IMG/VR virus record: IMGVR_UViG_3300005805_000003
Coordinates: 1 to 58,306 of that record
Origin: a virus
Lineage: Duplodnaviria; Caudoviricetes
Direction: 5' to 3' (one strand)
Length of the DNA: 58,306 nucleotides
Part shown: in pieces, positions 1 to 58,306 of the stretch
Layout: the number at the start of each line of letters is the position of its first letter
Numbering within the stretch: position 1 is the first letter of the stretch
Notes under the pieces: generated by a model
Seen by the model: the letters and a program-made list of their open reading frames with translations, nothing else
Databases searched by the model: none
What the model was told of the DNA's origin: nothing
Program-made: the position numbers and the translations under genes

Positions 1-99
1 CCCGGCATAGCATTTACCATGTCTTTTTCCTTTGGAAGTTAAAAGCCACACGGGGCTGCGCGCCGGGTAAGGTCGCGAGAATACTTAAAATTATCAACG
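1..99. repeat. Terminal overlap copy 1 (identical to 58208-58306); contig circularises
   Basis: cccggcatag...ttatcaacg is identical at both ends over 99 bp. Confidence 0.97.
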
Positions 100-118
100 A
101 AGATGCCTTCATTGTCCA
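90..118 (-). promoter_or_regulatory. Candidate sigma70 promoter for the ejection-protein genes (reads across the circular junction)
   Basis: Minus strand TGGACA-17 bp-GATAAT in the intergenic gap upstream of the 58227 start. Confidence 0.4.
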
Positions 119-121
119 CTC

Positions 122-454
122 TTACGACCGATCAGTCTCTAAATAGGACAGCACGAACGTCACAGTCGCCACGCTTGATAGCACCTTAAGCACGTCTGTA
201 GCTTCTAAGATACAGGGAACGCCGCTGAAGACGTCCATCGTCTGATTCGTGGGCAGCTGATAGGTCTTCAGGAGCCGGTGTGCCGTAGCACCTCCAGCCG
301 GGTACAGATTGACCGAAATCGCCGCAACTGCGGCGTTACCGTTGGTCACCCGCAGCGATGACAGCACTGCCGTGTTGGCCGCCGGCACCGTGTAAATGAT
401 CGTTTCTGTCGTCGCGTCAGGTATTAGCGGTTTTCTCAGGTACTTGTTTGACAT
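122..454 (-). CDS. Small beta-rich virion structural protein
   Basis: 110 aa; YTVP...LRVTN pattern similar to ORF 14620-15006; located in tail module. Confidence 0.55.
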   Translation of the reverse strand: MSNKYLRKPLIPDATTETIIYTVPAANTAVLSSLRVTNGNAAVAAISVNLYPAGGATAHRLLKTYQLPTNQTMDVFSGVPCILEATDVLKVLSSVATVTFVLSYLETDRS

Positions 455-459
455 GCTGA

Positions 460-1170
460 TTACCCGGCTGACACAAAGTTGATGGTAAAGATCACAGACG
501 GTATTTCAGGTCGCGTAGGGCTAGTGCCCGCAGCGTAGTGCTCAATGTACACGTCAATATTGTCCGACCACCACGCGATCTCCAGATAGTTCACAGCAGG
601 GTCGGTGACGGTGAATATGCCCGTGATTGCCGGCACCACATGCGCCCAGATGGTCGCACTCTTGCGCGCGGGTATATCAAATCTGGTATTACTTAGGGGG
701 TAGTTGACACCCGTGTCCTTCGCCCAAATCTCAAACTCGGCTGCCGTATTGCTGCGGTTTGTCATCTGCAGGGTAAAGGTCACCAAATACTGTCCGCTGC
801 AGGGAACAAATATCTTGGTGTTGTCCACCACTCGGATGCCGTTGGTTAACGCGACTGTGTTGAAAGTGAGCAGGTTCTCGCTGGTGATCCCGTCACTTTC
901 CTGATCAACGTCCGACAGTAGCATTGCGTGCGGCTGCATCATGCCGTTGGAGATCTGGAACCCGCGTATTCCACCAGCAAACCCGCCTCCCGCTCCGCTG
1001 CCCGCGCTCATCCACGTTGAGGCACCGGCAATGTTCTCGCCGGTAACGGGGGTGTAGGTCGTGTTCAGCTGCAGGACAATCTGCTCAAGCGAGCGCACCA
1101 GCTGGTTAAACTGCTCCGGCGTGTACTCTGCCGACGCGTTGGGTAGACGGACGTTGTTAATCTTGCTCAT
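460..1170 (-). CDS. Putative tail needle/spike-like virion protein
   Basis: N-terminal LP.A..EY...FNQLVRSLE helix, then beta-sandwich (C1q-like GxYxVTF); follows the tail nozzle gene. Confidence 0.5.
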   Translation of the reverse strand: MSKINNVRLPNASAEYTPEQFNQLVRSLEQIVLQLNTTYTPVTGENIAGASTWMSAGSGAGGGFAGGIRGFQISNGMMQPHAMLLSDVDQESDGITSENLLTFNTVALTNGIRVVDNTKIFVPCSGQYLVTFTLQMTNRSNTAAEFEIWAKDTGVNYPLSNTRFDIPARKSATIWAHVVPAITGIFTVTDPAVNYLEIAWWSDNIDVYIEHYAAGTSPTRPEIPSVIFTINFVSAG

Positions 1171-3032
1171 CGCAGACCATCCGGCTGCAAGTCAACACGC
1201 AGCGTACCGTAGCGCCACCTTGCGCCGAGCGAGTTGTTCTCGATGCTAATTTGTATCTGCCGGCCACGCGCTCGGGTGTCTACCTTCTGCGTTGTGGGCG
1301 AAATGATGTACGGATCAAGCGAGCTGGGACTCGCAGTTGCTTGCGGGAATGCACGCAGCAACAGTCGCACCGTTAAGTCGCCCACCTGATCCTTGAAGTC
1401 TGGGATAAAGCGCGACATCAGCAGCATGTTGTCGCCATCACCAATGTCAAAGTAGCCAGAGGTCAGCAGTGACTCCAGCGGCAGATTCACGTCGTCTGTG
1501 CCCGTCTCATGCTGATAGATCAGCGCTCTGCCAGCGGTCAGACCGTAGATCGTGCTGATGGTGGCGTCGGTTGCGTTAGGCTCGTATTTGGCGCCCAGCG
1601 GCTTGGGATAGGCGCTCAGATCCACCCACGACGTTCGTGCCATCGTGCCGATCGCCCATGTGTTTTCGAGGTAATTGTACGTGACGCATCGGTCGATAAA
1701 GTCGCTGGTGATCGAGCAGTACCACCACGTCACCTCGTTAAACTGGCTGTTCAGACCAACATGTACCTTGGTCTTTTGCACCTGATTCAGGTCTTTAAAG
1801 ACGAAATCTTGAACCGTACAGGGAAGCTTTTTGACTGTACCGTCGAAAAGGTAGAACGCCTCGGTGCCCATCCAGAAGGCAAGCCCGTTCACGTCCACCG
1901 CCGCGTGAGGACCGATACAACCGCAGTTGGCGCCGAGCTGCTGGAACCCGAAGGTAAAGGGTGGCCCAATGAACTGCTGCCCGTGAAGCGCCGTGTCGGT
2001 AAAGATCAGGATCTGACCACGTGAGCGGATGGCCGAAACTATGCGGTTACCGTCCGTGAGCCGTTGGCCGCCAGCCGTGTTGGTTGCGCTCTCAACAAAC
2101 TGAGTGATGTCCTCCTGATTGCTGAACCGCACAAACATCGGATCTTGCGTTGAAGGACTGCCAATCGTGGTCTCAGTGCCAAAGCAGACAAGATGCCTGT
2201 CGGGTGTGGACACCAGAGCATAGGTGCTCTTGGTAGGGGCACCGGAGAGCACTGCTGCACGGGTCGCGGCACCGGCACTTAAGTCCCATAAGAATGTTTG
2301 GCCGTTAACTAGCTGACAGATGGCGTCTTCGCCAAAGTTATCGAACTGCCAGACGCGAGAGCTCAGTGCCACGCCTGTGCCAGCGGCTCGCGGTGTGCCC
2401 CATGTACTCAAGCCCCATGTTCCAACGCCCCAACCGAAGTCGAAGAAGTCTACATCAGAGCCAATGTTGATCTGATAGGCGCCCACGACACTCGCACCGC
2501 CGCTACCCGAGTCCGAGGAGTTGGCCGCCACAGGCGCAGTGACCGTGTAGCTGTTTGCGTTGACGACGGTTGTTACTTCGTATTGCGCGTTGAGGATGGT
2601 AGCAGTGATATTGCCGCCAAGACTGGTAGCGCCGGAGAATGTTACGAAATCACCCACGATTGCGCCGTGGCTACTGTCGGAGACGGTGAGCGTAGCCGAG
2701 CCGGTAACGGCGGTAAAGGTCACTGCGCCAGCGGCTGTGGTTTCACGGATCGGGGTAATGTCGCTCCACGCGCCATTGGCGGAGACGTACAGCTTACGGT
2801 TGGTGCCCACGATGACGTGAGGAATACCTGTGAGGCTGGTCCAAGTAAACACTTCACTGACCATGCCCACCAGATAGACTTCGTTACCTTCAAAGTTAAT
2901 CCAGCCGCCTATTTTTTCGGGCAAGCCGTATCTGAACCGCACGTTATCGCAGTTCGTCCAGCCGCCCTCAGCACCGTATTCGGTGTTCTGCTTATCGATG
3001 CCGGGGGCTAGATTAAGTCGAAAGTACGCCAT
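1167..3032 (-). CDS. Tail nozzle / packaged-DNA stabilisation protein (P22 gp10-like)
   Basis: 621 aa; GGW..CDNVRFR..PEKIGGW start, beta-propeller-like body, RARGRQ...WRYG..R.D..PDG.R end. Confidence 0.75.
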   Translation of the reverse strand: MAYFRLNLAPGIDKQNTEYGAEGGWTNCDNVRFRYGLPEKIGGWINFEGNEVYLVGMVSEVFTWTSLTGIPHVIVGTNRKLYVSANGAWSDITPIRETTAAGAVTFTAVTGSATLTVSDSSHGAIVGDFVTFSGATSLGGNITATILNAQYEVTTVVNANSYTVTAPVAANSSDSGSGGASVVGAYQINIGSDVDFFDFGWGVGTWGLSTWGTPRAAGTGVALSSRVWQFDNFGEDAICQLVNGQTFLWDLSAGAATRAAVLSGAPTKSTYALVSTPDRHLVCFGTETTIGSPSTQDPMFVRFSNQEDITQFVESATNTAGGQRLTDGNRIVSAIRSRGQILIFTDTALHGQQFIGPPFTFGFQQLGANCGCIGPHAAVDVNGLAFWMGTEAFYLFDGTVKKLPCTVQDFVFKDLNQVQKTKVHVGLNSQFNEVTWWYCSITSDFIDRCVTYNYLENTWAIGTMARTSWVDLSAYPKPLGAKYEPNATDATISTIYGLTAGRALIYQHETGTDDVNLPLESLLTSGYFDIGDGDNMLLMSRFIPDFKDQVGDLTVRLLLRAFPQATASPSSLDPYIISPTTQKVDTRARGRQIQISIENNSLGARWRYGTLRVDLQPDGLR

Positions 3033-3041
3033 CTAAGCCCT

Positions 3042-3470
3042 TTATTTCATCATAGCGGGACGAACACCACGTATCGCTGCCCCTGCTCCACGTACCTTGT
3101 TCTTAGCAGGACCGGCATCTTCGTTCGACATTCTAGCGCCACTAGCGCCAGTTTTCTTAGCTTCGCCGCCCAATCTCATTTTGCCTACGCCGTCTGCGGC
3201 GAAGGATGGGACTTTCTTGCCGTCTTTCATCACCATCTTCATTTCGCCGCCATCTTTCATGCCGCCTGCTGCGCCGCCTTTTTTCATGCCCCGCATATCA
3301 GAATCTTTCATCATGGTGCCGTCGGGCATCTTGTGCATGCCTTTACTAGCCTCGCCGCCTGCTTTCATACCACCCGCTACGCCACCTTTTTTCATGCCGC
3401 CAGCTACGCCACCCTTTTTCATGCCGCCTGCTGCCATACCTTTAGCTTTCATCATTTTCGCTCTCCGCAT
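3042..3470 (-). CDS. Basic low-complexity protein with repeated MxxGG units (probable internal core protein)
   Basis: MAAGG, MKKGG x3, MKAGG, MKDGG, MRLGG; C-terminal RGAGAAIRG. Confidence 0.65.
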   Translation of the reverse strand: MRRAKMMKAKGMAAGGMKKGGVAGGMKKGGVAGGMKAGGEASKGMHKMPDGTMMKDSDMRGMKKGGAAGGMKDGGEMKMVMKDGKKVPSFAADGVGKMRLGGEAKKTGASGARMSNEDAGPAKNKVRGAGAAIRGVRPAMMK

Positions 3471-4125
3471 ACAAGTTGTTAAAAGTAACTGCTGGGTCTA
3501 GATAGCTATCGTCTTGCTCAGCACAGTGTATCCACTGCGAAGGTTTAAAGTCCGGTGCGCCTTCGCCCGTTACCCAGTAAGCTGGGCTTGTGACGCGGAC
3601 TCTGTTGTTGGGTAAGGCTACAATATTACCCGTCCATTTGCCAGCGTCCGTGAGGATCAGGACATGGGTCTGCTTGTGCTGTGCAGGGTCTTCGGACACC
3701 TCGCTCTCAGCGTAGTCAACCGTGAATAAGTATCTGCCCTTGTAGAACTCGTTGTTGATCTTGCACAGCCACTGTGATGGTTTAGCCCGGTCAATGGAGA
3801 TAATGCTGTGGTGGTACGAACTACAGTCCCACGGCTGCACAAAGTGCGTCTCCATCCGTTCAGGCCACTCTTCCAGCGGTATATCTCCCACCAAAGCAGT
3901 AATCGGCATTCTTGCCCACATCGCGCCGCCGTGCACATTCGGCTGGCTGCCCTCGTCTGCTTCGCACCCGGTAAAGATCAGTTGGAACGACAGACACCGA
4001 TCAGGCATCGTGGTGACCGCCACCGCCAGCGCGTGAACATACTCGCCATGATAGTTCTGGTGACCGTTGGTAAACTCTTTTCGTACCCAGCACTTAAAAT
4101 AAGGTATATTGCTTATAAGATACAT
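3442..4125 (-). CDS. Conserved phage hypothetical protein
   Basis: 227 aa globular ORF (QPWDC, YLFTVDY, HKQTH, PNNRV motifs) in the late operon. Confidence 0.7.
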   Translation of the reverse strand: MYLISNIPYFKCWVRKEFTNGHQNYHGEYVHALAVAVTTMPDRCLSFQLIFTGCEADEGSQPNVHGGAMWARMPITALVGDIPLEEWPERMETHFVQPWDCSSYHHSIISIDRAKPSQWLCKINNEFYKGRYLFTVDYAESEVSEDPAQHKQTHVLILTDAGKWTGNIVALPNNRVRVTSPAYWVTGEGAPDFKPSQWIHCAEQDDSYLDPAVTFNNLYAESENDES

Positions 4126-4611
4126 CTAGCCCCCGGCCAAAAATAGCGCTCGTTCAGCCTCTCTGCGCCGTTCCAACCCTCGTAGCACTTTACCGCCAGC
4201 CTTGTTCCATTTCAAGAACTCGTCCGCTGCGCCCTCGTAGTCCTCACGATTGTACTTCATTCTTAGGGTACTTGACTGCAAATTGCCTAATCCCACGTTG
4301 AAAGCAAAGCTAACAATTGCGTCCAAGTGGCACTGACTATTAGAAGTAGCAGGACATAGTCGTAGTACCCCAGCCTCAAAGCGTTGTAAATCCGCCTCAA
4401 GAAGCGCGTCAATTTCATCACCGGAAAATGTCCTGTTATGCTCAGTTCTCAGTGGGTAGCTGGCTCTCTCACCTGTTTTAAGTCGCGCTTGGTCTGGATA
4501 CAGCACACGACCGTAGCCAATCGTCCACAGCGTCGCGGGGCATTTATAAGGGCTGTTGTGACAACCCTCAAAGGATTTGATCAACTGAATACCCGCTTCG
4601 GATACGCTCAT
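4126..4611 (-). CDS. Endolysin, GH24 (phage lysozyme) family
   Basis: IKSFEG...YKCPA..WTIGYG, SFAFNVGLGN, W.KAGGKVL.GL.RRR.AE; ATG at 4611 overlaps the holin stop. Confidence 0.93.
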   Translation of the reverse strand: MSVSEAGIQLIKSFEGCHNSPYKCPATLWTIGYGRVLYPDQARLKTGERASYPLRTEHNRTFSGDEIDALLEADLQRFEAGVLRLCPATSNSQCHLDAIVSFAFNVGLGNLQSSTLRMKYNREDYEGAADEFLKWNKAGGKVLRGLERRREAERALFLAGG

Positions 4612-5093
4612 TTCTTCTGGAAAGCCTGCGAACCAAACCAAAAACTGATGATGGCAGCAAGAATCGCCATCTCGTCATCGCTGAAAACCATCTCCATTGC
4701 GACAGCAAACGCGACACCCGTGCTGTACGCGTACCAGATTCCGGCTACGTCAACGACGATTAAGAGACCCACAAACAGGTAGGTGACCACTGGCCGCACG
4801 CTGGCACGAAGGTTAATAACCCACGTTGACGCACCCTCACCGATCTTCATGTCGTGCTTCCACATCGCCAACTTCTCTTGGGCTTGTGTCTGCATGGCAA
4901 TCTGCTCGGTCTTAATCTCTTCAACCGCCGCCTGCGCGATAAAGCCTTCTTTTGCCAGTGCCAACTCCCGTTCACGCTGTGCGGCCATCAGTGCCAGTTC
5001 GTGCTTCTTGTCGCCACGGTCTTGTACAAAATCCAGTACCTTTGGCAGGCCACCGGCAGCGAAACCCAACAGACTTGATACTAAACTTAACAT
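4608..5093 (-). CDS. Putative holin (3TM / GTA-holin-like)
   Basis: Hydrophobic N-terminus, coiled coil, RASVRP plus TM, C-terminal IISFWFGS; directly upstream of the endolysin. Confidence 0.75.
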   Translation of the reverse strand: MLSLVSSLLGFAAGGLPKVLDFVQDRGDKKHELALMAAQRERELALAKEGFIAQAAVEEIKTEQIAMQTQAQEKLAMWKHDMKIGEGASTWVINLRASVRPVVTYLFVGLLIVVDVAGIWYAYSTGVAFAVAMEMVFSDDEMAILAAIISFWFGSQAFQKK

Positions 5094-5098
5094 GGTAA

Positions 5099-5575
5099 TT
5101 ACCTCAGATTCTGAATAATGCCGATCACAAATGCGACTAGGATGCCCACCAGCCCCAGCAGGACGGTGACGGTTAAAACATTTTGAATGAGCTTACGCAT
5201 CTTCCTGCGTTGATTCAGTATGGCTCTTTCTCGCGTGTCCTTGATTCTTGCACGGTCGCGCATCATGCTTGTGTATTCCTCAACGCCCCATCTCCAGACA
5301 ATCAACTCACGCAGTTCTTTCTCTTGCTGCTCGATCTTCTTGCGGGCTATCAGGGCCTGCATCGCTTCTTGCTCAACACTGCCGGAGAAGATGAGCTTTT
5401 TGAAAAGCGGTGGGTCTTTGGCCTCTTCTTCCGCGTTCTTGACATCGGACACAGCCTTGAACCACGTACCCAACTGGCCGCCCATGTCCTCCAGCTCTCT
5501 GCCCATTTCGATCCCTTTTTTGAGGACCTTGTAGGCAGACGTAGCTATAGCTAAAGCCGAGACAGGATCGAGCAT
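5099..5575 (-). CDS. Membrane-anchored coiled-coil protein of the lysis region
   Basis: MLDPVSALA start, coiled coil, single C-terminal TM helix. Confidence 0.65.
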   Translation of the reverse strand: MLDPVSALAIATSAYKVLKKGIEMGRELEDMGGQLGTWFKAVSDVKNAEEEAKDPPLFKKLIFSGSVEQEAMQALIARKKIEQQEKELRELIVWRWGVEEYTSMMRDRARIKDTRERAILNQRRKMRKLIQNVLTVTVLLGLVGILVAFVIGIIQNLR

Positions 5576-5587
5576 GGTACACCTCTA

Positions 5588-5830
5588 CTACTTGTCTGCC
5601 TTCTTATCTAACTTACTGAAAACTTTGTCAAAGTTGGCGTTCATTTCTTGGCGCAGCAGGTGCATGTCTTGACGGAATTCCTCGCGACTAAGCAGCCCAG
5701 CCTGTTCCTTCTGTATGGCTTCAATCTTGCGATCCTGCTCTTTGTTGTCCTCGCGTGTGCTCTTGACGAACCAAGCGACCACGCCTCCGGCTACTGCGAT
5801 CAATGCGTCAATAATGGTTGATTCGGGCAT
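5588..5830 (-). CDS. Small membrane protein (N-terminal TM plus coiled coil)
   Basis: 80 aa; N-terminal hydrophobic helix; ends KLDKKADK. Confidence 0.6.
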   Translation of the reverse strand: MPESTIIDALIAVAGGVVAWFVKSTREDNKEQDRKIEAIQKEQAGLLSREEFRQDMHLLRQEMNANFDKVFSKLDKKADK

Positions 5831-5833
5831 GGT

Positions 5834-6031
5834 CTATCTTACTCCTCTGACTCGGTTCCAAACTCGTTCATGACCGTAATACAAAATGGTGTTGGTAACC
5901 ATCTGCACCATTGCAATCGTGCCTGCCGCCGCAAAACTGCCAGAGACAACATAGGATATCAAAAAAGTAGCCGTGCTACCCGTTACTCGCCACGTGATTG
6001 TTTTGATGAGGCTGCGTTTCTTTGTGTCCAC
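5834..6031 (-). CDS. DUF2061-family small membrane protein
   Basis: RSLIKTITWR...LYYGHERVW signature. Confidence 0.85.
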   Translation of the reverse strand: MDTKKRSLIKTITWRVTGSTATFLISYVVSGSFAAAGTIAMVQMVTNTILYYGHERVWNRVRGVR

Positions 6032-6435
6032 AGGTTTGCAATCTCCTTGGCGTGATACGTCATCTGCATCGCAAAGTCATCAATACGGTAATCGTAGTGT
6101 GCAGGCGGCACAAACATAGCGTTGGTATCCGAGTACCTGCCTTGCTTGGTGGTGTTCATCCACACGACAAAGTCTGCACCAAACGCTTCACGGGTCTCCT
6201 CAGTAGGACACACCAGATCAGCAACCACCGTCTGACCCCAGCGGCCAGCAATGTTGCACAGATGCCCCATGCGCCTTGCCTGCTCAATTCTATCTTCAAG
6301 GCTGAACCCTAAGTCCTTGTTGACGTTCTCGCGTATGTCATCAGCGTTGAAATGCACACACCGAAAGTATTCAGCGAGGAACCGAGCAAAGGTTGTCTTG
6401 CCAGAGCCGGGTAAGCCCATCACCAGAATCTTCAT
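5983..6435 (-). CDS. cysC: Adenylylsulfate (APS) kinase-like P-loop kinase, short form
   Basis: GLPGSGKTT, D.IR....DLGFS.EDR.EQ.RR, ADLVCP...R; shorter than the cellular enzyme. Confidence 0.75.
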   Translation of the reverse strand: MKILVMGLPGSGKTTFARFLAEYFRCVHFNADDIRENVNKDLGFSLEDRIEQARRMGHLCNIAGRWGQTVVADLVCPTEETREAFGADFVVWMNTTKQGRYSDTNAMFVPPAHYDYRIDDFAMQMTYHAKEIANLWTQRNAASSKQSRGE

Positions 6436-6436
6436 C

Positions 6437-7147
6437 TTACCAGTCCCCAGACCAATGCTTTAAACCTGACTCTGCATAAAACTTACGCTTTTCCTGCTCC
6501 CAATCTAAGCCTAAGTTCTCGCCCCGATACACGATTGTATTATAGGGTGGCTCTTCTCGAAACGTCTTTATAAACTCACAGCTCTTCATGATGTCTCTGA
6601 GCCTGTCAAAGGCTGCAATGCCTAAATCAGTGTTGAGCATTTCCCCAGTCAGGGTCTGCGTCACCGCGTGCATGTATGTCTGTGGGCCAAGAAAATAAAC
6701 GCTTGTATGTCCCTGACTCATTCGCTCTATGTACATTTGCGCGGCCAAACGATAAGCCGGATTGTGTGGCGCAGTCATCATGAAGTCGTGGGAAAAGTCG
6801 TAGTCGCGGTAGGTGGGTAAGACCCATTTTGTGTTCTCGTCCACCAGATCATTTAGTGGTGTGTCCACAAACCTATCGACATCAATGTACAGTCCACCCT
6901 CTTCATACAGCTTAATTAAGCGCCACAGGTCAGTCTTTTGCACAATGTGCTTGCTGGCAATCAGGGCATACACCTGCGGCTCTAACTGGGTTTTAAGGTA
7001 GTCGTCTACCTCTTGATCGTCGTAGATCGTCACTTCCCAGTCTGGGTTCAGCTCCACTAGACGTTTAATCCCGTGTACAACCAACGGGCTTTTACTGTCT
7101 AACAAGTCTTTAGTCTTCCAAGAAAGGTGTACCTTCTTGGGTATCAT
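6437..7147 (-). CDS. Glycosyltransferase, GT32/OCH1-like (DXD sugar-binding)
   Basis: MIPKKVH.SW, LNPDW, TDLWR..LY.EGGLYIDVD, GP motif. Confidence 0.85.
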   Translation of the reverse strand: MIPKKVHLSWKTKDLLDSKSPLVVHGIKRLVELNPDWEVTIYDDQEVDDYLKTQLEPQVYALIASKHIVQKTDLWRLIKLYEEGGLYIDVDRFVDTPLNDLVDENTKWVLPTYRDYDFSHDFMMTAPHNPAYRLAAQMYIERMSQGHTSVYFLGPQTYMHAVTQTLTGEMLNTDLGIAAFDRLRDIMKSCEFIKTFREEPPYNTIVYRGENLGLDWEQEKRKFYAESGLKHWSGDW

Positions 7148-7839
7148 ACCACCAGCCCATCGTTGCGCTTGGTTGCCCTGCCCTCTAACGCCCTGCCCTT
7201 GATCGTTGTTTCTTCTCGGCTCTCATACACGTTGTATGCGTAGACACCCATCTGGTGGATGGGGAAGAGGTCAGCACGAATCAGCATATCAAGGGAGGTG
7301 CAGATGCCCATCTTCATCACATAGGCCAGCAGGTTCTTCGCCACAGCAGGATCAATCGCATACGCATGAGCGCGGCACAGGAAGTGATAGTTCTCACCCT
7401 CAGTCGCGTGAGGTGGCGTAGCGGACACTTGCCAGCCAAGTTTCACCTGTTCGTGCGAGCCTAGATAACAAATTGAGTTAAACACCGCGTGTTGCGTGTA
7501 AGGTTTAGCCATCAGCGCGTCATGCTCAAGGATAACCAGCGGCTTGTCCTCAAGTACGCATTTTGCCCACAAGCTTATGTGGCTCAATGCACAGGCTACT
7601 TCACCACGGGTCAGGTAGTGATCAGTGACCTTGATGCAGTCCATGATGACGTTGTGGTGATTGGGTTCTTTGATGCCCTCACCCGTACCGTCATAGGCAT
7701 CCCAGAACTCGTAGGGCTGATTCGCTCTCTCGCACGACATAGCACACCGCTTGGCCTTTTCTTCAGAGGCAGCGTTGCCCACAACACGAATGATGTAGGC
7801 TTTTGATGGTGTCATGTCATACGAGAAGTTCAGTCTCAC
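7144..7839 (-). CDS. Glycosyltransferase family 25
   Basis: DAYDG, GEVACALSH..LW, ILEHDA, AHAYAIDP..AK.L. Confidence 0.85.
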   Translation of the reverse strand: MRLNFSYDMTPSKAYIIRVVGNAASEEKAKRCAMSCERANQPYEFWDAYDGTGEGIKEPNHHNVIMDCIKVTDHYLTRGEVACALSHISLWAKCVLEDKPLVILEHDALMAKPYTQHAVFNSICYLGSHEQVKLGWQVSATPPHATEGENYHFLCRAHAYAIDPAVAKNLLAYVMKMGICTSLDMLIRADLFPIHQMGVYAYNVYESREETTIKGRALEGRATKRNDGLVV

Positions 7840-8234
7840 AGCGCATCAAGCTCGTCATGCGTAGTGGCTGCGTTGATTGCAGTCACTTTGGTCTCAAAGG
7901 CAATGCGAGCAGCGTCAACCGTAGCAGCGTTGTATTGAGTTTCTGGGAACTCATCCACTTCCTTACGCATCTCTTCCTGCACAACCTGCTGAAACGCAGC
8001 AGCAGCCTGTGAGCGCATTCCACCCTTACGGTCTTCAGCAGTGATGTCAACCACGCCCCAGACGATCTCTACGGGGTCTTTGGTGATGTCAAAGGTGTGA
8101 GCTGTGTACTGCTGACGGTTTGGTGTCAGAGCAGGGCGTACTTCGATGGCTGACTTCCAGCCTGACTCACCACGCGGAGGCTGAGTGTCCCAGCACTGGG
8201 TTACTTCGTTGTTTTCAATTTTTACAAAGAACAT
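7836..8234 (-). CDS. Putative tail-fibre assembly/chaperone-like protein
   Basis: 132 aa; C-terminal I.AATT.DEL.AL; follows a receptor-binding gene. Confidence 0.45.
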   Translation of the reverse strand: MFFVKIENNEVTQCWDTQPPRGESGWKSAIEVRPALTPNRQQYTAHTFDITKDPVEIVWGVVDITAEDRKGGMRSQAAAAFQQVVQEEMRKEVDEFPETQYNAATVDAARIAFETKVTAINAATTHDELDAL

Positions 8235-8247
8235 TTTGTATCTCCTA

Positions 8248-9471
8248 TTAACCTTTGGTTATGGCTAGTGAATGATTTTGACCTGCCGATACTTTTAACC
8301 AATCGGACACCGAACCGATTTGTACAGGACTAGAACGAGAGATGGTGTTGTTTTCTCCGAGTTCCCCCAAGTTGTTACCTCCACATGCCCATAACGTATT
8401 GTCCGTTTTTATAGCTACAACATGATCGTTTCCAGCAGCGGGAATAGCCCAATTAGTTAAAGAGCCTACTTGAGTAGGGCTGGAGACATTTGCAGTGTTA
8501 TTAAAACCCAGTTGTCCTCCATTGTTTCTCCCCCAAGCCCAGAAAGTATTGTCCGTTTTAATTGCAACAATTGTGGAAAAATTGCCAACAGAAAGTTTTA
8601 ACCAATTAGTTAAAGCACCAACTTGAACAGGGCTGGAACGCGCAATGGTGTCGTTTTGACCAAGCTGACCTTGTGCGTTGTCCCCCCACGCCCATAAAGT
8701 GCCGTTCGTTTTTACAGCTACAACAGCATTATTCGAGGCATAAGCTTTTGACCAACCAGTTAACGCCCCAACCTGAACGGGGGATGAGCGACTAACGGTG
8801 TCATTTTGCCCAAGCTGACCAGAGTTGTTTCTTCCCCATGCCCAAAGAGTACCGTCCGTTTTAACGGCAACACTACAACCGTTACCCGAAACTTGCGCCC
8901 AATTAGTTAAAGAACCCACTTGTACTGGGCTGGATCGGTTGTTGCCCGTAGAATCCCCAAGGCCAAGTATTCCGTAGAAATTATTACCCCACGCCCAGAG
9001 AGTGCCATTTGTTTTGATGGCTAAAGCACTAGCTGACGTAGCAGCAATTTTTGTCCACTCGGTAAGAGCGCCTATCTGTACAGGGCTAGAACTGTTAATT
9101 GTGTTGTTCTGACCAAGTTGCCCGCTACTGTTGTATCCCCACGCCCATAAAGTGCCGTCAATTTTAACAGCAAGGCTATGGTTACCTCCACCTGCAATAT
9201 TTGACCAACTAGTTAACGCCCCAACCTGCGTTGGGCTAGAACGATTAGTTGCATATCCTGCGGGGCTGATACCGAGTTGACCGTAATTGTTTTTTCCCCA
9301 CGCATACAACTCCCCCGCTATCAGGGGCTTCGGCCACAAGTTCTGTTTTTGCAATTCCAGCGCCTGAGTCAGAGTCCAGATACCCGGCGCAGAGCCGCCC
9401 TCACCATCGACAGGGCCGACAGTGACAGGAGCCGTTTTACTGATTATGCCGCCGGGATACTTTTGACTCAC
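8248..9471 (-). CDS. RCC1-repeat beta-propeller protein 3 (putative receptor-binding/appendage protein)
   Basis: About seven 50-aa repeats GTLWAWG.N..GQLG.N.T..RSSPVQVG.LT.W; N-terminal YPGG...GIWTL..WP. Confidence 0.85.
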   Translation of the reverse strand: MSQKYPGGIISKTAPVTVGPVDGEGGSAPGIWTLTQALELQKQNLWPKPLIAGELYAWGKNNYGQLGISPAGYATNRSSPTQVGALTSWSNIAGGGNHSLAVKIDGTLWAWGYNSSGQLGQNNTINSSSPVQIGALTEWTKIAATSASALAIKTNGTLWAWGNNFYGILGLGDSTGNNRSSPVQVGSLTNWAQVSGNGCSVAVKTDGTLWAWGRNNSGQLGQNDTVSRSSPVQVGALTGWSKAYASNNAVVAVKTNGTLWAWGDNAQGQLGQNDTIARSSPVQVGALTNWLKLSVGNFSTIVAIKTDNTFWAWGRNNGGQLGFNNTANVSSPTQVGSLTNWAIPAAGNDHVVAIKTDNTLWACGGNNLGELGENNTISRSSPVQIGSVSDWLKVSAGQNHSLAITKG

Positions 9472-10166
9472 TTGACTCTCCTCAAGGCTTGTTTCTCTGC
9501 ATGATATTGTCTCATAGCCTCCGCCCTCTTTGCTTTCGATTCTGTTGACTGGCGCTTACCCATGTTTGCAGCACTGATTTTAGCCTTTGTCTCTTCAGAG
9601 TGCGCTCGCCCGTAAAACGGGTTATTTGAACCGGCAGACATTTCTCGGCGTTTTTGCACCGTTTCTTCAGACTGCTTTTTGCCTAGTTTAGCCAAACGCA
9701 TTTTTTCAATAGATTCTTCAGAATGTTTTCTTCCAAACCAGTGGCTTTGTTCTCCGCACACACCATGATGCCAATGCTTTTCACCACGGCGCGATTCAGA
9801 TATTTTTTGTTTAGTTTCTTCAGTTCTTTTTTGCCCAACTAGCTTTAAAACTCTTTTCCTAATAGATTCTTGAGTCTGGCTCATGCCCGGAACCCAACCC
9901 TGTTTTGCGTTCTCTGGCTTTATATTTGCCCACTCTTTTGAGTTAACCACGTTAAACTCTTTTGAGCATTTAAGCCCCGCTTTAGAGCATTCTTCTATAT
10001 CGTCAAATACGCCAACAACACATGTTATTATGTTTTTGCCATGAGCTTTTAAGTGCGCCGTCCAATACAAACCAGAACCCAAATACAAGTATGGGTCTTT
10101 TGTGGTAACACCAAGGTACTTTAACCCAGTATCCATGTGGCGCTTTATGTAAAGTGAAATACTCAT
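9468..10166 (-). CDS. Free-standing homing endonuclease, GIY-YIG-like with NUMOD3 repeats
   Basis: LYIK.H..TGLKYLG.T...Y.GSG..W; repeated HSEETK.KIS and NPFYG motifs; AT-rich. Confidence 0.8.
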   Translation of the reverse strand: MSISLYIKRHMDTGLKYLGVTTKDPYLYLGSGLYWTAHLKAHGKNIITCVVGVFDDIEECSKAGLKCSKEFNVVNSKEWANIKPENAKQGWVPGMSQTQESIRKRVLKLVGQKRTEETKQKISESRRGEKHWHHGVCGEQSHWFGRKHSEESIEKMRLAKLGKKQSEETVQKRREMSAGSNNPFYGRAHSEETKAKISAANMGKRQSTESKAKRAEAMRQYHAEKQALRRVK

Positions 10167-11965
10167 TAAGAAGCTACTAGCCTTATTTTTTGACTTGGAA
10201 ACCGATTGTGCAAGCGTTCTTTAACCTGCTTAAACGGCTCCTCCCAAGTACCGAATATTGTCTGGCGCACCAACTTCATACTGTCATAGTACAAGCAAGC
10301 GTCCATGCCGTCATCTGCGTATATTTCCATGCAGTGCAGAAAGTATGGCATGACGGGAATTACAACCCAAGTCTCCACGCCCATCGCAGCAGCCAAGTGA
10401 CTGACCGAGGTGCAAGATGAGATCACCAGATCACACGATGCCGCAGCAGCACGGGTATCTTCCCAGCTATCTAGCGGGACTTGCTTAACCCAAGACGGAC
10501 ACGAATCAGCACCCTCGTCGCGTTGCAGGGAGATGAACTCAGCATCTGCATCCTTTACCGCGTCGAACAGCAGGTCATACGGAAACTTCTTGTTGTGGTC
10601 ATGCTCAAAGGCTGACTGACCCTGCCAGCGCAGCCCTATGCGCTTTCTACGGGCTTTGATGGTCTTAGGCTTTGTGATGTACGGCTTGCCAGACAGATCG
10701 CTTAATTCAAGCCCCAGAGGCACTACAGCAGACATACCTTGAACGTAGAAGTCATGGTAGATGCCAAAGCTTGCTTCATGCTGAATAACAGCCGCCACAC
10801 CCTCAACGTCAACGAACAGGGAGGCCAGTGGGCCAGAGCAGGACACAATGACTTTACAGCCACGATCTGCAATCAGCTTGGCGTATCTTACCTGATGTAT
10901 CTGGTCACCCAAACCGCCTTCAAGGTGCAGCATAACGATGCCCTTGCTCTTACCATCCCACGGCTGAGTGGGGACGCTGGGCTTGGCGTTACCAAAGACG
11001 TTAACAATGCGACCGCGATCCAGCAGTTGGTAACCCTTCTGTATCTGACCCTGACGCAAGAGATACCAGCCACGGTTGTAGGCTGCACGGTGGTTGTCAG
11101 GCTCGTCCTTCTCCAGCTTCTGGCACAGTCTCCAGCCCTCGGCAAAGTCGCCCATTCGTGAGGCCACCAGTTGCAGATCAAGGTCGTGTATCTCAGGAAT
11201 TGTGCGAGGACGATCAAGCCAGAACTCAGGCTGACAGAACTGCGGGTAGTGGTGCTTCAGTACGTCCTTTGGGCTTTCTTGATGCTGTCTTTCCAGTACC
11301 GGCTTGATGTCGTGCAGGCCAGAGTAACCGTGCAGGTTCTCGTCATCCTCTTTGACCGTTGAGCCATCAATGTTGGCAAAGTCGTAGTCAAAGTCAGGCA
11401 GGTCAAGGAATGCGTGTATGCGCTGCAACTCCGCTTTCGGGTCGGCCAGAAGGTCTTCGTACTCTACAAACAGGAACGACTCAGGATCGTATGCGTAGCC
11501 CTGCTGGAGCGTCTGGTAGGAGCCTTTCAGGTGGTTGGTCAGTGAGCTGTTAACAAGGAAGTCATCCAAGTTGGTTGGCTTGGCTACACGGACAAAGGAT
11601 GCCATGCAATCAGGGATAGAGCGCACTGTCGCAATGATCTTGGGCTTGTGACCCAGCACCTGACCCATCGCCTGCATAATCACGGGAATCGGCCAGTTAC
11701 GCGCCTTGTCGATGATTACCGGCTTGGGGACATCTTCGTAGAAAGCATCGATTACTCCGCGCATGGTGTGAGCCAGTTTGCTGCGATCAGGATCGTTGTT
11801 AACAAGAAGGTTGTCACGATGCCAAGCCGTAGCCAGACCGTCCAGAGCTGCGCCCAGAGCAGAGGTTGTTGACACATGCGTCATTGGGTTCTGATTCAGG
11901 ATAGCCGCCAAGACAGTTGAGCCTGATCGCGGTACGCCTGAGAGAAAGTGTAGGTTTTTGTTCAT
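10166..11965 (-). CDS. Sulfotransferase-TPR-glycosyltransferase (GT9-like) fusion
   Basis: SGVPRSGSTVL (PAPS loop), IDK.R.W, YEDL..DP; TPR helices; EGGLGDQIHQ.RY, SLQR, DLVISSCTSVSHLAAAMG; start at 11965 chosen from the RBS AGGA. Confidence 0.85.
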   Translation of the reverse strand: MNKNLHFLSGVPRSGSTVLAAILNQNPMTHVSTTSALGAALDGLATAWHRDNLLVNNDPDRSKLAHTMRGVIDAFYEDVPKPVIIDKARNWPIPVIMQAMGQVLGHKPKIIATVRSIPDCMASFVRVAKPTNLDDFLVNSSLTNHLKGSYQTLQQGYAYDPESFLFVEYEDLLADPKAELQRIHAFLDLPDFDYDFANIDGSTVKEDDENLHGYSGLHDIKPVLERQHQESPKDVLKHHYPQFCQPEFWLDRPRTIPEIHDLDLQLVASRMGDFAEGWRLCQKLEKDEPDNHRAAYNRGWYLLRQGQIQKGYQLLDRGRIVNVFGNAKPSVPTQPWDGKSKGIVMLHLEGGLGDQIHQVRYAKLIADRGCKVIVSCSGPLASLFVDVEGVAAVIQHEASFGIYHDFYVQGMSAVVPLGLELSDLSGKPYITKPKTIKARRKRIGLRWQGQSAFEHDHNKKFPYDLLFDAVKDADAEFISLQRDEGADSCPSWVKQVPLDSWEDTRAAAASCDLVISSCTSVSHLAAAMGVETWVVIPVMPYFLHCMEIYADDGMDACLYYDSMKLVRQTIFGTWEEPFKQVKERLHNRFPSQKIRLVAS

Positions 11966-11975
11966 TGTTATCCTG

Positions 11976-13124
11976 TTATGTTTTGATGGCAATGCAAAAC
12001 TTAGATTGACAACCAGCAGCGGTCTTTACCCAATCAGTTAATGCGCCAACTTGTACTGGACTAGAGCGTTGGGTGGTGTCATTTTGTCCGTTTTGACCAT
12101 AATCGTTTTGACCCCAAGACCACAGAGTTTTGTTAACTTTAACAGCAAAACAAGTGCTTCTACCCGCAGATATTTTAGACCACGTAGTAAGTGCGCCTAT
12201 TTGCACTGGACTGTTGCGATTAGTTGAGTCATTCAGGCCGAGTTGACCATAGTTATTTCTTCCCCATGCCCACATTGTGCCGTCTGTTTTAATAGCGGCG
12301 CAGAAAGTTCTTCCGGCAGCAATCTGCGCCCACGTTGTTAATGCCCCAACCTGAACAGGGCTGCTGCGGTTTGTGGTGTCACCTTGCCCAAGTTGTCCAT
12401 AGGCGTTAGCTCCCCACGACCACATAGTGCCGTCAGTTTTAATGGCAAGAGAAGTAAAATCGCCAGCAGCAATTTTTGACCAAGCAGTAAGCGCACCAAC
12501 TTGTACTGGGCTACTGCGGTTTGCAGTGTCGTTAAGGCCAAGCATTCCCCCGTTTCCGAAAGCTGTGCCTAGTCCCCAAGACCACAATGTGCCGTCAGTT
12601 TTAACGGCAAGGGTGTGGTAATTACCAGCAGCATTCTGTGACCACGTAGTGAGTGCGCCTATTTGAACTGGGCTTGAACGCGAAACCGTGTCTCCTAATC
12701 CTAGTTGACCATTCGCACCATACCCCCAAGACCACATTGTGCCGTCTGTTTTAATAGCAAAAGAGAAATTGATGCCACTAGCAACTTTATACCAAGTTGT
12801 GAGTGAACCCACTTGTACTGGGCTGGAACGAGTAGTGGTGTTGTTTTGTCCAAGTTGTCCGTTGCCGTTGCTTCCCCAAGACCACATTGTGCCGTCTGTT
12901 TTAATAGCGAGAGTGTTGTATTGTCCCGCAGACAATTCTAGCCAAGCAGTTAACGCACCAACTTGAACGGGGCTGGAGCGACTAGTGTTAGTGTTTTGAC
13001 CAAGTTGACCATTCCCGCCAGCTCCCCACGAAAAAAGTCCCCCGCCGGGCGGCTTCGGCCAGTTACCCGCAGCCTCGGCCTGCATCTGAGCTACCAATGT
13101 CCAAACACCGCTGTACGAGGGCAT
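11976..13124 (-). CDS. RCC1-repeat beta-propeller protein 2
   Basis: About seven RCC1-like repeats; N-terminal SGVWTL..Q.....WP. Confidence 0.85.
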   Translation of the reverse strand: MPSYSGVWTLVAQMQAEAAGNWPKPPGGGLFSWGAGGNGQLGQNTNTSRSSPVQVGALTAWLELSAGQYNTLAIKTDGTMWSWGSNGNGQLGQNNTTTRSSPVQVGSLTTWYKVASGINFSFAIKTDGTMWSWGYGANGQLGLGDTVSRSSPVQIGALTTWSQNAAGNYHTLAVKTDGTLWSWGLGTAFGNGGMLGLNDTANRSSPVQVGALTAWSKIAAGDFTSLAIKTDGTMWSWGANAYGQLGQGDTTNRSSPVQVGALTTWAQIAAGRTFCAAIKTDGTMWAWGRNNYGQLGLNDSTNRNSPVQIGALTTWSKISAGRSTCFAVKVNKTLWSWGQNDYGQNGQNDTTQRSSPVQVGALTDWVKTAAGCQSKFCIAIKT

Positions 13125-13167
13125 TTAATACCTCAATCCTGATTGGTTGATGTTCATGGTTATCCTG

Positions 13168-14607
13168 TTATGGCGCACGGAGTGCCATCATGTGATTTGC
13201 GCTTCCACTATTTTTACCAAGCGCAAGCCATGTTGTTAGCGCACCAACCTGCACTGGACTGGACTGATTAGGGCCGTAAGTGTTAAGGCCAAGCCTACCA
13301 TAGCTTCCCTGCCCCCAGCTCCACATCGTGCCGTCAGTTTTAATTGCAAAACAAGAGTTAGAAATCAGAGACACCTGAGTCCATGTAGTAAGCGCCCCAA
13401 TCTGTACGGGGCTAGACCGAGTTATGGTGTTGTTTTGCCCAAGAGCGCCAAGACTGTTAGCCCCCCACGACCACATTGTGCCGTCATCTTTCAACGCGAC
13501 ACACAAACCTCCGTTTGATGCTGTTATTTTTGACCATGTTGTTAAAGCGCCAATCTGAACTGGGCTGCTACGGTTTGCAGTGTTGTTAAGACCAAGCTGA
13601 CCATCGCTTCCTGACCCCCAACTCCAGAGAGTCCCGTTAGTCTTGATAGCAAAAGATGAATTGCTGCCTCCTGCTATGCTTTCCCAATCAGCACTCGATC
13701 CAACCTGAACAGGGCTTGATCTCGCAATAGTATCGTTTTGCCCAAGTGTACCCGCAAAATTATAGCCCCACGCCCAGAGCGTTCCGTCATTTTTAATAGC
13801 AAGGCAAAAGCCGGGACTACTTGCCGCTACTGCGGCCCATGTCGTCAATGCGCCAACTTGAACAGGGCTGCTTTTATTTTCAGAAAGCCCACCAACACCT
13901 AAACCTAACTGCCCATATTTACCTTGACCCCATGACCACATAGTGCCGTTTGTTTTAATTGCAACACAAAATGCTTTTTCTATCTGTGGCTGTCCACCTG
14001 TAACCACTTCATACCAAGTTGTTAGCGCGCCAACTTGAACAGGGCTGGAGCAATTTGTTGTGTTGTTTAAACCTAGCTGGCCTATATCATTTACACCCCA
14101 TGCCCATAGTGTTCCGTCCATTTTAACTGCAACAGTTGATAAAAACCCTGATGACACTTGGCTCCAAGTTGTTAAAGCACCCACTTGAACAGGGCTTGAT
14201 ATGTTGACCGTGTCATTTAGACCTAGCTGGCCGCCATTGTTTCGACCCCATGCCCACAGTTGTTGTTGGACTACCGGAGTTACCGAGTTGCTTGCCGCGC
14301 TTGATGGACTAGAACCAAAGATGTTCACTGCAAACACAGTTACAGTGTAAGCCGAGTCTGTTGTCAGACCTGTTATGGTTACCGGCGACGATGAGCCTGT
14401 CGTAACTACAGTGGTTCCATCAGATGTTTTAGTGGCAACAACCGTATAGCTTGTAATAGCGCCACCTCCCACGTTAGAAGGCGCAGTAAACGTCACCGAG
14501 ACAGATGTAGCACTCGCAATACTTGCCGTCCCAATCGTAGGCGCGTTGGGAGTCTTCAGCGGGTCGTAGCCCGCAGAGATAAAGCCTGATGGGTAGCGTA
14601 AAGACAT
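13168..14607 (-). CDS. Fibronectin type III plus RCC1-repeat protein 1
   Basis: PNAPT...V.FTAP...GG.AITSYTV...Y.VTV.AVN..G.S..S (FN3), then about seven RCC1 repeats. Confidence 0.85.
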   Translation of the reverse strand: MSLRYPSGFISAGYDPLKTPNAPTIGTASIASATSVSVTFTAPSNVGGGAITSYTVVATKTSDGTTVVTTGSSSPVTITGLTTDSAYTVTVFAVNIFGSSPSSAASNSVTPVVQQQLWAWGRNNGGQLGLNDTVNISSPVQVGALTTWSQVSSGFLSTVAVKMDGTLWAWGVNDIGQLGLNNTTNCSSPVQVGALTTWYEVVTGGQPQIEKAFCVAIKTNGTMWSWGQGKYGQLGLGVGGLSENKSSPVQVGALTTWAAVAASSPGFCLAIKNDGTLWAWGYNFAGTLGQNDTIARSSPVQVGSSADWESIAGGSNSSFAIKTNGTLWSWGSGSDGQLGLNNTANRSSPVQIGALTTWSKITASNGGLCVALKDDGTMWSWGANSLGALGQNNTITRSSPVQIGALTTWTQVSLISNSCFAIKTDGTMWSWGQGSYGRLGLNTYGPNQSSPVQVGALTTWLALGKNSGSANHMMALRAP

Positions 14608-14619
14608 GGGATACCCCTA

Positions 14620-15006
14620 TTAGCTGTTCAACTCTTCCCACGAAATCGTGACTACACAGTCATTCGCCGCGCTTGCGGTTGCACCAATCGACCTGTCTTC
14701 GAGCAAATAAAAACTTGTCGTTTTATCTGTAACGATGAGGGTCGCGTCAGCAGGCACAGAGATGGTAGAGGCAATCGCCGTACCAGTGCCACCTAGATCG
14801 TCTTGGCTGAAGATTTTAATTGTAATATCCACAGCAGACGAGCCATCGACGTTAGCCACAACGATGGAGTTGATCTTGTACACCTTGCCGCTTGAGGCTG
14901 CGTTGTTGACCAGCGCCGTTGCAAAAGGATCGGCAGTGGACGAGATCAGGGTGCTGCTGGTGTTGCCTAAAATCGTTGTTACGTTGACTATATTGGGGTT
15001 AGCCAC
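14620..15006 (-). CDS. Virion structural protein
   Basis: ANPNIV..., KINSI.VANVDG, IA.TISVPADATL, SWEEL; GTG start with RBS GGAG. Confidence 0.7.
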   Translation of the reverse strand: MANPNIVNVTTILGNTSSTLISSTADPFATALVNNAASSGKVYKINSIVVANVDGSSAVDITIKIFSQDDLGGTGTAIASTISVPADATLIVTDKTTSFYLLEDRSIGATASAANDCVVTISWEELNS

Positions 15007-15018
15007 AGTTGTGTCTCC

Positions 15019-15738
15019 TTAGAATCCGAAAATCATCGCCATCGCAATGGCTTTGCCCGTTGATATACCAGCACTACCGTACTCCAGCGCAGTGGCTCCC
15101 GAGTTAACTACCAGCGCCTGACCAGCTGTTCCGAGCGTCGTTAAGTTTGTACCGCCGTTCGCAATAGGCAGTGTGCCGGTAACCTGAGTCGTTAAGCTCA
15201 CACCAGACAGCGTACCACCCAGCGTCAGGTTGCCAGAACTTGTGACCGTACCCGTCAGGGTAATACCGTTGACCGTGCCCGTGCCGCCTACAGAAGTAAC
15301 CGTGCCACCCACTTCAGTCGGGTTAGCGTTGAACACCGCCGCACCACCGCCTGCGCCGTCGGTTACTATCATCAGCTTGGAGCCGTTGGGTACGTTGACC
15401 GTTGCGCCTGAACCCTGCTTGATCGTAATAATCTGACTGCCGGTGGTGGCGTTCTCAATGATCCAGACCTTGGACACCGTGTTGGGTGCCAGTGTCACCG
15501 TGCGCGTCGCAGCTAACGACACAGCAGAAGTAATCTTCAGGTACAGCGAGCGCGTGCCGTCCGCCGTGGCGTCGGGCATCGTGAAGGTCTCATCCGCATC
15601 CGCAGCCATCTGCTTAGTGCCAAGGCTAAATGCGTCGGCTATCAGGGACAGGTTGGTGTTAGTCGATGTGCCCCACGTGCCGGACTCATCGCCCGTAGCA
15701 ATCTCTTTTAGTCGTAAATCGTTAACATACGTAGCCAT
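15019..15738 (-). CDS. Tail-fibre-like virion protein
   Basis: ATGDESGTWG..TN.NL, GTVTSV, VTGTLPIANGGT, C-terminal GKAIAMAMIFG. Confidence 0.7.
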   Translation of the reverse strand: MATYVNDLRLKEIATGDESGTWGTSTNTNLSLIADAFSLGTKQMAADADETFTMPDATADGTRSLYLKITSAVSLAATRTVTLAPNTVSKVWIIENATTGSQIITIKQGSGATVNVPNGSKLMIVTDGAGGGAAVFNANPTEVGGTVTSVGGTGTVNGITLTGTVTSSGNLTLGGTLSGVSLTTQVTGTLPIANGGTNLTTLGTAGQALVVNSGATALEYGSAGISTGKAIAMAMIFGF

Positions 15739-15747
15739 GTTTTATCC

Positions 15748-16569
15748 TCACGCCGCTGTGTCCACGGGTATCCAAGTAGCATTTTGTGCGTCGTTTACAT
15801 CAACCCAAACGGCGTTTTGAGCGTCGTTTACAAGTGACCATCCGCCTATTTTAACCGTACCTATTGCGCCTGTGCCAGCTACTCCGACGGGGATTATAAG
15901 CTCACTTACCGCTATCTGAACCTGCCCAATCGCGCCGGTTGCGCTAACCCCCGCAGGGATAACCGTATCGTTAACTTGTATAGCAACTGTGCCTACCGCG
16001 CCCGTGCCTTCAATGCCGGTGGCCGTAACAGTAGCATCATACGCGGGGACTACTGTGCCAATCGCGCCCGTACCCGTTACGCCCGCTACGGTGACGTTGC
16101 TGTCTATCTGCAGCGTCACAGCGTCAACGGCGCCGATGCCCTCTACGCCTGTAGCTACAACCGTTGCGTTTATTGCGATGGAGACAGTGCCAACGGCTCC
16201 TGTTCCCTCTACGCCCGTCGCAACCACCGTATCGTTGACTGCAATGGCAACCGTGCCAACTGCGCCTGTACCGACAACGCCGATGGGGATAACAATGTCA
16301 TCGACGACGACTTGAAACCCACCCATCTCACCGACGCCCTGAACACCTGTGGGCACAACCGTGGAGTTAATCTGCAGGGATATATCGCCAATGCTGCCAG
16401 TGCCAGAGACACCCGTTACCGCAACTACCTTGGTTACAAGAATAGTAACCGGCTCTACCGCGCCCGTACCCGCAACACCGTCAACTACGTAGGCAGGAGC
16501 TATCCCGCCAAAGCCATTTATGCCCCAGCCACCCTCTCCCCAACCTTTAGTGTAGGTGGTAGCTGCCAC
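15748..16569 (-). CDS. Repeat-rich virion protein (about 23-24 aa V/G/T repeats)
   Basis: N-terminal GWGEGGWG; about nine copies of V..TGV.GTGA.G.V.I; C-terminal W..V.D.Q repeats. Confidence 0.7.
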   Translation of the reverse strand: MAATTYTKGWGEGGWGINGFGGIAPAYVVDGVAGTGAVEPVTILVTKVVAVTGVSGTGSIGDISLQINSTVVPTGVQGVGEMGGFQVVVDDIVIPIGVVGTGAVGTVAIAVNDTVVATGVEGTGAVGTVSIAINATVVATGVEGIGAVDAVTLQIDSNVTVAGVTGTGAIGTVVPAYDATVTATGIEGTGAVGTVAIQVNDTVIPAGVSATGAIGQVQIAVSELIIPVGVAGTGAIGTVKIGGWSLVNDAQNAVWVDVNDAQNATWIPVDTAA

Positions 16570-16577
16570 AATTTACC

Positions 16578-17162
16578 TCACGCAGCAAACTTATTGCTTT
16601 TTGACATGTTATCACTACCCGGTATTACTTGGAGATTCCAAGGTACGTGTAGCCCAGAAACTTTTTTACCGCGCAAAGGTACAATATGGTCAACATGCCA
16701 AGTAAACCCCAGCATTTCAGATCTTACTTGCGCTAGGCTATACGCTTCTTGAATCATCCAGTGGTGCTCCTCGTTAAGCCAAGGCGGACAAGCATTTATC
16801 TTTGCCACTTTATACGCTTTTTTGTTGGCGTTAGCCCGACCCTTGTTGTTTGCAACCCACTCGTTAACTTGTTTAATGCGCTTTTCTCGGTTTTTAGTTC
16901 GGTAGTACTCCGCGTCATAAGCGAGTCTAACTTCTTTATTCTTAGCGTAATACTCTGCGTGCCAGTTAGGGTTAATCTCAACTTTTTTTCTATGGTTCTC
17001 TCGATGCCATTCGCGAGAAGCTTCTAAGTCTTTTCGATACCTAGCTTTTGACTTTTCTACGCAACACTTTTTACACTCGCTCCTGTACCCATCAGCAGTG
17101 CAATCACGGGGGTAAAACCCCGCATATTCTTTTTCCTGCAAACAAATACGGCATTGTTTCAT
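16578..17162 (-). CDS. HNH homing endonuclease with N-terminal Cys zinc finger
   Basis: C..C...CK.C; WHVDHIVPL....SGLHVPWNLQ......N..KSN; AT-rich insertion among structural genes. Confidence 0.9.
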   Translation of the reverse strand: MKQCRICLQEKEYAGFYPRDCTADGYRSECKKCCVEKSKARYRKDLEASREWHRENHRKKVEINPNWHAEYYAKNKEVRLAYDAEYYRTKNREKRIKQVNEWVANNKGRANANKKAYKVAKINACPPWLNEEHHWMIQEAYSLAQVRSEMLGFTWHVDHIVPLRGKKVSGLHVPWNLQVIPGSDNMSKSNKFAA

Positions 17163-17164
17163 AA

Positions 17165-17620
17165 CTACGCTATTCTAATTATCGCAGTCGCGGCTGCAGC
17201 AGTTGGAAATTGAATAGCAAAATCACCGGAACTCACTTGCTGGTCACCACCAAAACTCAGCACAGCGCACGCTGCGCCAGCATCGGTGTCGTTATAAATC
17301 AACGCGCCAGAGGTCGTGAACGTCGCAGCACTCCACGTTGTGTTGTCAAAGTCGCAGATCGCCGTAGTGCCGTCCGCTACCGGGGTGATTGACACCAATG
17401 TGTTGCCGCCTGTGGTGTAGCCGCTACCGCTGCCCAGCTCGTCGGTGCTCAGGTTGCTGTAGTTAGTGGTCGCAGCGCCAAAAGTGCCAGAGCCGGCAGC
17501 GGCGGCCTTGAGCAATGCAATCTTGAAGGTATCGCCCGTTGAAGCGGTAAAGTTGTGTACGCCCTTGAGCAGCTCAACTTTGAAGCTTGTGGGCATGGCA
17601 GTAGTAATTGAAATAGGCAT
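17165..17620 (-). CDS. Conserved virion (tail) structural protein
   Basis: SFK.ELL.G.HNF, FKIAL, GYT.GG.TL, GALIYN, F.IQFP...AIIRIA. Confidence 0.7.
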   Translation of the reverse strand: MPISITTAMPTSFKVELLKGVHNFTASTGDTFKIALLKAAAAGSGTFGAATTNYSNLSTDELGSGSGYTTGGNTLVSITPVADGTTAICDFDNTTWSAATFTTSGALIYNDTDAGAACAVLSFGGDQQVSSGDFAIQFPTAAAATAIIRIA

Positions 17621-17621
17621 G

Positions 17622-17909
17622 TTAACTCTCCAGTAATTTTACAAGTTCCGGGTGCCCAGCGGCGCGGAAACGGTTCATCAGAGTGGTGTTGTTGGAACGT
17701 ATCGCTTGGTGCATCGCAGCGACTAGCACGCCCCTGATCTGATCACGATAGGCTTCAGCTTGCGCGCGTATGGCCGGATCTGAGCTTCTACCGATGTAGA
17801 TAATCTTATCGAGCGCACCCTCGGCCAGCTCTTCGGGCGTGAAGCCCCGACCCGAAACGGATGATGCCTTGATGATGCCGAGTGCTGCCCCGCCTGATGT
17901 GCTAAACAT
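17622..17909 (-). CDS. Conserved hypothetical protein
   Basis: RGFTPEE.A....DKII, I..QA.AY; tightly packed in the operon. Confidence 0.65.
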   Translation of the reverse strand: MFSTSGGAALGIIKASSVSGRGFTPEELAEGALDKIIYIGRSSDPAIRAQAEAYRDQIRGVLVAAMHQAIRSNNTTLMNRFRAAGHPELVKLLES

Positions 17910-17911
17910 AA

Positions 17912-18568
17912 TTATGGTCCCGGTGATTCAGATTTGATTGGTATGCGAATCATACCATCACGGAACTCGTCACGGCGACGTCTACCCTGCTGCTCGATGC
18001 CCAGACCCTGTATCGCCAACTTGTAGCTGTTGTCGAAGTAGGCAAGCATTGTGTCTGGACCCTTCGTGTAGCTGTAGGCTTGGATCAGGCACGCATAGAG
18101 CAACGCCTCTGGTGCATTCGTGCTGATCCACGTCGTTGGGTTGGCCGCAGAGAGCTGCGCCGGACGGTAGATGTACCCGAGCTCCACCGCGTAGTCCGCG
18201 TTGGGCGTTGGTGCCAAGCTGAACGTGTTCTGGTCCCACACGGAGTAGTACTTGGGCACACCGACCGCCGCAGCGTCAGGCGCGTACTCCTTCATGTAGG
18301 AGGTGTCCCGAAAGTCCAGATAGACCTTCCTTCCAGCCACAGTGATGAAGATGTACCGATGCGTCAGGATGTCGCTGGGTGACGCTAGGAACCGATTGCC
18401 GGTGGTCATCGTGCTGGTAGATTCTTTCTTAAATACGTCCAGATCAATGTCGCGCAGGATTCGGTTTTCAGCCATCGTGATGAACGTATCGATCACGGAA
18501 TTGCTGAAGACGTTGGCATCGACGTTGGTGTAATTTCGTATATTTGTAACCAGCTCGCTGTAGTTCAT
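17912..18568 (-). CDS. Head-tail adaptor protein
   Basis: Y.EL...I..Y, FI..AE.RI.R, G.PKYY, APTP...Y.VEL.Y, LLYACL. Confidence 0.7.
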   Translation of the reverse strand: MNYSELVTNIRNYTNVDANVFSNSVIDTFITMAENRILRDIDLDVFKKESTSTMTTGNRFLASPSDILTHRYIFITVAGRKVYLDFRDTSYMKEYAPDAAAVGVPKYYSVWDQNTFSLAPTPNADYAVELGYIYRPAQLSAANPTTWISTNAPEALLYACLIQAYSYTKGPDTMLAYFDNSYKLAIQGLGIEQQGRRRRDEFRDGMIRIPIKSESPGP

Positions 18569-18918
18569 CAGGTTATCACTATAGTCACTTTGCCAATGGA
18601 TCCAACGCCCTGAACCGCAATCTGCTGCGGGAACGGCTGCATGTTTGTGCCGCCATTTGCACTGCCGATACTCTGGAAGGCTGCGTCACCCGGCAAGCCA
18701 AGGTAAATAACCGTCGGCTCTACCCTGTCCGGCCTTGGATCACGCAACGCAATCGCATCGCCAGTATACCGTAAAGGCTGCAGCTGCGGCTCTTTTGGCT
18801 CATAGTCGTCGGGACAAACCATGAAGCCACGCCAGTTTTTACGCAATACTTTGTACGGGTATCTCTGCCCACAAAAGTCGCAGAGCGCATATGAGTATTT
18901 ACCCGACGCAAATGCCAT
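18568..18918 (-). CDS. Conserved protein with Cys zinc-ribbon motif
   Basis: CDFCG.RY...L...W.G..VCP..YEPK.PQ, PRPD. Confidence 0.7.
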   Translation of the reverse strand: MAFASGKYSYALCDFCGQRYPYKVLRKNWRGFMVCPDDYEPKEPQLQPLRYTGDAIALRDPRPDRVEPTVIYLGLPGDAAFQSIGSANGGTNMQPFPQQIAVQGVGSIGKVTIVIT

Positions 18919-18919
18919 G

Positions 18920-19585
18920 TCACACCCCGAAGTCCGGCACGATGTGGAAACTCGCGGTGTCCCTGTCCTCCAGTGCCGCTCTCAAGAAGTCCTCTTCGTA
19001 GATCTGCTTCAGCGCGCCCGTTCGATCGGGCATGTATTTCAGCGAGAGCATATAGGACAGGCCAGAGGCCAGACATGGCAGGAACCGGAAGTTCACATCT
19101 GAGGTGTTCTCGTAGTTGCCAGCGTCCTGAATGCGTCGTATTCGGTAGTAAACGAAGGTGTACACCTGATCGGATGCTGGGTACAGGTAAGCCTTTGGCG
19201 CATTGGTACGTTCCACGTAGAACTGTGCGGGGCGTGCTTGGGTCGTCTTATTCGGCAGATCCAGATACTCTTCGCGGCTGATCCGGTCGATGGAGACATC
19301 CTGCTGCTGGCCTGTCGTGTTCTGCCGGATCACCGCCGACAGTACGTTGACCGTGTCCGTTGGAAGGTTCAGCACCCGGCTACCCTGCGTCAGTGCGATC
19401 GTTGATTCCTCGATCGTCCACAGGTTCAGACCACGGTTCGCCCAGTCAAGAAACAACAAGTTTAGCGACCGACGCGCAGAGGACAGCTGATAACCCGAGG
19501 TCATCCGCATACCGCAACGCTCGAACGCCTCTTCAATCAGGTCATCGATGCTCAGATTAAAGTCTGTTGTCCCAGAAGTACTCAT
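18920..19585 (-). CDS. Head-tail connector / tail tubular protein A-like
   Basis: TSGT..F.L....IEEAFERCG, RRSLN....WANRG.NLW, RFLPC...GL.Y, YEE.F.RA. Confidence 0.72.
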   Translation of the reverse strand: MSTSGTTDFNLSIDDLIEEAFERCGMRMTSGYQLSSARRSLNLLFLDWANRGLNLWTIEESTIALTQGSRVLNLPTDTVNVLSAVIRQNTTGQQQDVSIDRISREEYLDLPNKTTQARPAQFYVERTNAPKAYLYPASDQVYTFVYYRIRRIQDAGNYENTSDVNFRFLPCLASGLSYMLSLKYMPDRTGALKQIYEEDFLRAALEDRDTASFHIVPDFGV

Positions 19586-19773
19586 GAGCAGGCCATTCCG
19601 CCCTTGGCCTTAGCCACGACCTTCTTCTTTTTCTTCTTCTTAGCCTCACCACCCTTCGCCATCATGACGGGGCCAGTCGTTTTGCTTGTCTCGGACAACA
19701 TACGGTTTCTTGGACCACTTTCAACCGCTCCGCCGCCTTTTGTAGCGGCACCCATTCCACGTCCAGCCATCAT
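19582..19773 (-). CDS. Small basic protein with xxxGG motifs
   Basis: RGMGAATKG, MAKGG, poly-K, KAKGG. Confidence 0.6.
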   Translation of the reverse strand: MMAGRGMGAATKGGGAVESGPRNRMLSETSKTTGPVMMAKGGEAKKKKKKKVVAKAKGGMACS

Positions 19774-20027
19774 GCACCTCGCTTACGATATGTTTTTACT
19801 TTAGACGCCACGGCCTTTGGCTGCTTAGAAAACTGCTTGCCCTTGGCCGTGTCCTCTCGTTTCTTCTTTGTTGTCGCAGCGTACTGCGATGCGCTGAGCG
19901 CCTTTATCGCCTTTTCAGGCAAATACCGCTCGCCCGTGGCCTCCAAGCCCTGCGTGGACGGCTTGCCAGACTTGGTTCGCCACTTCTGGTCGCCCCACGC
20001 CTTTAAAGATTTTTGGGGCGCTTTCAT
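19770..20027 (-). CDS. DUF5872-like protein, C-terminal half
   Basis: QKSL..W..Q.W.TK.G, RYLP.KA...LS..Y......K....GKQF. Confidence 0.6.
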   Translation of the reverse strand: MKAPQKSLKAWGDQKWRTKSGKPSTQGLEATGERYLPEKAIKALSASQYAATTKKKREDTAKGKQFSKQPKAVASKVKTYRKRGA

Positions 20028-20221
20028 TCATAGTCTTCTGCTGTTAAACCAGCATCTTCAAGCGCCAACGCCTCGAGCTCTTCCTGCGTACCACAGGTGC
20101 AGGGGCCTTCTTCCATAATCGCGCAATTTACCATGTGCCCGTCAACCATCGGCTGAACAGCAGTATTTAAAAAATTAGCCTTCCAACCGTCTTTGATGCG
20201 AAACTCTTCAAGATTAATCAC
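20024..20221 (-). CDS. Small acidic hypothetical protein with H-x3-C-x7-C-x-C
   Basis: GTG start overlapping the upstream gene end; stop overlaps the next ATG. Confidence 0.45.
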   Translation of the reverse strand: MINLEEFRIKDGWKANFLNTAVQPMVDGHMVNCAIMEEGPCTCGTQEELEALALEDAGLTAEDYE

Positions 20222-20396
20222 GATAACCCCCTCCTTCAGCTTTGTATTTTTGAGCCAACATTTGTGCCTTACGAGCAGACCATTGTCCGGGGCTGCCGCC
20301 CTTCCCGCCGCTCTTAATCTCTTCAAACAAACGCTTTCTCAGCGTCGGTTTGGTGTAGTTGCCTGCCTCGTTGACCTTGGACTTTGTCTTTTTCAT
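20214..20396 (-). CDS. DUF5872-like protein, N-terminal half
   Basis: YTKP.LR......K.G.KGG.PGQWSARKAQ.LA..YK..GGGY; TGATG coupling with the upstream gene. Confidence 0.65.
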   Translation of the reverse strand: MKKTKSKVNEAGNYTKPTLRKRLFEEIKSGGKGGSPGQWSARKAQMLAQKYKAEGGGYRD

Positions 20397-20680
20397 CAGC
20401 ACTTCCACCGTTTACGAGCCTGCCTAAGCCGGCTGTTTGGATCTTTTGCGGCCTCTGGGAAGTCTCGCATCTGCCCTGCAGAGCGAGCGCAGTAGGACTT
20501 TCGTCTTTCCGCGCGCTTGCCGGTGGGTTTGTCTTCCGTCACCGCCGTTTTAAGCTTACTGCCGGGGTTGGCCTTACGATACGCTTTGACCCCTTTTTCT
20601 GTCATGCCTGCGCCAGACTTCGTAGGGCGGAAATTGCCAGACTTCACTGAAGTCTTTATCCCCATGCCCTTGGTCGCCAT
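20396..20680 (-). CDS. Small basic conserved phage protein (DUF6321-like)
   Basis: G.TEKG...Y...NPGS.LK, RRKSYCAR..G, SR...A...W.C. Confidence 0.65.
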   Translation of the reverse strand: MATKGMGIKTSVKSGNFRPTKSGAGMTEKGVKAYRKANPGSKLKTAVTEDKPTGKRAERRKSYCARSAGQMRDFPEAAKDPNSRLRQARKRWKC

Positions 20681-20982
20681 TACGCAGCCGCTCCGCCTTC
20701 AAACAGCAGCGTTACACTGGTGACTTCAGCACTGCTGACATCGATAAACACGCCAGTCTCAAACAGGATGCCCATGTCAGGGATGATAATGTCGTAACCA
20801 CCCGCAGCGGCTGGTGTGGTAATTGTCATCTTTGCAGTGCCGGCAGTTGTCGTTCCGTCCTTGAGACTAAAGGACGCTGCTGTGTTGCTGCATGTGTAAT
20901 ACACGCCAACAACGCGGGTGCGGCCAACAATCGCCGACGCATCTGCTGCTTTTGAGACCGATTGAATATTACTGAAGCTCAT
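20680..20982 (-). CDS. Small beta-rich virion protein
   Basis: 100 aa; R.RV.G, IP..GILF..G. Confidence 0.6.
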   Translation of the reverse strand: MSFSNIQSVSKAADASAIVGRTRVVGVYYTCSNTAASFSLKDGTTTAGTAKMTITTPAAAGGYDIIIPDMGILFETGVFIDVSSAEVTSVTLLFEGGAAA

Positions 20983-20985
20983 GGA

Positions 20986-21126
20986 TTACTCCTTAATCAG
21001 ACCCTGCAAAATCATTGCTTTGCGGGCAGCTGAGCCAACCGGCGGTAAATCTGCCGGCACCGGAGCCTGTTCTACCTGCGCCTTAGCCGGCTTTTTGGCC
21101 GGCTTCTTAGCCTTTTCGTCGCTCAT
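20986..21126 (-). CDS. 46-aa hypothetical protein (not in ORF track)
   Basis: MSDEKAKKPAKKPAK...LPPVGSAARKAMILQGLIKE; RBS AAGGAG; fills the intergenic gap. Confidence 0.65.
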   Translation of the reverse strand: MSDEKAKKPAKKPAKAQVEQAPVPADLPPVGSAARKAMILQGLIKE

Positions 21127-21136
21127 GGATCACTCC

Positions 21137-21856
21137 TTAGCGCGTCTGAGCCGCGATCAGATAATCAAGCGTGGTAGCACGGGTGCCGGTAGCAGAGCCA
21201 GACAGGCTCATTGCAGCAACCGTCAGATTCTCGTCATCTGGGATGTTGGTCGTGTGCTGCGCAACTTGCTTGCCGTTAACGAAGAACGTCACGCTGCCAG
21301 TGCTGGTGACATTAAACGACAACACAGCGTAGGTGTCGTCGGACAAGTCCACCAGTGAGTCAGTTGAGGTCTCGGTGCCGTTCTTTTCAGTCTTGCACAG
21401 GATTGAGGCGTTACCGTCGTTCACTTGGAACACGATGCGGTCAGCTGCGGTCAACATCGCTTCTGGGTTAGTGGCAAAGTTAACAGTCAGGCCAACACAA
21501 ATGTCAGTCTGGTCTGCGTCGTTGCACTTCAATCGCGTTGAAAAGTAGATGTCCTTGTCAGTGGCTACGGCAAAGATTTCATTACCCTGAATGGACGCAC
21601 CATCGTCGTCAGTTGTGGCAGCAGATGTCAGTGCTATCTCGCCGCCAACGGTGTCAGCCACGATACCCACAGAAGCGCCGGAGTCTTTTACCACGGTCCA
21701 GTCATTGGTAGAGTCAAACGCCACACCAACAAAGTCGTCAACGATGGAGAAGTAAGCGGGGTTGATGCCGATCGGCATCTCGCCCATACCTGCAAACAAG
21801 GCGCTTTTGTTGGCGCCAGAATAGAGTAACGGACCGGAATAATGAGTAGCCGACAT
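21137..21856 (-). CDS. Putative capsid-associated (decoration) protein
   Basis: THYSGP start, beta-sandwich/lectin-like body (DDF, F.VNG, LDY..AAQ.R); directly after the major capsid gene. Confidence 0.55.
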   Translation of the reverse strand: MSATHYSGPLLYSGANKSALFAGMGEMPIGINPAYFSIVDDFVGVAFDSTNDWTVVKDSGASVGIVADTVGGEIALTSAATTDDDGASIQGNEIFAVATDKDIYFSTRLKCNDADQTDICVGLTVNFATNPEAMLTAADRIVFQVNDGNASILCKTEKNGTETSTDSLVDLSDDTYAVLSFNVTSTGSVTFFVNGKQVAQHTTNIPDDENLTVAAMSLSGSATGTRATTLDYLIAAQTR

Positions 21857-21954
21857 ATTAGAATCCTCACATGCGAGTTGTGCGCTTCAGTCTGCATGTT
21901 GTCCGCTCGGTCGGTCTGCAGCGCGTAAGTTGTTCCGAGAATGCAAACACTATA

Positions 21955-21990
21955 TATAAAAAAAAGGGGAGCTACAAGAGCCCCCCTTCT
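21955..21990 (-). terminator. Rho-independent terminator after the major capsid gene
   Basis: Minus strand AAGGGGGGCT-cttgt-AGCTCCCCTT followed by a T-run. Confidence 0.8.
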
Positions 21991-22007
21991 TTATAACCGG
22001 ATACCTG

Positions 22008-22916
22008 TTACGGAGTACCGGGCGAACCAAAGATGCCACGAGGATCAGAAAATCCAAAAGAGTATCTTTCACGCGCTTTATACCGAACGTTACCAGTATC
22101 GAAGTCGCCTTCAAAACCAGTCTTGATAGCAGCACGGTTGAACATCTTCATGCCATTCGGAGCGTCAGTCTTAATGAAGAACGCATCTGGATCGACGAGG
22201 AAGTGGTTAACAGTGTAGCCCTGCGGAACCATGCCCATGTTGCGAATCGCGTTAATGTCGTTATCCGCTGTGCCTACGCGCAGGGTTGACTTCATGATAC
22301 GGTCAGCAGTGAACTGCAGCTCTTTCGGGATGATCAGCTTCAAGCCCTGAATCGCAATCTTCAGACCGCGCTCATCAGTGAAGGCAGCGATGTCAATCAA
22401 CGCCTGCTCCAGTGAGGTTTCAGAGAGGTCTGCAGACACGGAAAGCTCGTTACGCAGATTTGGACCACTCAGCGTGGGGTGATCTGTTGCGCAAAGCGCG
22501 ACGCCGTCGCCACCGATGGAGGTGGTGAATGCGCCGTTCAGGATGGCAGCAGCTTTGATCTGCTTGGTCTGCGCCATTGAGCGAGCCAGTGCCTTGGTGT
22601 AACGCACAGACAGACGGTCGTAGAGGTTGTCTTCTACGGCTTCTTCAGTCAGGCTGAACGCCAGAGCAATGGTTTCGTGGGTGTAGCGAGCGGTGTAGAC
22701 TTCTTGCGCGTTGTCGTACTCGACACCTGCGCCTTCAGACTTCACGGGTGCTTCGCCAAAACCGGAGAGCATAACTTCTTCTTCAAATGCGCGGTCAGAA
22801 GATTCGATTGAATAAATCTCCGTGTGCTCATTTTCGTAGTTGTCGTACTCCATACCGAACAGAGCATTAAGACCCGGCTCAAGTTCGGCGACTAATTGGG
22901 AACGAGAAATAGCCAT
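22008..22916 (-). CDS. Major capsid protein
   Basis: MAISRSQL..ELEPGLNALFG.EY, S.RAFEE, ARY.HET.AL.F..TEEA.EDNLY, GDF.TGN.RYKARERYSFG.SD.R; strong terminator downstream. Confidence 0.9.
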   Translation of the reverse strand: MAISRSQLVAELEPGLNALFGMEYDNYENEHTEIYSIESSDRAFEEEVMLSGFGEAPVKSEGAGVEYDNAQEVYTARYTHETIALAFSLTEEAVEDNLYDRLSVRYTKALARSMAQTKQIKAAAILNGAFTTSIGGDGVALCATDHPTLSGPNLRNELSVSADLSETSLEQALIDIAAFTDERGLKIAIQGLKLIIPKELQFTADRIMKSTLRVGTADNDINAIRNMGMVPQGYTVNHFLVDPDAFFIKTDAPNGMKMFNRAAIKTGFEGDFDTGNVRYKARERYSFGFSDPRGIFGSPGTP

Positions 22917-22929
22917 GTGTTAGCTCCTA

Positions 22930-23514
22930 TTACGGCGCTGTATTGGCAACACCAGTGCTGCCATACAGGTGAGTGTTGATTTTAACCACAACATCGACGT
23001 GATTTGTAGCACGCTCGTTGCTGGGACTGTTATAGAAGCCCACAATCTTCAACACCAGCGAAGCAGTGTTGGCGATAAGAGATGAGTCCAGCTCTGTTGC
23101 AGAGAGCCCTGTAACGCTGCTGCCAGCGGTGTAGGCAATAGGGGCATTGAGCCCGATGTCTGCCTGCACAACGTCTTCATCGGCTTGAATCAGGAACAAC
23201 TGATTGGGGTCGTCTACCACTTCTGCGCTGATAACGCCGGCAGTGATGTTAACGGAACCCGGATAGTAGTTCTTCCAAGTGGGCTTGCCGGTTGTAGGAT
23301 CAATGTAGTTACAGCCGTTGAATACGCCCAGTGCCGCTGTGTGCAGCGTGGAATCGTACTTTACGACATAACCGCTAGAGAGTGTGACCAGATCCCCTTG
23401 ATAAATTGCGCCAGACTGGTTGTCGTTGATCTCATACGCAAACTGCTTCTGAGCTCCAGTGGCGGACAAGTTACCAAGCGGGCGCAGGCCAAATGCTTTG
23501 TCTACGTTTGCCAT
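22930..23514 (-). CDS. Head decoration / minor capsid protein
   Basis: MAN.D.AFGLRP, IYQGDLV, GVF.GC.Y.DP, DDP..LF.IQ; immediately upstream of the major capsid gene. Confidence 0.65.
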   Translation of the reverse strand: MANVDKAFGLRPLGNLSATGAQKQFAYEINDNQSGAIYQGDLVTLSSGYVVKYDSTLHTAALGVFNGCNYIDPTTGKPTWKNYYPGSVNITAGVISAEVVDDPNQLFLIQADEDVVQADIGLNAPIAYTAGSSVTGLSATELDSSLIANTASLVLKIVGFYNSPSNERATNHVDVVVKINTHLYGSTGVANTAP

Positions 23515-23538
23515 AGTGAAAGTTCCTTTAAATATAGG

Positions 23539-24027
23539 TTATTCGGAGGACCGAGGCCCGCCGACGCTTACTTTTGACTGCCGCTCTGGTGCGGAGATAC
23601 GCATACTTGAGTGCGCGTTACTCTTCAGCAGGTCGTTATCTGCAGCCTTGATTTGATCATGTGTACGGCTCTTATAAAACGCCCGTCGCTCGTCTGCTGT
23701 TTCCTCTGGGATCCGTGCCAGAACAACGTCACCAACCGAGATCACACCAGCGTGTCGTCCGTCATCCAAGCCCTGCCCTGAAAACTCAGGGTATTCGTCG
23801 GCGCGAACTAACTCGTAGCCTTCTCTCATCTTTGATGAAATATTCATTCTGTCATCGACACCACCGGCTTCTCGTCTGATCCAGCGGTGCTTGTAACCGT
23901 CTGGGGCGGGAGGAGCATCGAGTCGTGATGGAGGTGCCCAAGGCTTGCGACGCGCAGTGGTTTCTCGAGACTCGGTGCCTCGGGTGCTGCGATTTAACTT
24001 TGGTACAACAATGTCGTTTTCGCTCAT
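23539..24027 (-). CDS. Conserved head-module protein
   Basis: W.PPS.LDAP..PDG..HRWIR, REG.E.VR, G...LARIP.E. Confidence 0.7.
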   Translation of the reverse strand: MSENDIVVPKLNRSTRGTESRETTARRKPWAPPSRLDAPPAPDGYKHRWIRREAGGVDDRMNISSKMREGYELVRADEYPEFSGQGLDDGRHAGVISVGDVVLARIPEETADERRAFYKSRTHDQIKAADNDLLKSNAHSSMRISAPERQSKVSVGGPRSSE

Positions 24028-24032
24028 GGTAT

Positions 24033-24929
24033 TTACCTTTTCACGTATTGTGCGTATTTTTCAAGCGGTACGCCTAGTTTCTTTGCCATTGCAACTTCAC
24101 TAGGTTTAAGCCGGATACTACGGCGTGCTGAATTATTTAGTCCCGACGATCGGGTCGCAGAGGCAACAGTTTGCACGGGTCGGCTGCTTCTGGTTTGTTG
24201 GGGCGCAGACTCAGAAAACTTCTTTGGAAAGAGGTCCTGCATTCTGCGATCTATCTCATCATAGTACTCATCTGACTGCGGGTCAAATCCTTCGTTTTTA
24301 ACAAGCTCCACATGAATGCCCCGAACCGTGTTGGTCATCACCACGTCCGAGCCAAACCATGTGTTTTTCTCCGCCCACTCTTCTGCACGCGGATCGTTCC
24401 TTCTGGGTGCCTGCTGCTGCGCGGGAGCCTGCTGCTGTGCAGGTGCCTGCTCTTGCTGCTGCCGTATTCGATTAACCTGCGCCTCATGGTTCGCCAGCTG
24501 GTGCTGCTCCATGATGGTTGACGTCAGGCGCTGCTGCGCTTCGGTCTCGGTGTCAATGTCACCTTCCTCGCGGGCGCGGCGGATGACGTTTTTCAGCGCA
24601 GTGATCTGCGTTTCAACCCGTCCCTTGGCCTCACCCACACGCGCAACGGCTGTCTGCTCATACTGCTTCTGCAGCTCCTCGTTGCGAGACTGTACGCTCT
24701 TTGCGTACTCCAGTGCCGACTGCTCACGGCGTTCGGTCTCACGCAACCGGGCTGTGAGCTTGTCGATGCGCTTTTTGACCTTATCGGAGTACTGATCCAG
24801 CTCCTCCGCGTTCGGACCGCTCTCCACGGTGCTGGTGGTCTTGCCCTCGGTGTCTTCCGAGATGGTGACCGTTGCGGACTCCTCCCCTTCACCAATATCA
24901 AATTCTAACTTTTCACCTGAATCAATCAT
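24033..24929 (-). CDS. Capsid scaffolding protein
   Basis: Acidic N-terminus, long coiled coil, W...N.WFG, EYY.EID.R, C-terminal AKKLGVPLE.YA; RBS GAGG before ATG 24929. Confidence 0.7.
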   Translation of the reverse strand: MIDSGEKLEFDIGEGEESATVTISEDTEGKTTSTVESGPNAEELDQYSDKVKKRIDKLTARLRETERREQSALEYAKSVQSRNEELQKQYEQTAVARVGEAKGRVETQITALKNVIRRAREEGDIDTETEAQQRLTSTIMEQHQLANHEAQVNRIRQQQEQAPAQQQAPAQQQAPRRNDPRAEEWAEKNTWFGSDVVMTNTVRGIHVELVKNEGFDPQSDEYYDEIDRRMQDLFPKKFSESAPQQTRSSRPVQTVASATRSSGLNNSARRSIRLKPSEVAMAKKLGVPLEKYAQYVKR

Positions 24930-24942
24930 GATACTTTCCTCA

Positions 24943-25401
24943 TCACTTGTGCAAAATGCTTGCAGGATCTGACACAATTCCCAAAATCTCGTCATCGTTC
25001 AGAAGGCGAATCTCACCGCCCTCAATCTGGATGCGGGAGCCCGCGTAACGACCAAACACCACCCAGTCACCGGGTTTACACCATGCGCCGTCGGGGAACT
25101 TGCTTTCGTCCGCGTAGGCGAGGGGTCCAAGCTTGAGCACGTAGCCCACGTTGGTTGCCAGTTGAGTGCGTTCAGTAGTTTCTTTGGTCAGCACAATGCC
25201 GCCCTTTGACGTACCGGCGCCCCGGTAAGGTAGCAGCGCAAGGCGCCACCCAGTCGGTTGCGGTATCAAGTCCAAGACGCTTTGTGTGAGACCACTTTCT
25301 GGAACGGTGCCATCATCTGTGTAGGCATCGTTCAGCGAGGGTTTTTGGTTGGCCTTATCGTCTGCCCATTTCTGTTCTAGAGCTGTCAGCTTTGGTTGCA
25401 T
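24943..25401 (-). CDS. groES: GroES-like co-chaperonin
   Basis: P.G.R......T.GGI.L, V...GP.AY, GD.V.F..YAG......E..LLNDDEILG. Confidence 0.85.
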   Translation of the reverse strand: MQPKLTALEQKWADDKANQKPSLNDAYTDDGTVPESGLTQSVLDLIPQPTGWRLALLPYRGAGTSKGGIVLTKETTERTQLATNVGYVLKLGPLAYADESKFPDGAWCKPGDWVVFGRYAGSRIQIEGGEIRLLNDDEILGIVSDPASILHK

Positions 25402-25404
25402 AGG

Positions 25405-25590
25405 TTAATCCTCTGAGTGCTTATCAAGTTCGCTTTTCACAATACTTTCTGAAAGTCGAATACCCTCTAACCGCCCCATCAGATACCGATATCTCTCCAT
25501 GTCGCTGACACTCCCACCCAGCACAAGCTGCTGCGTGTCGTGTTCTATCTTCCTCATTTCTTTTAGTACTTTTTCAGCAAAAGTGAGCAT
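25405..25590 (-). CDS. Small conserved hypothetical protein
   Basis: G...DME.YRY..G...G; start codon uncertain (25590, 25596 or 25602). Confidence 0.65.
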   Translation of the reverse strand: MLTFAEKVLKEMRKIEHDTQQLVLGGSVSDMERYRYLMGRLEGIRLSESIVKSELDKHSED

Positions 25591-25647
25591 GGTCATTTCC
25601 ATGTAAGCAGAAGGTAGTCGCCACCGTCTGAAAGGCGTCAAGCAGTG

Positions 25648-25794
25648 TTAGTAGATCTTTACATCGTTGTTTCCGTCTCGCTTTTTGATTATTCTCGGTT
25701 TTCTTACACCCCCGTCCTTTATCCCAAGTTCTCTATCGGTTTTTGCTATCTTGCTCTTTGTGCGAGACTTTCCCTTGCTGGATGACCGCATCAT
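25648..25794 (-). CDS. 48-aa basic protein (not in ORF track)
   Basis: MMRSSSKGKSRTKSKIAKTDRELGIKDGGVRKPRIIKKRDGNNDVKIY; RBS AGGAG overlapping the portal stop. Confidence 0.65.
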   Translation of the reverse strand: MMRSSSKGKSRTKSKIAKTDRELGIKDGGVRKPRIIKKRDGNNDVKIY

Positions 25795-25799
25795 TGCTC

Positions 25800-28160
25800 C
25801 TATTGCGCCGTTGGTTTGGGCGTGGTTATGCGCTCGCGGGCAACTTCAAAGCGCCCCTGAGCGATCTTTTCCTGCGAGGCAATGCGCTCGTCGTTAGCCT
25901 GAGAGCTTTCCTGTATGCGCATCTGCTCGTTCTTCAGCCCCTCTTGCTTGAGCTGTATTTCAGCCTGATCCTTCGCCGCGCGCTGCTGAAGCTCCTGCTC
26001 CTTGAGCGCGATGACCGGGTCAGGTCCGGCTGCACCCTCGCCAGAGAGCGTTGTCTGCATCGCCTTGACGTCCATCAGGTACTGGGCAATGTTGAGCGAG
26101 ATCATCGCCTCACGCTGCATGTCGGAGACCATGCGATCGGGGTCGCTGCCGTACTGACGGAACAGCTCGGCCTCGGCATCTTCTTCTGCCTTCAGCTTGA
26201 CGTGCTCCATAACGTGTTTCTGCAGTTCCACTGCCGCCAGTGGGTTGCCCTGCACCAAGGGTGAGAGACCCATGATCAGGTGCGAAGCGATGTGCGAATC
26301 GTGCTGCTGGCCGGCAAACGCCTTGAGCTGCTTGCCGTCGATCGCATCGATGTTCTCGCTGGCTGGGTCCTTGGGCATCTGATTGGTCTGGGTCTTGAGA
26401 ATGCCGTCGATATCGCGCACGTTCATTGACTGGTAGACGCGGTAGTACGCCTCGTACATGTTGTGCATGTTCGGTGCACTTTGCGCGAGCTGCAGCTGCG
26501 TCTGCGCCAAGGTAATGCGCTGCGCTGCGGAGAATATATTCGGGTCAGCAACCGGCAACACGGCAACTTTGTTGTCAAAGTCGCTTTGCTTAATTAAACG
26601 AGACGCTCCCGGGACATCGTAGGGGTACTCGGGGGGCAAGTACTGACCAAATCCTCGGAAGAGCATCTCAAACTCTTGCGTCTGTGCGTAGTACAGGCGC
26701 TTATGGATGGCGCTCATCACCATCGACCCACGCTCAAGCAACGCAAGGGTGGTGCCCACTGCCGCTTGCTGGTTGGCGTCACCCACCTGCATGTCTGCAA
26801 TGCTGGCAAGGCGACGTCCGGCGTCAACAGTGAAGCTTAAGAGCGCAAACAGGGTCTGACTGGGCTCTTTATAGGGCAGCGGCAGCAGTGATGAGGCCAA
26901 TTCAGCCCCGCCAGCGTCAATATCACGCCATTCACCCGGCTGGATCGGCTTATCATCGTCCGCGATCCGCGCACCCTTTGCCTTAAAGCCCGCAGGCAGG
27001 TTAGACAGCGTGCCGGAGTCCAATAACTGACGAAGCGCAGAGGTTGCGGTCTTAGAAAGGCCACCAATCAGGTGCACAAAGCCCAAACCGTAGGCGCCAA
27101 GGCCAGAAACCAGCATGTAATGCACAAAATACTCAATTCTCAGGTGCAGAGGGTCGTCTTCTGCCCAGTTTCGACGCACACTGATCACTCGACCACTGGT
27201 TTCGTCGGTTGTGACCACATACGGCAGCTTAATACCCGTCGGCTCGCCGTCTTCGTCCACGTCTTCGTAGCCGGGGATGTCCAAATCGACGTGAAACTCC
27301 AGCAACGCGATCTCTTCGGGCTCACCAGCGGACTGCATGCCGGTAATTCGGTCAATGGTGGCGCCAATTTGATCCTGTGTGATGCCAGAACCGTCAGGAG
27401 ACACCTCAATATCGATGTATTCACCCGCATAAACACGCTTTTTGAACTCGTTTGAGTCCATCGCAATGCGGTGCGTGATGCGCCGGCACTCGGAAATCAC
27501 ACTCGAGCCGTGATAGGGGATAAAAAGATCGTCGGCAAGCACTAAACGGCTGACCATACGGCCTAATTGCGCGTCGTAATACACCTTTTTGAAGGTAGAT
27601 CCGCCGTATCCTGTGTAAAACAGCAGCTGATCGAACTCCGGCGTGTATTCTTTCATCACGGCGGTGATCTGATAGTTCATGAAATCCTGTACACGGGCAG
27701 CCTGCTGCACCTTGTCGAGGGTTTCCTTGCCTAATGTTTGCGTCCTGACAGGACCACCCGCTGGCATCAGCTCCTTAAACGATTGCGCTTGGAACTGGAT
27801 GATGGCCTCGGTCAGCATTGGATGCACCACGCCCGACGCGCCACGGAACGGCTGCGTGCGATCTTCCATCTTAAGTCCCAGCAGGTCCAAACCCTTGGCG
27901 TACATCTCCTCCCACTGCCCGCGAGAGCTCTTGTCCGCGTCGAACAGCGCCTGCAGGTTGATGGAGATGTGCCCAAGATCCTGCGGATCGATGCTGTCTG
28001 CAAGGTTATCGTAAAAACCCAGCTCCTCATCGTCCATGCCGATCTCAATCAGAGCACTGCCGTCATCCTCAATGGTGATCTCAATGTCCTGACCGTCGTC
28101 TTCATCAAATTCAATGATGTCGGAGTTCGGAGCTAAGTTTACGACCTTGTCTATTGGCAT
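25800..28160 (-). CDS. Portal protein
   Basis: 786 aa; SR..WE..Y..GL.LLG, HP.L.EA..QFQA, DFMNY, GS.FKKVYYD, RQLLD.GTL.NLP.GFK, PV.DPN..S..QR. Confidence 0.9.
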   Translation of the reverse strand: MPIDKVVNLAPNSDIIEFDEDDGQDIEITIEDDGSALIEIGMDDEELGFYDNLADSIDPQDLGHISINLQALFDADKSSRGQWEEMYAKGLDLLGLKMEDRTQPFRGASGVVHPMLTEAIIQFQAQSFKELMPAGGPVRTQTLGKETLDKVQQAARVQDFMNYQITAVMKEYTPEFDQLLFYTGYGGSTFKKVYYDAQLGRMVSRLVLADDLFIPYHGSSVISECRRITHRIAMDSNEFKKRVYAGEYIDIEVSPDGSGITQDQIGATIDRITGMQSAGEPEEIALLEFHVDLDIPGYEDVDEDGEPTGIKLPYVVTTDETSGRVISVRRNWAEDDPLHLRIEYFVHYMLVSGLGAYGLGFVHLIGGLSKTATSALRQLLDSGTLSNLPAGFKAKGARIADDDKPIQPGEWRDIDAGGAELASSLLPLPYKEPSQTLFALLSFTVDAGRRLASIADMQVGDANQQAAVGTTLALLERGSMVMSAIHKRLYYAQTQEFEMLFRGFGQYLPPEYPYDVPGASRLIKQSDFDNKVAVLPVADPNIFSAAQRITLAQTQLQLAQSAPNMHNMYEAYYRVYQSMNVRDIDGILKTQTNQMPKDPASENIDAIDGKQLKAFAGQQHDSHIASHLIMGLSPLVQGNPLAAVELQKHVMEHVKLKAEEDAEAELFRQYGSDPDRMVSDMQREAMISLNIAQYLMDVKAMQTTLSGEGAAGPDPVIALKEQELQQRAAKDQAEIQLKQEGLKNEQMRIQESSQANDERIASQEKIAQGRFEVARERITTPKPTAQ

Positions 28161-28174
28161 TTTTTATCCTAGAG

Positions 28175-31100
28175 CTATTTGCTTTTTCCAATGAGATTAT
28201 CCAGCATGCGGCGCGAGGAGGTTACTGAGCCGCCTTTGGACATGCCTTCTGGTTTTTTGCGCTGGGAACCGCTTGTGGCGTATGCAACAGGCTTGCCGGT
28301 ATCGTCGTCGTAGAACATCGCGCCGCCACGGTGGAAAACATCACTTGGCTCATCGCGCTCGGACACGGCTGACGGAAGGCCATATTGTCGCCGGAATTGC
28401 AGGTACTCTTCAGGGGTCGTTATCTGCTTTACATCATCCCAGCGATAGCCGGATTCCTCGACAAAGCTTTTTGCACGGTCAATGCCGAGTTGCTCGTTTA
28501 CCGGGCGGCTGGTTTTGGAAGGGCTATTTATGCCTTCTTGGGGGCTTGCGCGGGCCGCTTGACCGACCCTGTCAGGTACAAGTTTTGAAAGCTCTTCCCT
28601 TGCGCTTCCGACATTATTTGGTTGCGAACCATTTGTGCCAAGGGTGAGCTCTCCCCCGATCTCTGAATTATTCTTTGGAGCCGTGCTTCTAAGGTATTCA
28701 TCGTACCCATCCCTAAAAAATACTTGTGTGTCTTGGTAAGTTAGCCGCGCATCTGAGACGTTGCCTTCAGATAGCAGCTCTTCAACAACTTGGTCATACA
28801 AATCTTCTTTCTGTGCGTAAATCTCATCCCTCTTCGCCGGATCAAAGGATCTGTCAAATTCTGGCACGTATTGAAAGCGCAGTCCAGTCAGTGATGCAGT
28901 CTCTGGATCTCCTGAGCGGGATTGTCGGTTTGCTTTATCACTAAATCGCGTGTCAGTTATAGTAGTAAAACCATCTATGCCTTTATCGCGCAGCCTTTGC
29001 GTAAGAGCTTCCAATGTCTTCAGAGGTACAGCTTTTCTAAAGTATATCTCAACTCCCGGCCTTGCATTAGGGGCAGACGCATCGACAGATTTAGATATGA
29101 ACACAGCATCCTGATCGTAAAATTTACCCTGCTCAACCAGCCTTCGAGTTAATGCGTCTGGATTAAAATCTTCTCCTACAATAATTTCAGCGTTTAGCGA
29201 CCTTTCCTTTTCCCCGGCAAAAAGCCCATATCCGTTGGCAAGACCGTACCCACGCACAGACTGATTATTGCGAAGCACATCATCAATCTCAGCAGCAAGC
29301 TCAGCCTGTTCGTAGTTGCTCATAAGCTTGTCTGGCACTCCCTCGCGGCCACGTATCTCCCCAGAGACCCCAAGTGTGTACCGCTGAAGAGGAGCCTCAA
29401 GAGCCCGAAGCTCTATGCCTGCCAGCTCCTGTCGGTTGTCATAGACGCGCCTTGCTTGAGCCACTCTCTCTGCATATTCTGCATCTGTTTCTTTTTTTCT
29501 TTTATTTGGGGCTTTAAAGCCTGCATTAATTTCTCGGCGCAAATCATCAATGCGAACTTGATCTGCGCCTCCAGCTAGGGACATTTCGTACTCAAGCGAT
29601 CCGCCCTCACCGGCTTTTGTTGTCCAGCCGTTTTTAGTCCACAGCTCCTTTTCCATAAACCAAGCAACTGCCTGCAGATCGTCTGGTCCAAGATCACCCA
29701 TCTCAGGAATAACAGACTTTACACCACCAGCGGCGTTAATCCTGTCTGCGGCGCTTCTGAACACATCTTGCCCAAAACCAAACTCTCCACCAACGCGAGG
29801 ATTTTCAAGGCTTGAGTCTTTTAGGTGTTTTCCAGTTACAGCTTTTTCAGCCACAGGAGGTACTCGTGACTGGCCTGAAAGCCGGCGAAGGAAGCGCCCG
29901 GCCCAGACATCTATTGTTGCTTCGTTAGTAAGCCCAATTAGGTTGCCGGTGAAGTTTGGCGTTTTGGGCGCGCTGCCCATTTTTACGGACCTAAACATGC
30001 CCAACAAAGCGCCCATCGAGGACGGGCTGTTTGTATTAAAAAGCTTACCAGATGAGCTGGTAATTAACGGAAATTCTCCTGCGTTGTGCAGGGCAGTTAA
30101 CGCCTTGCCGTCTACGGGCAGCCCCTGTTTTATTCTGTTCTCATAAGCCTGCAGTTCTCCATCAAAATCACCACGACTATATCTGCGAAGTATCTCAGTG
30201 GCGTTTCTAAAATTCTGCTCTACATTTGTCTGGGCGCTTGTTGTGCCGAGCACATCAGCAAAAACATCACCAATACCACCAAATTCAGATCTCAGCTGGT
30301 CTCGCATCGTGCGATACCAATTAGCCTGCCTGAGTATATTTACTGCTGCCTGATCGCCTGATCTGGCGCGCTCTACTACGCCGTCCACTTCTCTGACTAA
30401 ATTGTCAGAAAGACTATTTGCCCATGCTTCCTTTTCCATTCCTGCTGGAGGTTTTTCAAACCCATACGGAATGTCTTTAAAATCAGGCTTGCCTTTTTTC
30501 ATGCCAACAGCCTGAATTGGCGCCCAGCCATTTTCTGGCAAATAATTGCCCTTAATTCTGCGCGCCTCTGTCTTTAACTTTCTTCGCGTATTTCTATTTT
30601 TAACCGCCTTGTCTATTGCTTGCGTCTCTTCTCTGGCTAGTCTGATAGGAGATGCATCAGCTGCATTTTCCAACTCATCCAACATCGAAGCAGCCGACCC
30701 AGCAGGCGGCTCGTCCCCAGTAGGCGCATCAATCCTGCTCATGGGCGGCACGTCAAACGGACTGGCACCACCCATGCTGCCAACAGTGCTGGCGAACAGC
30801 TCGGCTGCTGTTGATCCGGGTGCAAGCCCGCGTGCAGCTGCAGCGGCTGCCTCTCCTCCAAAATACGCCCCAGCTTCGCGGCCAAGGTTAGGGAACATGG
30901 ACGAAAGCTGACGCGCCGCTGACGGGGAACCGGTTGGGGATAGCATCGCGCCGGGTAGGGCTCTCGTTGTTGCTGCCGCCGCGCGTCCAGCGGTAGCAAA
31001 CGGAAGGATGGATGCTCCAAGGCCGCCAACGCTGTACGGGTTGTAGTCTTCAACGCCCAGTGCTTCTCGCACGCGCGGAGCTGCTGGTGTGAACTCACCA

Positions 31101-32689
31101 GCATCAAGGCCGGCCCTGTTACCCAAGTACCGCGCACCCATCTGCGCAAGGTCACCAAGGCCGACGGTCATGTCAACCGCTGCGCCAACGGCTGGCTTGG
31201 AAACCGTTTCGTAGAAGCCTTGATTTAAAAATCTGCCCGCATCCTTAAGGCGGTCCAGCATGGAGCGGCTTTCCGTTTGCTCAATCTCTGGCTCAGGCGT
31301 GCGCAGAAGATCATCAGCACTGACCGACGCGTCCTCCCGAATATACAGCGGGTCATTCGGGCTCAGCGGAGTTCGCGCGCTGACATCTCCGCCAGCTTGA
31401 AAACGAGGCAGCTGATCCCTTGCTGACCCATCAGACTTTTTTACGGCGCCGCCTTTGCTAAACAAATAACCACCGTATACAGGCGCTTCAACCTCAACAT
31501 CCGTGCCGGTCATGCCGTCAGTAACCGTTATTTTTTCGGGCGTTGTCTCGCGGGGCGCAGGCAAGCCAGCAAGGTACTTCTGAAGGTTCTGCGCCTCGGT
31601 TGTCTTGGGATCAAATACCGCGAGAGGGTCTGATGGAGTAAGGGGGTCGGCCCCAAAAAACCCAGACATTACCATGTTGCGCAGTTGATTATAATTTCTA
31701 ATGTCGTTAAGCGCGGGTATCGATTGCCGCAGCTTGCGAAGGTTGTTGTCAATCAGCTGTCGGTTCTGCGCAAAACGCTGCGAAGCGGACGTCAACCCGC
31801 CGTAGGCTTGAATCTCTCTTGGGCTCAACAGAGAACGCGGACGCGTGGTAATGCTCGGCGGCGTGAACGTAAAGCCGGAACCCGTCGCCGGTCGAAGCTT
31901 CGCGGCGGGAGAGTAGTCGAACTGACCCGGCATGCCGGGGATCGCCGTTCGCGGAGAGCTCTCCCTGAACGCCGTGTCCAGAGCCGGCTGCCCCGCAGCA
32001 AACATGTCAGGCTGTGGCGTGATCGGCTGGTACACCGTTATCGGCGTGTAGGGCACGGGATCTGGGAACGGCGGAGGAGGCGGAGCAGCCTGCGGACGGG
32101 TGAAGAGCACGTTCGGGTCAACGCCAGCCTTGAGCAGGTCATCGAACGAGTAGCCCCGCTCGGTCGCGTACTCCAGCATCTGCGCACGCTCGCCCGCATC
32201 GATACCGCCCTGCTGCAGGTTGGCAATGTAATCACGACCCTGCTTGTCCAAGATGGCGCGGCCATCCTGACCGAGTGCTGTCAACCGCTGCGACTCAAAG
32301 GCCAGATCGGGACTACGCTCATACGCAGAGGTCATGCCGGTGGGCGTTACAAACTGCGACTGAGGGATAAGCGGCATCTTCACCGAAAAGATCTTGTTCA
32401 GCACCTCATCCGCAACGCCTGCATTACGCAGGTCAGAGGTGCTGATGCCCGACTCGATCATCAGGTTGTACGCATCAACGCCCGTCGGCGCATTCGGATT
32501 GGCAAGGTAGGCCGCCGCATCCTTACGCAAATTAGCGTAGTAGTCGTCAACCGTCTGCTGACCACCTGTCCCCATCGCCTTGCGGTAAGCCGCCGACACG
32601 CCCGGCGCGGTGTCCACCGTACCACCTTCCGCCATCCGCATCGGAAGCCGTAACAACATCTCTCGCGCAGTCAAATTGGGCATAGCCAC
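28175..32689 (-). CDS. 1504-aa multidomain (polyvalent-type) probable internal virion protein
   Basis: Between TerL and portal; modules separated by xxxGG and SxRxMLDxL motifs; contains glycosylase-like and SAM-lyase-like segments. Confidence 0.7.
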   Translation of the reverse strand: MAMPNLTAREMLLRLPMRMAEGGTVDTAPGVSAAYRKAMGTGGQQTVDDYYANLRKDAAAYLANPNAPTGVDAYNLMIESGISTSDLRNAGVADEVLNKIFSVKMPLIPQSQFVTPTGMTSAYERSPDLAFESQRLTALGQDGRAILDKQGRDYIANLQQGGIDAGERAQMLEYATERGYSFDDLLKAGVDPNVLFTRPQAAPPPPPFPDPVPYTPITVYQPITPQPDMFAAGQPALDTAFRESSPRTAIPGMPGQFDYSPAAKLRPATGSGFTFTPPSITTRPRSLLSPREIQAYGGLTSASQRFAQNRQLIDNNLRKLRQSIPALNDIRNYNQLRNMVMSGFFGADPLTPSDPLAVFDPKTTEAQNLQKYLAGLPAPRETTPEKITVTDGMTGTDVEVEAPVYGGYLFSKGGAVKKSDGSARDQLPRFQAGGDVSARTPLSPNDPLYIREDASVSADDLLRTPEPEIEQTESRSMLDRLKDAGRFLNQGFYETVSKPAVGAAVDMTVGLGDLAQMGARYLGNRAGLDAGEFTPAAPRVREALGVEDYNPYSVGGLGASILPFATAGRAAAATTRALPGAMLSPTGSPSAARQLSSMFPNLGREAGAYFGGEAAAAAARGLAPGSTAAELFASTVGSMGGASPFDVPPMSRIDAPTGDEPPAGSAASMLDELENAADASPIRLAREETQAIDKAVKNRNTRRKLKTEARRIKGNYLPENGWAPIQAVGMKKGKPDFKDIPYGFEKPPAGMEKEAWANSLSDNLVREVDGVVERARSGDQAAVNILRQANWYRTMRDQLRSEFGGIGDVFADVLGTTSAQTNVEQNFRNATEILRRYSRGDFDGELQAYENRIKQGLPVDGKALTALHNAGEFPLITSSSGKLFNTNSPSSMGALLGMFRSVKMGSAPKTPNFTGNLIGLTNEATIDVWAGRFLRRLSGQSRVPPVAEKAVTGKHLKDSSLENPRVGGEFGFGQDVFRSAADRINAAGGVKSVIPEMGDLGPDDLQAVAWFMEKELWTKNGWTTKAGEGGSLEYEMSLAGGADQVRIDDLRREINAGFKAPNKRKKETDAEYAERVAQARRVYDNRQELAGIELRALEAPLQRYTLGVSGEIRGREGVPDKLMSNYEQAELAAEIDDVLRNNQSVRGYGLANGYGLFAGEKERSLNAEIIVGEDFNPDALTRRLVEQGKFYDQDAVFISKSVDASAPNARPGVEIYFRKAVPLKTLEALTQRLRDKGIDGFTTITDTRFSDKANRQSRSGDPETASLTGLRFQYVPEFDRSFDPAKRDEIYAQKEDLYDQVVEELLSEGNVSDARLTYQDTQVFFRDGYDEYLRSTAPKNNSEIGGELTLGTNGSQPNNVGSAREELSKLVPDRVGQAARASPQEGINSPSKTSRPVNEQLGIDRAKSFVEESGYRWDDVKQITTPEEYLQFRRQYGLPSAVSERDEPSDVFHRGGAMFYDDDTGKPVAYATSGSQRKKPEGMSKGGSVTSSRRMLDNLIGKSK

Positions 32690-32720
32690 ACCGCCTCAGC
32701 AAAATTTACGACATTCTAGC

Positions 32721-34196
32721 CTAATAATACTCCGGCACAAGCGATTCGTCACCCGCTTCGTCTTCTTCGTCCGACTGCAACGAAATAAAGTTCCCAGCGC
32801 GAAACCGCATCAGCGCCTGCGTCGTGCTGTCAACGATATCATCATTGTCGCCATTGGGGAACGACGCACACTCCTCAATCACCTCCTGAGCAAAGTGATC
32901 CTCAGTTGCCCAGATCATGCCCGACTCGAACATCGGCGCAACCGCATTGGCGCGCGAGACCTTGTCGTGACCCGCACGGCGCCCGCCCGGGCTGTACATC
33001 GTTACCGGAATCCCCATTCGGCGAAGCTCCTGCTGCAGCGTCGTGCCCGTCGCCTTCGCCTCAATGAGGACATTGTCCGGCTGCCAGTAGGTGTAGAGAT
33101 CCTTCGCGATGCGCTTCAAGTCTGGAAAGTCCCAGCGACCCTTGCGCATGTCCATTAGAATCAGATTCGCACCCGCATCCTCCGTCGGGTAAAACACCCC
33201 CCACGTCGTGATCACCGAGTAGTCCGCCGTCTCCTTCTTCGAGTACGCCGTGTCATACGACTGGATAATGTACTCAACCGACGGCAACGAATCCCGCTTC
33301 CAGATCCGCCACCACTCGCGCTTCAGGATCGCACCCTCGTCCGCCGTCGGACGCTGCTGGTACATCGCGTTCCAACGCTGCACCCCAAGCTGCGCTCGCA
33401 CCGCCTGAAGCTCCTCAAGCTTCCAGAACGACGGCCACAGCGGACGCTCCTTCGGCGTACCCTCATCAAAGATCGCCGGAAACTCAATCACCTCCCACTT
33501 GTCGGAGCCAAACGAGTTCTGACTCTTGATCAGCCGCGCACTGAGATCCTTCGTTCCCCAGCGGGTCATGATCACAACAACCGCCCCGCCCGGCTGCAAA
33601 CGCGAGCGCGGACCGGAGCTGTACCACTCCCACGCATTGTCCAGCGCCAGCGACGACATCGCATCCTGCTCAGAGTGCGGATCGTCTATGATCAACAGAT
33701 CCGCGCCTCGTCCCGTCATCGCGCCGCCTACACCTACTGCAAAGTACTCACCACCCTTGCTCGTCTCCCAGCGACCCGCCGCCTTGGAATCCGCCTGCAG
33801 CTCCACGCCCTCAAACAGATCCTTGTAGTTCTGCGTGTCCATGAGGTTACGCACCTTGCGGCCAAAGCGCACCGCGAGCTCACCCGTGTGCGTCGCCTGA
33901 ATAATCTTCAGGTCAGGCTTGCGACCCATCGCATACGCCGGCAACAGGTACGAGCCAAACTCACTCTTCGTGTGACGAGGCGGCATGTTGATAATCAACC
34001 GCTTCAGGTCACCACTGATGATCCGGTCAAACGCATCCGCCATCTTCGAGTGATGCGCCGAGAAAATAGCCTCCGGCCATGCGTAGCGCGCAAAGTCCAG
34101 AAACTTAGCCTTGCTCTTCTCCCGACGGTCCAACAGCGCCAGACGAAGCTCAAGGCGAAGCCGCTGCGCCTCGACTTCATTGGGATCCATGTGCAT
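32721..34196 (-). CDS. terL: Terminase large subunit
   Basis: PPRHTKS (Walker A), LIIDDP (Walker B), MTRW, YQQ.P, SYDTA and DDIVDSTTQA nuclease motifs. Confidence 0.95.
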   Translation of the reverse strand: MHMDPNEVEAQRLRLELRLALLDRREKSKAKFLDFARYAWPEAIFSAHHSKMADAFDRIISGDLKRLIINMPPRHTKSEFGSYLLPAYAMGRKPDLKIIQATHTGELAVRFGRKVRNLMDTQNYKDLFEGVELQADSKAAGRWETSKGGEYFAVGVGGAMTGRGADLLIIDDPHSEQDAMSSLALDNAWEWYSSGPRSRLQPGGAVVVIMTRWGTKDLSARLIKSQNSFGSDKWEVIEFPAIFDEGTPKERPLWPSFWKLEELQAVRAQLGVQRWNAMYQQRPTADEGAILKREWWRIWKRDSLPSVEYIIQSYDTAYSKKETADYSVITTWGVFYPTEDAGANLILMDMRKGRWDFPDLKRIAKDLYTYWQPDNVLIEAKATGTTLQQELRRMGIPVTMYSPGGRRAGHDKVSRANAVAPMFESGMIWATEDHFAQEVIEECASFPNGDNDDIVDSTTQALMRFRAGNFISLQSDEEDEAGDESLVPEYY

Positions 34197-34422
34197 AACG
34201 CCACCTTTTCAAAATTTGCAAAAAATTTTTGGGCAAATCAATTTCGGAACACATGGGGGGGTATTTAACCATATCGCGGTAGAAAATACTTTTGGCCGTG
34301 AGATTCACCGTGCGAAAGCCAGCTAAAGCGGCGGGGTCGCGCACGCCGGCCCGTCGCGGCGGTCGCTCGATCGATCCGACCCGGCGGCCAAACGAATCGG
34401 CGCTAGGGTACCTTGCGGATTT

Positions 34423-34480
34423 GCTATTTCCGGTAATAACAATTACCGGAAATAGCGATGTCAATGAAATCAAGCACTTA
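34423..34480. promoter_or_regulatory. Perfect 15-bp inverted repeat plus IHF-consensus site in the non-coding region upstream of terL (candidate packaging/terminus region)
   Basis: gctatttccggtaat-aaca-attaccggaaatagc (34423-34456); aatcaagcactta (34468-34480) matches WATCAANNNNTTR. Confidence 0.5.
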
Positions 34481-34560
34481 GCTATTTCAGGGCGCATCAG
34501 TATGCGCAAAACACTACATCTTGTGTTTTGGGGTGCCGAAAATGCGCGGCTGGGGCTAAG

Positions 34561-34592
34561 TCGGGACCAAGCGGGACCAACCGGGATCAAGT
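34561..34592 (+). repeat. Three tandem copies of a 10-bp unit (nCGGGAYCAA)
   Basis: tcgggaccaa gcgggaccaa ccgggatcaa. Confidence 0.7.
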
Positions 34593-34784
34593 CGGGGCGA
34601 CCCGGTCATGACGGTTGGTCGAGGGAAATTCCTCGGTTTTTCGGGCACTTGGCATTGGCCGAGGGGGCTAATCCCAGTTCCCGACCCATTCATGTCCAAA
34701 TAGCCACATCGCCTGTCAACATTGTCATATTCACCAGATCAATATTATATTCAAAGCATTATACGTTTAGTGAATGGCATTGTT

Positions 34785-35096
34785 TCAGGCATCTTTAGAC
34801 GTGTCGGCAATCACACTGGATTTAAACATATCGTCCAGCTGCTCGATCGCCCAAGGCTTGTGCTCTACCATCGCCTTATAGTCCTTGCCATTAGCAAACC
34901 TTTCGCCATTCCATGACAGCCAGTAGTTAGCCTTATCTTTAACTTTTTTGGTTGAACAAACCTTAACCATTCTCCACCCATTGTTCCAAGGCTTAACAAA
35001 AACCGAAAAGTTAAAACTGTCCTTTTGTATTGCTCCACAACTCTCCCATCCCTCATCAGGTGATGGGGAGTTACCATTAAACATCCTTCCTGCCAT
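34785..35096 (-). CDS. Hypothetical protein
   Basis: 103 aa, RBS GGAG, KANYWLSWNGERFA motif. Confidence 0.65.
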   Translation of the reverse strand: MAGRMFNGNSPSPDEGWESCGAIQKDSFNFSVFVKPWNNGWRMVKVCSTKKVKDKANYWLSWNGERFANGKDYKAMVEHKPWAIEQLDDMFKSSVIADTSKDA

Positions 35097-35139
35097 TTTT
35101 TACTCCAAAGTTAATAACGAAGATAAAATTAAAACTGTG

Positions 35140-35375
35140 TGCAACCAAAATCAAAACTCAGTTTCAATATTTAACTGGTTTCAATGTTTAACTGGTTTTA
35201 TATCCAGCGCTGAAATCAGCTCTAAAAAACCAAATAAACCGCCCGCATCGCAAAGGGTACAAGAGGGTATTCCCCCCTAAGGGGAATAACCCTATCCCTT
35301 GTACCCCTGTTTGCGCTGTTTGCCAAGGGTACACTGTACCCCGTTGTACCCCTGTTGTACCCCTGTACCCTGTAT
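35140..35375. other. Candidate replication origin (iterons, palindrome, AT-rich tract)
   Basis: TGTACCC at 35300, 35335, 35345, 35356, 35364; inverted GGGTACA at 35255, 35327; palindrome tattcccc/ggggaata; adjacent AT-rich tract; immediately downstream of the primase-helicase. Confidence 0.6.
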
Positions 35376-35379
35376 ATAT

Positions 35380-37407
35380 TCACAGTGTATTTTTGCGCAT
35401 CAGCATCACGCTGGCATTCATCTCGTCAATCACAATCCAGCCATGCTCATGCGCCTTGATGAGTTCTCCGGTGAGCAGATCAGCAATTGGCCTACCCGCC
35501 TGAGATGGTTTGGTGTAAAGCTTTGCGCTGGCCTCCTTCACCCCAAGATTCTGCACCAGATACTCAATGAACCCGCTTCTGGAGAGATAGGGTGCCCCCT
35601 CTCTCTCCTCCGCCCCTGAAGCCCACCACGCGCTTTCGAACATCTTGCGGTGCTTATCAAGGTTGGTTGCCTTCTCTGCCTTGGCGGGCGCTGCTGCCTC
35701 GACGATGACGGCTGAGGTGACCTGCTCGCTGTCCTCATCGATCCAGCCGGTGATGGGGACGCTTTGCAGACTCACGAATATTGGCTGCGCAATCTCCGCG
35801 TCCTTGCTCTTGCGCTGGACGATCTGGATGGGCTCGCCGTCGCCCTTGGGCGGCACGACGCTGATCTCGATGTCGAGTGCGCCTCGCCATGCTGACGAGC
35901 CCCTTGCGCGGTGCTGCGCCTCCTCGGCGACGCCGGTGTGGTGTACGAGCAGGACGGAGCAGGCGAACTCATTCATGAGCCCGGCGCAGGCGTCGAGCAT
36001 TGTTTTAGTGTCTGACGCTGAGTTCTCGTCGCCGGAGAGAAACCTGTGCAGGGTATCGACCACAATCACTGCTGGGCTGATTGCGCTGCCCCTGATGGCG
36101 TCGCGCACTCGCTGGTAGCCCTCGGGCGTGTTTAGGTCGCAGCCGTCCTTGGATAGGTACATGTCGGTCGTGCTGATGCCGTTGTGCTGCTTCCACGCGG
36201 CGATGCGGCCTCGCAGGCCGTGGTGTCCCTCGCCGGCCAGATAGACCACCGTGCCGTGGCGAACCTTGTTGCCCTGCCATGACTCAACGTCGGTTGTCGC
36301 GATGCGAAGGCACATGTCGAGCACGACGAACGTCTTCCCGCCGCCGGAGGGTCCATGCACCATGATCAGCGCAGAGGACTGCAGCCAGTGCTTGACCATC
36401 CAGCTGATTGGCGCCGGCTTGGCGCAGAACTCATCCGCCTTGATGAGCCAGCCGTCTGGCTTTGGCTGAAGCAGCGCCAGCAAATCATTGCCGGCCTGCG
36501 CGTAGTCGTTGGCATCACCGGCCACCGGCGGAACGATGACCCTTGCCCCGTACTTGGCCGCTGCCTGCTCTGCGTAGCGTTGCCCAACGCCGGACGCATC
36601 ATTGTCGGCCACGATCACGACGTCATCGTGCTGCTGGCGCAGCATGCCGGTCACGCTAACCAGATTGGACGCGCTGTAGGCAATAAACACCGCCTTGTTG
36701 GTGACCTCATGAATCGTGGCAGCGGTGGCAAAGCCCTCGGCCACGTACACCGTGCCATCAGGCACGCCGATGCTCCAGAAGCAGGAGCCGGTCGCAGCGC
36801 CGGGGTGATAGCGCTTCTCGCCGTCGATTGCGACGTACTGCAGGCTGCTAAGCTCGCCGGTATCATCAAACAGCGGCACGATTAAGCGTCCGTCGCCCGT
36901 GACCCTCGCCCCGTGCGGCTGGATGCCCTTGCGCTTAAGATACGGATGATCGGGGCTTGCTGCGCCGGCGTCGCGCCAGATGACGGCCACCGTGTCGGCA
37001 GCGGCCTCACGGCTTTTTGCCAGCTCAGCATCGCGAAGGCGCCGCGCTTCCGCCATACGCCTGCTGTTTGCCATCTCTTCTGCCACCGACAACTTGCGCC
37101 CGATGTTCGCTCGAAAGGGCTGCTCGATGCCAGCCCTCCAGCAGCCGAAGTGCCCAGCGGGGACGCCGTCCGAAAAGCCGATGTAAAACCCGCTCTTATC
37201 GAAGCCGCCCTTGCCCTTGGTGCCGGAATTGAATCGATGTATGCGACCGTCGAATATAATCTTTTCCGGTGGCGTAATGCCGGCAGCGCTCATGGCATCT
37301 GCCATTTGCAGCTCTGGTGCGTCAACGATAATCAGGCTGCTGCCTGATGCATTGTCGAGCGAGGCAGGGGACCACTCACCGCCAAAAATGCTTGTCAAAT
37401 CAGCCAT
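35380..37407 (-). CDS. Primase-helicase (TOPRIM plus RepA-like AAA_25)
   Basis: HPYL.RKGI, VAEGFATA.TI, VADND (TOPRIM); GPSGGGKTF, YLAGEG, VVDTL, VHHTG, RGSSA. Confidence 0.9.
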   Translation of the reverse strand: MADLTSIFGGEWSPASLDNASGSSLIIVDAPELQMADAMSAAGITPPEKIIFDGRIHRFNSGTKGKGGFDKSGFYIGFSDGVPAGHFGCWRAGIEQPFRANIGRKLSVAEEMANSRRMAEARRLRDAELAKSREAAADTVAVIWRDAGAASPDHPYLKRKGIQPHGARVTGDGRLIVPLFDDTGELSSLQYVAIDGEKRYHPGAATGSCFWSIGVPDGTVYVAEGFATAATIHEVTNKAVFIAYSASNLVSVTGMLRQQHDDVVIVADNDASGVGQRYAEQAAAKYGARVIVPPVAGDANDYAQAGNDLLALLQPKPDGWLIKADEFCAKPAPISWMVKHWLQSSALIMVHGPSGGGKTFVVLDMCLRIATTDVESWQGNKVRHGTVVYLAGEGHHGLRGRIAAWKQHNGISTTDMYLSKDGCDLNTPEGYQRVRDAIRGSAISPAVIVVDTLHRFLSGDENSASDTKTMLDACAGLMNEFACSVLLVHHTGVAEEAQHRARGSSAWRGALDIEISVVPPKGDGEPIQIVQRKSKDAEIAQPIFVSLQSVPITGWIDEDSEQVTSAVIVEAAAPAKAEKATNLDKHRKMFESAWWASGAEEREGAPYLSRSGFIEYLVQNLGVKEASAKLYTKPSQAGRPIADLLTGELIKAHEHGWIVIDEMNASVMLMRKNTL

Positions 37408-37633
37408 GTGAGGCTCCGGCGTGCTTGTTATTATATTCGCTTATTATATTACTGCCGTGTGTGAGGCCATGCGTGAGATAGGTGCTCAGCTTGATCATCG
37501 TATCGTACTGCGGGTTGATCTGTTCGCCGCGTTTTATCGCGCCAATGGTGTTGTAGTGCAGGCCGGTCTGGGCTGCGATTACAGTCAGTCGCCTATCCTG
37601 CAGCGCCGTCCGTATCTCATCGATTGTCATCAT
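37400..37633 (-). CDS. Cro/XRE-like HTH regulator 1
   Basis: L..IA.QTGLHYNTI..IK.G...NP.Y.T..KL; divergent from the replication operon. Confidence 0.8.
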   Translation of the reverse strand: MMTIDEIRTALQDRRLTVIAAQTGLHYNTIGAIKRGEQINPQYDTMIKLSTYLTHGLTHGSNIISEYNNKHAGASHG

Positions 37634-37671
37634 GGTTCACATCCTGCTATAAAAATTAATACTGTGTAGTG

Positions 37672-37700
37672 TTGACAGCATAGATCAATGCTTTTACGAT
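37672..37700 (+). promoter_or_regulatory. Sigma70 promoter of the recombination/replication operon
   Basis: TTGACA (37672-77), 17 bp, TACGAT (37695-700); RBS AAGGAG before ATG 37748. Confidence 0.7.
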
Positions 37701-37747
37701 GTCTACATACCGCAACCGGATTGGCCGAACGCGGTTAAGGAGATCAC

Positions 37748-38419
37748 ATGGCTATAAAAATTAAGAACACGGCGGACGTGTCCGCTAATGGCGTCAAAAT
37801 ACTTGTCTACGGACAGGCTGGTGCCGGCAAAACCACGCTGGCTGCGACAATGCCCAAGCCGATCATTATATCTGCTGAGGGCGGTCTGCTGTCGATACAA
37901 GGAGCAGGTCTTCCGTACATCGAGGTTAACTCGATGGCGACGCTGATGGAGGCATATGAGTACGTTGCCTCGGCTGCCGGTAATGAGTTTGAGTCGGTGG
38001 TGCTGGACTCCATCAGCGAGATTGGCGAAGTCGTGCTGATCCACGAAAAGTCCATCAACAAGGACGGGCGGGCGGCTTACGGTGAAATGGCCGTGCAGAT
38101 GACGTCCATTGTTCGAGCCTTTCGGGATCTGCCCGGCAAGCACGTCCTGATGACCGCCAAGGTCGAAAAGGCGCAGGATGAATCAGGCCGGATACTCTAT
38201 GCCCCGTCCATGCCGGGCGCAAAAGTGGGACAGTCGCTGCCTTACTTTTTTGATGAGGTGCTCGCCCTGCGCGTTGAAAAAGACGCCGATGGAACAGCGC
38301 AGAGAGCGCTGATGTGTGACTCGGACGGTATCTGGCTGGCGAAGGATCGCAGCGGCAAGCTCGACGCTTGGGAAGCTCCAGACGCTGGCGCCATCATTGC
38401 AAAGATTGGTGGCGCGTGA
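37748..38419 (+). CDS. Sak4-like AAA_24 ATPase (ssDNA annealing)
   Basis: YGQAGAGKTT, SAEGGLLS, LDSISE, FDEV, AKDRSG.L. Confidence 0.85.
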   Translation: MAIKIKNTADVSANGVKILVYGQAGAGKTTLAATMPKPIIISAEGGLLSIQGAGLPYIEVNSMATLMEAYEYVASAAGNEFESVVLDSISEIGEVVLIHEKSINKDGRAAYGEMAVQMTSIVRAFRDLPGKHVLMTAKVEKAQDESGRILYAPSMPGAKVGQSLPYFFDEVLALRVEKDADGTAQRALMCDSDGIWLAKDRSGKLDAWEAPDAGAIIAKIGGA

Positions 38420-38820
38420 TGGATAAGACATTTGAGCTGCATGGGCTGAGCCAGAAATGGCTGGCCGCCAAGACCGCCGAGAAGGCCGCGCAGGATGAGC
38501 GTCGGGAGATCGAGGATCAGATGCTTGCCCTGATTGACCTGCCTGCTGACTTTGAGGGCAGCCAAAATACGCGCGCTGGTTTCTTTAAGATCAACTTGAC
38601 TGGCCGCATGAATCACAAGATTGATTCTGAAAAACTGCAGATGGTTGCCGCCGAGCACGGCCTGACCGAGCACCTGTCGGGACTGTTCCGCTGGAAGCCC
38701 GAGATCAATGCACGCGCGTGGAAGGCGGCTGAGGAGGGCATCATCGCCCCACTGCTTGAAGCAATTACAACAACACCGGGACGACCGTCCTTTGCAATTA
38801 CAGTAAACGAGGAGAAGTAA
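38419..38820 (+). CDS. Conserved phage protein of Sak4/DUF669 modules
   Basis: W..AK..E..A...RR.IED, FRWKPE, P..PSF; TGATG coupling. Confidence 0.7.
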   Translation: MDKTFELHGLSQKWLAAKTAEKAAQDERREIEDQMLALIDLPADFEGSQNTRAGFFKINLTGRMNHKIDSEKLQMVAAEHGLTEHLSGLFRWKPEINARAWKAAEEGIIAPLLEAITTTPGRPSFAITVNEEK

Positions 38821-38821
38821 A

Positions 38822-39310
38822 ATGGCACAACTAAATGAAGTGTTTAACGTCGCAGACGTTCCCGAGAGCCAGAGATCTTACGATCCACTGCCTGACGGAT
38901 GGTACACGGCGTACATCAGCAAGACAGATCTCTGCGCAACGAAGGCTGGCACTGGTCAGTACATCAAGGTTCGCTACGACGTGACCGGCCCAACGCATCA
39001 GGGGCGCGTTGTGTTTGGTAACTTTAATGTTCGCAACCCCAACCCAAAAGCCGAGGAAATCGGTCGCGAGCAGCTGCGCGATCTGTGCCTTGCTGTTGGT
39101 CTTAAAACCGTTAAGGACACGGATCAGCTGATTGGATCCACCGTGTCAATAAAGATCGCCACGCGAAAGCAGGATGGCTTTGATCCAACCAACGAGATCA
39201 AGGGCTGGAAGGCCATTGAGGGCGGATCAATACCAAGGCCGTCACAGCCCGGTCAGGTCCAGCCACCGGCAGCAGGCTCGTCACCAACCCCGCCTTGGGC
39301 AAAAAAATAA
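38822..39310 (+). CDS. DUF669-family ssDNA-binding protein
   Basis: PLP.GWY...I, G.Y........GP...GR..F, NE.KG, C-terminal PPWAKK. Confidence 0.8.
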   Translation: MAQLNEVFNVADVPESQRSYDPLPDGWYTAYISKTDLCATKAGTGQYIKVRYDVTGPTHQGRVVFGNFNVRNPNPKAEEIGREQLRDLCLAVGLKTVKDTDQLIGSTVSIKIATRKQDGFDPTNEIKGWKAIEGGSIPRPSQPGQVQPPAAGSSPTPPWAKK

Positions 39311-39346
39311 ACTGAGGGCGGGGCAGGAAACTGCTCCGCATAACAC

Positions 39347-40369
39347 ATGACTGCAATCCCAGAAGCAATGAACTCATTAGCCGCAGCGATTGATGCGGCT
39401 CATGAAGCCCGCGCAGAAAAGCCGCGCCCGCACATGGGGTGCTCCATGCTGGGCGAGGTATGCGAGCGCAAGCTGTGGCTGCTTTTTCGCTGGGCGGTCA
39501 TTGAGCCGTTCCCCGGTCGCATCCTGAGACTGTTCCGGCGCGGCCACCTTGAAGAGGATCTGATTGTCTCTGACCTGCGGGCAGCAGGCTGCCATGTTAA
39601 AAGCGTTGGCGACAATCAGAGCCGCGTCGATTTTGGATCGCACGTGTCGGGCAGCATTGACGGCATCATCGAGTCAGGCGTTCCAGAGGCTCCTAAGAAA
39701 AAGCATCTACTTGAGGCCAAGACTCACAGCCTGAAGTCGTTCAATGAGCTGGTTGCCAAGGGCGTTCAGCTTGCTAAGCCGATGCACTGGGCGCAGATGC
39801 AAGTGTACATGTTGGGGTCGAAGGTTGACCGCGCCCTGTACTACGCCGTCTGCAAGGATGATGACCGCATATACACCGAGAGAGTGCGCCTGTGCCCCGA
39901 GTCCGCCAAGGCATACGTTGAGCGAGGCCAGCGCATTGCGTTGACTGAGCGCATGCCAGAGCCAATGGTAGGCGCCTCGCCGTCGTGGTATCAGTGCAAG
40001 TACTGTCCTGCATACGATATGTGCCACAAGACCCACACGACGAAGCAGGCCAACTGCCGGACGTGCGCACACTCAACGCCACGCGACGACAGCACATGGC
40101 ACTGCGCGCGCTGGGACCAGACCATTCCGACGGATGCTCAGCACGCCGGGTGCGACTCTCATGTGATACACCCAGATCTTGTGCCTTGGAAGATGGCCGG
40201 ATCGTCAGGCGATTGGTCAGCAATTTACGACATTGACGGAAAGCAGGTCATCAACGGCGAGGACGGATATCACAGTAGCGAGCTGGTCGCCAATCTGGAG
40301 CTGGTGCTGGCTGATGATCCGAACGTCAATGCGCTGCGTGAAGGCTTTAGTGGGAGGATTAGTGGATGA
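39347..40369 (+). CDS. Cas4-like PD-(D/E)XK exonuclease
   Basis: S.LG..C.R.LW..FR, G..DG, LE.KT, Q.Q.YM, C..C...C cluster. Confidence 0.85.
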   Translation: MTAIPEAMNSLAAAIDAAHEARAEKPRPHMGCSMLGEVCERKLWLLFRWAVIEPFPGRILRLFRRGHLEEDLIVSDLRAAGCHVKSVGDNQSRVDFGSHVSGSIDGIIESGVPEAPKKKHLLEAKTHSLKSFNELVAKGVQLAKPMHWAQMQVYMLGSKVDRALYYAVCKDDDRIYTERVRLCPESAKAYVERGQRIALTERMPEPMVGASPSWYQCKYCPAYDMCHKTHTTKQANCRTCAHSTPRDDSTWHCARWDQTIPTDAQHAGCDSHVIHPDLVPWKMAGSSGDWSAIYDIDGKQVINGEDGYHSSELVANLELVLADDPNVNALREGFSGRISG

Positions 40370-40420
40370 CACAGACATCAGCAGTATTAGGCAAGCGGTT
40401 TGTGCATGGGGATTTGTTCG

Positions 40421-41008
40421 ATGCGTAAATGTAGCTGTGAAAATTGTGAAAGGCCAATTAAATGCAAAGGTTTGTGTGAATATCATTACAACCGAAAAAG
40501 ACTGTATGGGCGACTAGAAACCATCAGAAGGGAAAAGGGAACCTTTACAATAAACAGTCATGGTTACAAAAAGATAACAATAAACGGAGAACAAGTTTAC
40601 AGCCATGTCGCACGTGCAGAAAAAGCGCTTGAAAAACCCATTCCTCAAGGCGCGATTGTGACGTTCATTGGAGGGGATAGGTTATCTCCAGAGACCAGTA
40701 ATCTGGTTATTTGTGAGGATAAGGCATACAGCGAAATGCTAAAAACAAGAGCGGAAGCGATGGAGGCAACCGGAAACCCTAGAATGAGACGATGCTGTTT
40801 ATGCAAAGAGTGGGATTTGCCGCAAAACATGTATTGCTATAGATCAGCCTGCAAAGAAGGCTTTAGATTCAAACATCAAGTTAATTTACAAACTTGTTTT
40901 TCCGCGCCAATTCCTTTGCACAAAATCAAAATAAAAAGCGGCGGTAAAAAGCGTCATTTTTACTGGCATGACTATGAGCCGCTGTTGAGGGAAATTAATA
41001 ATGGCTAA
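40421..41008 (+). CDS. Degenerate HNH-endonuclease-like protein
   Basis: N-terminal C....C.......GLC..HY.R; core VTFIGGDRLSPETSNL where active enzymes have VHH..G...NN...NL; AT-rich. Confidence 0.6.
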   Translation: MRKCSCENCERPIKCKGLCEYHYNRKRLYGRLETIRREKGTFTINSHGYKKITINGEQVYSHVARAEKALEKPIPQGAIVTFIGGDRLSPETSNLVICEDKAYSEMLKTRAEAMEATGNPRMRRCCLCKEWDLPQNMYCYRSACKEGFRFKHQVNLQTCFSAPIPLHKIKIKSGGKKRHFYWHDYEPLLREINNG

Positions 41009-42590
41009 ACTCAGAGAGTATCAACAAAGAACCATAGACCAGCTGTACCAATGGTTTAGAGATGGGGGTGAAGGCAACCCCTGCTTGGTGCTACCGACGG
41101 GCGCCGGCAAAAGTCACGTTGTGGCAGCGCTGTGCAAAGACTCTCTGCAGAGCTGGCCGGAGACGCGCATCTTGATGCTGACGCACGTTAAGGAGCTAAT
41201 TGAACAGAACGCAGAGAAGATGCTCCAGCACTGGCCGGGCGCGCCGCTGGGCATATACTCAGCCGGCTTGGGCATGCGCAACCTGAACGAGCCAATCACA
41301 TTTGCCGGGATCCAGTCTGTGCGCAACAAGGCCGATCAGATTGGTCACGTTGACCTGATCGTTGTTGACGAGTGCCACCTGATCAGCCATGAGGATGCGG
41401 GCGGCTACAGAAAGCTGATTAATAACTTGATGGAAATTAACCCAAGGATACGAGTCATTGGTTTGACTGCAACGCCATATCGATTGGGTCACGGGATGAT
41501 TACTGACAAGCCGGCGCTGTTTGATGCTCTGCTGGAGCCGGTAAGCATCGAGGAGCTCATACATAAAAAGTACCTAGCACCGCTTAGATCCAAGATCACC
41601 AAGGAGAAGCTCAGCACCGAGGGCATAAAAAAACGAGGCGGTGATTACATTGAGTCTGAAATGCAGGCGGCATTTGATACAGAAAAGCACAACAAGGCCG
41701 TGGTTGACGAGGTGATTAGTCTTGCTGGGGATCGCAAGGCGTGGCTGTTTTTCTGCGCTGGCGTTGAGCACGCCCACCACGTCGCGCATGAGCTGATGGA
41801 GCGCGGCATTGAGGCTGCCTGCCTGACTGGAGACACTTCTGCAATTGACCGTGAAGATATAATAAACGACTTTAAGGCTGGCAAGATTCGGGCGCTGACA
41901 AACGTCAACGTACTGACAACGGGCTTTGATTACCCGGACATTGATCTGATAGCCATGCTACGCGCCACCATGTCGCCTGTGCTGTACATGCAGATGGCAG
42001 GTCGAGGTCTGCGCCCCAAGAGCCACACCGACCACTGTCTGGTGCTCGACTTTGCCGGCGTCGTTGAGACGCACGGTCCAATCACCGCCGTGAATGCACC
42101 CACTAAGAAAAAAGACGGTGATGGTGAGGCACCTGTGAAAGTGTGCCCCGCCTGCCAAGAGCTTGTGCATATCTCGGTGGCTATTTGTCCGGCTTGCGGA
42201 AATCCGTTTCCGCCACCCAAAAAACCAAAGCTTGCACTGCGCGATGTTGACATCATGGGGACTGACTCCATTGACATGAGTATTAGTGACTGGCGCTGGA
42301 GAGAGCATGTCAGCAAAGCAAGCGGCAAGCACATGATTGCGGTTGACTACTACGGTACGCTCTCTGATCCAGTAGTGACAGAGTACTTTACAATCTTGCA
42401 TGACGGCTACTCTGGCGAAACTGCTGCACAGAAGCTTGCGTCCATTGCTGCGAAAAGCGGTGCCGTCAATGCTTTAAAGCATGACGATCTGGGTAGCATT
42501 TGTGCAGAGTTAAACATTGGAAGAAAGCCTCAGTTAGTTAGTTATAAGAAAGACGGAAAATTTTATCGAGTCACTAGAAGAGAGTTTTGA
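41001..42590 (+). CDS. Superfamily II helicase (RadD/YejH-like)
   Basis: LREYQ, PTGAGKS, DECH, TATP, LTTGFD, QM.GRG.R, C-terminal CPAC..CPAC. Confidence 0.92.
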   Translation: MAKLREYQQRTIDQLYQWFRDGGEGNPCLVLPTGAGKSHVVAALCKDSLQSWPETRILMLTHVKELIEQNAEKMLQHWPGAPLGIYSAGLGMRNLNEPITFAGIQSVRNKADQIGHVDLIVVDECHLISHEDAGGYRKLINNLMEINPRIRVIGLTATPYRLGHGMITDKPALFDALLEPVSIEELIHKKYLAPLRSKITKEKLSTEGIKKRGGDYIESEMQAAFDTEKHNKAVVDEVISLAGDRKAWLFFCAGVEHAHHVAHELMERGIEAACLTGDTSAIDREDIINDFKAGKIRALTNVNVLTTGFDYPDIDLIAMLRATMSPVLYMQMAGRGLRPKSHTDHCLVLDFAGVVETHGPITAVNAPTKKKDGDGEAPVKVCPACQELVHISVAICPACGNPFPPPKKPKLALRDVDIMGTDSIDMSISDWRWREHVSKASGKHMIAVDYYGTLSDPVVTEYFTILHDGYSGETAAQKLASIAAKSGAVNALKHDDLGSICAELNIGRKPQLVSYKKDGKFYRVTRREF

Positions 42591-42591
42591 T

Positions 42592-42777
42592 ATGTACCGC
42601 GAGCCAGAATTTGTTAAAGACTACTATAAAAGAAGGCCGCCGAAATGTTGTTTTACGTGTGAACACTTTTTATCTTTCAGCGCCACCTGCATGAAGTTTG
42701 ATCAGGTGGTGCCAGAACAATTTGCGAGGGAGCTCAATCAATGCGAAGACTGGCTAGAAATGCGAATACCGTTTTAA
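42592..42777 (+). CDS. Small Cys-rich protein
   Basis: P.CCFTC.......C..F...VP........C..W....PF. Confidence 0.6.
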   Translation: MYREPEFVKDYYKRRPPKCCFTCEHFLSFSATCMKFDQVVPEQFARELNQCEDWLEMRIPF

Positions 42778-43148
42778 AGTCTTCTGCAGACAAGGTTTCT
42801 GCGGTGGACCGAGTGCCCACAGAGCATGAGGAGCAGAGGGAGTTTGTTTGGTGGTTCCGGCGGACTTATCCTGATGTTCGCATTTTTGCTATCCCGAACG
42901 GGGGCGCTAGGTCACGCCGAGAAGGTGGCAGGTTTAAGCTGGAGGGAGTCTCGCCGGGCGTGCCTGATCTGTTTATTCCTGCGTGGTTGCTGTGGATTGA
43001 ATTTAAAAAAACCAAGGGGGGCAGTGTGTCAGCAGAGCAAAGAGATTGGATTGAATATTTAAACCTGATCGGCCATAAAACCTTTGTGGCGAAGGGCGCG
43101 GAAGCCGCAAAGAGCTATGTTAAGTCCACGCAGGAGGCCGCAACATGA
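42741..43148 (+). CDS. VRR-NUC nuclease
   Basis: EH.EQ, AIPNGG.R, GV..GVPDL, IE.K...G..S..Q..W. Confidence 0.88.
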   Translation: MRRLARNANTVLKSSADKVSAVDRVPTEHEEQREFVWWFRRTYPDVRIFAIPNGGARSRREGGRFKLEGVSPGVPDLFIPAWLLWIEFKKTKGGSVSAEQRDWIEYLNLIGHKTFVAKGAEAAKSYVKSTQEAAT

Positions 43149-43789
43149 CTGTCAAAAGAGGACGCATAGCAACACTGCTTAACCAATCACCCGTGCGCAG
43201 AGACAGGCTCAATGCGCGCCTGAACACGCCGGTGGCGCCACTTGAGGACCAGACGCGCCCGGTGACACCACAGCAATGGAGGTTTATTCAGGAGCTGATT
43301 GACGGTGATGGAAAGGTAACCCTTGTGCAAGCGGCTTTAGCTGCCGGCTATTCAAAAGATTCTGCCGGTGACATTGGCTACAACCTGACAAACCCAAAGC
43401 GCAATCCCCACATCGTCGCGGCCATTCAGCGATACCGGCAGGACGTTGCTGAAAAATATGGCACCACGATAGAGCGACACATGAGGGACCTGCAGAACAT
43501 CCGCGATAAGGCGCTGGAGGCCGGCAACTACTCTGCTGCAGTGCAAGCAGAGTACCGACGTGGTCAGGCGCTGGGAACGATCTACGTGGAGCGCAAGGAA
43601 ATCCGTCACGGCACCATCGATACGATGAGCGCGGAAGAGGTGCGAAAGAAGCTGGAGGAGATCAAGGCGATGTACGGCGACCCTGCGCAGGTGATCGATG
43701 TTACGCCGATCGTTGACGAAATCGCTGAGGATATCGTTGATGAGGAGTACGACGAAGAGTATGAACCCGATACGGAGCAGAAGGAATGA
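43145..43789 (+). CDS. terS: Terminase small subunit
   Basis: T..Q..F..E, T..QAA..AGYS, L..P.I..AI, L..IRD.A, AV.AE; acidic tail. Confidence 0.75.
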   Translation: MTVKRGRIATLLNQSPVRRDRLNARLNTPVAPLEDQTRPVTPQQWRFIQELIDGDGKVTLVQAALAAGYSKDSAGDIGYNLTNPKRNPHIVAAIQRYRQDVAEKYGTTIERHMRDLQNIRDKALEAGNYSAAVQAEYRRGQALGTIYVERKEIRHGTIDTMSAEEVRKKLEEIKAMYGDPAQVIDVTPIVDEIAEDIVDEEYDEEYEPDTEQKE

Positions 43790-44109
43790 CCACGACAACT
43801 GATATCGAAGCCCCCTTAAAGAAGCCGAGAAAGAAACGAGCACTGAGCAAAAAGCCGGGTCCTCGGCTCGGGGTCAACTTCGTAAAGCGTAAAGCGACAG
43901 CTGTGCTTATGCGGCCAGAGTTTTATTACATGGCGCGCGAGCTGGCGGACTATTACGAGACGCCGCTGATGCGACTGGCCGGCGCGCTGGTCGTGCGAGA
44001 GTACTGCAAAGTGCTGTCGCTGTCTGATCCAGATGGCGCAGCTGCAATCGCAGAGACCTATGCAGAAGACGGCATGTATTCAGATCACGTCACAAAGCTG
44101 TCAGATTAA
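43786..44109 (+). CDS. Hypothetical protein (possible DNA-binding)
   Basis: 107 aa, basic N-terminus, ATGA overlap with terS. Confidence 0.55.
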   Translation: MTTTTDIEAPLKKPRKKRALSKKPGPRLGVNFVKRKATAVLMRPEFYYMARELADYYETPLMRLAGALVVREYCKVLSLSDPDGAAAIAETYAEDGMYSDHVTKLSD

Positions 44110-44180
44110 AGTAAATAAATGTTTTCTTTTATGATAATAATAAATATAATAATGCCTCGTTTAGTAAATAGAGGTGCAAA

Positions 44181-44396
44181 ATGACTGAAATCGAGAAAGA
44201 CATTCCCATCCCTCGCGGGGAGCGGGCAACCAAGTATCCATTCGCCGACATGGAAGTCGGAGAGTCTGTGGCCTACCCAGACGAGGCGCTCAATGGCCGA
44301 GCGTACCGGGCAGCCAAGTCCTGTGGCGACCGCCACAACAAAAAGTTTGTGGCGCGCCGAGAAGGTGACGGCATCCGCATCTGGAGGCAGGCATGA
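44181..44396 (+). CDS. Small conserved phage protein
   Basis: IEK.IPIP...KYPF..MEVG.S...F..R....GIRIWR; RBS GAGG after an AT-rich gap. Confidence 0.75.
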   Translation: MTEIEKDIPIPRGERATKYPFADMEVGESVAYPDEALNGRAYRAAKSCGDRHNKKFVARREGDGIRIWRQA

Positions 44397-44578
44397 GAAT
44401 CTTCTCGATAATTTTGTTTGCACTGGCCGCCTGCCAGCCGTCAACTGATCAAGACATCGACGCAGCCATGCTCAAGCATCACTGCGAGATGGTCGCGCTG
44501 TGGACATCTTCTGCCGGCGAACTGGGCTGGCCTGACTACAACAACAGGGCGCATTTGTGCGCGAGGACAGCGCCATGA
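44393..44578 (+). CDS. Small lipoprotein
   Basis: MRIFSIILFALAAC lipobox; CEMV..W.....GWPDYN. Confidence 0.65.
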   Translation: MRIFSIILFALAACQPSTDQDIDAAMLKHHCEMVALWTSSAGELGWPDYNNRAHLCARTAP

Positions 44579-44847
44579 AGACGGAAGAGGAAAGGATAGC
44601 GAAGGATTCCGAGATCCTGATTCGGGAGCTGGCGGAGGTTCTTGATCGCTGGGAAAACGCCAACGACGACAAGAGTAACTATTATACAGCGACCACGCTC
44701 ATTGGCGCGCTGGTGCCCATGCTGTGGGGCGTGTGCATGTTTTATAACGTCTCCATCAATGAGATCTTAAGCAGGATCGTCAAAAAACAAGAGATGGAAA
44801 AGTTGGAGCTGGCCGCACTCATGGGGAATAAAGATGAGCTTCATTAG
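44575..44847 (+). CDS. Hypothetical protein
   Basis: ATGA-coupled in the small-gene array. Confidence 0.5.
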   Translation: MKTEEERIAKDSEILIRELAEVLDRWENANDDKSNYYTATTLIGALVPMLWGVCMFYNVSINEILSRIVKKQEMEKLELAALMGNKDELH

Positions 44848-45103
44848 AGCCCAAGCAGCCTACGACGCACAGCTCCCGCCGGACGATCCAGAGGAGCATG
44901 AGTACTCAGGTGACATCGTTGTTGGCGACACCCTGTTTACCTACCTGCATGGTCAGATCGTTACCGTCATGATCGACGAGAACGGCACAGAAGTCCCCTA
45001 CTCTGAGTGGCAGGGCAGCGAGGATCTGGTGCGCGAAGCCGACGTCGAGGCAGCAGAGCTGTGGAACGCTGAGTTGGAGGAGATGCAGAATGACTACTAC
45101 TAA
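44834..45103 (+). CDS. Acidic hypothetical protein
   Basis: AQ..YD...PPDD start; overlaps neighbours. Confidence 0.6.
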   Translation: MSFIRAQAAYDAQLPPDDPEEHEYSGDIVVGDTLFTYLHGQIVTVMIDENGTEVPYSEWQGSEDLVREADVEAAELWNAELEEMQNDYY

Positions 45104-45281
45104 GTGGATTGAGTGCCAATACGACGATGACGGGGAGGTTACTAACCCCGAGTACGTCAACGCGCCAGACGACTCTTTCTGGTGGATCGACAAGAGCAAC
45201 AGACTGCACGTAGTGCTGATGAAGTCCTCTATCTGGTTCCGCCCTGACCGCATCGCGCGCGTGGAGCATCCAGATGACTGA
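45090..45281 (+). CDS. Hypothetical protein
   Basis: 63 aa, RBS GGAG, overlaps neighbours. Confidence 0.5.
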   Translation: MTTTKWIECQYDDDGEVTNPEYVNAPDDSFWWIDKSNRLHVVLMKSSIWFRPDRIARVEHPDD

Positions 45282-45444
45282 CAGCGCAGCGGCTCACTGC
45301 AAGCGAGTGGGCATCACGGCCAAGGCGCTGGCTGGGTATCACGATGTACCACCCGACCGGGTGAGTTACTGGTACAGAACAAACAGAGAAACATTCGATC
45401 GCAAATTGGCAGAGGCGGCGGTGGCCGCGAGGGGGAGGCGATGA
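45274..45444 (+). CDS. 56-aa HTH-like protein (not in ORF track)
   Basis: MTDSAAAHCKRVGITAKALAGYHDVPPDRVSYWYR...; bridges the flanking ORFs with overlaps. Confidence 0.5.
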   Translation: MTDSAAAHCKRVGITAKALAGYHDVPPDRVSYWYRTNRETFDRKLAEAAVAARGRR

Positions 45445-45638
45445 GTCACAGTCATACAGACACAACTGCGTTAGAAGCAGCGCGTCGTGCCGCTATTGAG
45501 TGCTCGTACCGTTCCGGCTGCGTGACGGTAACGAAGTACGCAGCAAGCACCAACCCCAGAGCTGACATAGAGAACGCAATTAAATTTTTACAGGCTCTGC
45601 AGCAGGTGGAGGATAAAAAAAATGAACAAAGAAGATGA
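45441..45638 (+). CDS. Hypothetical protein
   Basis: RBS GGAGG, ATGA overlap. Confidence 0.55.
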   Translation: MSHSHTDTTALEAARRAAIECSYRSGCVTVTKYAASTNPRADIENAIKFLQALQQVEDKKNEQRR

Positions 45639-45783
45639 TCGACTGATGGGTACGATTCTTGTTTTTCTGATATGCGTCCTAGTAGTCCTCTGGGGGACAC
45701 GGGATGCCGAGGTGGCCGAGGTGCGTCACGCGATGGAAGCAAGCTACGGTGAAGAGCCGAAGCCGGAGGGGCACGGAAGATGA
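45622..45783 (+). CDS. 53-aa single-TM membrane protein (not in ORF track)
   Basis: MNKEDDRLMGTILVFLICVLVVLWG...; RBS GGAGG. Confidence 0.5.
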   Translation: MNKEDDRLMGTILVFLICVLVVLWGTRDAEVAEVRHAMEASYGEEPKPEGHGR

Positions 45784-45843
45784 AGCACAACCAACACTAT
45801 CTAACTTTTATTCTGCACCGCATTAGGTGCAGGGAGCTAGGAA

Positions 45844-46197
45844 ATGAGTGACTTGTTAAACACACTGAAACGCGCTCACGAAGCGGCGCAATCTATCCCT
45901 GAACTCGAAATAGAGCTGCGGGAGGTCTTGGCAGACATGGGCTATACGCTTGGCAAGCTGAGTCCGTTTTTGGATGACGAAGCAGAACTTGCCGAGGACA
46001 TGAACGACTGGCGCAACTGGCGTTTCGGCGATACCGTCATCGACTCACAGCTGGACTGCATGGCAACACGACAGGTCATAAGGATCGAAGATCTCGATTA
46101 CATAGGCGAGCAGCCCGTGGAACTCACACATTCCCAGAAGCATTACTGGCCGCACATCAAAAATCTAACGTGGCACAGCCGTCCGGCGCAGGAGTAA
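45844..46197 (+). CDS. Hypothetical protein
   Basis: 117 aa; M.DWRNW..GD motif; RBS GGAG. Confidence 0.6.
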   Translation: MSDLLNTLKRAHEAAQSIPELEIELREVLADMGYTLGKLSPFLDDEAELAEDMNDWRNWRFGDTVIDSQLDCMATRQVIRIEDLDYIGEQPVELTHSQKHYWPHIKNLTWHSRPAQE

Positions 46198-46250
46198 CAC
46201 CGGCAACCCGCTCGCCGGCTTAAGAGCGGGAACTTATGGAGATAAAACCC

Positions 46251-46409
46251 ATGAAAGATGAATACGTAATTTTCACTGACTTAACTGCAATACGCATACT
46301 GACTGAAATGATCACAGATAAAACAACACCGGACGAGGCGCTGAAGTACACGCAAGCGGTGCTGAACCTTGCACACGCCGAGGCAACGCTGGCGAACATG
46401 CATAAATAA
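46251..46409 (+). CDS. 52-aa hypothetical protein (not in ORF track)
   Basis: ...DEALKYTQAVLNLAHA...; RBS GGAG. Confidence 0.55.
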   Translation: MKDEYVIFTDLTAIRILTEMITDKTTPDEALKYTQAVLNLAHAEATLANMHK

Positions 46410-46462
46410 AACCACGCTGCTAGGGATGGCGGCATTTAGCGCCACGGCGCAGGAGAATAAAC

Positions 46463-46636
46463 ATGGACTATAAAGAATCAGCCCTGTACGCACGGGGGCA
46501 GAAGTACAAACAGTTTGGCGAGATGCTGATGGACGAGAACACAACCATCGTGGAGCTGTCAGCGTTTGCATTTGAAAACGGGTTTGAATTTGAACTGTGG
46601 GTTGAGTCTGCTACTAAGCCGCAGGAGAATAAATGA
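46463..46636 (+). CDS. 57-aa hypothetical protein (not in ORF track)
   Basis: MDYKESALYARG...; RBS AGGAG; ATGA overlap with the next gene. Confidence 0.55.
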   Translation: MDYKESALYARGQKYKQFGEMLMDENTTIVELSAFAFENGFEFELWVESATKPQENK

Positions 46637-46842
46637 ACAAGTACAGAAGCTACCTTGACGACAAACCCAAGCCCTTGGCCGAGGACCCCGGCGCGAAGAT
46701 CGCGCAGGACATCAAAGCCTATCTGGCTAAGGGCGGCAAGATAACGGACGTGCCCACCGGGTACTCAAAGTTCAGCGAAGTGCCTATGCGCAGCTGGATC
46801 AACGAATCGCGCTTGCGCAAGATTAGTGAGGGGAAGGGATGA
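46633..46842 (+). CDS. SutA-like RNA-polymerase-binding small protein
   Basis: IAQDIKAYLAKGGKITDVP resembles the SutA core (L...MEEFL.RGG.V..I). Confidence 0.5.
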   Translation: MNKYRSYLDDKPKPLAEDPGAKIAQDIKAYLAKGGKITDVPTGYSKFSEVPMRSWINESRLRKISEGKG

Positions 46843-47342
46843 TAACTGTTTCGTTAGCGGAAATTAAAGACCACGCTCCTTCAATCAAGGGCTGGAAAAC
46901 GCTACTAAAAACAAAGGGCGGTGCTCGCAAAGCAAATATGGGCTTGCAGTTCCCGATTGTGGAAGTTTTAGATTTGTACGATTTTTTCGACACACTGCAG
47001 GTCTTGGGCTGTCGTCCTGAGCATGATGAGTTGTGGCAAGAGTACGCTGTGTGGTGCGCTCAACAAGTCGAACATTTAATTGATGTAGAGCATAAAGGAG
47101 CCAAGGGTAAAGCCGCCATAAAAGCTGAAAAGGCCGCATTTTTTGCTGTTGAGGCTGCAAAAATAGCCGCTTGTAAAGATGCTGGAAGCAATGTGTGGAT
47201 AGTTGCCATGTATGCAAAAAACGCTGCGCGGATGGCGGGATGGAGTGCTGATAATACCAACGGTGGTGCTGTAGCTGCGGCTGCCGCTATTGCTGCGCAG
47301 AAAAGCCAGCTCTTAAAAATGATTGCGAGGACAGAGACATGA
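46839..47342 (+). CDS. Conserved Ala-rich phage protein
   Basis: L.EI..H.P...GW..LL, YAVWCA.QV, Ala-rich C-terminus. Confidence 0.6.
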   Translation: MITVSLAEIKDHAPSIKGWKTLLKTKGGARKANMGLQFPIVEVLDLYDFFDTLQVLGCRPEHDELWQEYAVWCAQQVEHLIDVEHKGAKGKAAIKAEKAAFFAVEAAKIAACKDAGSNVWIVAMYAKNAARMAGWSADNTNGGAVAAAAAIAAQKSQLLKMIARTET

Positions 47343-47938
47343 AAGACTACGCATTACAGATAAAAATAAAAAACAACTATCTCCTGCAGATGATGAAGCG
47401 GCGAGACATATTTACTGTTTCTGAGTTATCCCGACAGGTCGGTGTGACTTATACAACTCTCGGCAAACTATTAGGACTGAAGCTGCCTGCTTACGGTTCC
47501 TCCGGCAAGCTGCTGCCCTGCGTCACCAAGCTGTGTGAGTTCTTTGACTGCCTGCCAGAGGATCTGTTTCCAGAGCAGCATCTTCAGGAGAGCCTGCCTA
47601 TTAATAAAGTGCTCATCGAAGCTAACGCAGAAGATCTAATCCCCCTGTCCATGCGCCTTGCCAGTCAAGACCCACTGGATCTGCTGATACAAGAGGAGGA
47701 GGAAGAGCGCACCACGACACTGGTGACAGAGGCCGTGGCTGGGCTCAGATTGAAAGATCGCGTTATCCTTAAGCATCGTTTTGGGCTGGACCGGGATAGC
47801 CCTGCAACACTTACGGAGGTTGCAGAACGACTAGCCTTTTCACGCGAAAGGGTTCGGCAGATCGAAGCGCGAGGTCTGCGCACCCTGCGGAACCCGAGGC
47901 GCGCATTGGGTGCGTTTATGGAGGAGACAAATGGCTAA
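47339..47938 (+). CDS. XRE-HTH plus sigma70 region-4 transcription factor
   Basis: N-terminal HTH (SELSRQVGV...TL, KLCEFF....DLF); C-terminal RFGL.....TL.EVA.....SRERVRQIE.RGLR.LR. Confidence 0.8.
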   Translation: MKDYALQIKIKNNYLLQMMKRRDIFTVSELSRQVGVTYTTLGKLLGLKLPAYGSSGKLLPCVTKLCEFFDCLPEDLFPEQHLQESLPINKVLIEANAEDLIPLSMRLASQDPLDLLIQEEEEERTTTLVTEAVAGLRLKDRVILKHRFGLDRDSPATLTEVAERLAFSRERVRQIEARGLRTLRNPRRALGAFMEETNG

Positions 47939-48122
47939 AACAGTGACGTTTTTACAGTCGTTCACCACGCTGCCCGATGCCGAGGACTTCCAGAAGCGAA
48001 TCAAGGGGCCATCGATCATCATCCACCTCTGGCGCGAGGATGGTAAGGACCTCTTTGCCTTGGTCAGCGCAGCCGATGCCAAATGGATAACAGATGAAAT
48101 TGAGCGGGTGGAGGAGACATGA
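47931..48122 (+). CDS. Hypothetical protein
   Basis: RBS GGAGGAG, overlaps neighbours. Confidence 0.55.
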   Translation: MAKTVTFLQSFTTLPDAEDFQKRIKGPSIIIHLWREDGKDLFALVSAADAKWITDEIERVEET

Positions 48123-48409
48123 AAAAACGCATCCACGTGAACCAGCACAACATCCGCGCCAATAGCAAAGGCGCCGACCTGCCAGTGCTCACCATGAAGA
48201 CCAGCAAGGGCAACATCAAGTGCAATCGAGTCGATGTCCACGGTCCAAGCACCGTGGTCTACTCACCCGACAAGCCGCTCGCCTGCGGGGCCAAGGTGTG
48301 GATCGAAACCGATGCTGAGGTCACGGTCCACGGTCGCGCAGAAGGCGATCAAGCAGAAATAAGCCCCTGCTCAATCAGTGACGCTGCCATGCGCCCAAAC
48401 GAGCCCTGA
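48119..48409 (+). CDS. Conserved phage hypothetical protein
   Basis: IHVNQH.I, GPS.VVYSPDKPL.CGAKVWIET. Confidence 0.7.
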   Translation: MKKRIHVNQHNIRANSKGADLPVLTMKTSKGNIKCNRVDVHGPSTVVYSPDKPLACGAKVWIETDAEVTVHGRAEGDQAEISPCSISDAAMRPNEP

Positions 48410-48519
48410 AGCTGGTAGGCGAGCCCGGTGTCGTGCAGGTGTTGCCACGCATCCAGCACCTCTTCCTCAGTGCCTTCTTCAAAGCCCTCTGCGAGGGCTA
48501 CTGCTTGGTAGTTGTTCAT
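48349..48519 (-). CDS. 56-aa conserved small phage protein (not in ORF track)
   Basis: MNNYQAVALAEGFEEGTEEEVLDAWQHLHDTGLAYQLQGSFGRMAASLIEQGLISA; RBS GAGGAG. Confidence 0.7.
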   Translation of the reverse strand: MNNYQAVALAEGFEEGTEEEVLDAWQHLHDTGLAYQLQGSFGRMAASLIEQGLISA

Positions 48520-48561
48520 GTTGTTTCTCCTCAGATTGTGCCCATCCTTGGGCAGGTTGGT

Positions 48562-49386
48562 TTACAGTGCCCACTTTTCAAGGCAAATCGGACCGATGCC
48601 CAGCTCAATGCTTTTTGGGTCGGTCAGCTCGCGACCGCAGCAGGAGCAGTTGCCGGTGTTGCGACCGTGTGCAATTGCAGCCGCTTTTGGGTCTGCAGCA
48701 ATCGCGATCAGCTCCGCTTCGATTTCAGCACGAGCAGAGCGCAGGCCGAAGAACTTGCCTGCTGCTGTGATCTTGCCAGCGTACTCGCCCTCGTCTTTCA
48801 CATACAGACATCCAGCGTTGTTGCCGGTAGCTGGCGCAATGCTGATAGCAAGCTTGTCAGCGCGCAGCACCGGCTTCTTGAGGCCCTTAGCTAGGACGCC
48901 AGCGAACAGCTCATTGATGCGCGCAAGATCGATTATGGCGCGTGCTGAGTTGATCTGAGCGCGCTGAGCTTGGCGCTCGGCATTCTTTTTCTCCGCTGCG
49001 TAAGCAGAAGAAAATTGGCGCTCGGTCAGGTCACCATACTTTTTAACGGAGCGAATCAGGTCTCCAGAGAATGCGTTCCAGCTTGATGACTCGATCAAAA
49101 AAGTCGCCAGTGCAGCGTGCTTGGAAGAGAACTCGCTCCAGCGCGATTCTTCTTTGTTCGCCTCGCGCTGAACACGCTGCTCGCGCGCCTTGCTACGCGC
49201 CACAGCGGAGGTCTTGAAGAAGCCTTTGCCGCCACACGCGAAGCAGTCGCTGCGCTCTTGATGAACTCGCACGCCTTGATACAAGCCACTGCCATTGCAG
49301 GCGGTGCAGGTGTGCTGGACCTTAGCTGTTTCCCGCGTAGTGGGGATACTGTCGAAATCTGATTCCAAGTCGTCGAAGTTAATCAT
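48562..49386 (-). CDS. Zinc-finger protein (CxxCxGxG repeats plus C-terminal DUF6011-like)
   Basis: CTACNGSG...CFACGGKG; CSCCGRELTDPKSIELGIGPIC; start set from RBS and promoter. Confidence 0.75.
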   Translation of the reverse strand: MINFDDLESDFDSIPTTRETAKVQHTCTACNGSGLYQGVRVHQERSDCFACGGKGFFKTSAVARSKAREQRVQREANKEESRWSEFSSKHAALATFLIESSSWNAFSGDLIRSVKKYGDLTERQFSSAYAAEKKNAERQAQRAQINSARAIIDLARINELFAGVLAKGLKKPVLRADKLAISIAPATGNNAGCLYVKDEGEYAGKITAAGKFFGLRSARAEIEAELIAIAADPKAAAIAHGRNTGNCSCCGRELTDPKSIELGIGPICLEKWAL

Positions 49387-49429
49387 GGTCGTACCCTCTG
49401 AGGCCGCGCCAATCGCTGCCGATATGAGA

Positions 49430-49458
49430 ATAGTAAAGCAGTACATACGCGATTGCAA
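49430..49458 (-). promoter_or_regulatory. Early sigma70 promoter A with overlapping inverted repeat
   Basis: TTGCAA-17 bp-TACTAT; inverted repeat cgcgattgca (49448-57) / tgcaatcgcg (49470-79). Confidence 0.65.
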
Positions 49459-49485
49459 CACTTTTTGTATGCAATCGCGAATATA

Positions 49486-49716
49486 TTATACCCTGAACCC
49501 GTAGCTGCCACGCGGTGCCGACAGCGGCTCCAGCGCGTCCAGCTGTGCGTCGAACCCGGCGTAGAACTCCGTCTGGCCCTCGTAGTCGAGCTGGGACAGT
49601 ATCACGAACCTAGCTGCCAGAACGCCGCCACGCGCTGCTATGGTGGTCTGAGCGTGCAGCTCAGTTGCCAGATCCGCGCCCAGCTTTTGTGCCGCTTTCT
49701 TTGATGTCTTGATCAT
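49486..49716 (-). CDS. Early hypothetical protein
   Basis: 76 aa, RBS GGGAG. Confidence 0.55.
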   Translation of the reverse strand: MIKTSKKAAQKLGADLATELHAQTTIAARGGVLAARFVILSQLDYEGQTEFYAGFDAQLDALEPLSAPRGSYGFRV

Positions 49717-49757
49717 GGTGGTGCTCCCAGTAGTGGTGGCCGTTTGTGGCCGGGTAA

Positions 49758-49961
49758 TTAAATTAAGTCTTCTGCTGCCTCGATCACGAGGCGAGTCAGG
49801 TCTTCTGTGCTGGTGCTGGTCGGGTGAACGAAGATCGAGTTGATCTTATCGAACCCGTCGTCGCCGCCGAAGTAGACGTAGCCTTGGCCTCGCACGACTT
49901 CGATATCCAGTGCTGGGTAGGCGGCCTTGATGGCTCGATTGACTGCTGCGAAATTTGCCAT
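49758..49961 (-). CDS. Early hypothetical protein
   Basis: 67 aa, RG.GYVYF, RBS AAGGAG. Confidence 0.6.
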   Translation of the reverse strand: MANFAAVNRAIKAAYPALDIEVVRGQGYVYFGGDDGFDKINSIFVHPTSTSTEDLTRLVIEAAEDLI

Positions 49962-50002
49962 GCTCGTGCTCCTTTTTGGGTGGCCGTCCTTGGCCGGGTT
50001 GG

Positions 50003-50491
50003 TTATTTTACGTTACACAACACACGCTGATGCAGGCGCTGGATGTTGTAGCCTCCAGCAAGAACGACATCAACTGTCACAGTGCGGTTGCCGTTAATCA
50101 CAAAGAGTCCTCGAAATCCGTCAGGTGTGTAGCAGACACTGGCAGACTCAACAGACTCAACGCCTGACTTAAGCAATTTTGCTGCAATCTTGGCGGTGCG
50201 TTTTGCCGCTACAGCGGCAGCGTTTTTACGTACATATTCTTCGATGCCTGCGCTGTTGTAGCCCATGAAGACCGCGTACCAAGTCTTGCCACCAGCAATC
50301 GCGTTTAGACGGGGGTACAGACCACCCCAAGGGCCTTGCTTACGCAGCTCGTTATACTCTTCAGTTTTAAAAAACTCCTTCAGCGCATCGCGACGCCCAA
50401 GCGCCCAACGCACATCGTCATCGGCGATCTTAGTGTCCTGTTCGGCAAAAAAGGTTTCTAACGAAGCGATAATGTTCTTGATTGCGTTCAT
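50003..50491 (-). CDS. Early conserved hypothetical protein
   Basis: C-terminal AGGYNIQRLH.R motif; RBS GAGGAG. Confidence 0.7.
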   Translation of the reverse strand: MNAIKNIIASLETFFAEQDTKIADDDVRWALGRRDALKEFFKTEEYNELRKQGPWGGLYPRLNAIAGGKTWYAVFMGYNSAGIEEYVRKNAAAVAAKRTAKIAAKLLKSGVESVESASVCYTPDGFRGLFVINGNRTVTVDVVLAGGYNIQRLHQRVLCNVK

Positions 50492-50531
50492 TTCTCATCT
50501 CCTCAGGCCGCGACACGCCGCCGATGTGAGT

Positions 50532-50560
50532 AATATAATCGATCATATACATGAACACAA
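50532..50560 (-). promoter_or_regulatory. Early sigma70 promoter B (paralogue of promoter A)
   Basis: TTGTGT-17 bp-TATATT within a block similar to 49400-49487. Confidence 0.6.
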
Positions 50561-50603
50561 CACTTTTTATACGCAATCGTAAATATATTTAACAACAGTC
50601 AGT

Positions 50604-50632
50604 TTGACAGGTGTTGCTATCGTGTATAAGAT
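50604..50632 (+). promoter_or_regulatory. Sigma70 promoter for HTH regulator 2
   Basis: TTGACA-17 bp-TAAGAT, then RBS AGGAG. Confidence 0.7.
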
Positions 50633-50665
50633 TGCACACGGTCAAACACACACAGGAGATATGCG

Positions 50666-50845
50666 ATGTACACACTGGAAGAGGTAAGAGAAAAGTTGCA
50701 GCAAAGGCGGCTGCCGGAAATAGCCAAGGCCACCGGGCTCAGTTATGGCACGGTGCGCAAGTTGGCTGCGGGGGATGACAAGAGCGTGTCCTACGCCGTC
50801 GTCAAGAAGCTGAGTGATGAGCTCAAGCTGCTTGAGACGGTTTGA
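50666..50845 (+). CDS. Cro/XRE-like HTH regulator 2, 59 aa (not in ORF track)
   Basis: MYTLEEVREKLQQRRLPEIAKATGLSYGTVRKLAAG...; stop abuts the convergent stop at 50846. Confidence 0.8.
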   Translation: MYTLEEVREKLQQRRLPEIAKATGLSYGTVRKLAAGDDKSVSYAVVKKLSDELKLLETV

Positions 50846-53284
50846 TTAGCCGAACGGGAACAGCTGCCGGTACATCTCATTGGCGGCAAGCTGAGGAGGA
50901 GGTGGCGCCTGCCCACCAGCCGCAGCAGCCGGCATGTCTACACCCGGTACGCCTCGGGTAGGCGAGGTCCTGGGTTGAACGCGCGCTTGTGGGGGGATAG
51001 CAGCGGGTGACATCTCCTGCTCTTCCTGCGCGTCTGGCGTTGCCCCAAAGCCGACACCGCCGCCAAGCGTAAGCCTGTCTACAGTTGTTGGGGTTGTTGG
51101 GATGGCACCGTCAACGGCGCTCATGGCCCTGCTCACGCCGTAAGACTCCTTCACGCCCTTGAACAAGAACCACTCCCCAGCTGCGCGAGCAACGTCCGTT
51201 CGCCCCATCATGCGGAACAAACTGCCAAGCATGCTACCAACGACTGCACCTGAATTTGATCGGTTCTTTTCCGTGCGCATCATGCGCGCCGTGGTGGACG
51301 CCAGCGAGTTCATTACCCGGCGCTCTTCAGGGGTGAAAAGCGTGCGTATTAACTCTGGATTTCTACGCTGAGCATCTGCCCACTCGCGGGAAAACGTATT
51401 GGATACCTTCCCGCTGGCGTTGGAGACAATGCCATCCGAGATCATCATGAACGCTTCCTGACGCAGCAAGTCCCACTCTGCTGCAGGCAGCTGATTCTTC
51501 AGCGTAGTAAGCGTCCTGATCGCCTCTGGCCTGCTTATCAGTCCCGAGAATGTTGATCCAAGAATCGATTTTGCCGCAGCCTGCGGGGGCACAACGAGTG
51601 TTTTTACGCCGTCAATCATACCCTCTCTGGTAAGAGCGTTAAGAATACCGCCCTGACTGTCCCAGAGATTTTTAAATCCTGTGTAATTTTTTATAGCATC
51701 AGCCCACAAGCCGACGGCCTCATTGTTTCCGTAAAATAGATTATGCTCTGCCATGTCGTACAGTTTTTGATCAAGCTGCTTAACGGCCTGACTGGCAGCT
51801 GCTCCTTCACTGCCGAGGTTTGCCGCCTGATTACTCAGCTGCGTGCGAATCGCCTGAATGTCGTCAAGAGATCCGCCGTTCACAAACAGCTCGTCTAGAT
51901 CGTCTAGAATGCCGTATGTTGTTGGTGCCGATCGCGGGTTGAAGTTAGGTCTTAGGCCGGCAATTATCTCGGCGCCGAAAGTGGACGCTTGTGCAGGATC
52001 TGCATATGCTGCACCAGCATCGCGTGCCTGTATGTACAGCAGATCTGCCTTTTCTTTGGCAGCAGCTCGCGCAGCAACAAGAGCCGCTTGCACGGCTGCA
52101 CCGCCTTCGGTGCGAGCAGCGCGAGGACCGCCGCCGGCAATCACTCTCTGAATTTCATCTACGTTCTCGCGAACAGCCGCTTCCTGCGCATCGATTTGAG
52201 CGCGTATTATGTCTTGCGCCTTTTCCCCATAAACGCCCTTCTGTGCGAGATCCTCGAACAGCTGCTGCTCCATGTTGCCGGTGAGCTGGCCTTGTGTCAT
52301 AGGCACCGGCACAGGCAGCCCCTGAGACTGCATCTGCGCCAAGGCATCAGCCGGCAAGGAACCCGCACGAATCTTTTCAGCGATGTCCTCAAAGACGTTT
52401 ACCTGCACCTGATCTGGATCGATTCCTACACTGCGCAGGTATCGAATTGCCTCTGGTGTCAGCTCAGCATCTCGATTTATAACGCGACCCGGCGATTGAT
52501 CGAACAGCTCACTGACTTTTCCGCCGATGCCTTTAAATATTTGTCCGAGACCGTAAAAAGCAGAGCCAAAAATACCGCCCTCGATGACTGGTCTGGCCGT
52601 CATAGCCTCGCCAGCAGACAAAGCTGACAGAGCCTCAGCCCCGCCGGCCTCAGTGGTGGCAACGGCAGTGGATCTCAACCCAAGCATACTGGGAACGCCA
52701 AGGGCACCCATTCCAGCCTCTATCAAGGGGGCTGCTGCAACCGCACCGGACAGCTGCGTTACAGTTGGCATGTCTAGGCCACGAGGATTTGGGTAAAACG
52801 TCTTGAACCCAAGCATTTTGCCTTGCTTGTCTTTCACCGGAACGCTCACGATCACGTTGCCAAACGAATCTCGGCTTGTCTGTGCGTTGGGCATAATCTC
52901 CACGATACCACGCTCAATCCGCGCAGGATCGAGAGTTGTGCCCACCAGTGCCATGAGGCGCGCCTGATCTGCTGCTGGCAAGTTCAGTTCGCGCACACCA
53001 AGACCCTGTCCAAGAATTGGCAGCTGCGGGTATGTCACCTTCGCACCACGGGTCCAGTCAAAAATGTCACGGCTTGTGGTCGCGGCAACGTCTGCCGCCT
53101 TACCTGCTGCAGAGTAAATCTGAGCCTTTAACCCTTGTGGATCTTCACCGCTGACAATTCTTATGCCGCGATCAGACATGGCTGCGTAGTTGCCCTGACC
53201 GTAAAAACCGAGGTCAGCATCAGACAGCTTGCTAAGGTCAACGGTGGCAGGTGTCTGTCCGGGGGTGTTTTCTTCAGCCATCAT
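50846..53284 (-). CDS. Putative ejection (DNA transfer) protein, 812 aa
   Basis: Large helical Ala/Gly-rich protein with hydrophobic stretches; last gene of the late arm; ends LFPFG. Confidence 0.55.
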   Translation of the reverse strand: MMAEENTPGQTPATVDLSKLSDADLGFYGQGNYAAMSDRGIRIVSGEDPQGLKAQIYSAAGKAADVAATTSRDIFDWTRGAKVTYPQLPILGQGLGVRELNLPAADQARLMALVGTTLDPARIERGIVEIMPNAQTSRDSFGNVIVSVPVKDKQGKMLGFKTFYPNPRGLDMPTVTQLSGAVAAAPLIEAGMGALGVPSMLGLRSTAVATTEAGGAEALSALSAGEAMTARPVIEGGIFGSAFYGLGQIFKGIGGKVSELFDQSPGRVINRDAELTPEAIRYLRSVGIDPDQVQVNVFEDIAEKIRAGSLPADALAQMQSQGLPVPVPMTQGQLTGNMEQQLFEDLAQKGVYGEKAQDIIRAQIDAQEAAVRENVDEIQRVIAGGGPRAARTEGGAAVQAALVAARAAAKEKADLLYIQARDAGAAYADPAQASTFGAEIIAGLRPNFNPRSAPTTYGILDDLDELFVNGGSLDDIQAIRTQLSNQAANLGSEGAAASQAVKQLDQKLYDMAEHNLFYGNNEAVGLWADAIKNYTGFKNLWDSQGGILNALTREGMIDGVKTLVVPPQAAAKSILGSTFSGLISRPEAIRTLTTLKNQLPAAEWDLLRQEAFMMISDGIVSNASGKVSNTFSREWADAQRRNPELIRTLFTPEERRVMNSLASTTARMMRTEKNRSNSGAVVGSMLGSLFRMMGRTDVARAAGEWFLFKGVKESYGVSRAMSAVDGAIPTTPTTVDRLTLGGGVGFGATPDAQEEQEMSPAAIPPQARVQPRTSPTRGVPGVDMPAAAAGGQAPPPPQLAANEMYRQLFPFG

Positions 53285-53296
53285 AAACTCCGTTTA

Positions 53297-55048
53297 CTAT
53301 AGTGGAGGCAAGCCGCGAGCGGCGCGCTCTGCGTTAATCGCACGCGGGTCTGGAGGTACGATTCTGACAGGAGCCGGTGCAGGAGTATCAGACGTTGGCG
53401 GCGGCGTTACTGGCATAATTGGTGCATTTCCAAGCTGATAAAGCCCCAGCAGCCGCGTAGCAGCAGGATCGTCTCTCAGAACATCTGAGTATTGCGCCAG
53501 TCTATTTTGATGCGATTCAATGCGATATTTTGCCGTTTTTTCAAGCGCGCCCATCAGCTCTTTTACTTCTCCCTGAGTCATGGTGCCTAGATCGCCAGCA
53601 GAGGCTCTGCGTATCAGCGCACGCTCGTTTTCAGTAATGGCACCCTGTCCACGCATAGCCTGTGCAGCAAGCAGCTCAAATTCTGCAAGACCCTGCATAG
53701 CAACAACTGTGTTTTGCAGCATTTCCTGACTGCTCTCTCCTCCGACTCCAAGGGATTGACCAAGTCGAGAAACAAACATCGCAGACTGGCTCAGAGGGCC
53801 ACTAAACAGCTCTTGCTCCAGCAGCGGGCGAACATTATTTACCGTGTTGAGAGTACCAAGCGCAGCACTGGCTTGCGTGTAGGACGCATCAAGCTGATTT
53901 GCTGCGTTGGTGCTGAGGACGTCGCTCAATTTTCCGCCGCCCGTGTTGATGTTAGTCACCGGATCGCGTGAAATCTCAAACTTTTGAGACGTTTGATCAA
54001 ATTGCACAACGCCAGTAGGGTTGCCCAAAGCGGCCAGCTCCTCGGGCGTAGCCATCCTGTAACGAGCTCGATTTGCCAGCTCATTCTCCTGCTTCATCTG
54101 CTCCAGCAAAATAGCTCTCTGTTCAGCCGACAACGCCGTATTAGAGGCTATAGTCGCCTCTCTCTCAGACTGAGCCTGCTGCAGAGCAGCTAAACGAGCT
54201 CGAGTCTGGTCATCCTGCATCGCTGCTGCACGGGCACCGAGCTGACCGGGTAATGCTCTTGTGGCACCAGCAAGGCGAGCAGCGCCAGAACCGCTAAGCG
54301 GCTGCCCGTCTGGCCCAACATTGGACGCATACCCGAGAGCCGCCTGCGCGATGTCAAACAGCATCTGTGATTGATTTGAGCGGTTGTCTGCCAGTCCGAG
54401 AAGCTCTTGATACTCAGGCGTCAATTCGCGCGCACGGGCCATTGCATCAACCGGCGTCTGCCCCTGACTTGCCATAATCTCATCTATCCGCGCCGCTGCG
54501 CCACCTTGCTGAAAACGCTGGACGACTCCACCGCGAGCCATTTGCATCGGCATTTCAGCCGGTAGCGAGGCAATGCCCTCGGGCGCCATGCCCATCATCT
54601 CAGGCGGCATACCCATCATCGCAGGATCCATCGGCGGCATACCGCTCGGTGGTGTCATACCCGTCATGGCGTCCATTGGCAGAGCGCCTACATCTGCGCC
54701 GCCCATTGGCAGCGCGGCAATGCCCTGCTGAGCAAAGATCGGCTGAAGCATTGCCAGCACTTCGTCTGGGGTCTGCTGAGCGGCGTTGTAACCAACGCGG
54801 TCGGCCAGTTCTTCTCTGCGGGCATCGATTGATCGATAGTCACCGCGTAGGTTGTTCATCAGGACTTCAGGCGAGTTTGGGCGCCGGTCAAGGATTCGCG
54901 CCATGTCGGCGTCATCGCCCTCTTCGACCTGACCCTCTTTCTCGATCTCTTCCATCAGGTCTTCGATGTCGTCCAGAAACCCGGACATGATGCCGACGTT
55001 TTCAATCTCGTCGTCATCGACCATCTGCATTTTCTCTTTTGCCATCAT
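53297..55048 (-). CDS. Putative ejection protein, 583 aa
   Basis: Acidic N-terminus, Met/Pro linker, MARGG/FQQGG, helical body with G.IT..ER; start at 55048 from RBS AAGGTG. Confidence 0.55.
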   Translation of the reverse strand: MMAKEKMQMVDDDEIENVGIMSGFLDDIEDLMEEIEKEGQVEEGDDADMARILDRRPNSPEVLMNNLRGDYRSIDARREELADRVGYNAAQQTPDEVLAMLQPIFAQQGIAALPMGGADVGALPMDAMTGMTPPSGMPPMDPAMMGMPPEMMGMAPEGIASLPAEMPMQMARGGVVQRFQQGGAAARIDEIMASQGQTPVDAMARARELTPEYQELLGLADNRSNQSQMLFDIAQAALGYASNVGPDGQPLSGSGAARLAGATRALPGQLGARAAAMQDDQTRARLAALQQAQSEREATIASNTALSAEQRAILLEQMKQENELANRARYRMATPEELAALGNPTGVVQFDQTSQKFEISRDPVTNINTGGGKLSDVLSTNAANQLDASYTQASAALGTLNTVNNVRPLLEQELFSGPLSQSAMFVSRLGQSLGVGGESSQEMLQNTVVAMQGLAEFELLAAQAMRGQGAITENERALIRRASAGDLGTMTQGEVKELMGALEKTAKYRIESHQNRLAQYSDVLRDDPAATRLLGLYQLGNAPIMPVTPPPTSDTPAPAPVRIVPPDPRAINAERAARGLPPL

Positions 55049-55055
55049 ATTCACC

Positions 55056-56183
55056 TTAGAGGAGTCCTGCTTTTTGCGCCGCGCCTGCGCTCGACAGAGC
55101 ACCTACGCCAAGGCCAACAGCTGTCTGCAGTGGGCTGGCGGACGGAGCGGTCTGCGATGTCATTGTCATCTGCGTAGACGGTGCGCCACGGTAGATGTCG
55201 CTCAGGAAGCCGAGCCGCTGATACGGGTCCATGACCTCTTGCATCTGCGTCTGACGCATCGCGTCGATCTGTGCCTGCGCGTTCTGGCGCTCGAGCAGAC
55301 CTACGCTGCCGAGCAGTCCCACATCGGCTGCGCCAAGCTGCTGAGTAGCCTCGCCCATCGCGCCCATCTGTGTACCCAGTGCGCCCATCTGTGTGCCAAG
55401 ACCGCCCAGTGCCTGCGCCTTGCTAAGATCAATGCCTGCCTGCTGCGCGGTGAGTGCTCCGATGCCCTGACCCAGCTGGCCGTACTGCATGGCCGCCTGA
55501 CCCAGTGCCTGAGATCCTGCCAACTGACGCCCCTGCTGACTTTCAAAGCCCTGCATTGCAGCCTGCTGCGCCTGCATGTAGTTCTGAGCGTAGTCCTGCA
55601 TAATGCGCTGCTGCATCTGATCTTGGACGTTGCGCTCAAACTCAGCGCGCTGCACACCCTCACGGGTGCCGCCAAACGCACCTGCGCCGACCGCTTGTGC
55701 TGCCTGCCCCTGTCTGGCAATGTCAGCCTGCCGGCGCATTTCGCCCAACGCCTGCTGCGTTACTTCCTGCTGGTAGGGGTTCATGTAATTGACGGCAGCA
55801 TTTGGGTCATACGTTCGAGCAGAGCCTAAAATACCGCCGATACCCTGACCGAGCACGGGCATGGCGCGGCCAAGCACGTTCTGCGCCTCCTGAAACTGAG
55901 GTGCGGTTTGGACGCCGCCCGCTGCCACAGCGCCGCGCTGGGTGAGATCCATGCCCTGTGTGATGGCCTGCGATCCGCCTTGGATGAACGGCTCAAACGA
56001 TCCAATGCCCTGACGCGCCAGATCCATCGCCTGCTGTTCGCCAATGGACAGACCCGCCGCCTCGATGGCCGGCATGGACATGGGCTCCCCGTACAGACGC
56101 TTTGCTTCGTCCATCAGTCCTATTTTACGGGCTTCAATATTCGGCGCTTCGCGCTGATATAGGGTTTCGTAAGCACTAGCCAT
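55056..56183 (-). CDS. Putative ejection/pilot protein, Gln-rich
   Basis: YMNPY...V, GAFGG.R, Q/A/G-rich helices, hydrophobic C-terminus. Confidence 0.6.
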   Translation of the reverse strand: MASAYETLYQREAPNIEARKIGLMDEAKRLYGEPMSMPAIEAAGLSIGEQQAMDLARQGIGSFEPFIQGGSQAITQGMDLTQRGAVAAGGVQTAPQFQEAQNVLGRAMPVLGQGIGGILGSARTYDPNAAVNYMNPYQQEVTQQALGEMRRQADIARQGQAAQAVGAGAFGGTREGVQRAEFERNVQDQMQQRIMQDYAQNYMQAQQAAMQGFESQQGRQLAGSQALGQAAMQYGQLGQGIGALTAQQAGIDLSKAQALGGLGTQMGALGTQMGAMGEATQQLGAADVGLLGSVGLLERQNAQAQIDAMRQTQMQEVMDPYQRLGFLSDIYRGAPSTQMTMTSQTAPSASPLQTAVGLGVGALSSAGAAQKAGLL

Positions 56184-58227
56184 TGTTGCGACCCTCCAAC
56201 TTTCTCATTAGGGCGTACATTTTTTTCGCTCCTGCTCGTCGAGAGCCGTTGCCCATGCCGCGCACGGCCTTGGCAGTAAAAACAAATTCGCCGTCCGAGA
56301 GCATCGCGGGGATGTCATCCGATGTTCCGGTGCCCGGACCGTTAATCGCCCCGTTTTTACGCGGAAACTCCTTGTCCATGCTGCCGCCATCGGCAGCAGT
56401 GCGCACAGGCGGTGGAGTGAAGGTGTAGGGGTTGTACCGTGGGCTCATGGCCGTTGTAAACACGCCACCGTAATTCAGGCCGTACTTCTGTGGGTTTTCT
56501 GCCAACAGCTTCTCTCCGGCACCGATACCGCCCATGTCCTCAAAGCCCTCGGGTGGAGCGATCTCCTCTTCGTCAAACCCGCCAGACAGTGCCATGATGC
56601 CGAGGCCGGTTGCGGCGAGGGGGGCGTATTGGCGAAACACGCCGGGGGTGTTTGATGCAATGGCCGCAGCTCTTGCCTCGTTAGCCTTGGTGATTGCCGT
56701 GGTATATGCATCAGTCCCCTGAACAAGACGGTTTCCGCCATATTGCGCAAAAGTGTCTTCAAAAGCTTTTTCCCCAGCGGCTTGTGCAGTAGCGTCAAAC
56801 CTACCCGGCGACAGCTTGGCGAGACCTTTTTGGAAGATGTTTTTATCGGCGCCGGTTGATACATCAGCGCGCATCGACTCGGGAAGAGTTAAAGACTCAG
56901 TAGTATATGGCTTACCAATATTAAAGCCTGACTGCCCCTGTGACGGTGCGCCAGCTCTCCCTATGTTTAGAGTGCCACCACTTGTAGGCGGCACCACTGA
57001 AAACGCTCTAGGCGCCGAAACTCGCGAAGCCTGTGCCAAAGTATCCTGTATTCCCTCAGCTCCAGTGAGCTTTGGGGAAAAATTGACTGCTGTTGGGCCT
57101 GTTGCAACGGGCAAGCTACCAATCCCGCCGGGTGGAATGTCCACAGCAGATCGCATGGGGCTTATTGACTGCAACGGCAAAGCGTCTCCCCTTGGAACAG
57201 GAGGCTGCGTTACTTGCAGGGGCTGCGGGGCTATCTCAGGAGCTACTGCCTCAGCCGGTGCCCCGGTCAGGAAGCTCCTTGCCTGATCAAACTGCCCGCC
57301 GACGGTAGTAGGTCCGGTGTAGCTGCCGGCCTGAAACGCCTGCGCTCCGCCCATGAGACCCGCGCCAGCACCTGCAGTTATGCCGCCAAGTGCACCTGCG
57401 CGAAGGGACTCTTTCAGGTTTCCACCACCCAACGCAGTTGAGCCTGCTGATCCTACAAAGCCGGAAACCGCAGCGACGCCAGCAACAGAGCTTACGCCCA
57501 TCGCAGCGGCAGCGGCTGGTCCTAAAAAGAACGCTAGAGCCATCGTGGTTACAATTTTGCCTACGCTGGACGATGCGAACTTCTTAACCGCCCGACCGAC
57601 CTTTTTAAGCGCGTTTTTAGCACTCTTGAAGATCTTCTTGATGAAGAACTCCGGCATACCTGTCATGGGGTTAATCGTACCACTGCCGCCCATCTGCTTG
57701 AGCATCTGGATCTCACGCGGGGAAACGTGCGCCAGCGTCGTGTCACCGTAGCGACCCTGCTTGGCGATGGCGTCAGCCAGCGGGTTCAGCGATGCGATAC
57801 CGCCCTGAGCAAAGCCCATCGGCGGTCGCGCCATGCTTGTCATGCCCCGCAGCTCATCAAGGGCGATGTTCAACGCACCGAAGAACTCCGGGTCAAATAC
57901 TGGGGGCAGCAGGTCTTCAGGGATATCCTGTGCAAGATACTTTTCGCGTATCTGCGCGTATTGATCTGGTGAGGCTAAGACCTCGTCAACGAGCTGATTC
58001 AGCACGTCCATCACTTCCGGTGGGAGATTCAGTCCCTGCAGCTCTGCTTTAAACTCAGCAACGGCAACGGGATCTGCTTCCCCTGCACTCGCAAGCAGGT
58101 CGGCTGAAAACTCAGACGGAGGAATTTCTTGACGCATTTGCTCGAAAACCGCAAGGTTCTCTGGCGTCATCTGTTGATCAGCGGGAGCCATTTGGGGGGC
58201 GCCCATGCCCGGCATAGCATTTACCAT
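56176..58227 (-). CDS. Putative internal virion/ejection protein, 683 aa
   Basis: FAQGG; GRYGDT.LAH....E...L...GGSGTINP.TG.PEF; TM-like Gly/Ala stretch; GPGTGTSDDIPAMLSDGEFV. Confidence 0.6.
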   Translation of the reverse strand: MVNAMPGMGAPQMAPADQQMTPENLAVFEQMRQEIPPSEFSADLLASAGEADPVAVAEFKAELQGLNLPPEVMDVLNQLVDEVLASPDQYAQIREKYLAQDIPEDLLPPVFDPEFFGALNIALDELRGMTSMARPPMGFAQGGIASLNPLADAIAKQGRYGDTTLAHVSPREIQMLKQMGGSGTINPMTGMPEFFIKKIFKSAKNALKKVGRAVKKFASSSVGKIVTTMALAFFLGPAAAAAMGVSSVAGVAAVSGFVGSAGSTALGGGNLKESLRAGALGGITAGAGAGLMGGAQAFQAGSYTGPTTVGGQFDQARSFLTGAPAEAVAPEIAPQPLQVTQPPVPRGDALPLQSISPMRSAVDIPPGGIGSLPVATGPTAVNFSPKLTGAEGIQDTLAQASRVSAPRAFSVVPPTSGGTLNIGRAGAPSQGQSGFNIGKPYTTESLTLPESMRADVSTGADKNIFQKGLAKLSPGRFDATAQAAGEKAFEDTFAQYGGNRLVQGTDAYTTAITKANEARAAAIASNTPGVFRQYAPLAATGLGIMALSGGFDEEEIAPPEGFEDMGGIGAGEKLLAENPQKYGLNYGGVFTTAMSPRYNPYTFTPPPVRTAADGGSMDKEFPRKNGAINGPGTGTSDDIPAMLSDGEFVFTAKAVRGMGNGSRRAGAKKMYALMRKLEGRNNG

Positions 58228-58306
58228 GTCTTTTTCCTTTGGAAGTTAAAAGCCACACGGGGCTGCGCGCCGGGTAAGGTCGCGAGAATACTTAAAATTA
58301 TCAACG
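58208..58306. repeat. Terminal overlap copy 2
   Basis: Identical to 1-99. Confidence 0.97.

Follow-up and report, generated by a model that had tools for sequence, protein, structure and literature searches.

The window analysed here, a 58.3-kb stretch of viral DNA (58,306 nucleotides), represents the complete genome of an uncultured podophage, in which one giant open reading frame (ORF) lies between the genes for TerL and the portal protein (Table 1). The sequence-only reading of this DNA had described the product as a 1504-aa polyvalent protein. The frame is indeed open over that length, but an ATG two codons downstream of the GTG is the start in homologues and in 8 out of 10 complete relatives (MPN.../MAN...), and thus the real product probably comprises 1502 aa; residue numbers are counted from the GTG throughout. 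The comparison of the TerL-portal interval among relatives, which had been proposed as a check, revealed a single ORF of 1508–2724 aa in each of the 10 relatives with both flanks, with the cargo differing between close relatives.

Table 1. Features of the giant ORF, its neighbours and two further putative internal proteins of the phage.
Feature	Residues (aa)	Position (nt)	Strand	Description
Whole ORF	1-1504	28175..32689	(-)	1504 codons counted from GTG; ATG at 32683 is the probable start
TerL		32721-34196		flank of giant ORF
Portal		25800-28160		flank of giant ORF
N-terminal seam	3-23	32621..32683	(-)	MPNLTAREMLLRLPMRMAEGG
Motif copy 1	7-15	32645-32671		in N-terminal seam; followed by [M/F]-A-x-G-G element
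Module A1	27-210	32060..32611	(-)	folded, all-helical
Pro-rich linker	211-299	31793..32059	(-)	18% Pro, low pLDDT
Module A3	300-403	31481..31792	(-)	folded helical domain and beta-hairpin; pLDDT 79-94
Internal seam cassette	404-481	31247..31480	(-)	motif copies 2 and 3
Motif copy 2	from 422	31400-31426		SARDQLPRF
Motif copy 3	from 473	31247-31273		in TESRSMLDRL
Module B2	482-664	30698..31246	(-)	Gly/Ala-rich (33%), helical, low model confidence
Seam before core	665-678	30656..30697	(-)	SAASMLDELENAAD
Motif copy 4	from 665	30671-30697		in seam before core
Core C	679-1341	28667..30655	(-)	helical half with putative DUF7178, and alpha/beta half
Disordered linker and module D	1342-1400; 1401-1480	28250..28666	(-)	
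C-terminal seam	1481-1504	28178..28249	(-)	PEGMSKGG-SVTSSRRMLDNLIGKSK-stop
Motif copy 5	from 1491	28193-28219		in C-terminal seam
601-aa putative internal/ejection protein		53297..55102	(-)	seam GG half twice: MQMARGG, RFQQGG
683-aa putative ejection protein		56176..58227	(-)	Cys-free; MGFAQGG and SPREIQ...GG

Domain parsing by structure prediction (AF2), as the earlier reading had called for, separates folded modules from linkers of low confidence (pLDDT) and, combined with homology breakpoints, defines at least five modules. Module A1 contains two copies of an S-x-x-D-L-x-x-A-G-V-x-x-x-V-L hairpin, and a search for a known fold gave none. The following Pro-rich linker is surrounded by breakpoints at aa 196–205 and 293–320 and ends in SPREIQAYGG, a peptide common to the 683-aa putative ejection protein. 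The internal seam cassette runs in the order GG(406)-FSKGG(413/414)-AVKKSDG-SARDQLPRF-QAGG(433/434)-acidic/Pro spacer-TESRSMLDRL. In some homologues module B2 is doubled, and one near-identical phage has an unrelated sequence in its place; part of B2 aligns with the N-terminal region of T7-like homologues of core C. Beyond the core lie a disordered linker (pLDDT 31–37) and the small module D, which is present only in some relatives (common to P0002, P0003, P0005, P0009, P0031 and P0065); in relatives, the peptide of the C-terminal seam runs on into further cargo.

The sequence-only reading had drawn attention to a repeated motif, [S/T]-x-R-x-M-L-x-x-L, lying near GG motifs and domain boundaries. 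All five peptides occur where it had placed them (aa 7, 422, 473, 665 and 1491), although the consensus holds only for those at aa 7 and 1491 and fails in the other three; these two strict matches compare with 0.002 expected (20,000 shuffles). The core of the motif, M-L-[L/D]-x-L, fits four of the five copies (aa 11, 477, 669 and 1495; 0.034 expected, with four reached by no shuffle), SARDQLPRF being a degenerate copy, and the motif is carried by 67 of the 82 homologues of at least 1100 aa. The surroundings described for it also stand: the copies are predicted as short helices (residues 8–13, 423–431, from 473 and 665–676) within low-confidence linkers and adjoin clusters of homology breakpoints at aa 401–410, 470–471 and 647–686. 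As the clusters at aa 196–205 and 293–320 are without an M-L helix, the motif-bearing sites are not the sole points of exchange; breakpoint counts derive from related sequences and hence do not represent independent events.

The motif is the amphipathic-helix half, [S/T]-[E/S/A]-[S/A]-[R/S]-x-M-L-[D/E]-x-L, of a two-part seam whose other half is [M/F]-A-x-G-G-x-V, and seams are found at both protein termini and at module joints. GG dipeptides per se are not enriched in the giant protein (18 vs 13.3 expected, P=0.11); the extended motif [MF][AQ]xGG is enriched across the phage proteome (9 vs 1.56 expected, 0 of 2000 shuffles). Across 37 sequences, 19 columns within aa 1–690 are conserved at ≥90%, and 15 of them fall in the seams. 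G413 and G414 are invariant, and V416, K418, G421, G433, G434, L462, E473, S474 and L478, together with M669, L670 and D671, are conserved at ≥90%. The neighbours of the Gly-Gly pair are likewise fixed, with [M/F] at -5, Ala at -4 and Val at +2, and judged by its residues this arrangement resembles a protease site more closely than a simple hinge. The seam copies of the window use different synonymous codons, as do 27+9 copies from relatives, which shows that the seam is kept as a peptide and not as DNA, under purifying selection. A helix-GG element heads the ORF in 10 of 10 relatives, and 7 of these 10 end in GG followed by about 19 conserved residues. In the window protein, helix-bearing peptides are bounded by GG or a terminus at aa 1–23, 415–434 and 1488–1504, with copies 3 and 4 having no close GG flank. 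The M-L helix is the second, co-occurring half of the seam and is confined to a narrower clade than the GG element: DSL-LC04 and HTVC027P exhibit GG elements with the M-L helix absent.

Core C (~660 aa) is predicted with high confidence (AF2 pLDDT 89.4, pTM 0.86), contains many conserved polar residues and is the most widespread module, with 850 representative clusters at E≤1e-3. It occurs inside polyvalent proteins of 3–4 kaa together with InPase, ART-PolyVal, LPD22/23/37/38/39 and SLT, and BFVD matches are labelled 'large polyvalent protein associated domain'; Foldseek gave no PDB match for the core at E≤1e-3, T7 core proteins included. DUF7178 (PF23802) matches aa 808–934 with 19.1 bits, below the gathering cut-off of 27, with distant homologues of this region scoring 27.8–36.5 bits and 33–52% of members of the nearest ESM Atlas clusters carrying the family. 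In the T7-like contigs L033 and L039 the core-C ORF, 57% identical, is flanked by tail tubular protein B on one side and by an internal virion protein and the tail fibre on the other. The seam is absent from these T7-like versions, and hence neither the function of the core itself nor its packaging in the T7-like lineage requires it.

Searches returned 263 homologues at E≤1e-3 (8000 candidates scored), with lengths of 839–2409 aa among the 120 matches listed, and no homologue in any cultured phage of a 50,697-record collection. The earlier reading had inferred a carrier scaffold with captured enzymatic cargo. The family is indeed modular, with cargo that varies and is swapped at the motif: Pfam domains in relatives comprise ART-PolyVal, PcfJ, GNAT, PT-HINT, Zeta_toxin and L5 gp82-like. 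The enzymatic part of that claim does not extend to the window copy, in which no effector enzyme was recognised and no Pfam family scored above its cut-off. Nor are the homologues full-length and invariant, since their cargo differs and modules have been swapped. The clearest replacement is seen in P0007, the ORF of L012, a phage whose TerL and portal are 97% and 98% identical to those of the window: P0007 shows 80–100% identity to the window protein up to aa 450, only 17–33% over aa 481–660 and similarity again from aa 661, with the replaced block sitting between motif copies 3 and 4. In case of L004, aa 668–1381 are common at 92% nucleotide identity, with the portal only 71% identical, and this exchange begins at nucleotide level at aa 668, inside the seam before the core. 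Compared with L009, the window protein shows a cargo indel that sets in at aa 1503, and in L013 an insertion directly follows aa 23. The shift in base composition reported previously (GC 0.58–0.65 over 31800–32600 vs 0.44–0.51 over 28600–30600) was reproduced and tracks module borders: GC3 is 0.72 over aa 1–315, 0.53–0.57 over aa 316–675, 0.41 over aa 676–1390 and 0.59 over aa 1391–1504 (TerL 0.75, portal 0.69), and one step coincides with the seam before the core (aa 665–678). At the level of sequence comparison, the protein is thus shown to be a chain of exchangeable modules (A1, A3, B2, core C with its putative DUF7178, and D), and seams form the borders at which modules have been replaced or inserted, and cargo gained or lost, in nature.

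Several features suggest a link between the giant protein and the virion. Cysteine is absent from all 1504 aa, where 16 would be expected (P about 1e-7). Of the 120 matches listed, 105 are likewise Cys-free, and so are three putative ejection proteins of the phage (812, 375 and 683 aa). Putative internal/ejection proteins of the phage also contain the GG half of the seam, among them the 601-aa protein, which gave no family match, and the 683-aa protein, in which a hydrophobic Gly/Ala stretch and, at the C-terminus, a tape-measure-like motif are present. From the gene position, the occurrence of homologues where T7-like phages encode internal virion proteins, and the absence of cysteine we infer packaging into the capsid and injection; any cleavage of the protein is likewise putative.

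Our best explanation, which we hold at about even confidence, is that an HTVC023P-like podophage encodes here a modular protein of the polyvalent type, made as a single chain and most likely residing in the capsid and ejected with the DNA. The seam would serve as an address or handle for the head-assembly or ejection machinery, its short helix acting as recognition element and its Gly-Gly as a hinge or, with lower probability, as a site of cleavage, so that any module between two seams could be carried within one polypeptide. The constant part of the payload would be core C, which is also found in internal virion proteins of T7-like phages, and the variable anti-host part would be the C-terminal enzyme modules of relatives, with the window copy a minimal version that ends inside the last seam. 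A bolder proposal, possible if doubtful, would see in the S-x-R-x-M-L-x-x-L helix and [M/F]-A-x-G-G-x-V a leader-like code for addressing and processing in this clade, common to polyvalent and ejection proteins and read by an unrecognised phage or host receptor or protease, with modules between seams loaded, cut free and injected.

That the chain is a polyprotein, cut after Gly-Gly with the M-L helix as exosite as in double-glycine leaders and its modules freed in capsid or host, we consider unlikely. The invariance of G413/G414, the near invariance of G433/G434 and the fixed neighbours would suit such processing, as would the GG-delimited helix peptides, the conserved GG-containing C-termini of relatives, the same GG element in other putative internal proteins and the homologue P0008, in which an autoproteolytic PT-HINT domain scores 28.0 bits against a cut-off of 27.7. 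However, polyprotein processing, which the sequence-only reading had raised, gained no direct support: no peptidase family was found in the 67 of 80 phage ORFs scanned, which include every ORF longer than 71 aa, or in 37 family members (36 scanned relatives and the window protein), although a highly divergent protease may have been missed. Protease-labelled PHROG matches fall only on the capsid gene, and there only on the capsid portion of families in which protease and capsid are fused, the capsid and portal proteins are without the motif, the head module resembles a T7-type scaffold system (a protease-less portal-scaffold-capsid set), and two motif copies are not closely flanked by GG. It is improbable, in turn, that the seams are passive joints, flexible linkers inherited with their modules and read by no factor, which would mark borders solely through the loss of recombinants broken inside folded domains. 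Their location in disordered regions, the breakpoints at linkers with no M-L helix and the seamless T7-like homologues are consistent with this, but ordinary linkers drift, whereas conservation in the N-terminal 690 aa is highest at the seam residues, which are kept through synonymous change and recur beside unrelated modules and at both termini. The least probable reading places the protein outside the virion altogether, as a cytoplasmic late protein (for instance one that aids assembly, or an enzyme whose substrate is phage DNA or a precursor of the host envelope) that is merely encoded among packaging genes; it draws on the finding of no MuF family, the anchor of SPP1 gp7 / Mu F head proteins (Pfam scan, E≤0.01), or other known head-anchor domain. 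Against it stand the core homologues in the internal-virion-protein block of T7-like contigs, the avoidance of cysteine and the motifs common with putative ejection proteins, together with the membership of the core in polyvalent proteins, for which packaging has been argued (Iyer et al. 2017, PMC5512222).

Among known systems, the giant protein resembles the polyvalent proteins of phages and conjugative elements, for which Iyer, Burroughs, Anand, de Souza and Aravind (2017, PMC5512222) argued packaging. It is a large multidomain chain encoded among the virion genes of a phage with a portal-terminase system, its core is common with proteins carrying the InPase, ART-PolyVal, LPD and SLT domains listed above, and ART-PolyVal, GNAT, Zeta-like and PcfJ modules are present in relatives. 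Unlike them, the window protein is without a MuF anchor, peptidase or recognised effector, its gene lies between TerL and portal, and a conserved two-part seam connects its modules. The word 'linker' does not occur in the main text of Iyer et al. (2017, PMC5512222), and to that extent seams are not described there; we read the giant protein as a variation on the polyvalent-protein theme. The gene position of core-C homologues in T7-like contigs (tail tubular protein B-to-tail fibre block) and the Cys-free composition also recall T7-type internal proteins, although the window gene occupies the TerL-portal locus, outside that block, and adds N-terminal modules and seams. Internal core or ejection proteins of this kind are gp14–gp16 in T7 and gp7, gp16 and gp20 in P22. 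Short terminal peptides that direct unrelated cargo to an HK97-fold shell are known from the capsid-targeting sequences of T4 internal proteins and Alt, which are removed by the prohead protease (in T4-type heads, protease sites recur in internal proteins), and from encapsulin cargo-loading peptides, which bind the shell directly. The helix-GG element heading the ORFs of relatives and the helix ending the window protein may be comparable to these, but the element is also internal and repeated, and, unlike in T4, no prohead protease was found in the phage (67 of 80 ORFs). Double-glycine leaders, cut by C39 peptidases, likewise display an amphipathic helix followed by an invariant Gly-Gly, and Gly-Gly sites are also used by papain-like proteases of adenovirus, ASFV and coronavirus; here, the hydrophobic residue lies at -5 rather than at -4 or -7, and none of the 67 phage ORFs scanned (of 80) matched a C39 or clan CE peptidase.

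Polyvalent proteins are thought to be anti-defence payload injected with phage DNA. For this family, the seam offers a concrete, mutable peptide at the ends and internal joints of the chain with which packaging and processing can be tested, and module exchange at seams explains how cargo can be renewed faster than the adjoining structural genes. If the seam is a loading signal, chosen proteins could be loaded into phage capsids, and if the proposed code is true, it would constitute a natural plug-and-play delivery of proteins alongside phage DNA. As this group, relatives of HTVC023P-type pelagiphages, abounds in both the sea and fresh water, such a mechanism would be of wide ecological occurrence.

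The query protein is built of modules joined by a seam cassette, which is conserved as a peptide, occupies the termini and joints of the chain and marks sites of natural exchange. Since its homologues start at an ATG two codons past the GTG of the query gene, the product probably comprises 1502 aa, with residue numbering following the 1504-codon version counted from the GTG. The record, 58,306 bases long and bearing direct terminal repeats, is that of a complete virus, the portal of which is 70% identical to that of Phage DSL-LC04, 45% to those of pelagiphages HTVC023P/HTVC027P and 41% to those of roseophages CRP-901/CRP-902, in addition to others. The head module is made up of the portal and capsid proteins, a Cpn10-like protein, two small proteins and a 320-aa coiled-coil protein, the last of which gives a weak scaffold lead in the ESM Atlas (score 0.87–0.88, below the 0.9 mark). 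The Cpn10/GroES-like gene keeps its place in DSL-LC04 and HTVC027P. The database splits the query gene in two, each part 100% identical to it (P0004, 1028 aa, aa 3–1030; P0263, 469 aa, from aa 1036) and both on one 17,206-base contig; the frame in the window is open across aa 1030–1036, and an alternative assembly of this phage may be broken at about this point. At other loci, the 142-aa repeat ORF may encode a basic internal or DNA-associated protein, and the gene mix of the tail-fibre region suggests that a surface glycan or the virion is modified.

Features of the window and their coordinates
Feature	Coordinates	Strand	Remarks
Query ORF	28175–32689	minus	1504 codons open; between TerL and portal
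TerL (large terminase subunit)	32721–34196		phrog_38, E 1e-114
Portal	25800–28160		phrog_1216, E 2e-40
Cpn10/GroES-like protein	24943–25401	minus	60-residue N-terminal extension; directly after portal gene
Small-terminase-like gene	43145–43789	plus	phrog_51, E 2e-10; early/replication block, ~9 kb from TerL, opposite strand
Four large unannotated proteins (812, 601, 375, 683 aa)	50846–58227	minus	Rich in Gly, Ala, Gln
142-aa ORF	3042–3470	minus	Mostly G-M-K-K-G-G-[V/A]-A-G-G repeats; Lys/Gly/Met-rich; no family match
63-aa ORF	19582–19773	minus	Head-tail region; three x-K-G-G elements (ATKGG, MMAKGG, AKAKGG), seven-Lys run, R-M-L tripeptide
Tail-fibre region	5983–14607	minus	
Three RCC1-repeat proteins	8248–9471, 11976–13124, 13168–14607	minus	Tail-fibre region
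Homing-endonuclease-like gene	9468–10166	minus	Tail-fibre region
Sulfotransferase-domain protein	10166–11992	minus	Tail-fibre region
APS-kinase-like protein	5983–6435	minus	Tail-fibre region
Two glycosyltransferases	6437–7839	minus	Tail-fibre region

The sequence-only reading had described the protein as punctuated by a motif, [S/T]-x-R-x-M-L-x-x-L, and its five peptides indeed lie where it had placed them (aa 7, 422, 473, 665 and 1491), although only two of them fit this strict consensus and the other three do not. Four of the five copies match the core M-L-[L/D]-x-L against 0.034 expected, with four reached in 0 of 20,000 shuffles, and the remaining one, SARDQLPRF, is degenerate. GG dipeptides alone are not enriched in the query protein (18 against 13.3 expected). 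Across the 80 ORFs of the phage, the pattern [M/F]-[A/Q]-x-G-G was counted 9 times against 1.56 expected, a number reached in 0 of 2000 shuffles. Shuffling together with conservation across homologues ruled out a chance origin of the motif.

As judged from its sequence context, the M-L helix is the second half of a seam, alongside the GG element ([M/F]-A-x-G-G-x-V). All homologue instances together give the cassette [F/M]-A-x-G-G-x-V-T-S-S-R-R-M-L-[D/E]-x-L-I-G-K-K-P-E-G-Q-R-V-D-A-T-G-L-x-x-F-A-x-G-G-E, the second GG of which is followed by an acidic proline-rich spacer and then by Q-T-E-S-R-x-M-L-x-R-L; aa 404–481 of the query form one such cassette. At the N-terminus (MPNLTAREMLLRLPMRMAEGG) the helix and GG element are fused directly, likewise in 10 of 10 relatives, whilst the C-terminus (KGG-SVTSSRRMLDNLIGKSK-stop) ends mid-cassette, where the cassette of relatives runs on into more cargo. 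A conserved ORF end, G-G-x-V-x-K-x-N-V-E-R-x-x-N-D-N-R-K-Y-[L/I], is present in seven of ten relatives (loci L008, L010, L011, L012, L014, L015 and L018) and as a variant in L020; in L027, R-K-Y-I-stop lies just past the called stop in another frame, and the ORFs of the window and L007 stop within the seam without this tail. Alignment of 37 sequences over the N-terminal half shows no variation at G413 and G414 and places in seams 15 of the 19 columns with ≥90% conservation (gap treatment as applied by the tool, which does not state it). Synonymous codons vary among the window copies and among 27 TESR-type and 9 SSRR-type copies in relatives, and selection therefore acts on the peptide and not on the DNA; a DNA-level recombination signal was rejected on the same differences across the five window copies and the 27 + 9 in relatives. 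Scored as presence or absence only, as copy counts are inflated by overlapping matches, the motif was found in 67 of 82 homologues of at least 1100 aa compared to 2 of the 38 below that length, including the window's own fragment. A search for short proteins with a C-terminal seam gave five candidates and two matches, this fragment and a protein of 785 aa that carries two seams, and hence stand-alone seam-tagged proteins are rare in the database searched. The GG half of the seam recurs in DSL-LC04 and HTVC027P as well as in putative ejection proteins of the phage itself, with the M-L helix confined to a narrower clade.

The chain was parsed by two AlphaFold2 runs with alignments, one for the N-terminal half (37 sequences) and one for aa 676–1400 (50 sequences), which bore out the supposed division into domains: A1, A3 and core C are confident and split by low-confidence stretches. 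The N-terminal-half model (mean pLDDT 60.7) is confident for A1 (aa 30–210, helical) and A3 (aa 300–400), with a proline-rich linker predicted between them and ~290 low-confidence residues after A3. The aa 676–1400 model (pLDDT 89.4, pTM 0.86) exhibits a single compact unit at aa 679–1341, predicted to be helical in one half and alpha/beta in the other, with a disordered tail behind. The motif copies are predicted as short helices within low-confidence stretches (8–13, 423–431, from 473, 665–676). In module B2 (aa 482–664) the 19-residue Kyte-Doolittle mean peaks at 1.09, and since no segment reaches 1.2 this module is without a classical transmembrane helix.

Of 8000 candidates scored in a word-indexed search, 263 were homologous to the query at E ≤ 1e-3; the 120 of these that were listed measure 839–2409 aa. 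BLAST alignments to these listed homologues fall into blocks (aa 3–315, 409–680, 680–1390 and 1391–1504), and internal homology breakpoints, counted across related sequences and hence not independent events, cluster at aa 196–205, 293–320, 401–410, 470–471, 647–686 and 1378–1405; the borders at aa 196–205 and 293–320 are without an M-L helix. Longer relatives exhibit ART-PolyVal, PcfJ, GNAT, PT-HINT, Zeta_toxin or L5-gp82-like domains. In P0008 (2409 aa; related loci L005 and L013), an autoproteolytic pretoxin-HINT domain is inserted between A1 and A2 (28.0 bits, cut-off 27.7). Both TerL and portal are present on 10 of 38 related IMG/VR loci, and in 10 of 10 one ORF of 1508–2724 aa fills the gap. 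Comparison of this interval revealed that cargo differs between near-identical relatives: the ORF of L011 (TerL 96%, portal 98% identical to the window) ends in ART-PolyVal and that of L012 (TerL 97%, portal 98%) in a GNAT domain. The captured enzymatic cargo proposed in the sequence-only reading is thus present in relatives, but the window copy has neither domain, and a Pfam search of the query gave DUF7178 alone, under its cut-off.

Several exchanges fall at the seams. P0007, the ORF of L012, shows 80–100% identity to the query to aa 450, 17–33% over aa 481–660 and similarity again from aa 661 (30-residue bins), so that the replaced block lies between motif copies 3 and 4. The core of L004 (aa 668–1381) is 92% identical to the window at the nucleotide level with a portal of only 71% identity, and therefore lineages have exchanged this core, the left edge of which falls at copy 4. 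Compared to L009 the window is missing 1166 nt of cargo from aa 1503, inside the last seam, and L013 carries a 450-nt insertion directly after aa 23. Whole-protein tblastn against 50,697 phage records gave nothing at E ≤ 1e-5 for cultured phages, pairwise BLAST with the syntenic proteins of DSL-LC04 and HTVC027P no significant alignment (best E 0.008) and a PDB sequence search with the whole query protein nothing at E ≤ 1.

The compositional shift claimed along the gene is also real: GC3 is 0.72 over aa 1–315, 0.53–0.57 over aa 316–675, 0.41 over aa 676–1390 and 0.59 over aa 1391–1504, compared to 0.75 for TerL and 0.69 for the portal. A low core GC3 is also found in L005, L007 and L012 (0.39–0.43, against 0.67–0.72 for A1 and portal), and the lower-GC relatives L004, L014 and L023 show 0.43–0.52 in both core and portal. 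This pattern fits a module circulating among lineages of differing base composition, as does the 92% match of the core to L004.

Profile-free HMMER with aa 676–1400 against 1.84 billion representatives matched core C in 850 clusters at E ≤ 1e-3, many of the matches being proteins of 2–4 kaa with InPase, ART-PolyVal, LPD22/23/37/38/39, SLT and DUF7178 above cut-off. Foldseek found no solved counterpart of the core fold at E ≤ 1e-3, and the best BFVD matches are polyvalent proteins of uncultured phages. Homologues of the core of ~930 aa, 57% identical, come from T7-like contigs, where the core ORF follows the gene for tail tubular protein B (phrog_376) and precedes those for an internal virion protein (phrog_6651) and tail fibres (L033, L039); seams are absent from these T7-like versions. 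Cysteine is absent from the query, whereas the remaining proteome would predict 16 (P about 1e-7), and 105 of the 120 listed homologues are likewise cysteine-free. The four large unannotated proteins are probably ejection or internal core proteins: three (812, 375 and 683 aa) lack cysteine, which occurs once in the called 601-aa ORF; the 683-aa protein exhibits a tape-measure-like motif at its C-terminus and a hydrophobic stretch (Kyte-Doolittle 1.84), and the GG element occurs in the 601-aa (MQMARGG, RFQQGG) and 683-aa (MGFAQGG) proteins. By analogy with what is generally known of secreted proteins, cysteine avoidance may point to unfolded passage through the periplasm. Complex prediction for the portal with aa 1–210 of the query scored 0.00 against a mark of 0.32, an outcome that speaks neither for binding nor against it.

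The large core-bearing proteins qualify as polyvalent proteins as described by Iyer et al. 2017 (PMC5512222), with which the query groups by its core domain and which it would resemble in its mode of action; it lacks their MuF anchor and peptidases, and the window copy their recognisable effector. The main text of that founding paper uses "linker" 0 times and describes no two-part seam. In the accessible text of papers on HTVC023P-type and CRP-901-type phages the query gene is not mentioned and "polyvalent", "internal virion" and "proteom" are absent; literature searches found nothing on DUF7178/PF23802 and nothing relevant on Gly-Gly cleavage in phage internal proteins.

What the seam does can be read in different ways. 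A serious rival to the function that we favour is that the chain is processed at the Gly-Gly, in line with the polyprotein processing previously considered possible. This is supported by a Gly-Gly that never varies and is flanked by fixed residues at −5, −4 and +2, by helix-bearing peptides bounded by GG or a terminus, by the GG with its 19-residue conserved C-terminal tail in seven of ten relatives and by the autoproteolytic PT-HINT domain of one homologue. Against cleavage, peptidase families (Pfam, PHROGs) were found neither in 67 of the 80 phage ORFs nor in 37 family members (36 scanned relatives and the query); three head-module proteins (194, 162 and 320 aa) gave chance-level matches only when searched by sequence against the PDB. 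A purely passive linker is unlikely, as the seams are conserved. Since the head module looks protease-less, we favour the seam as a handle or address: the query chain would be packed in the capsid and then ejected, and some factor would read the seam, with the helix as its recognition element and the Gly-Gly as a hinge.
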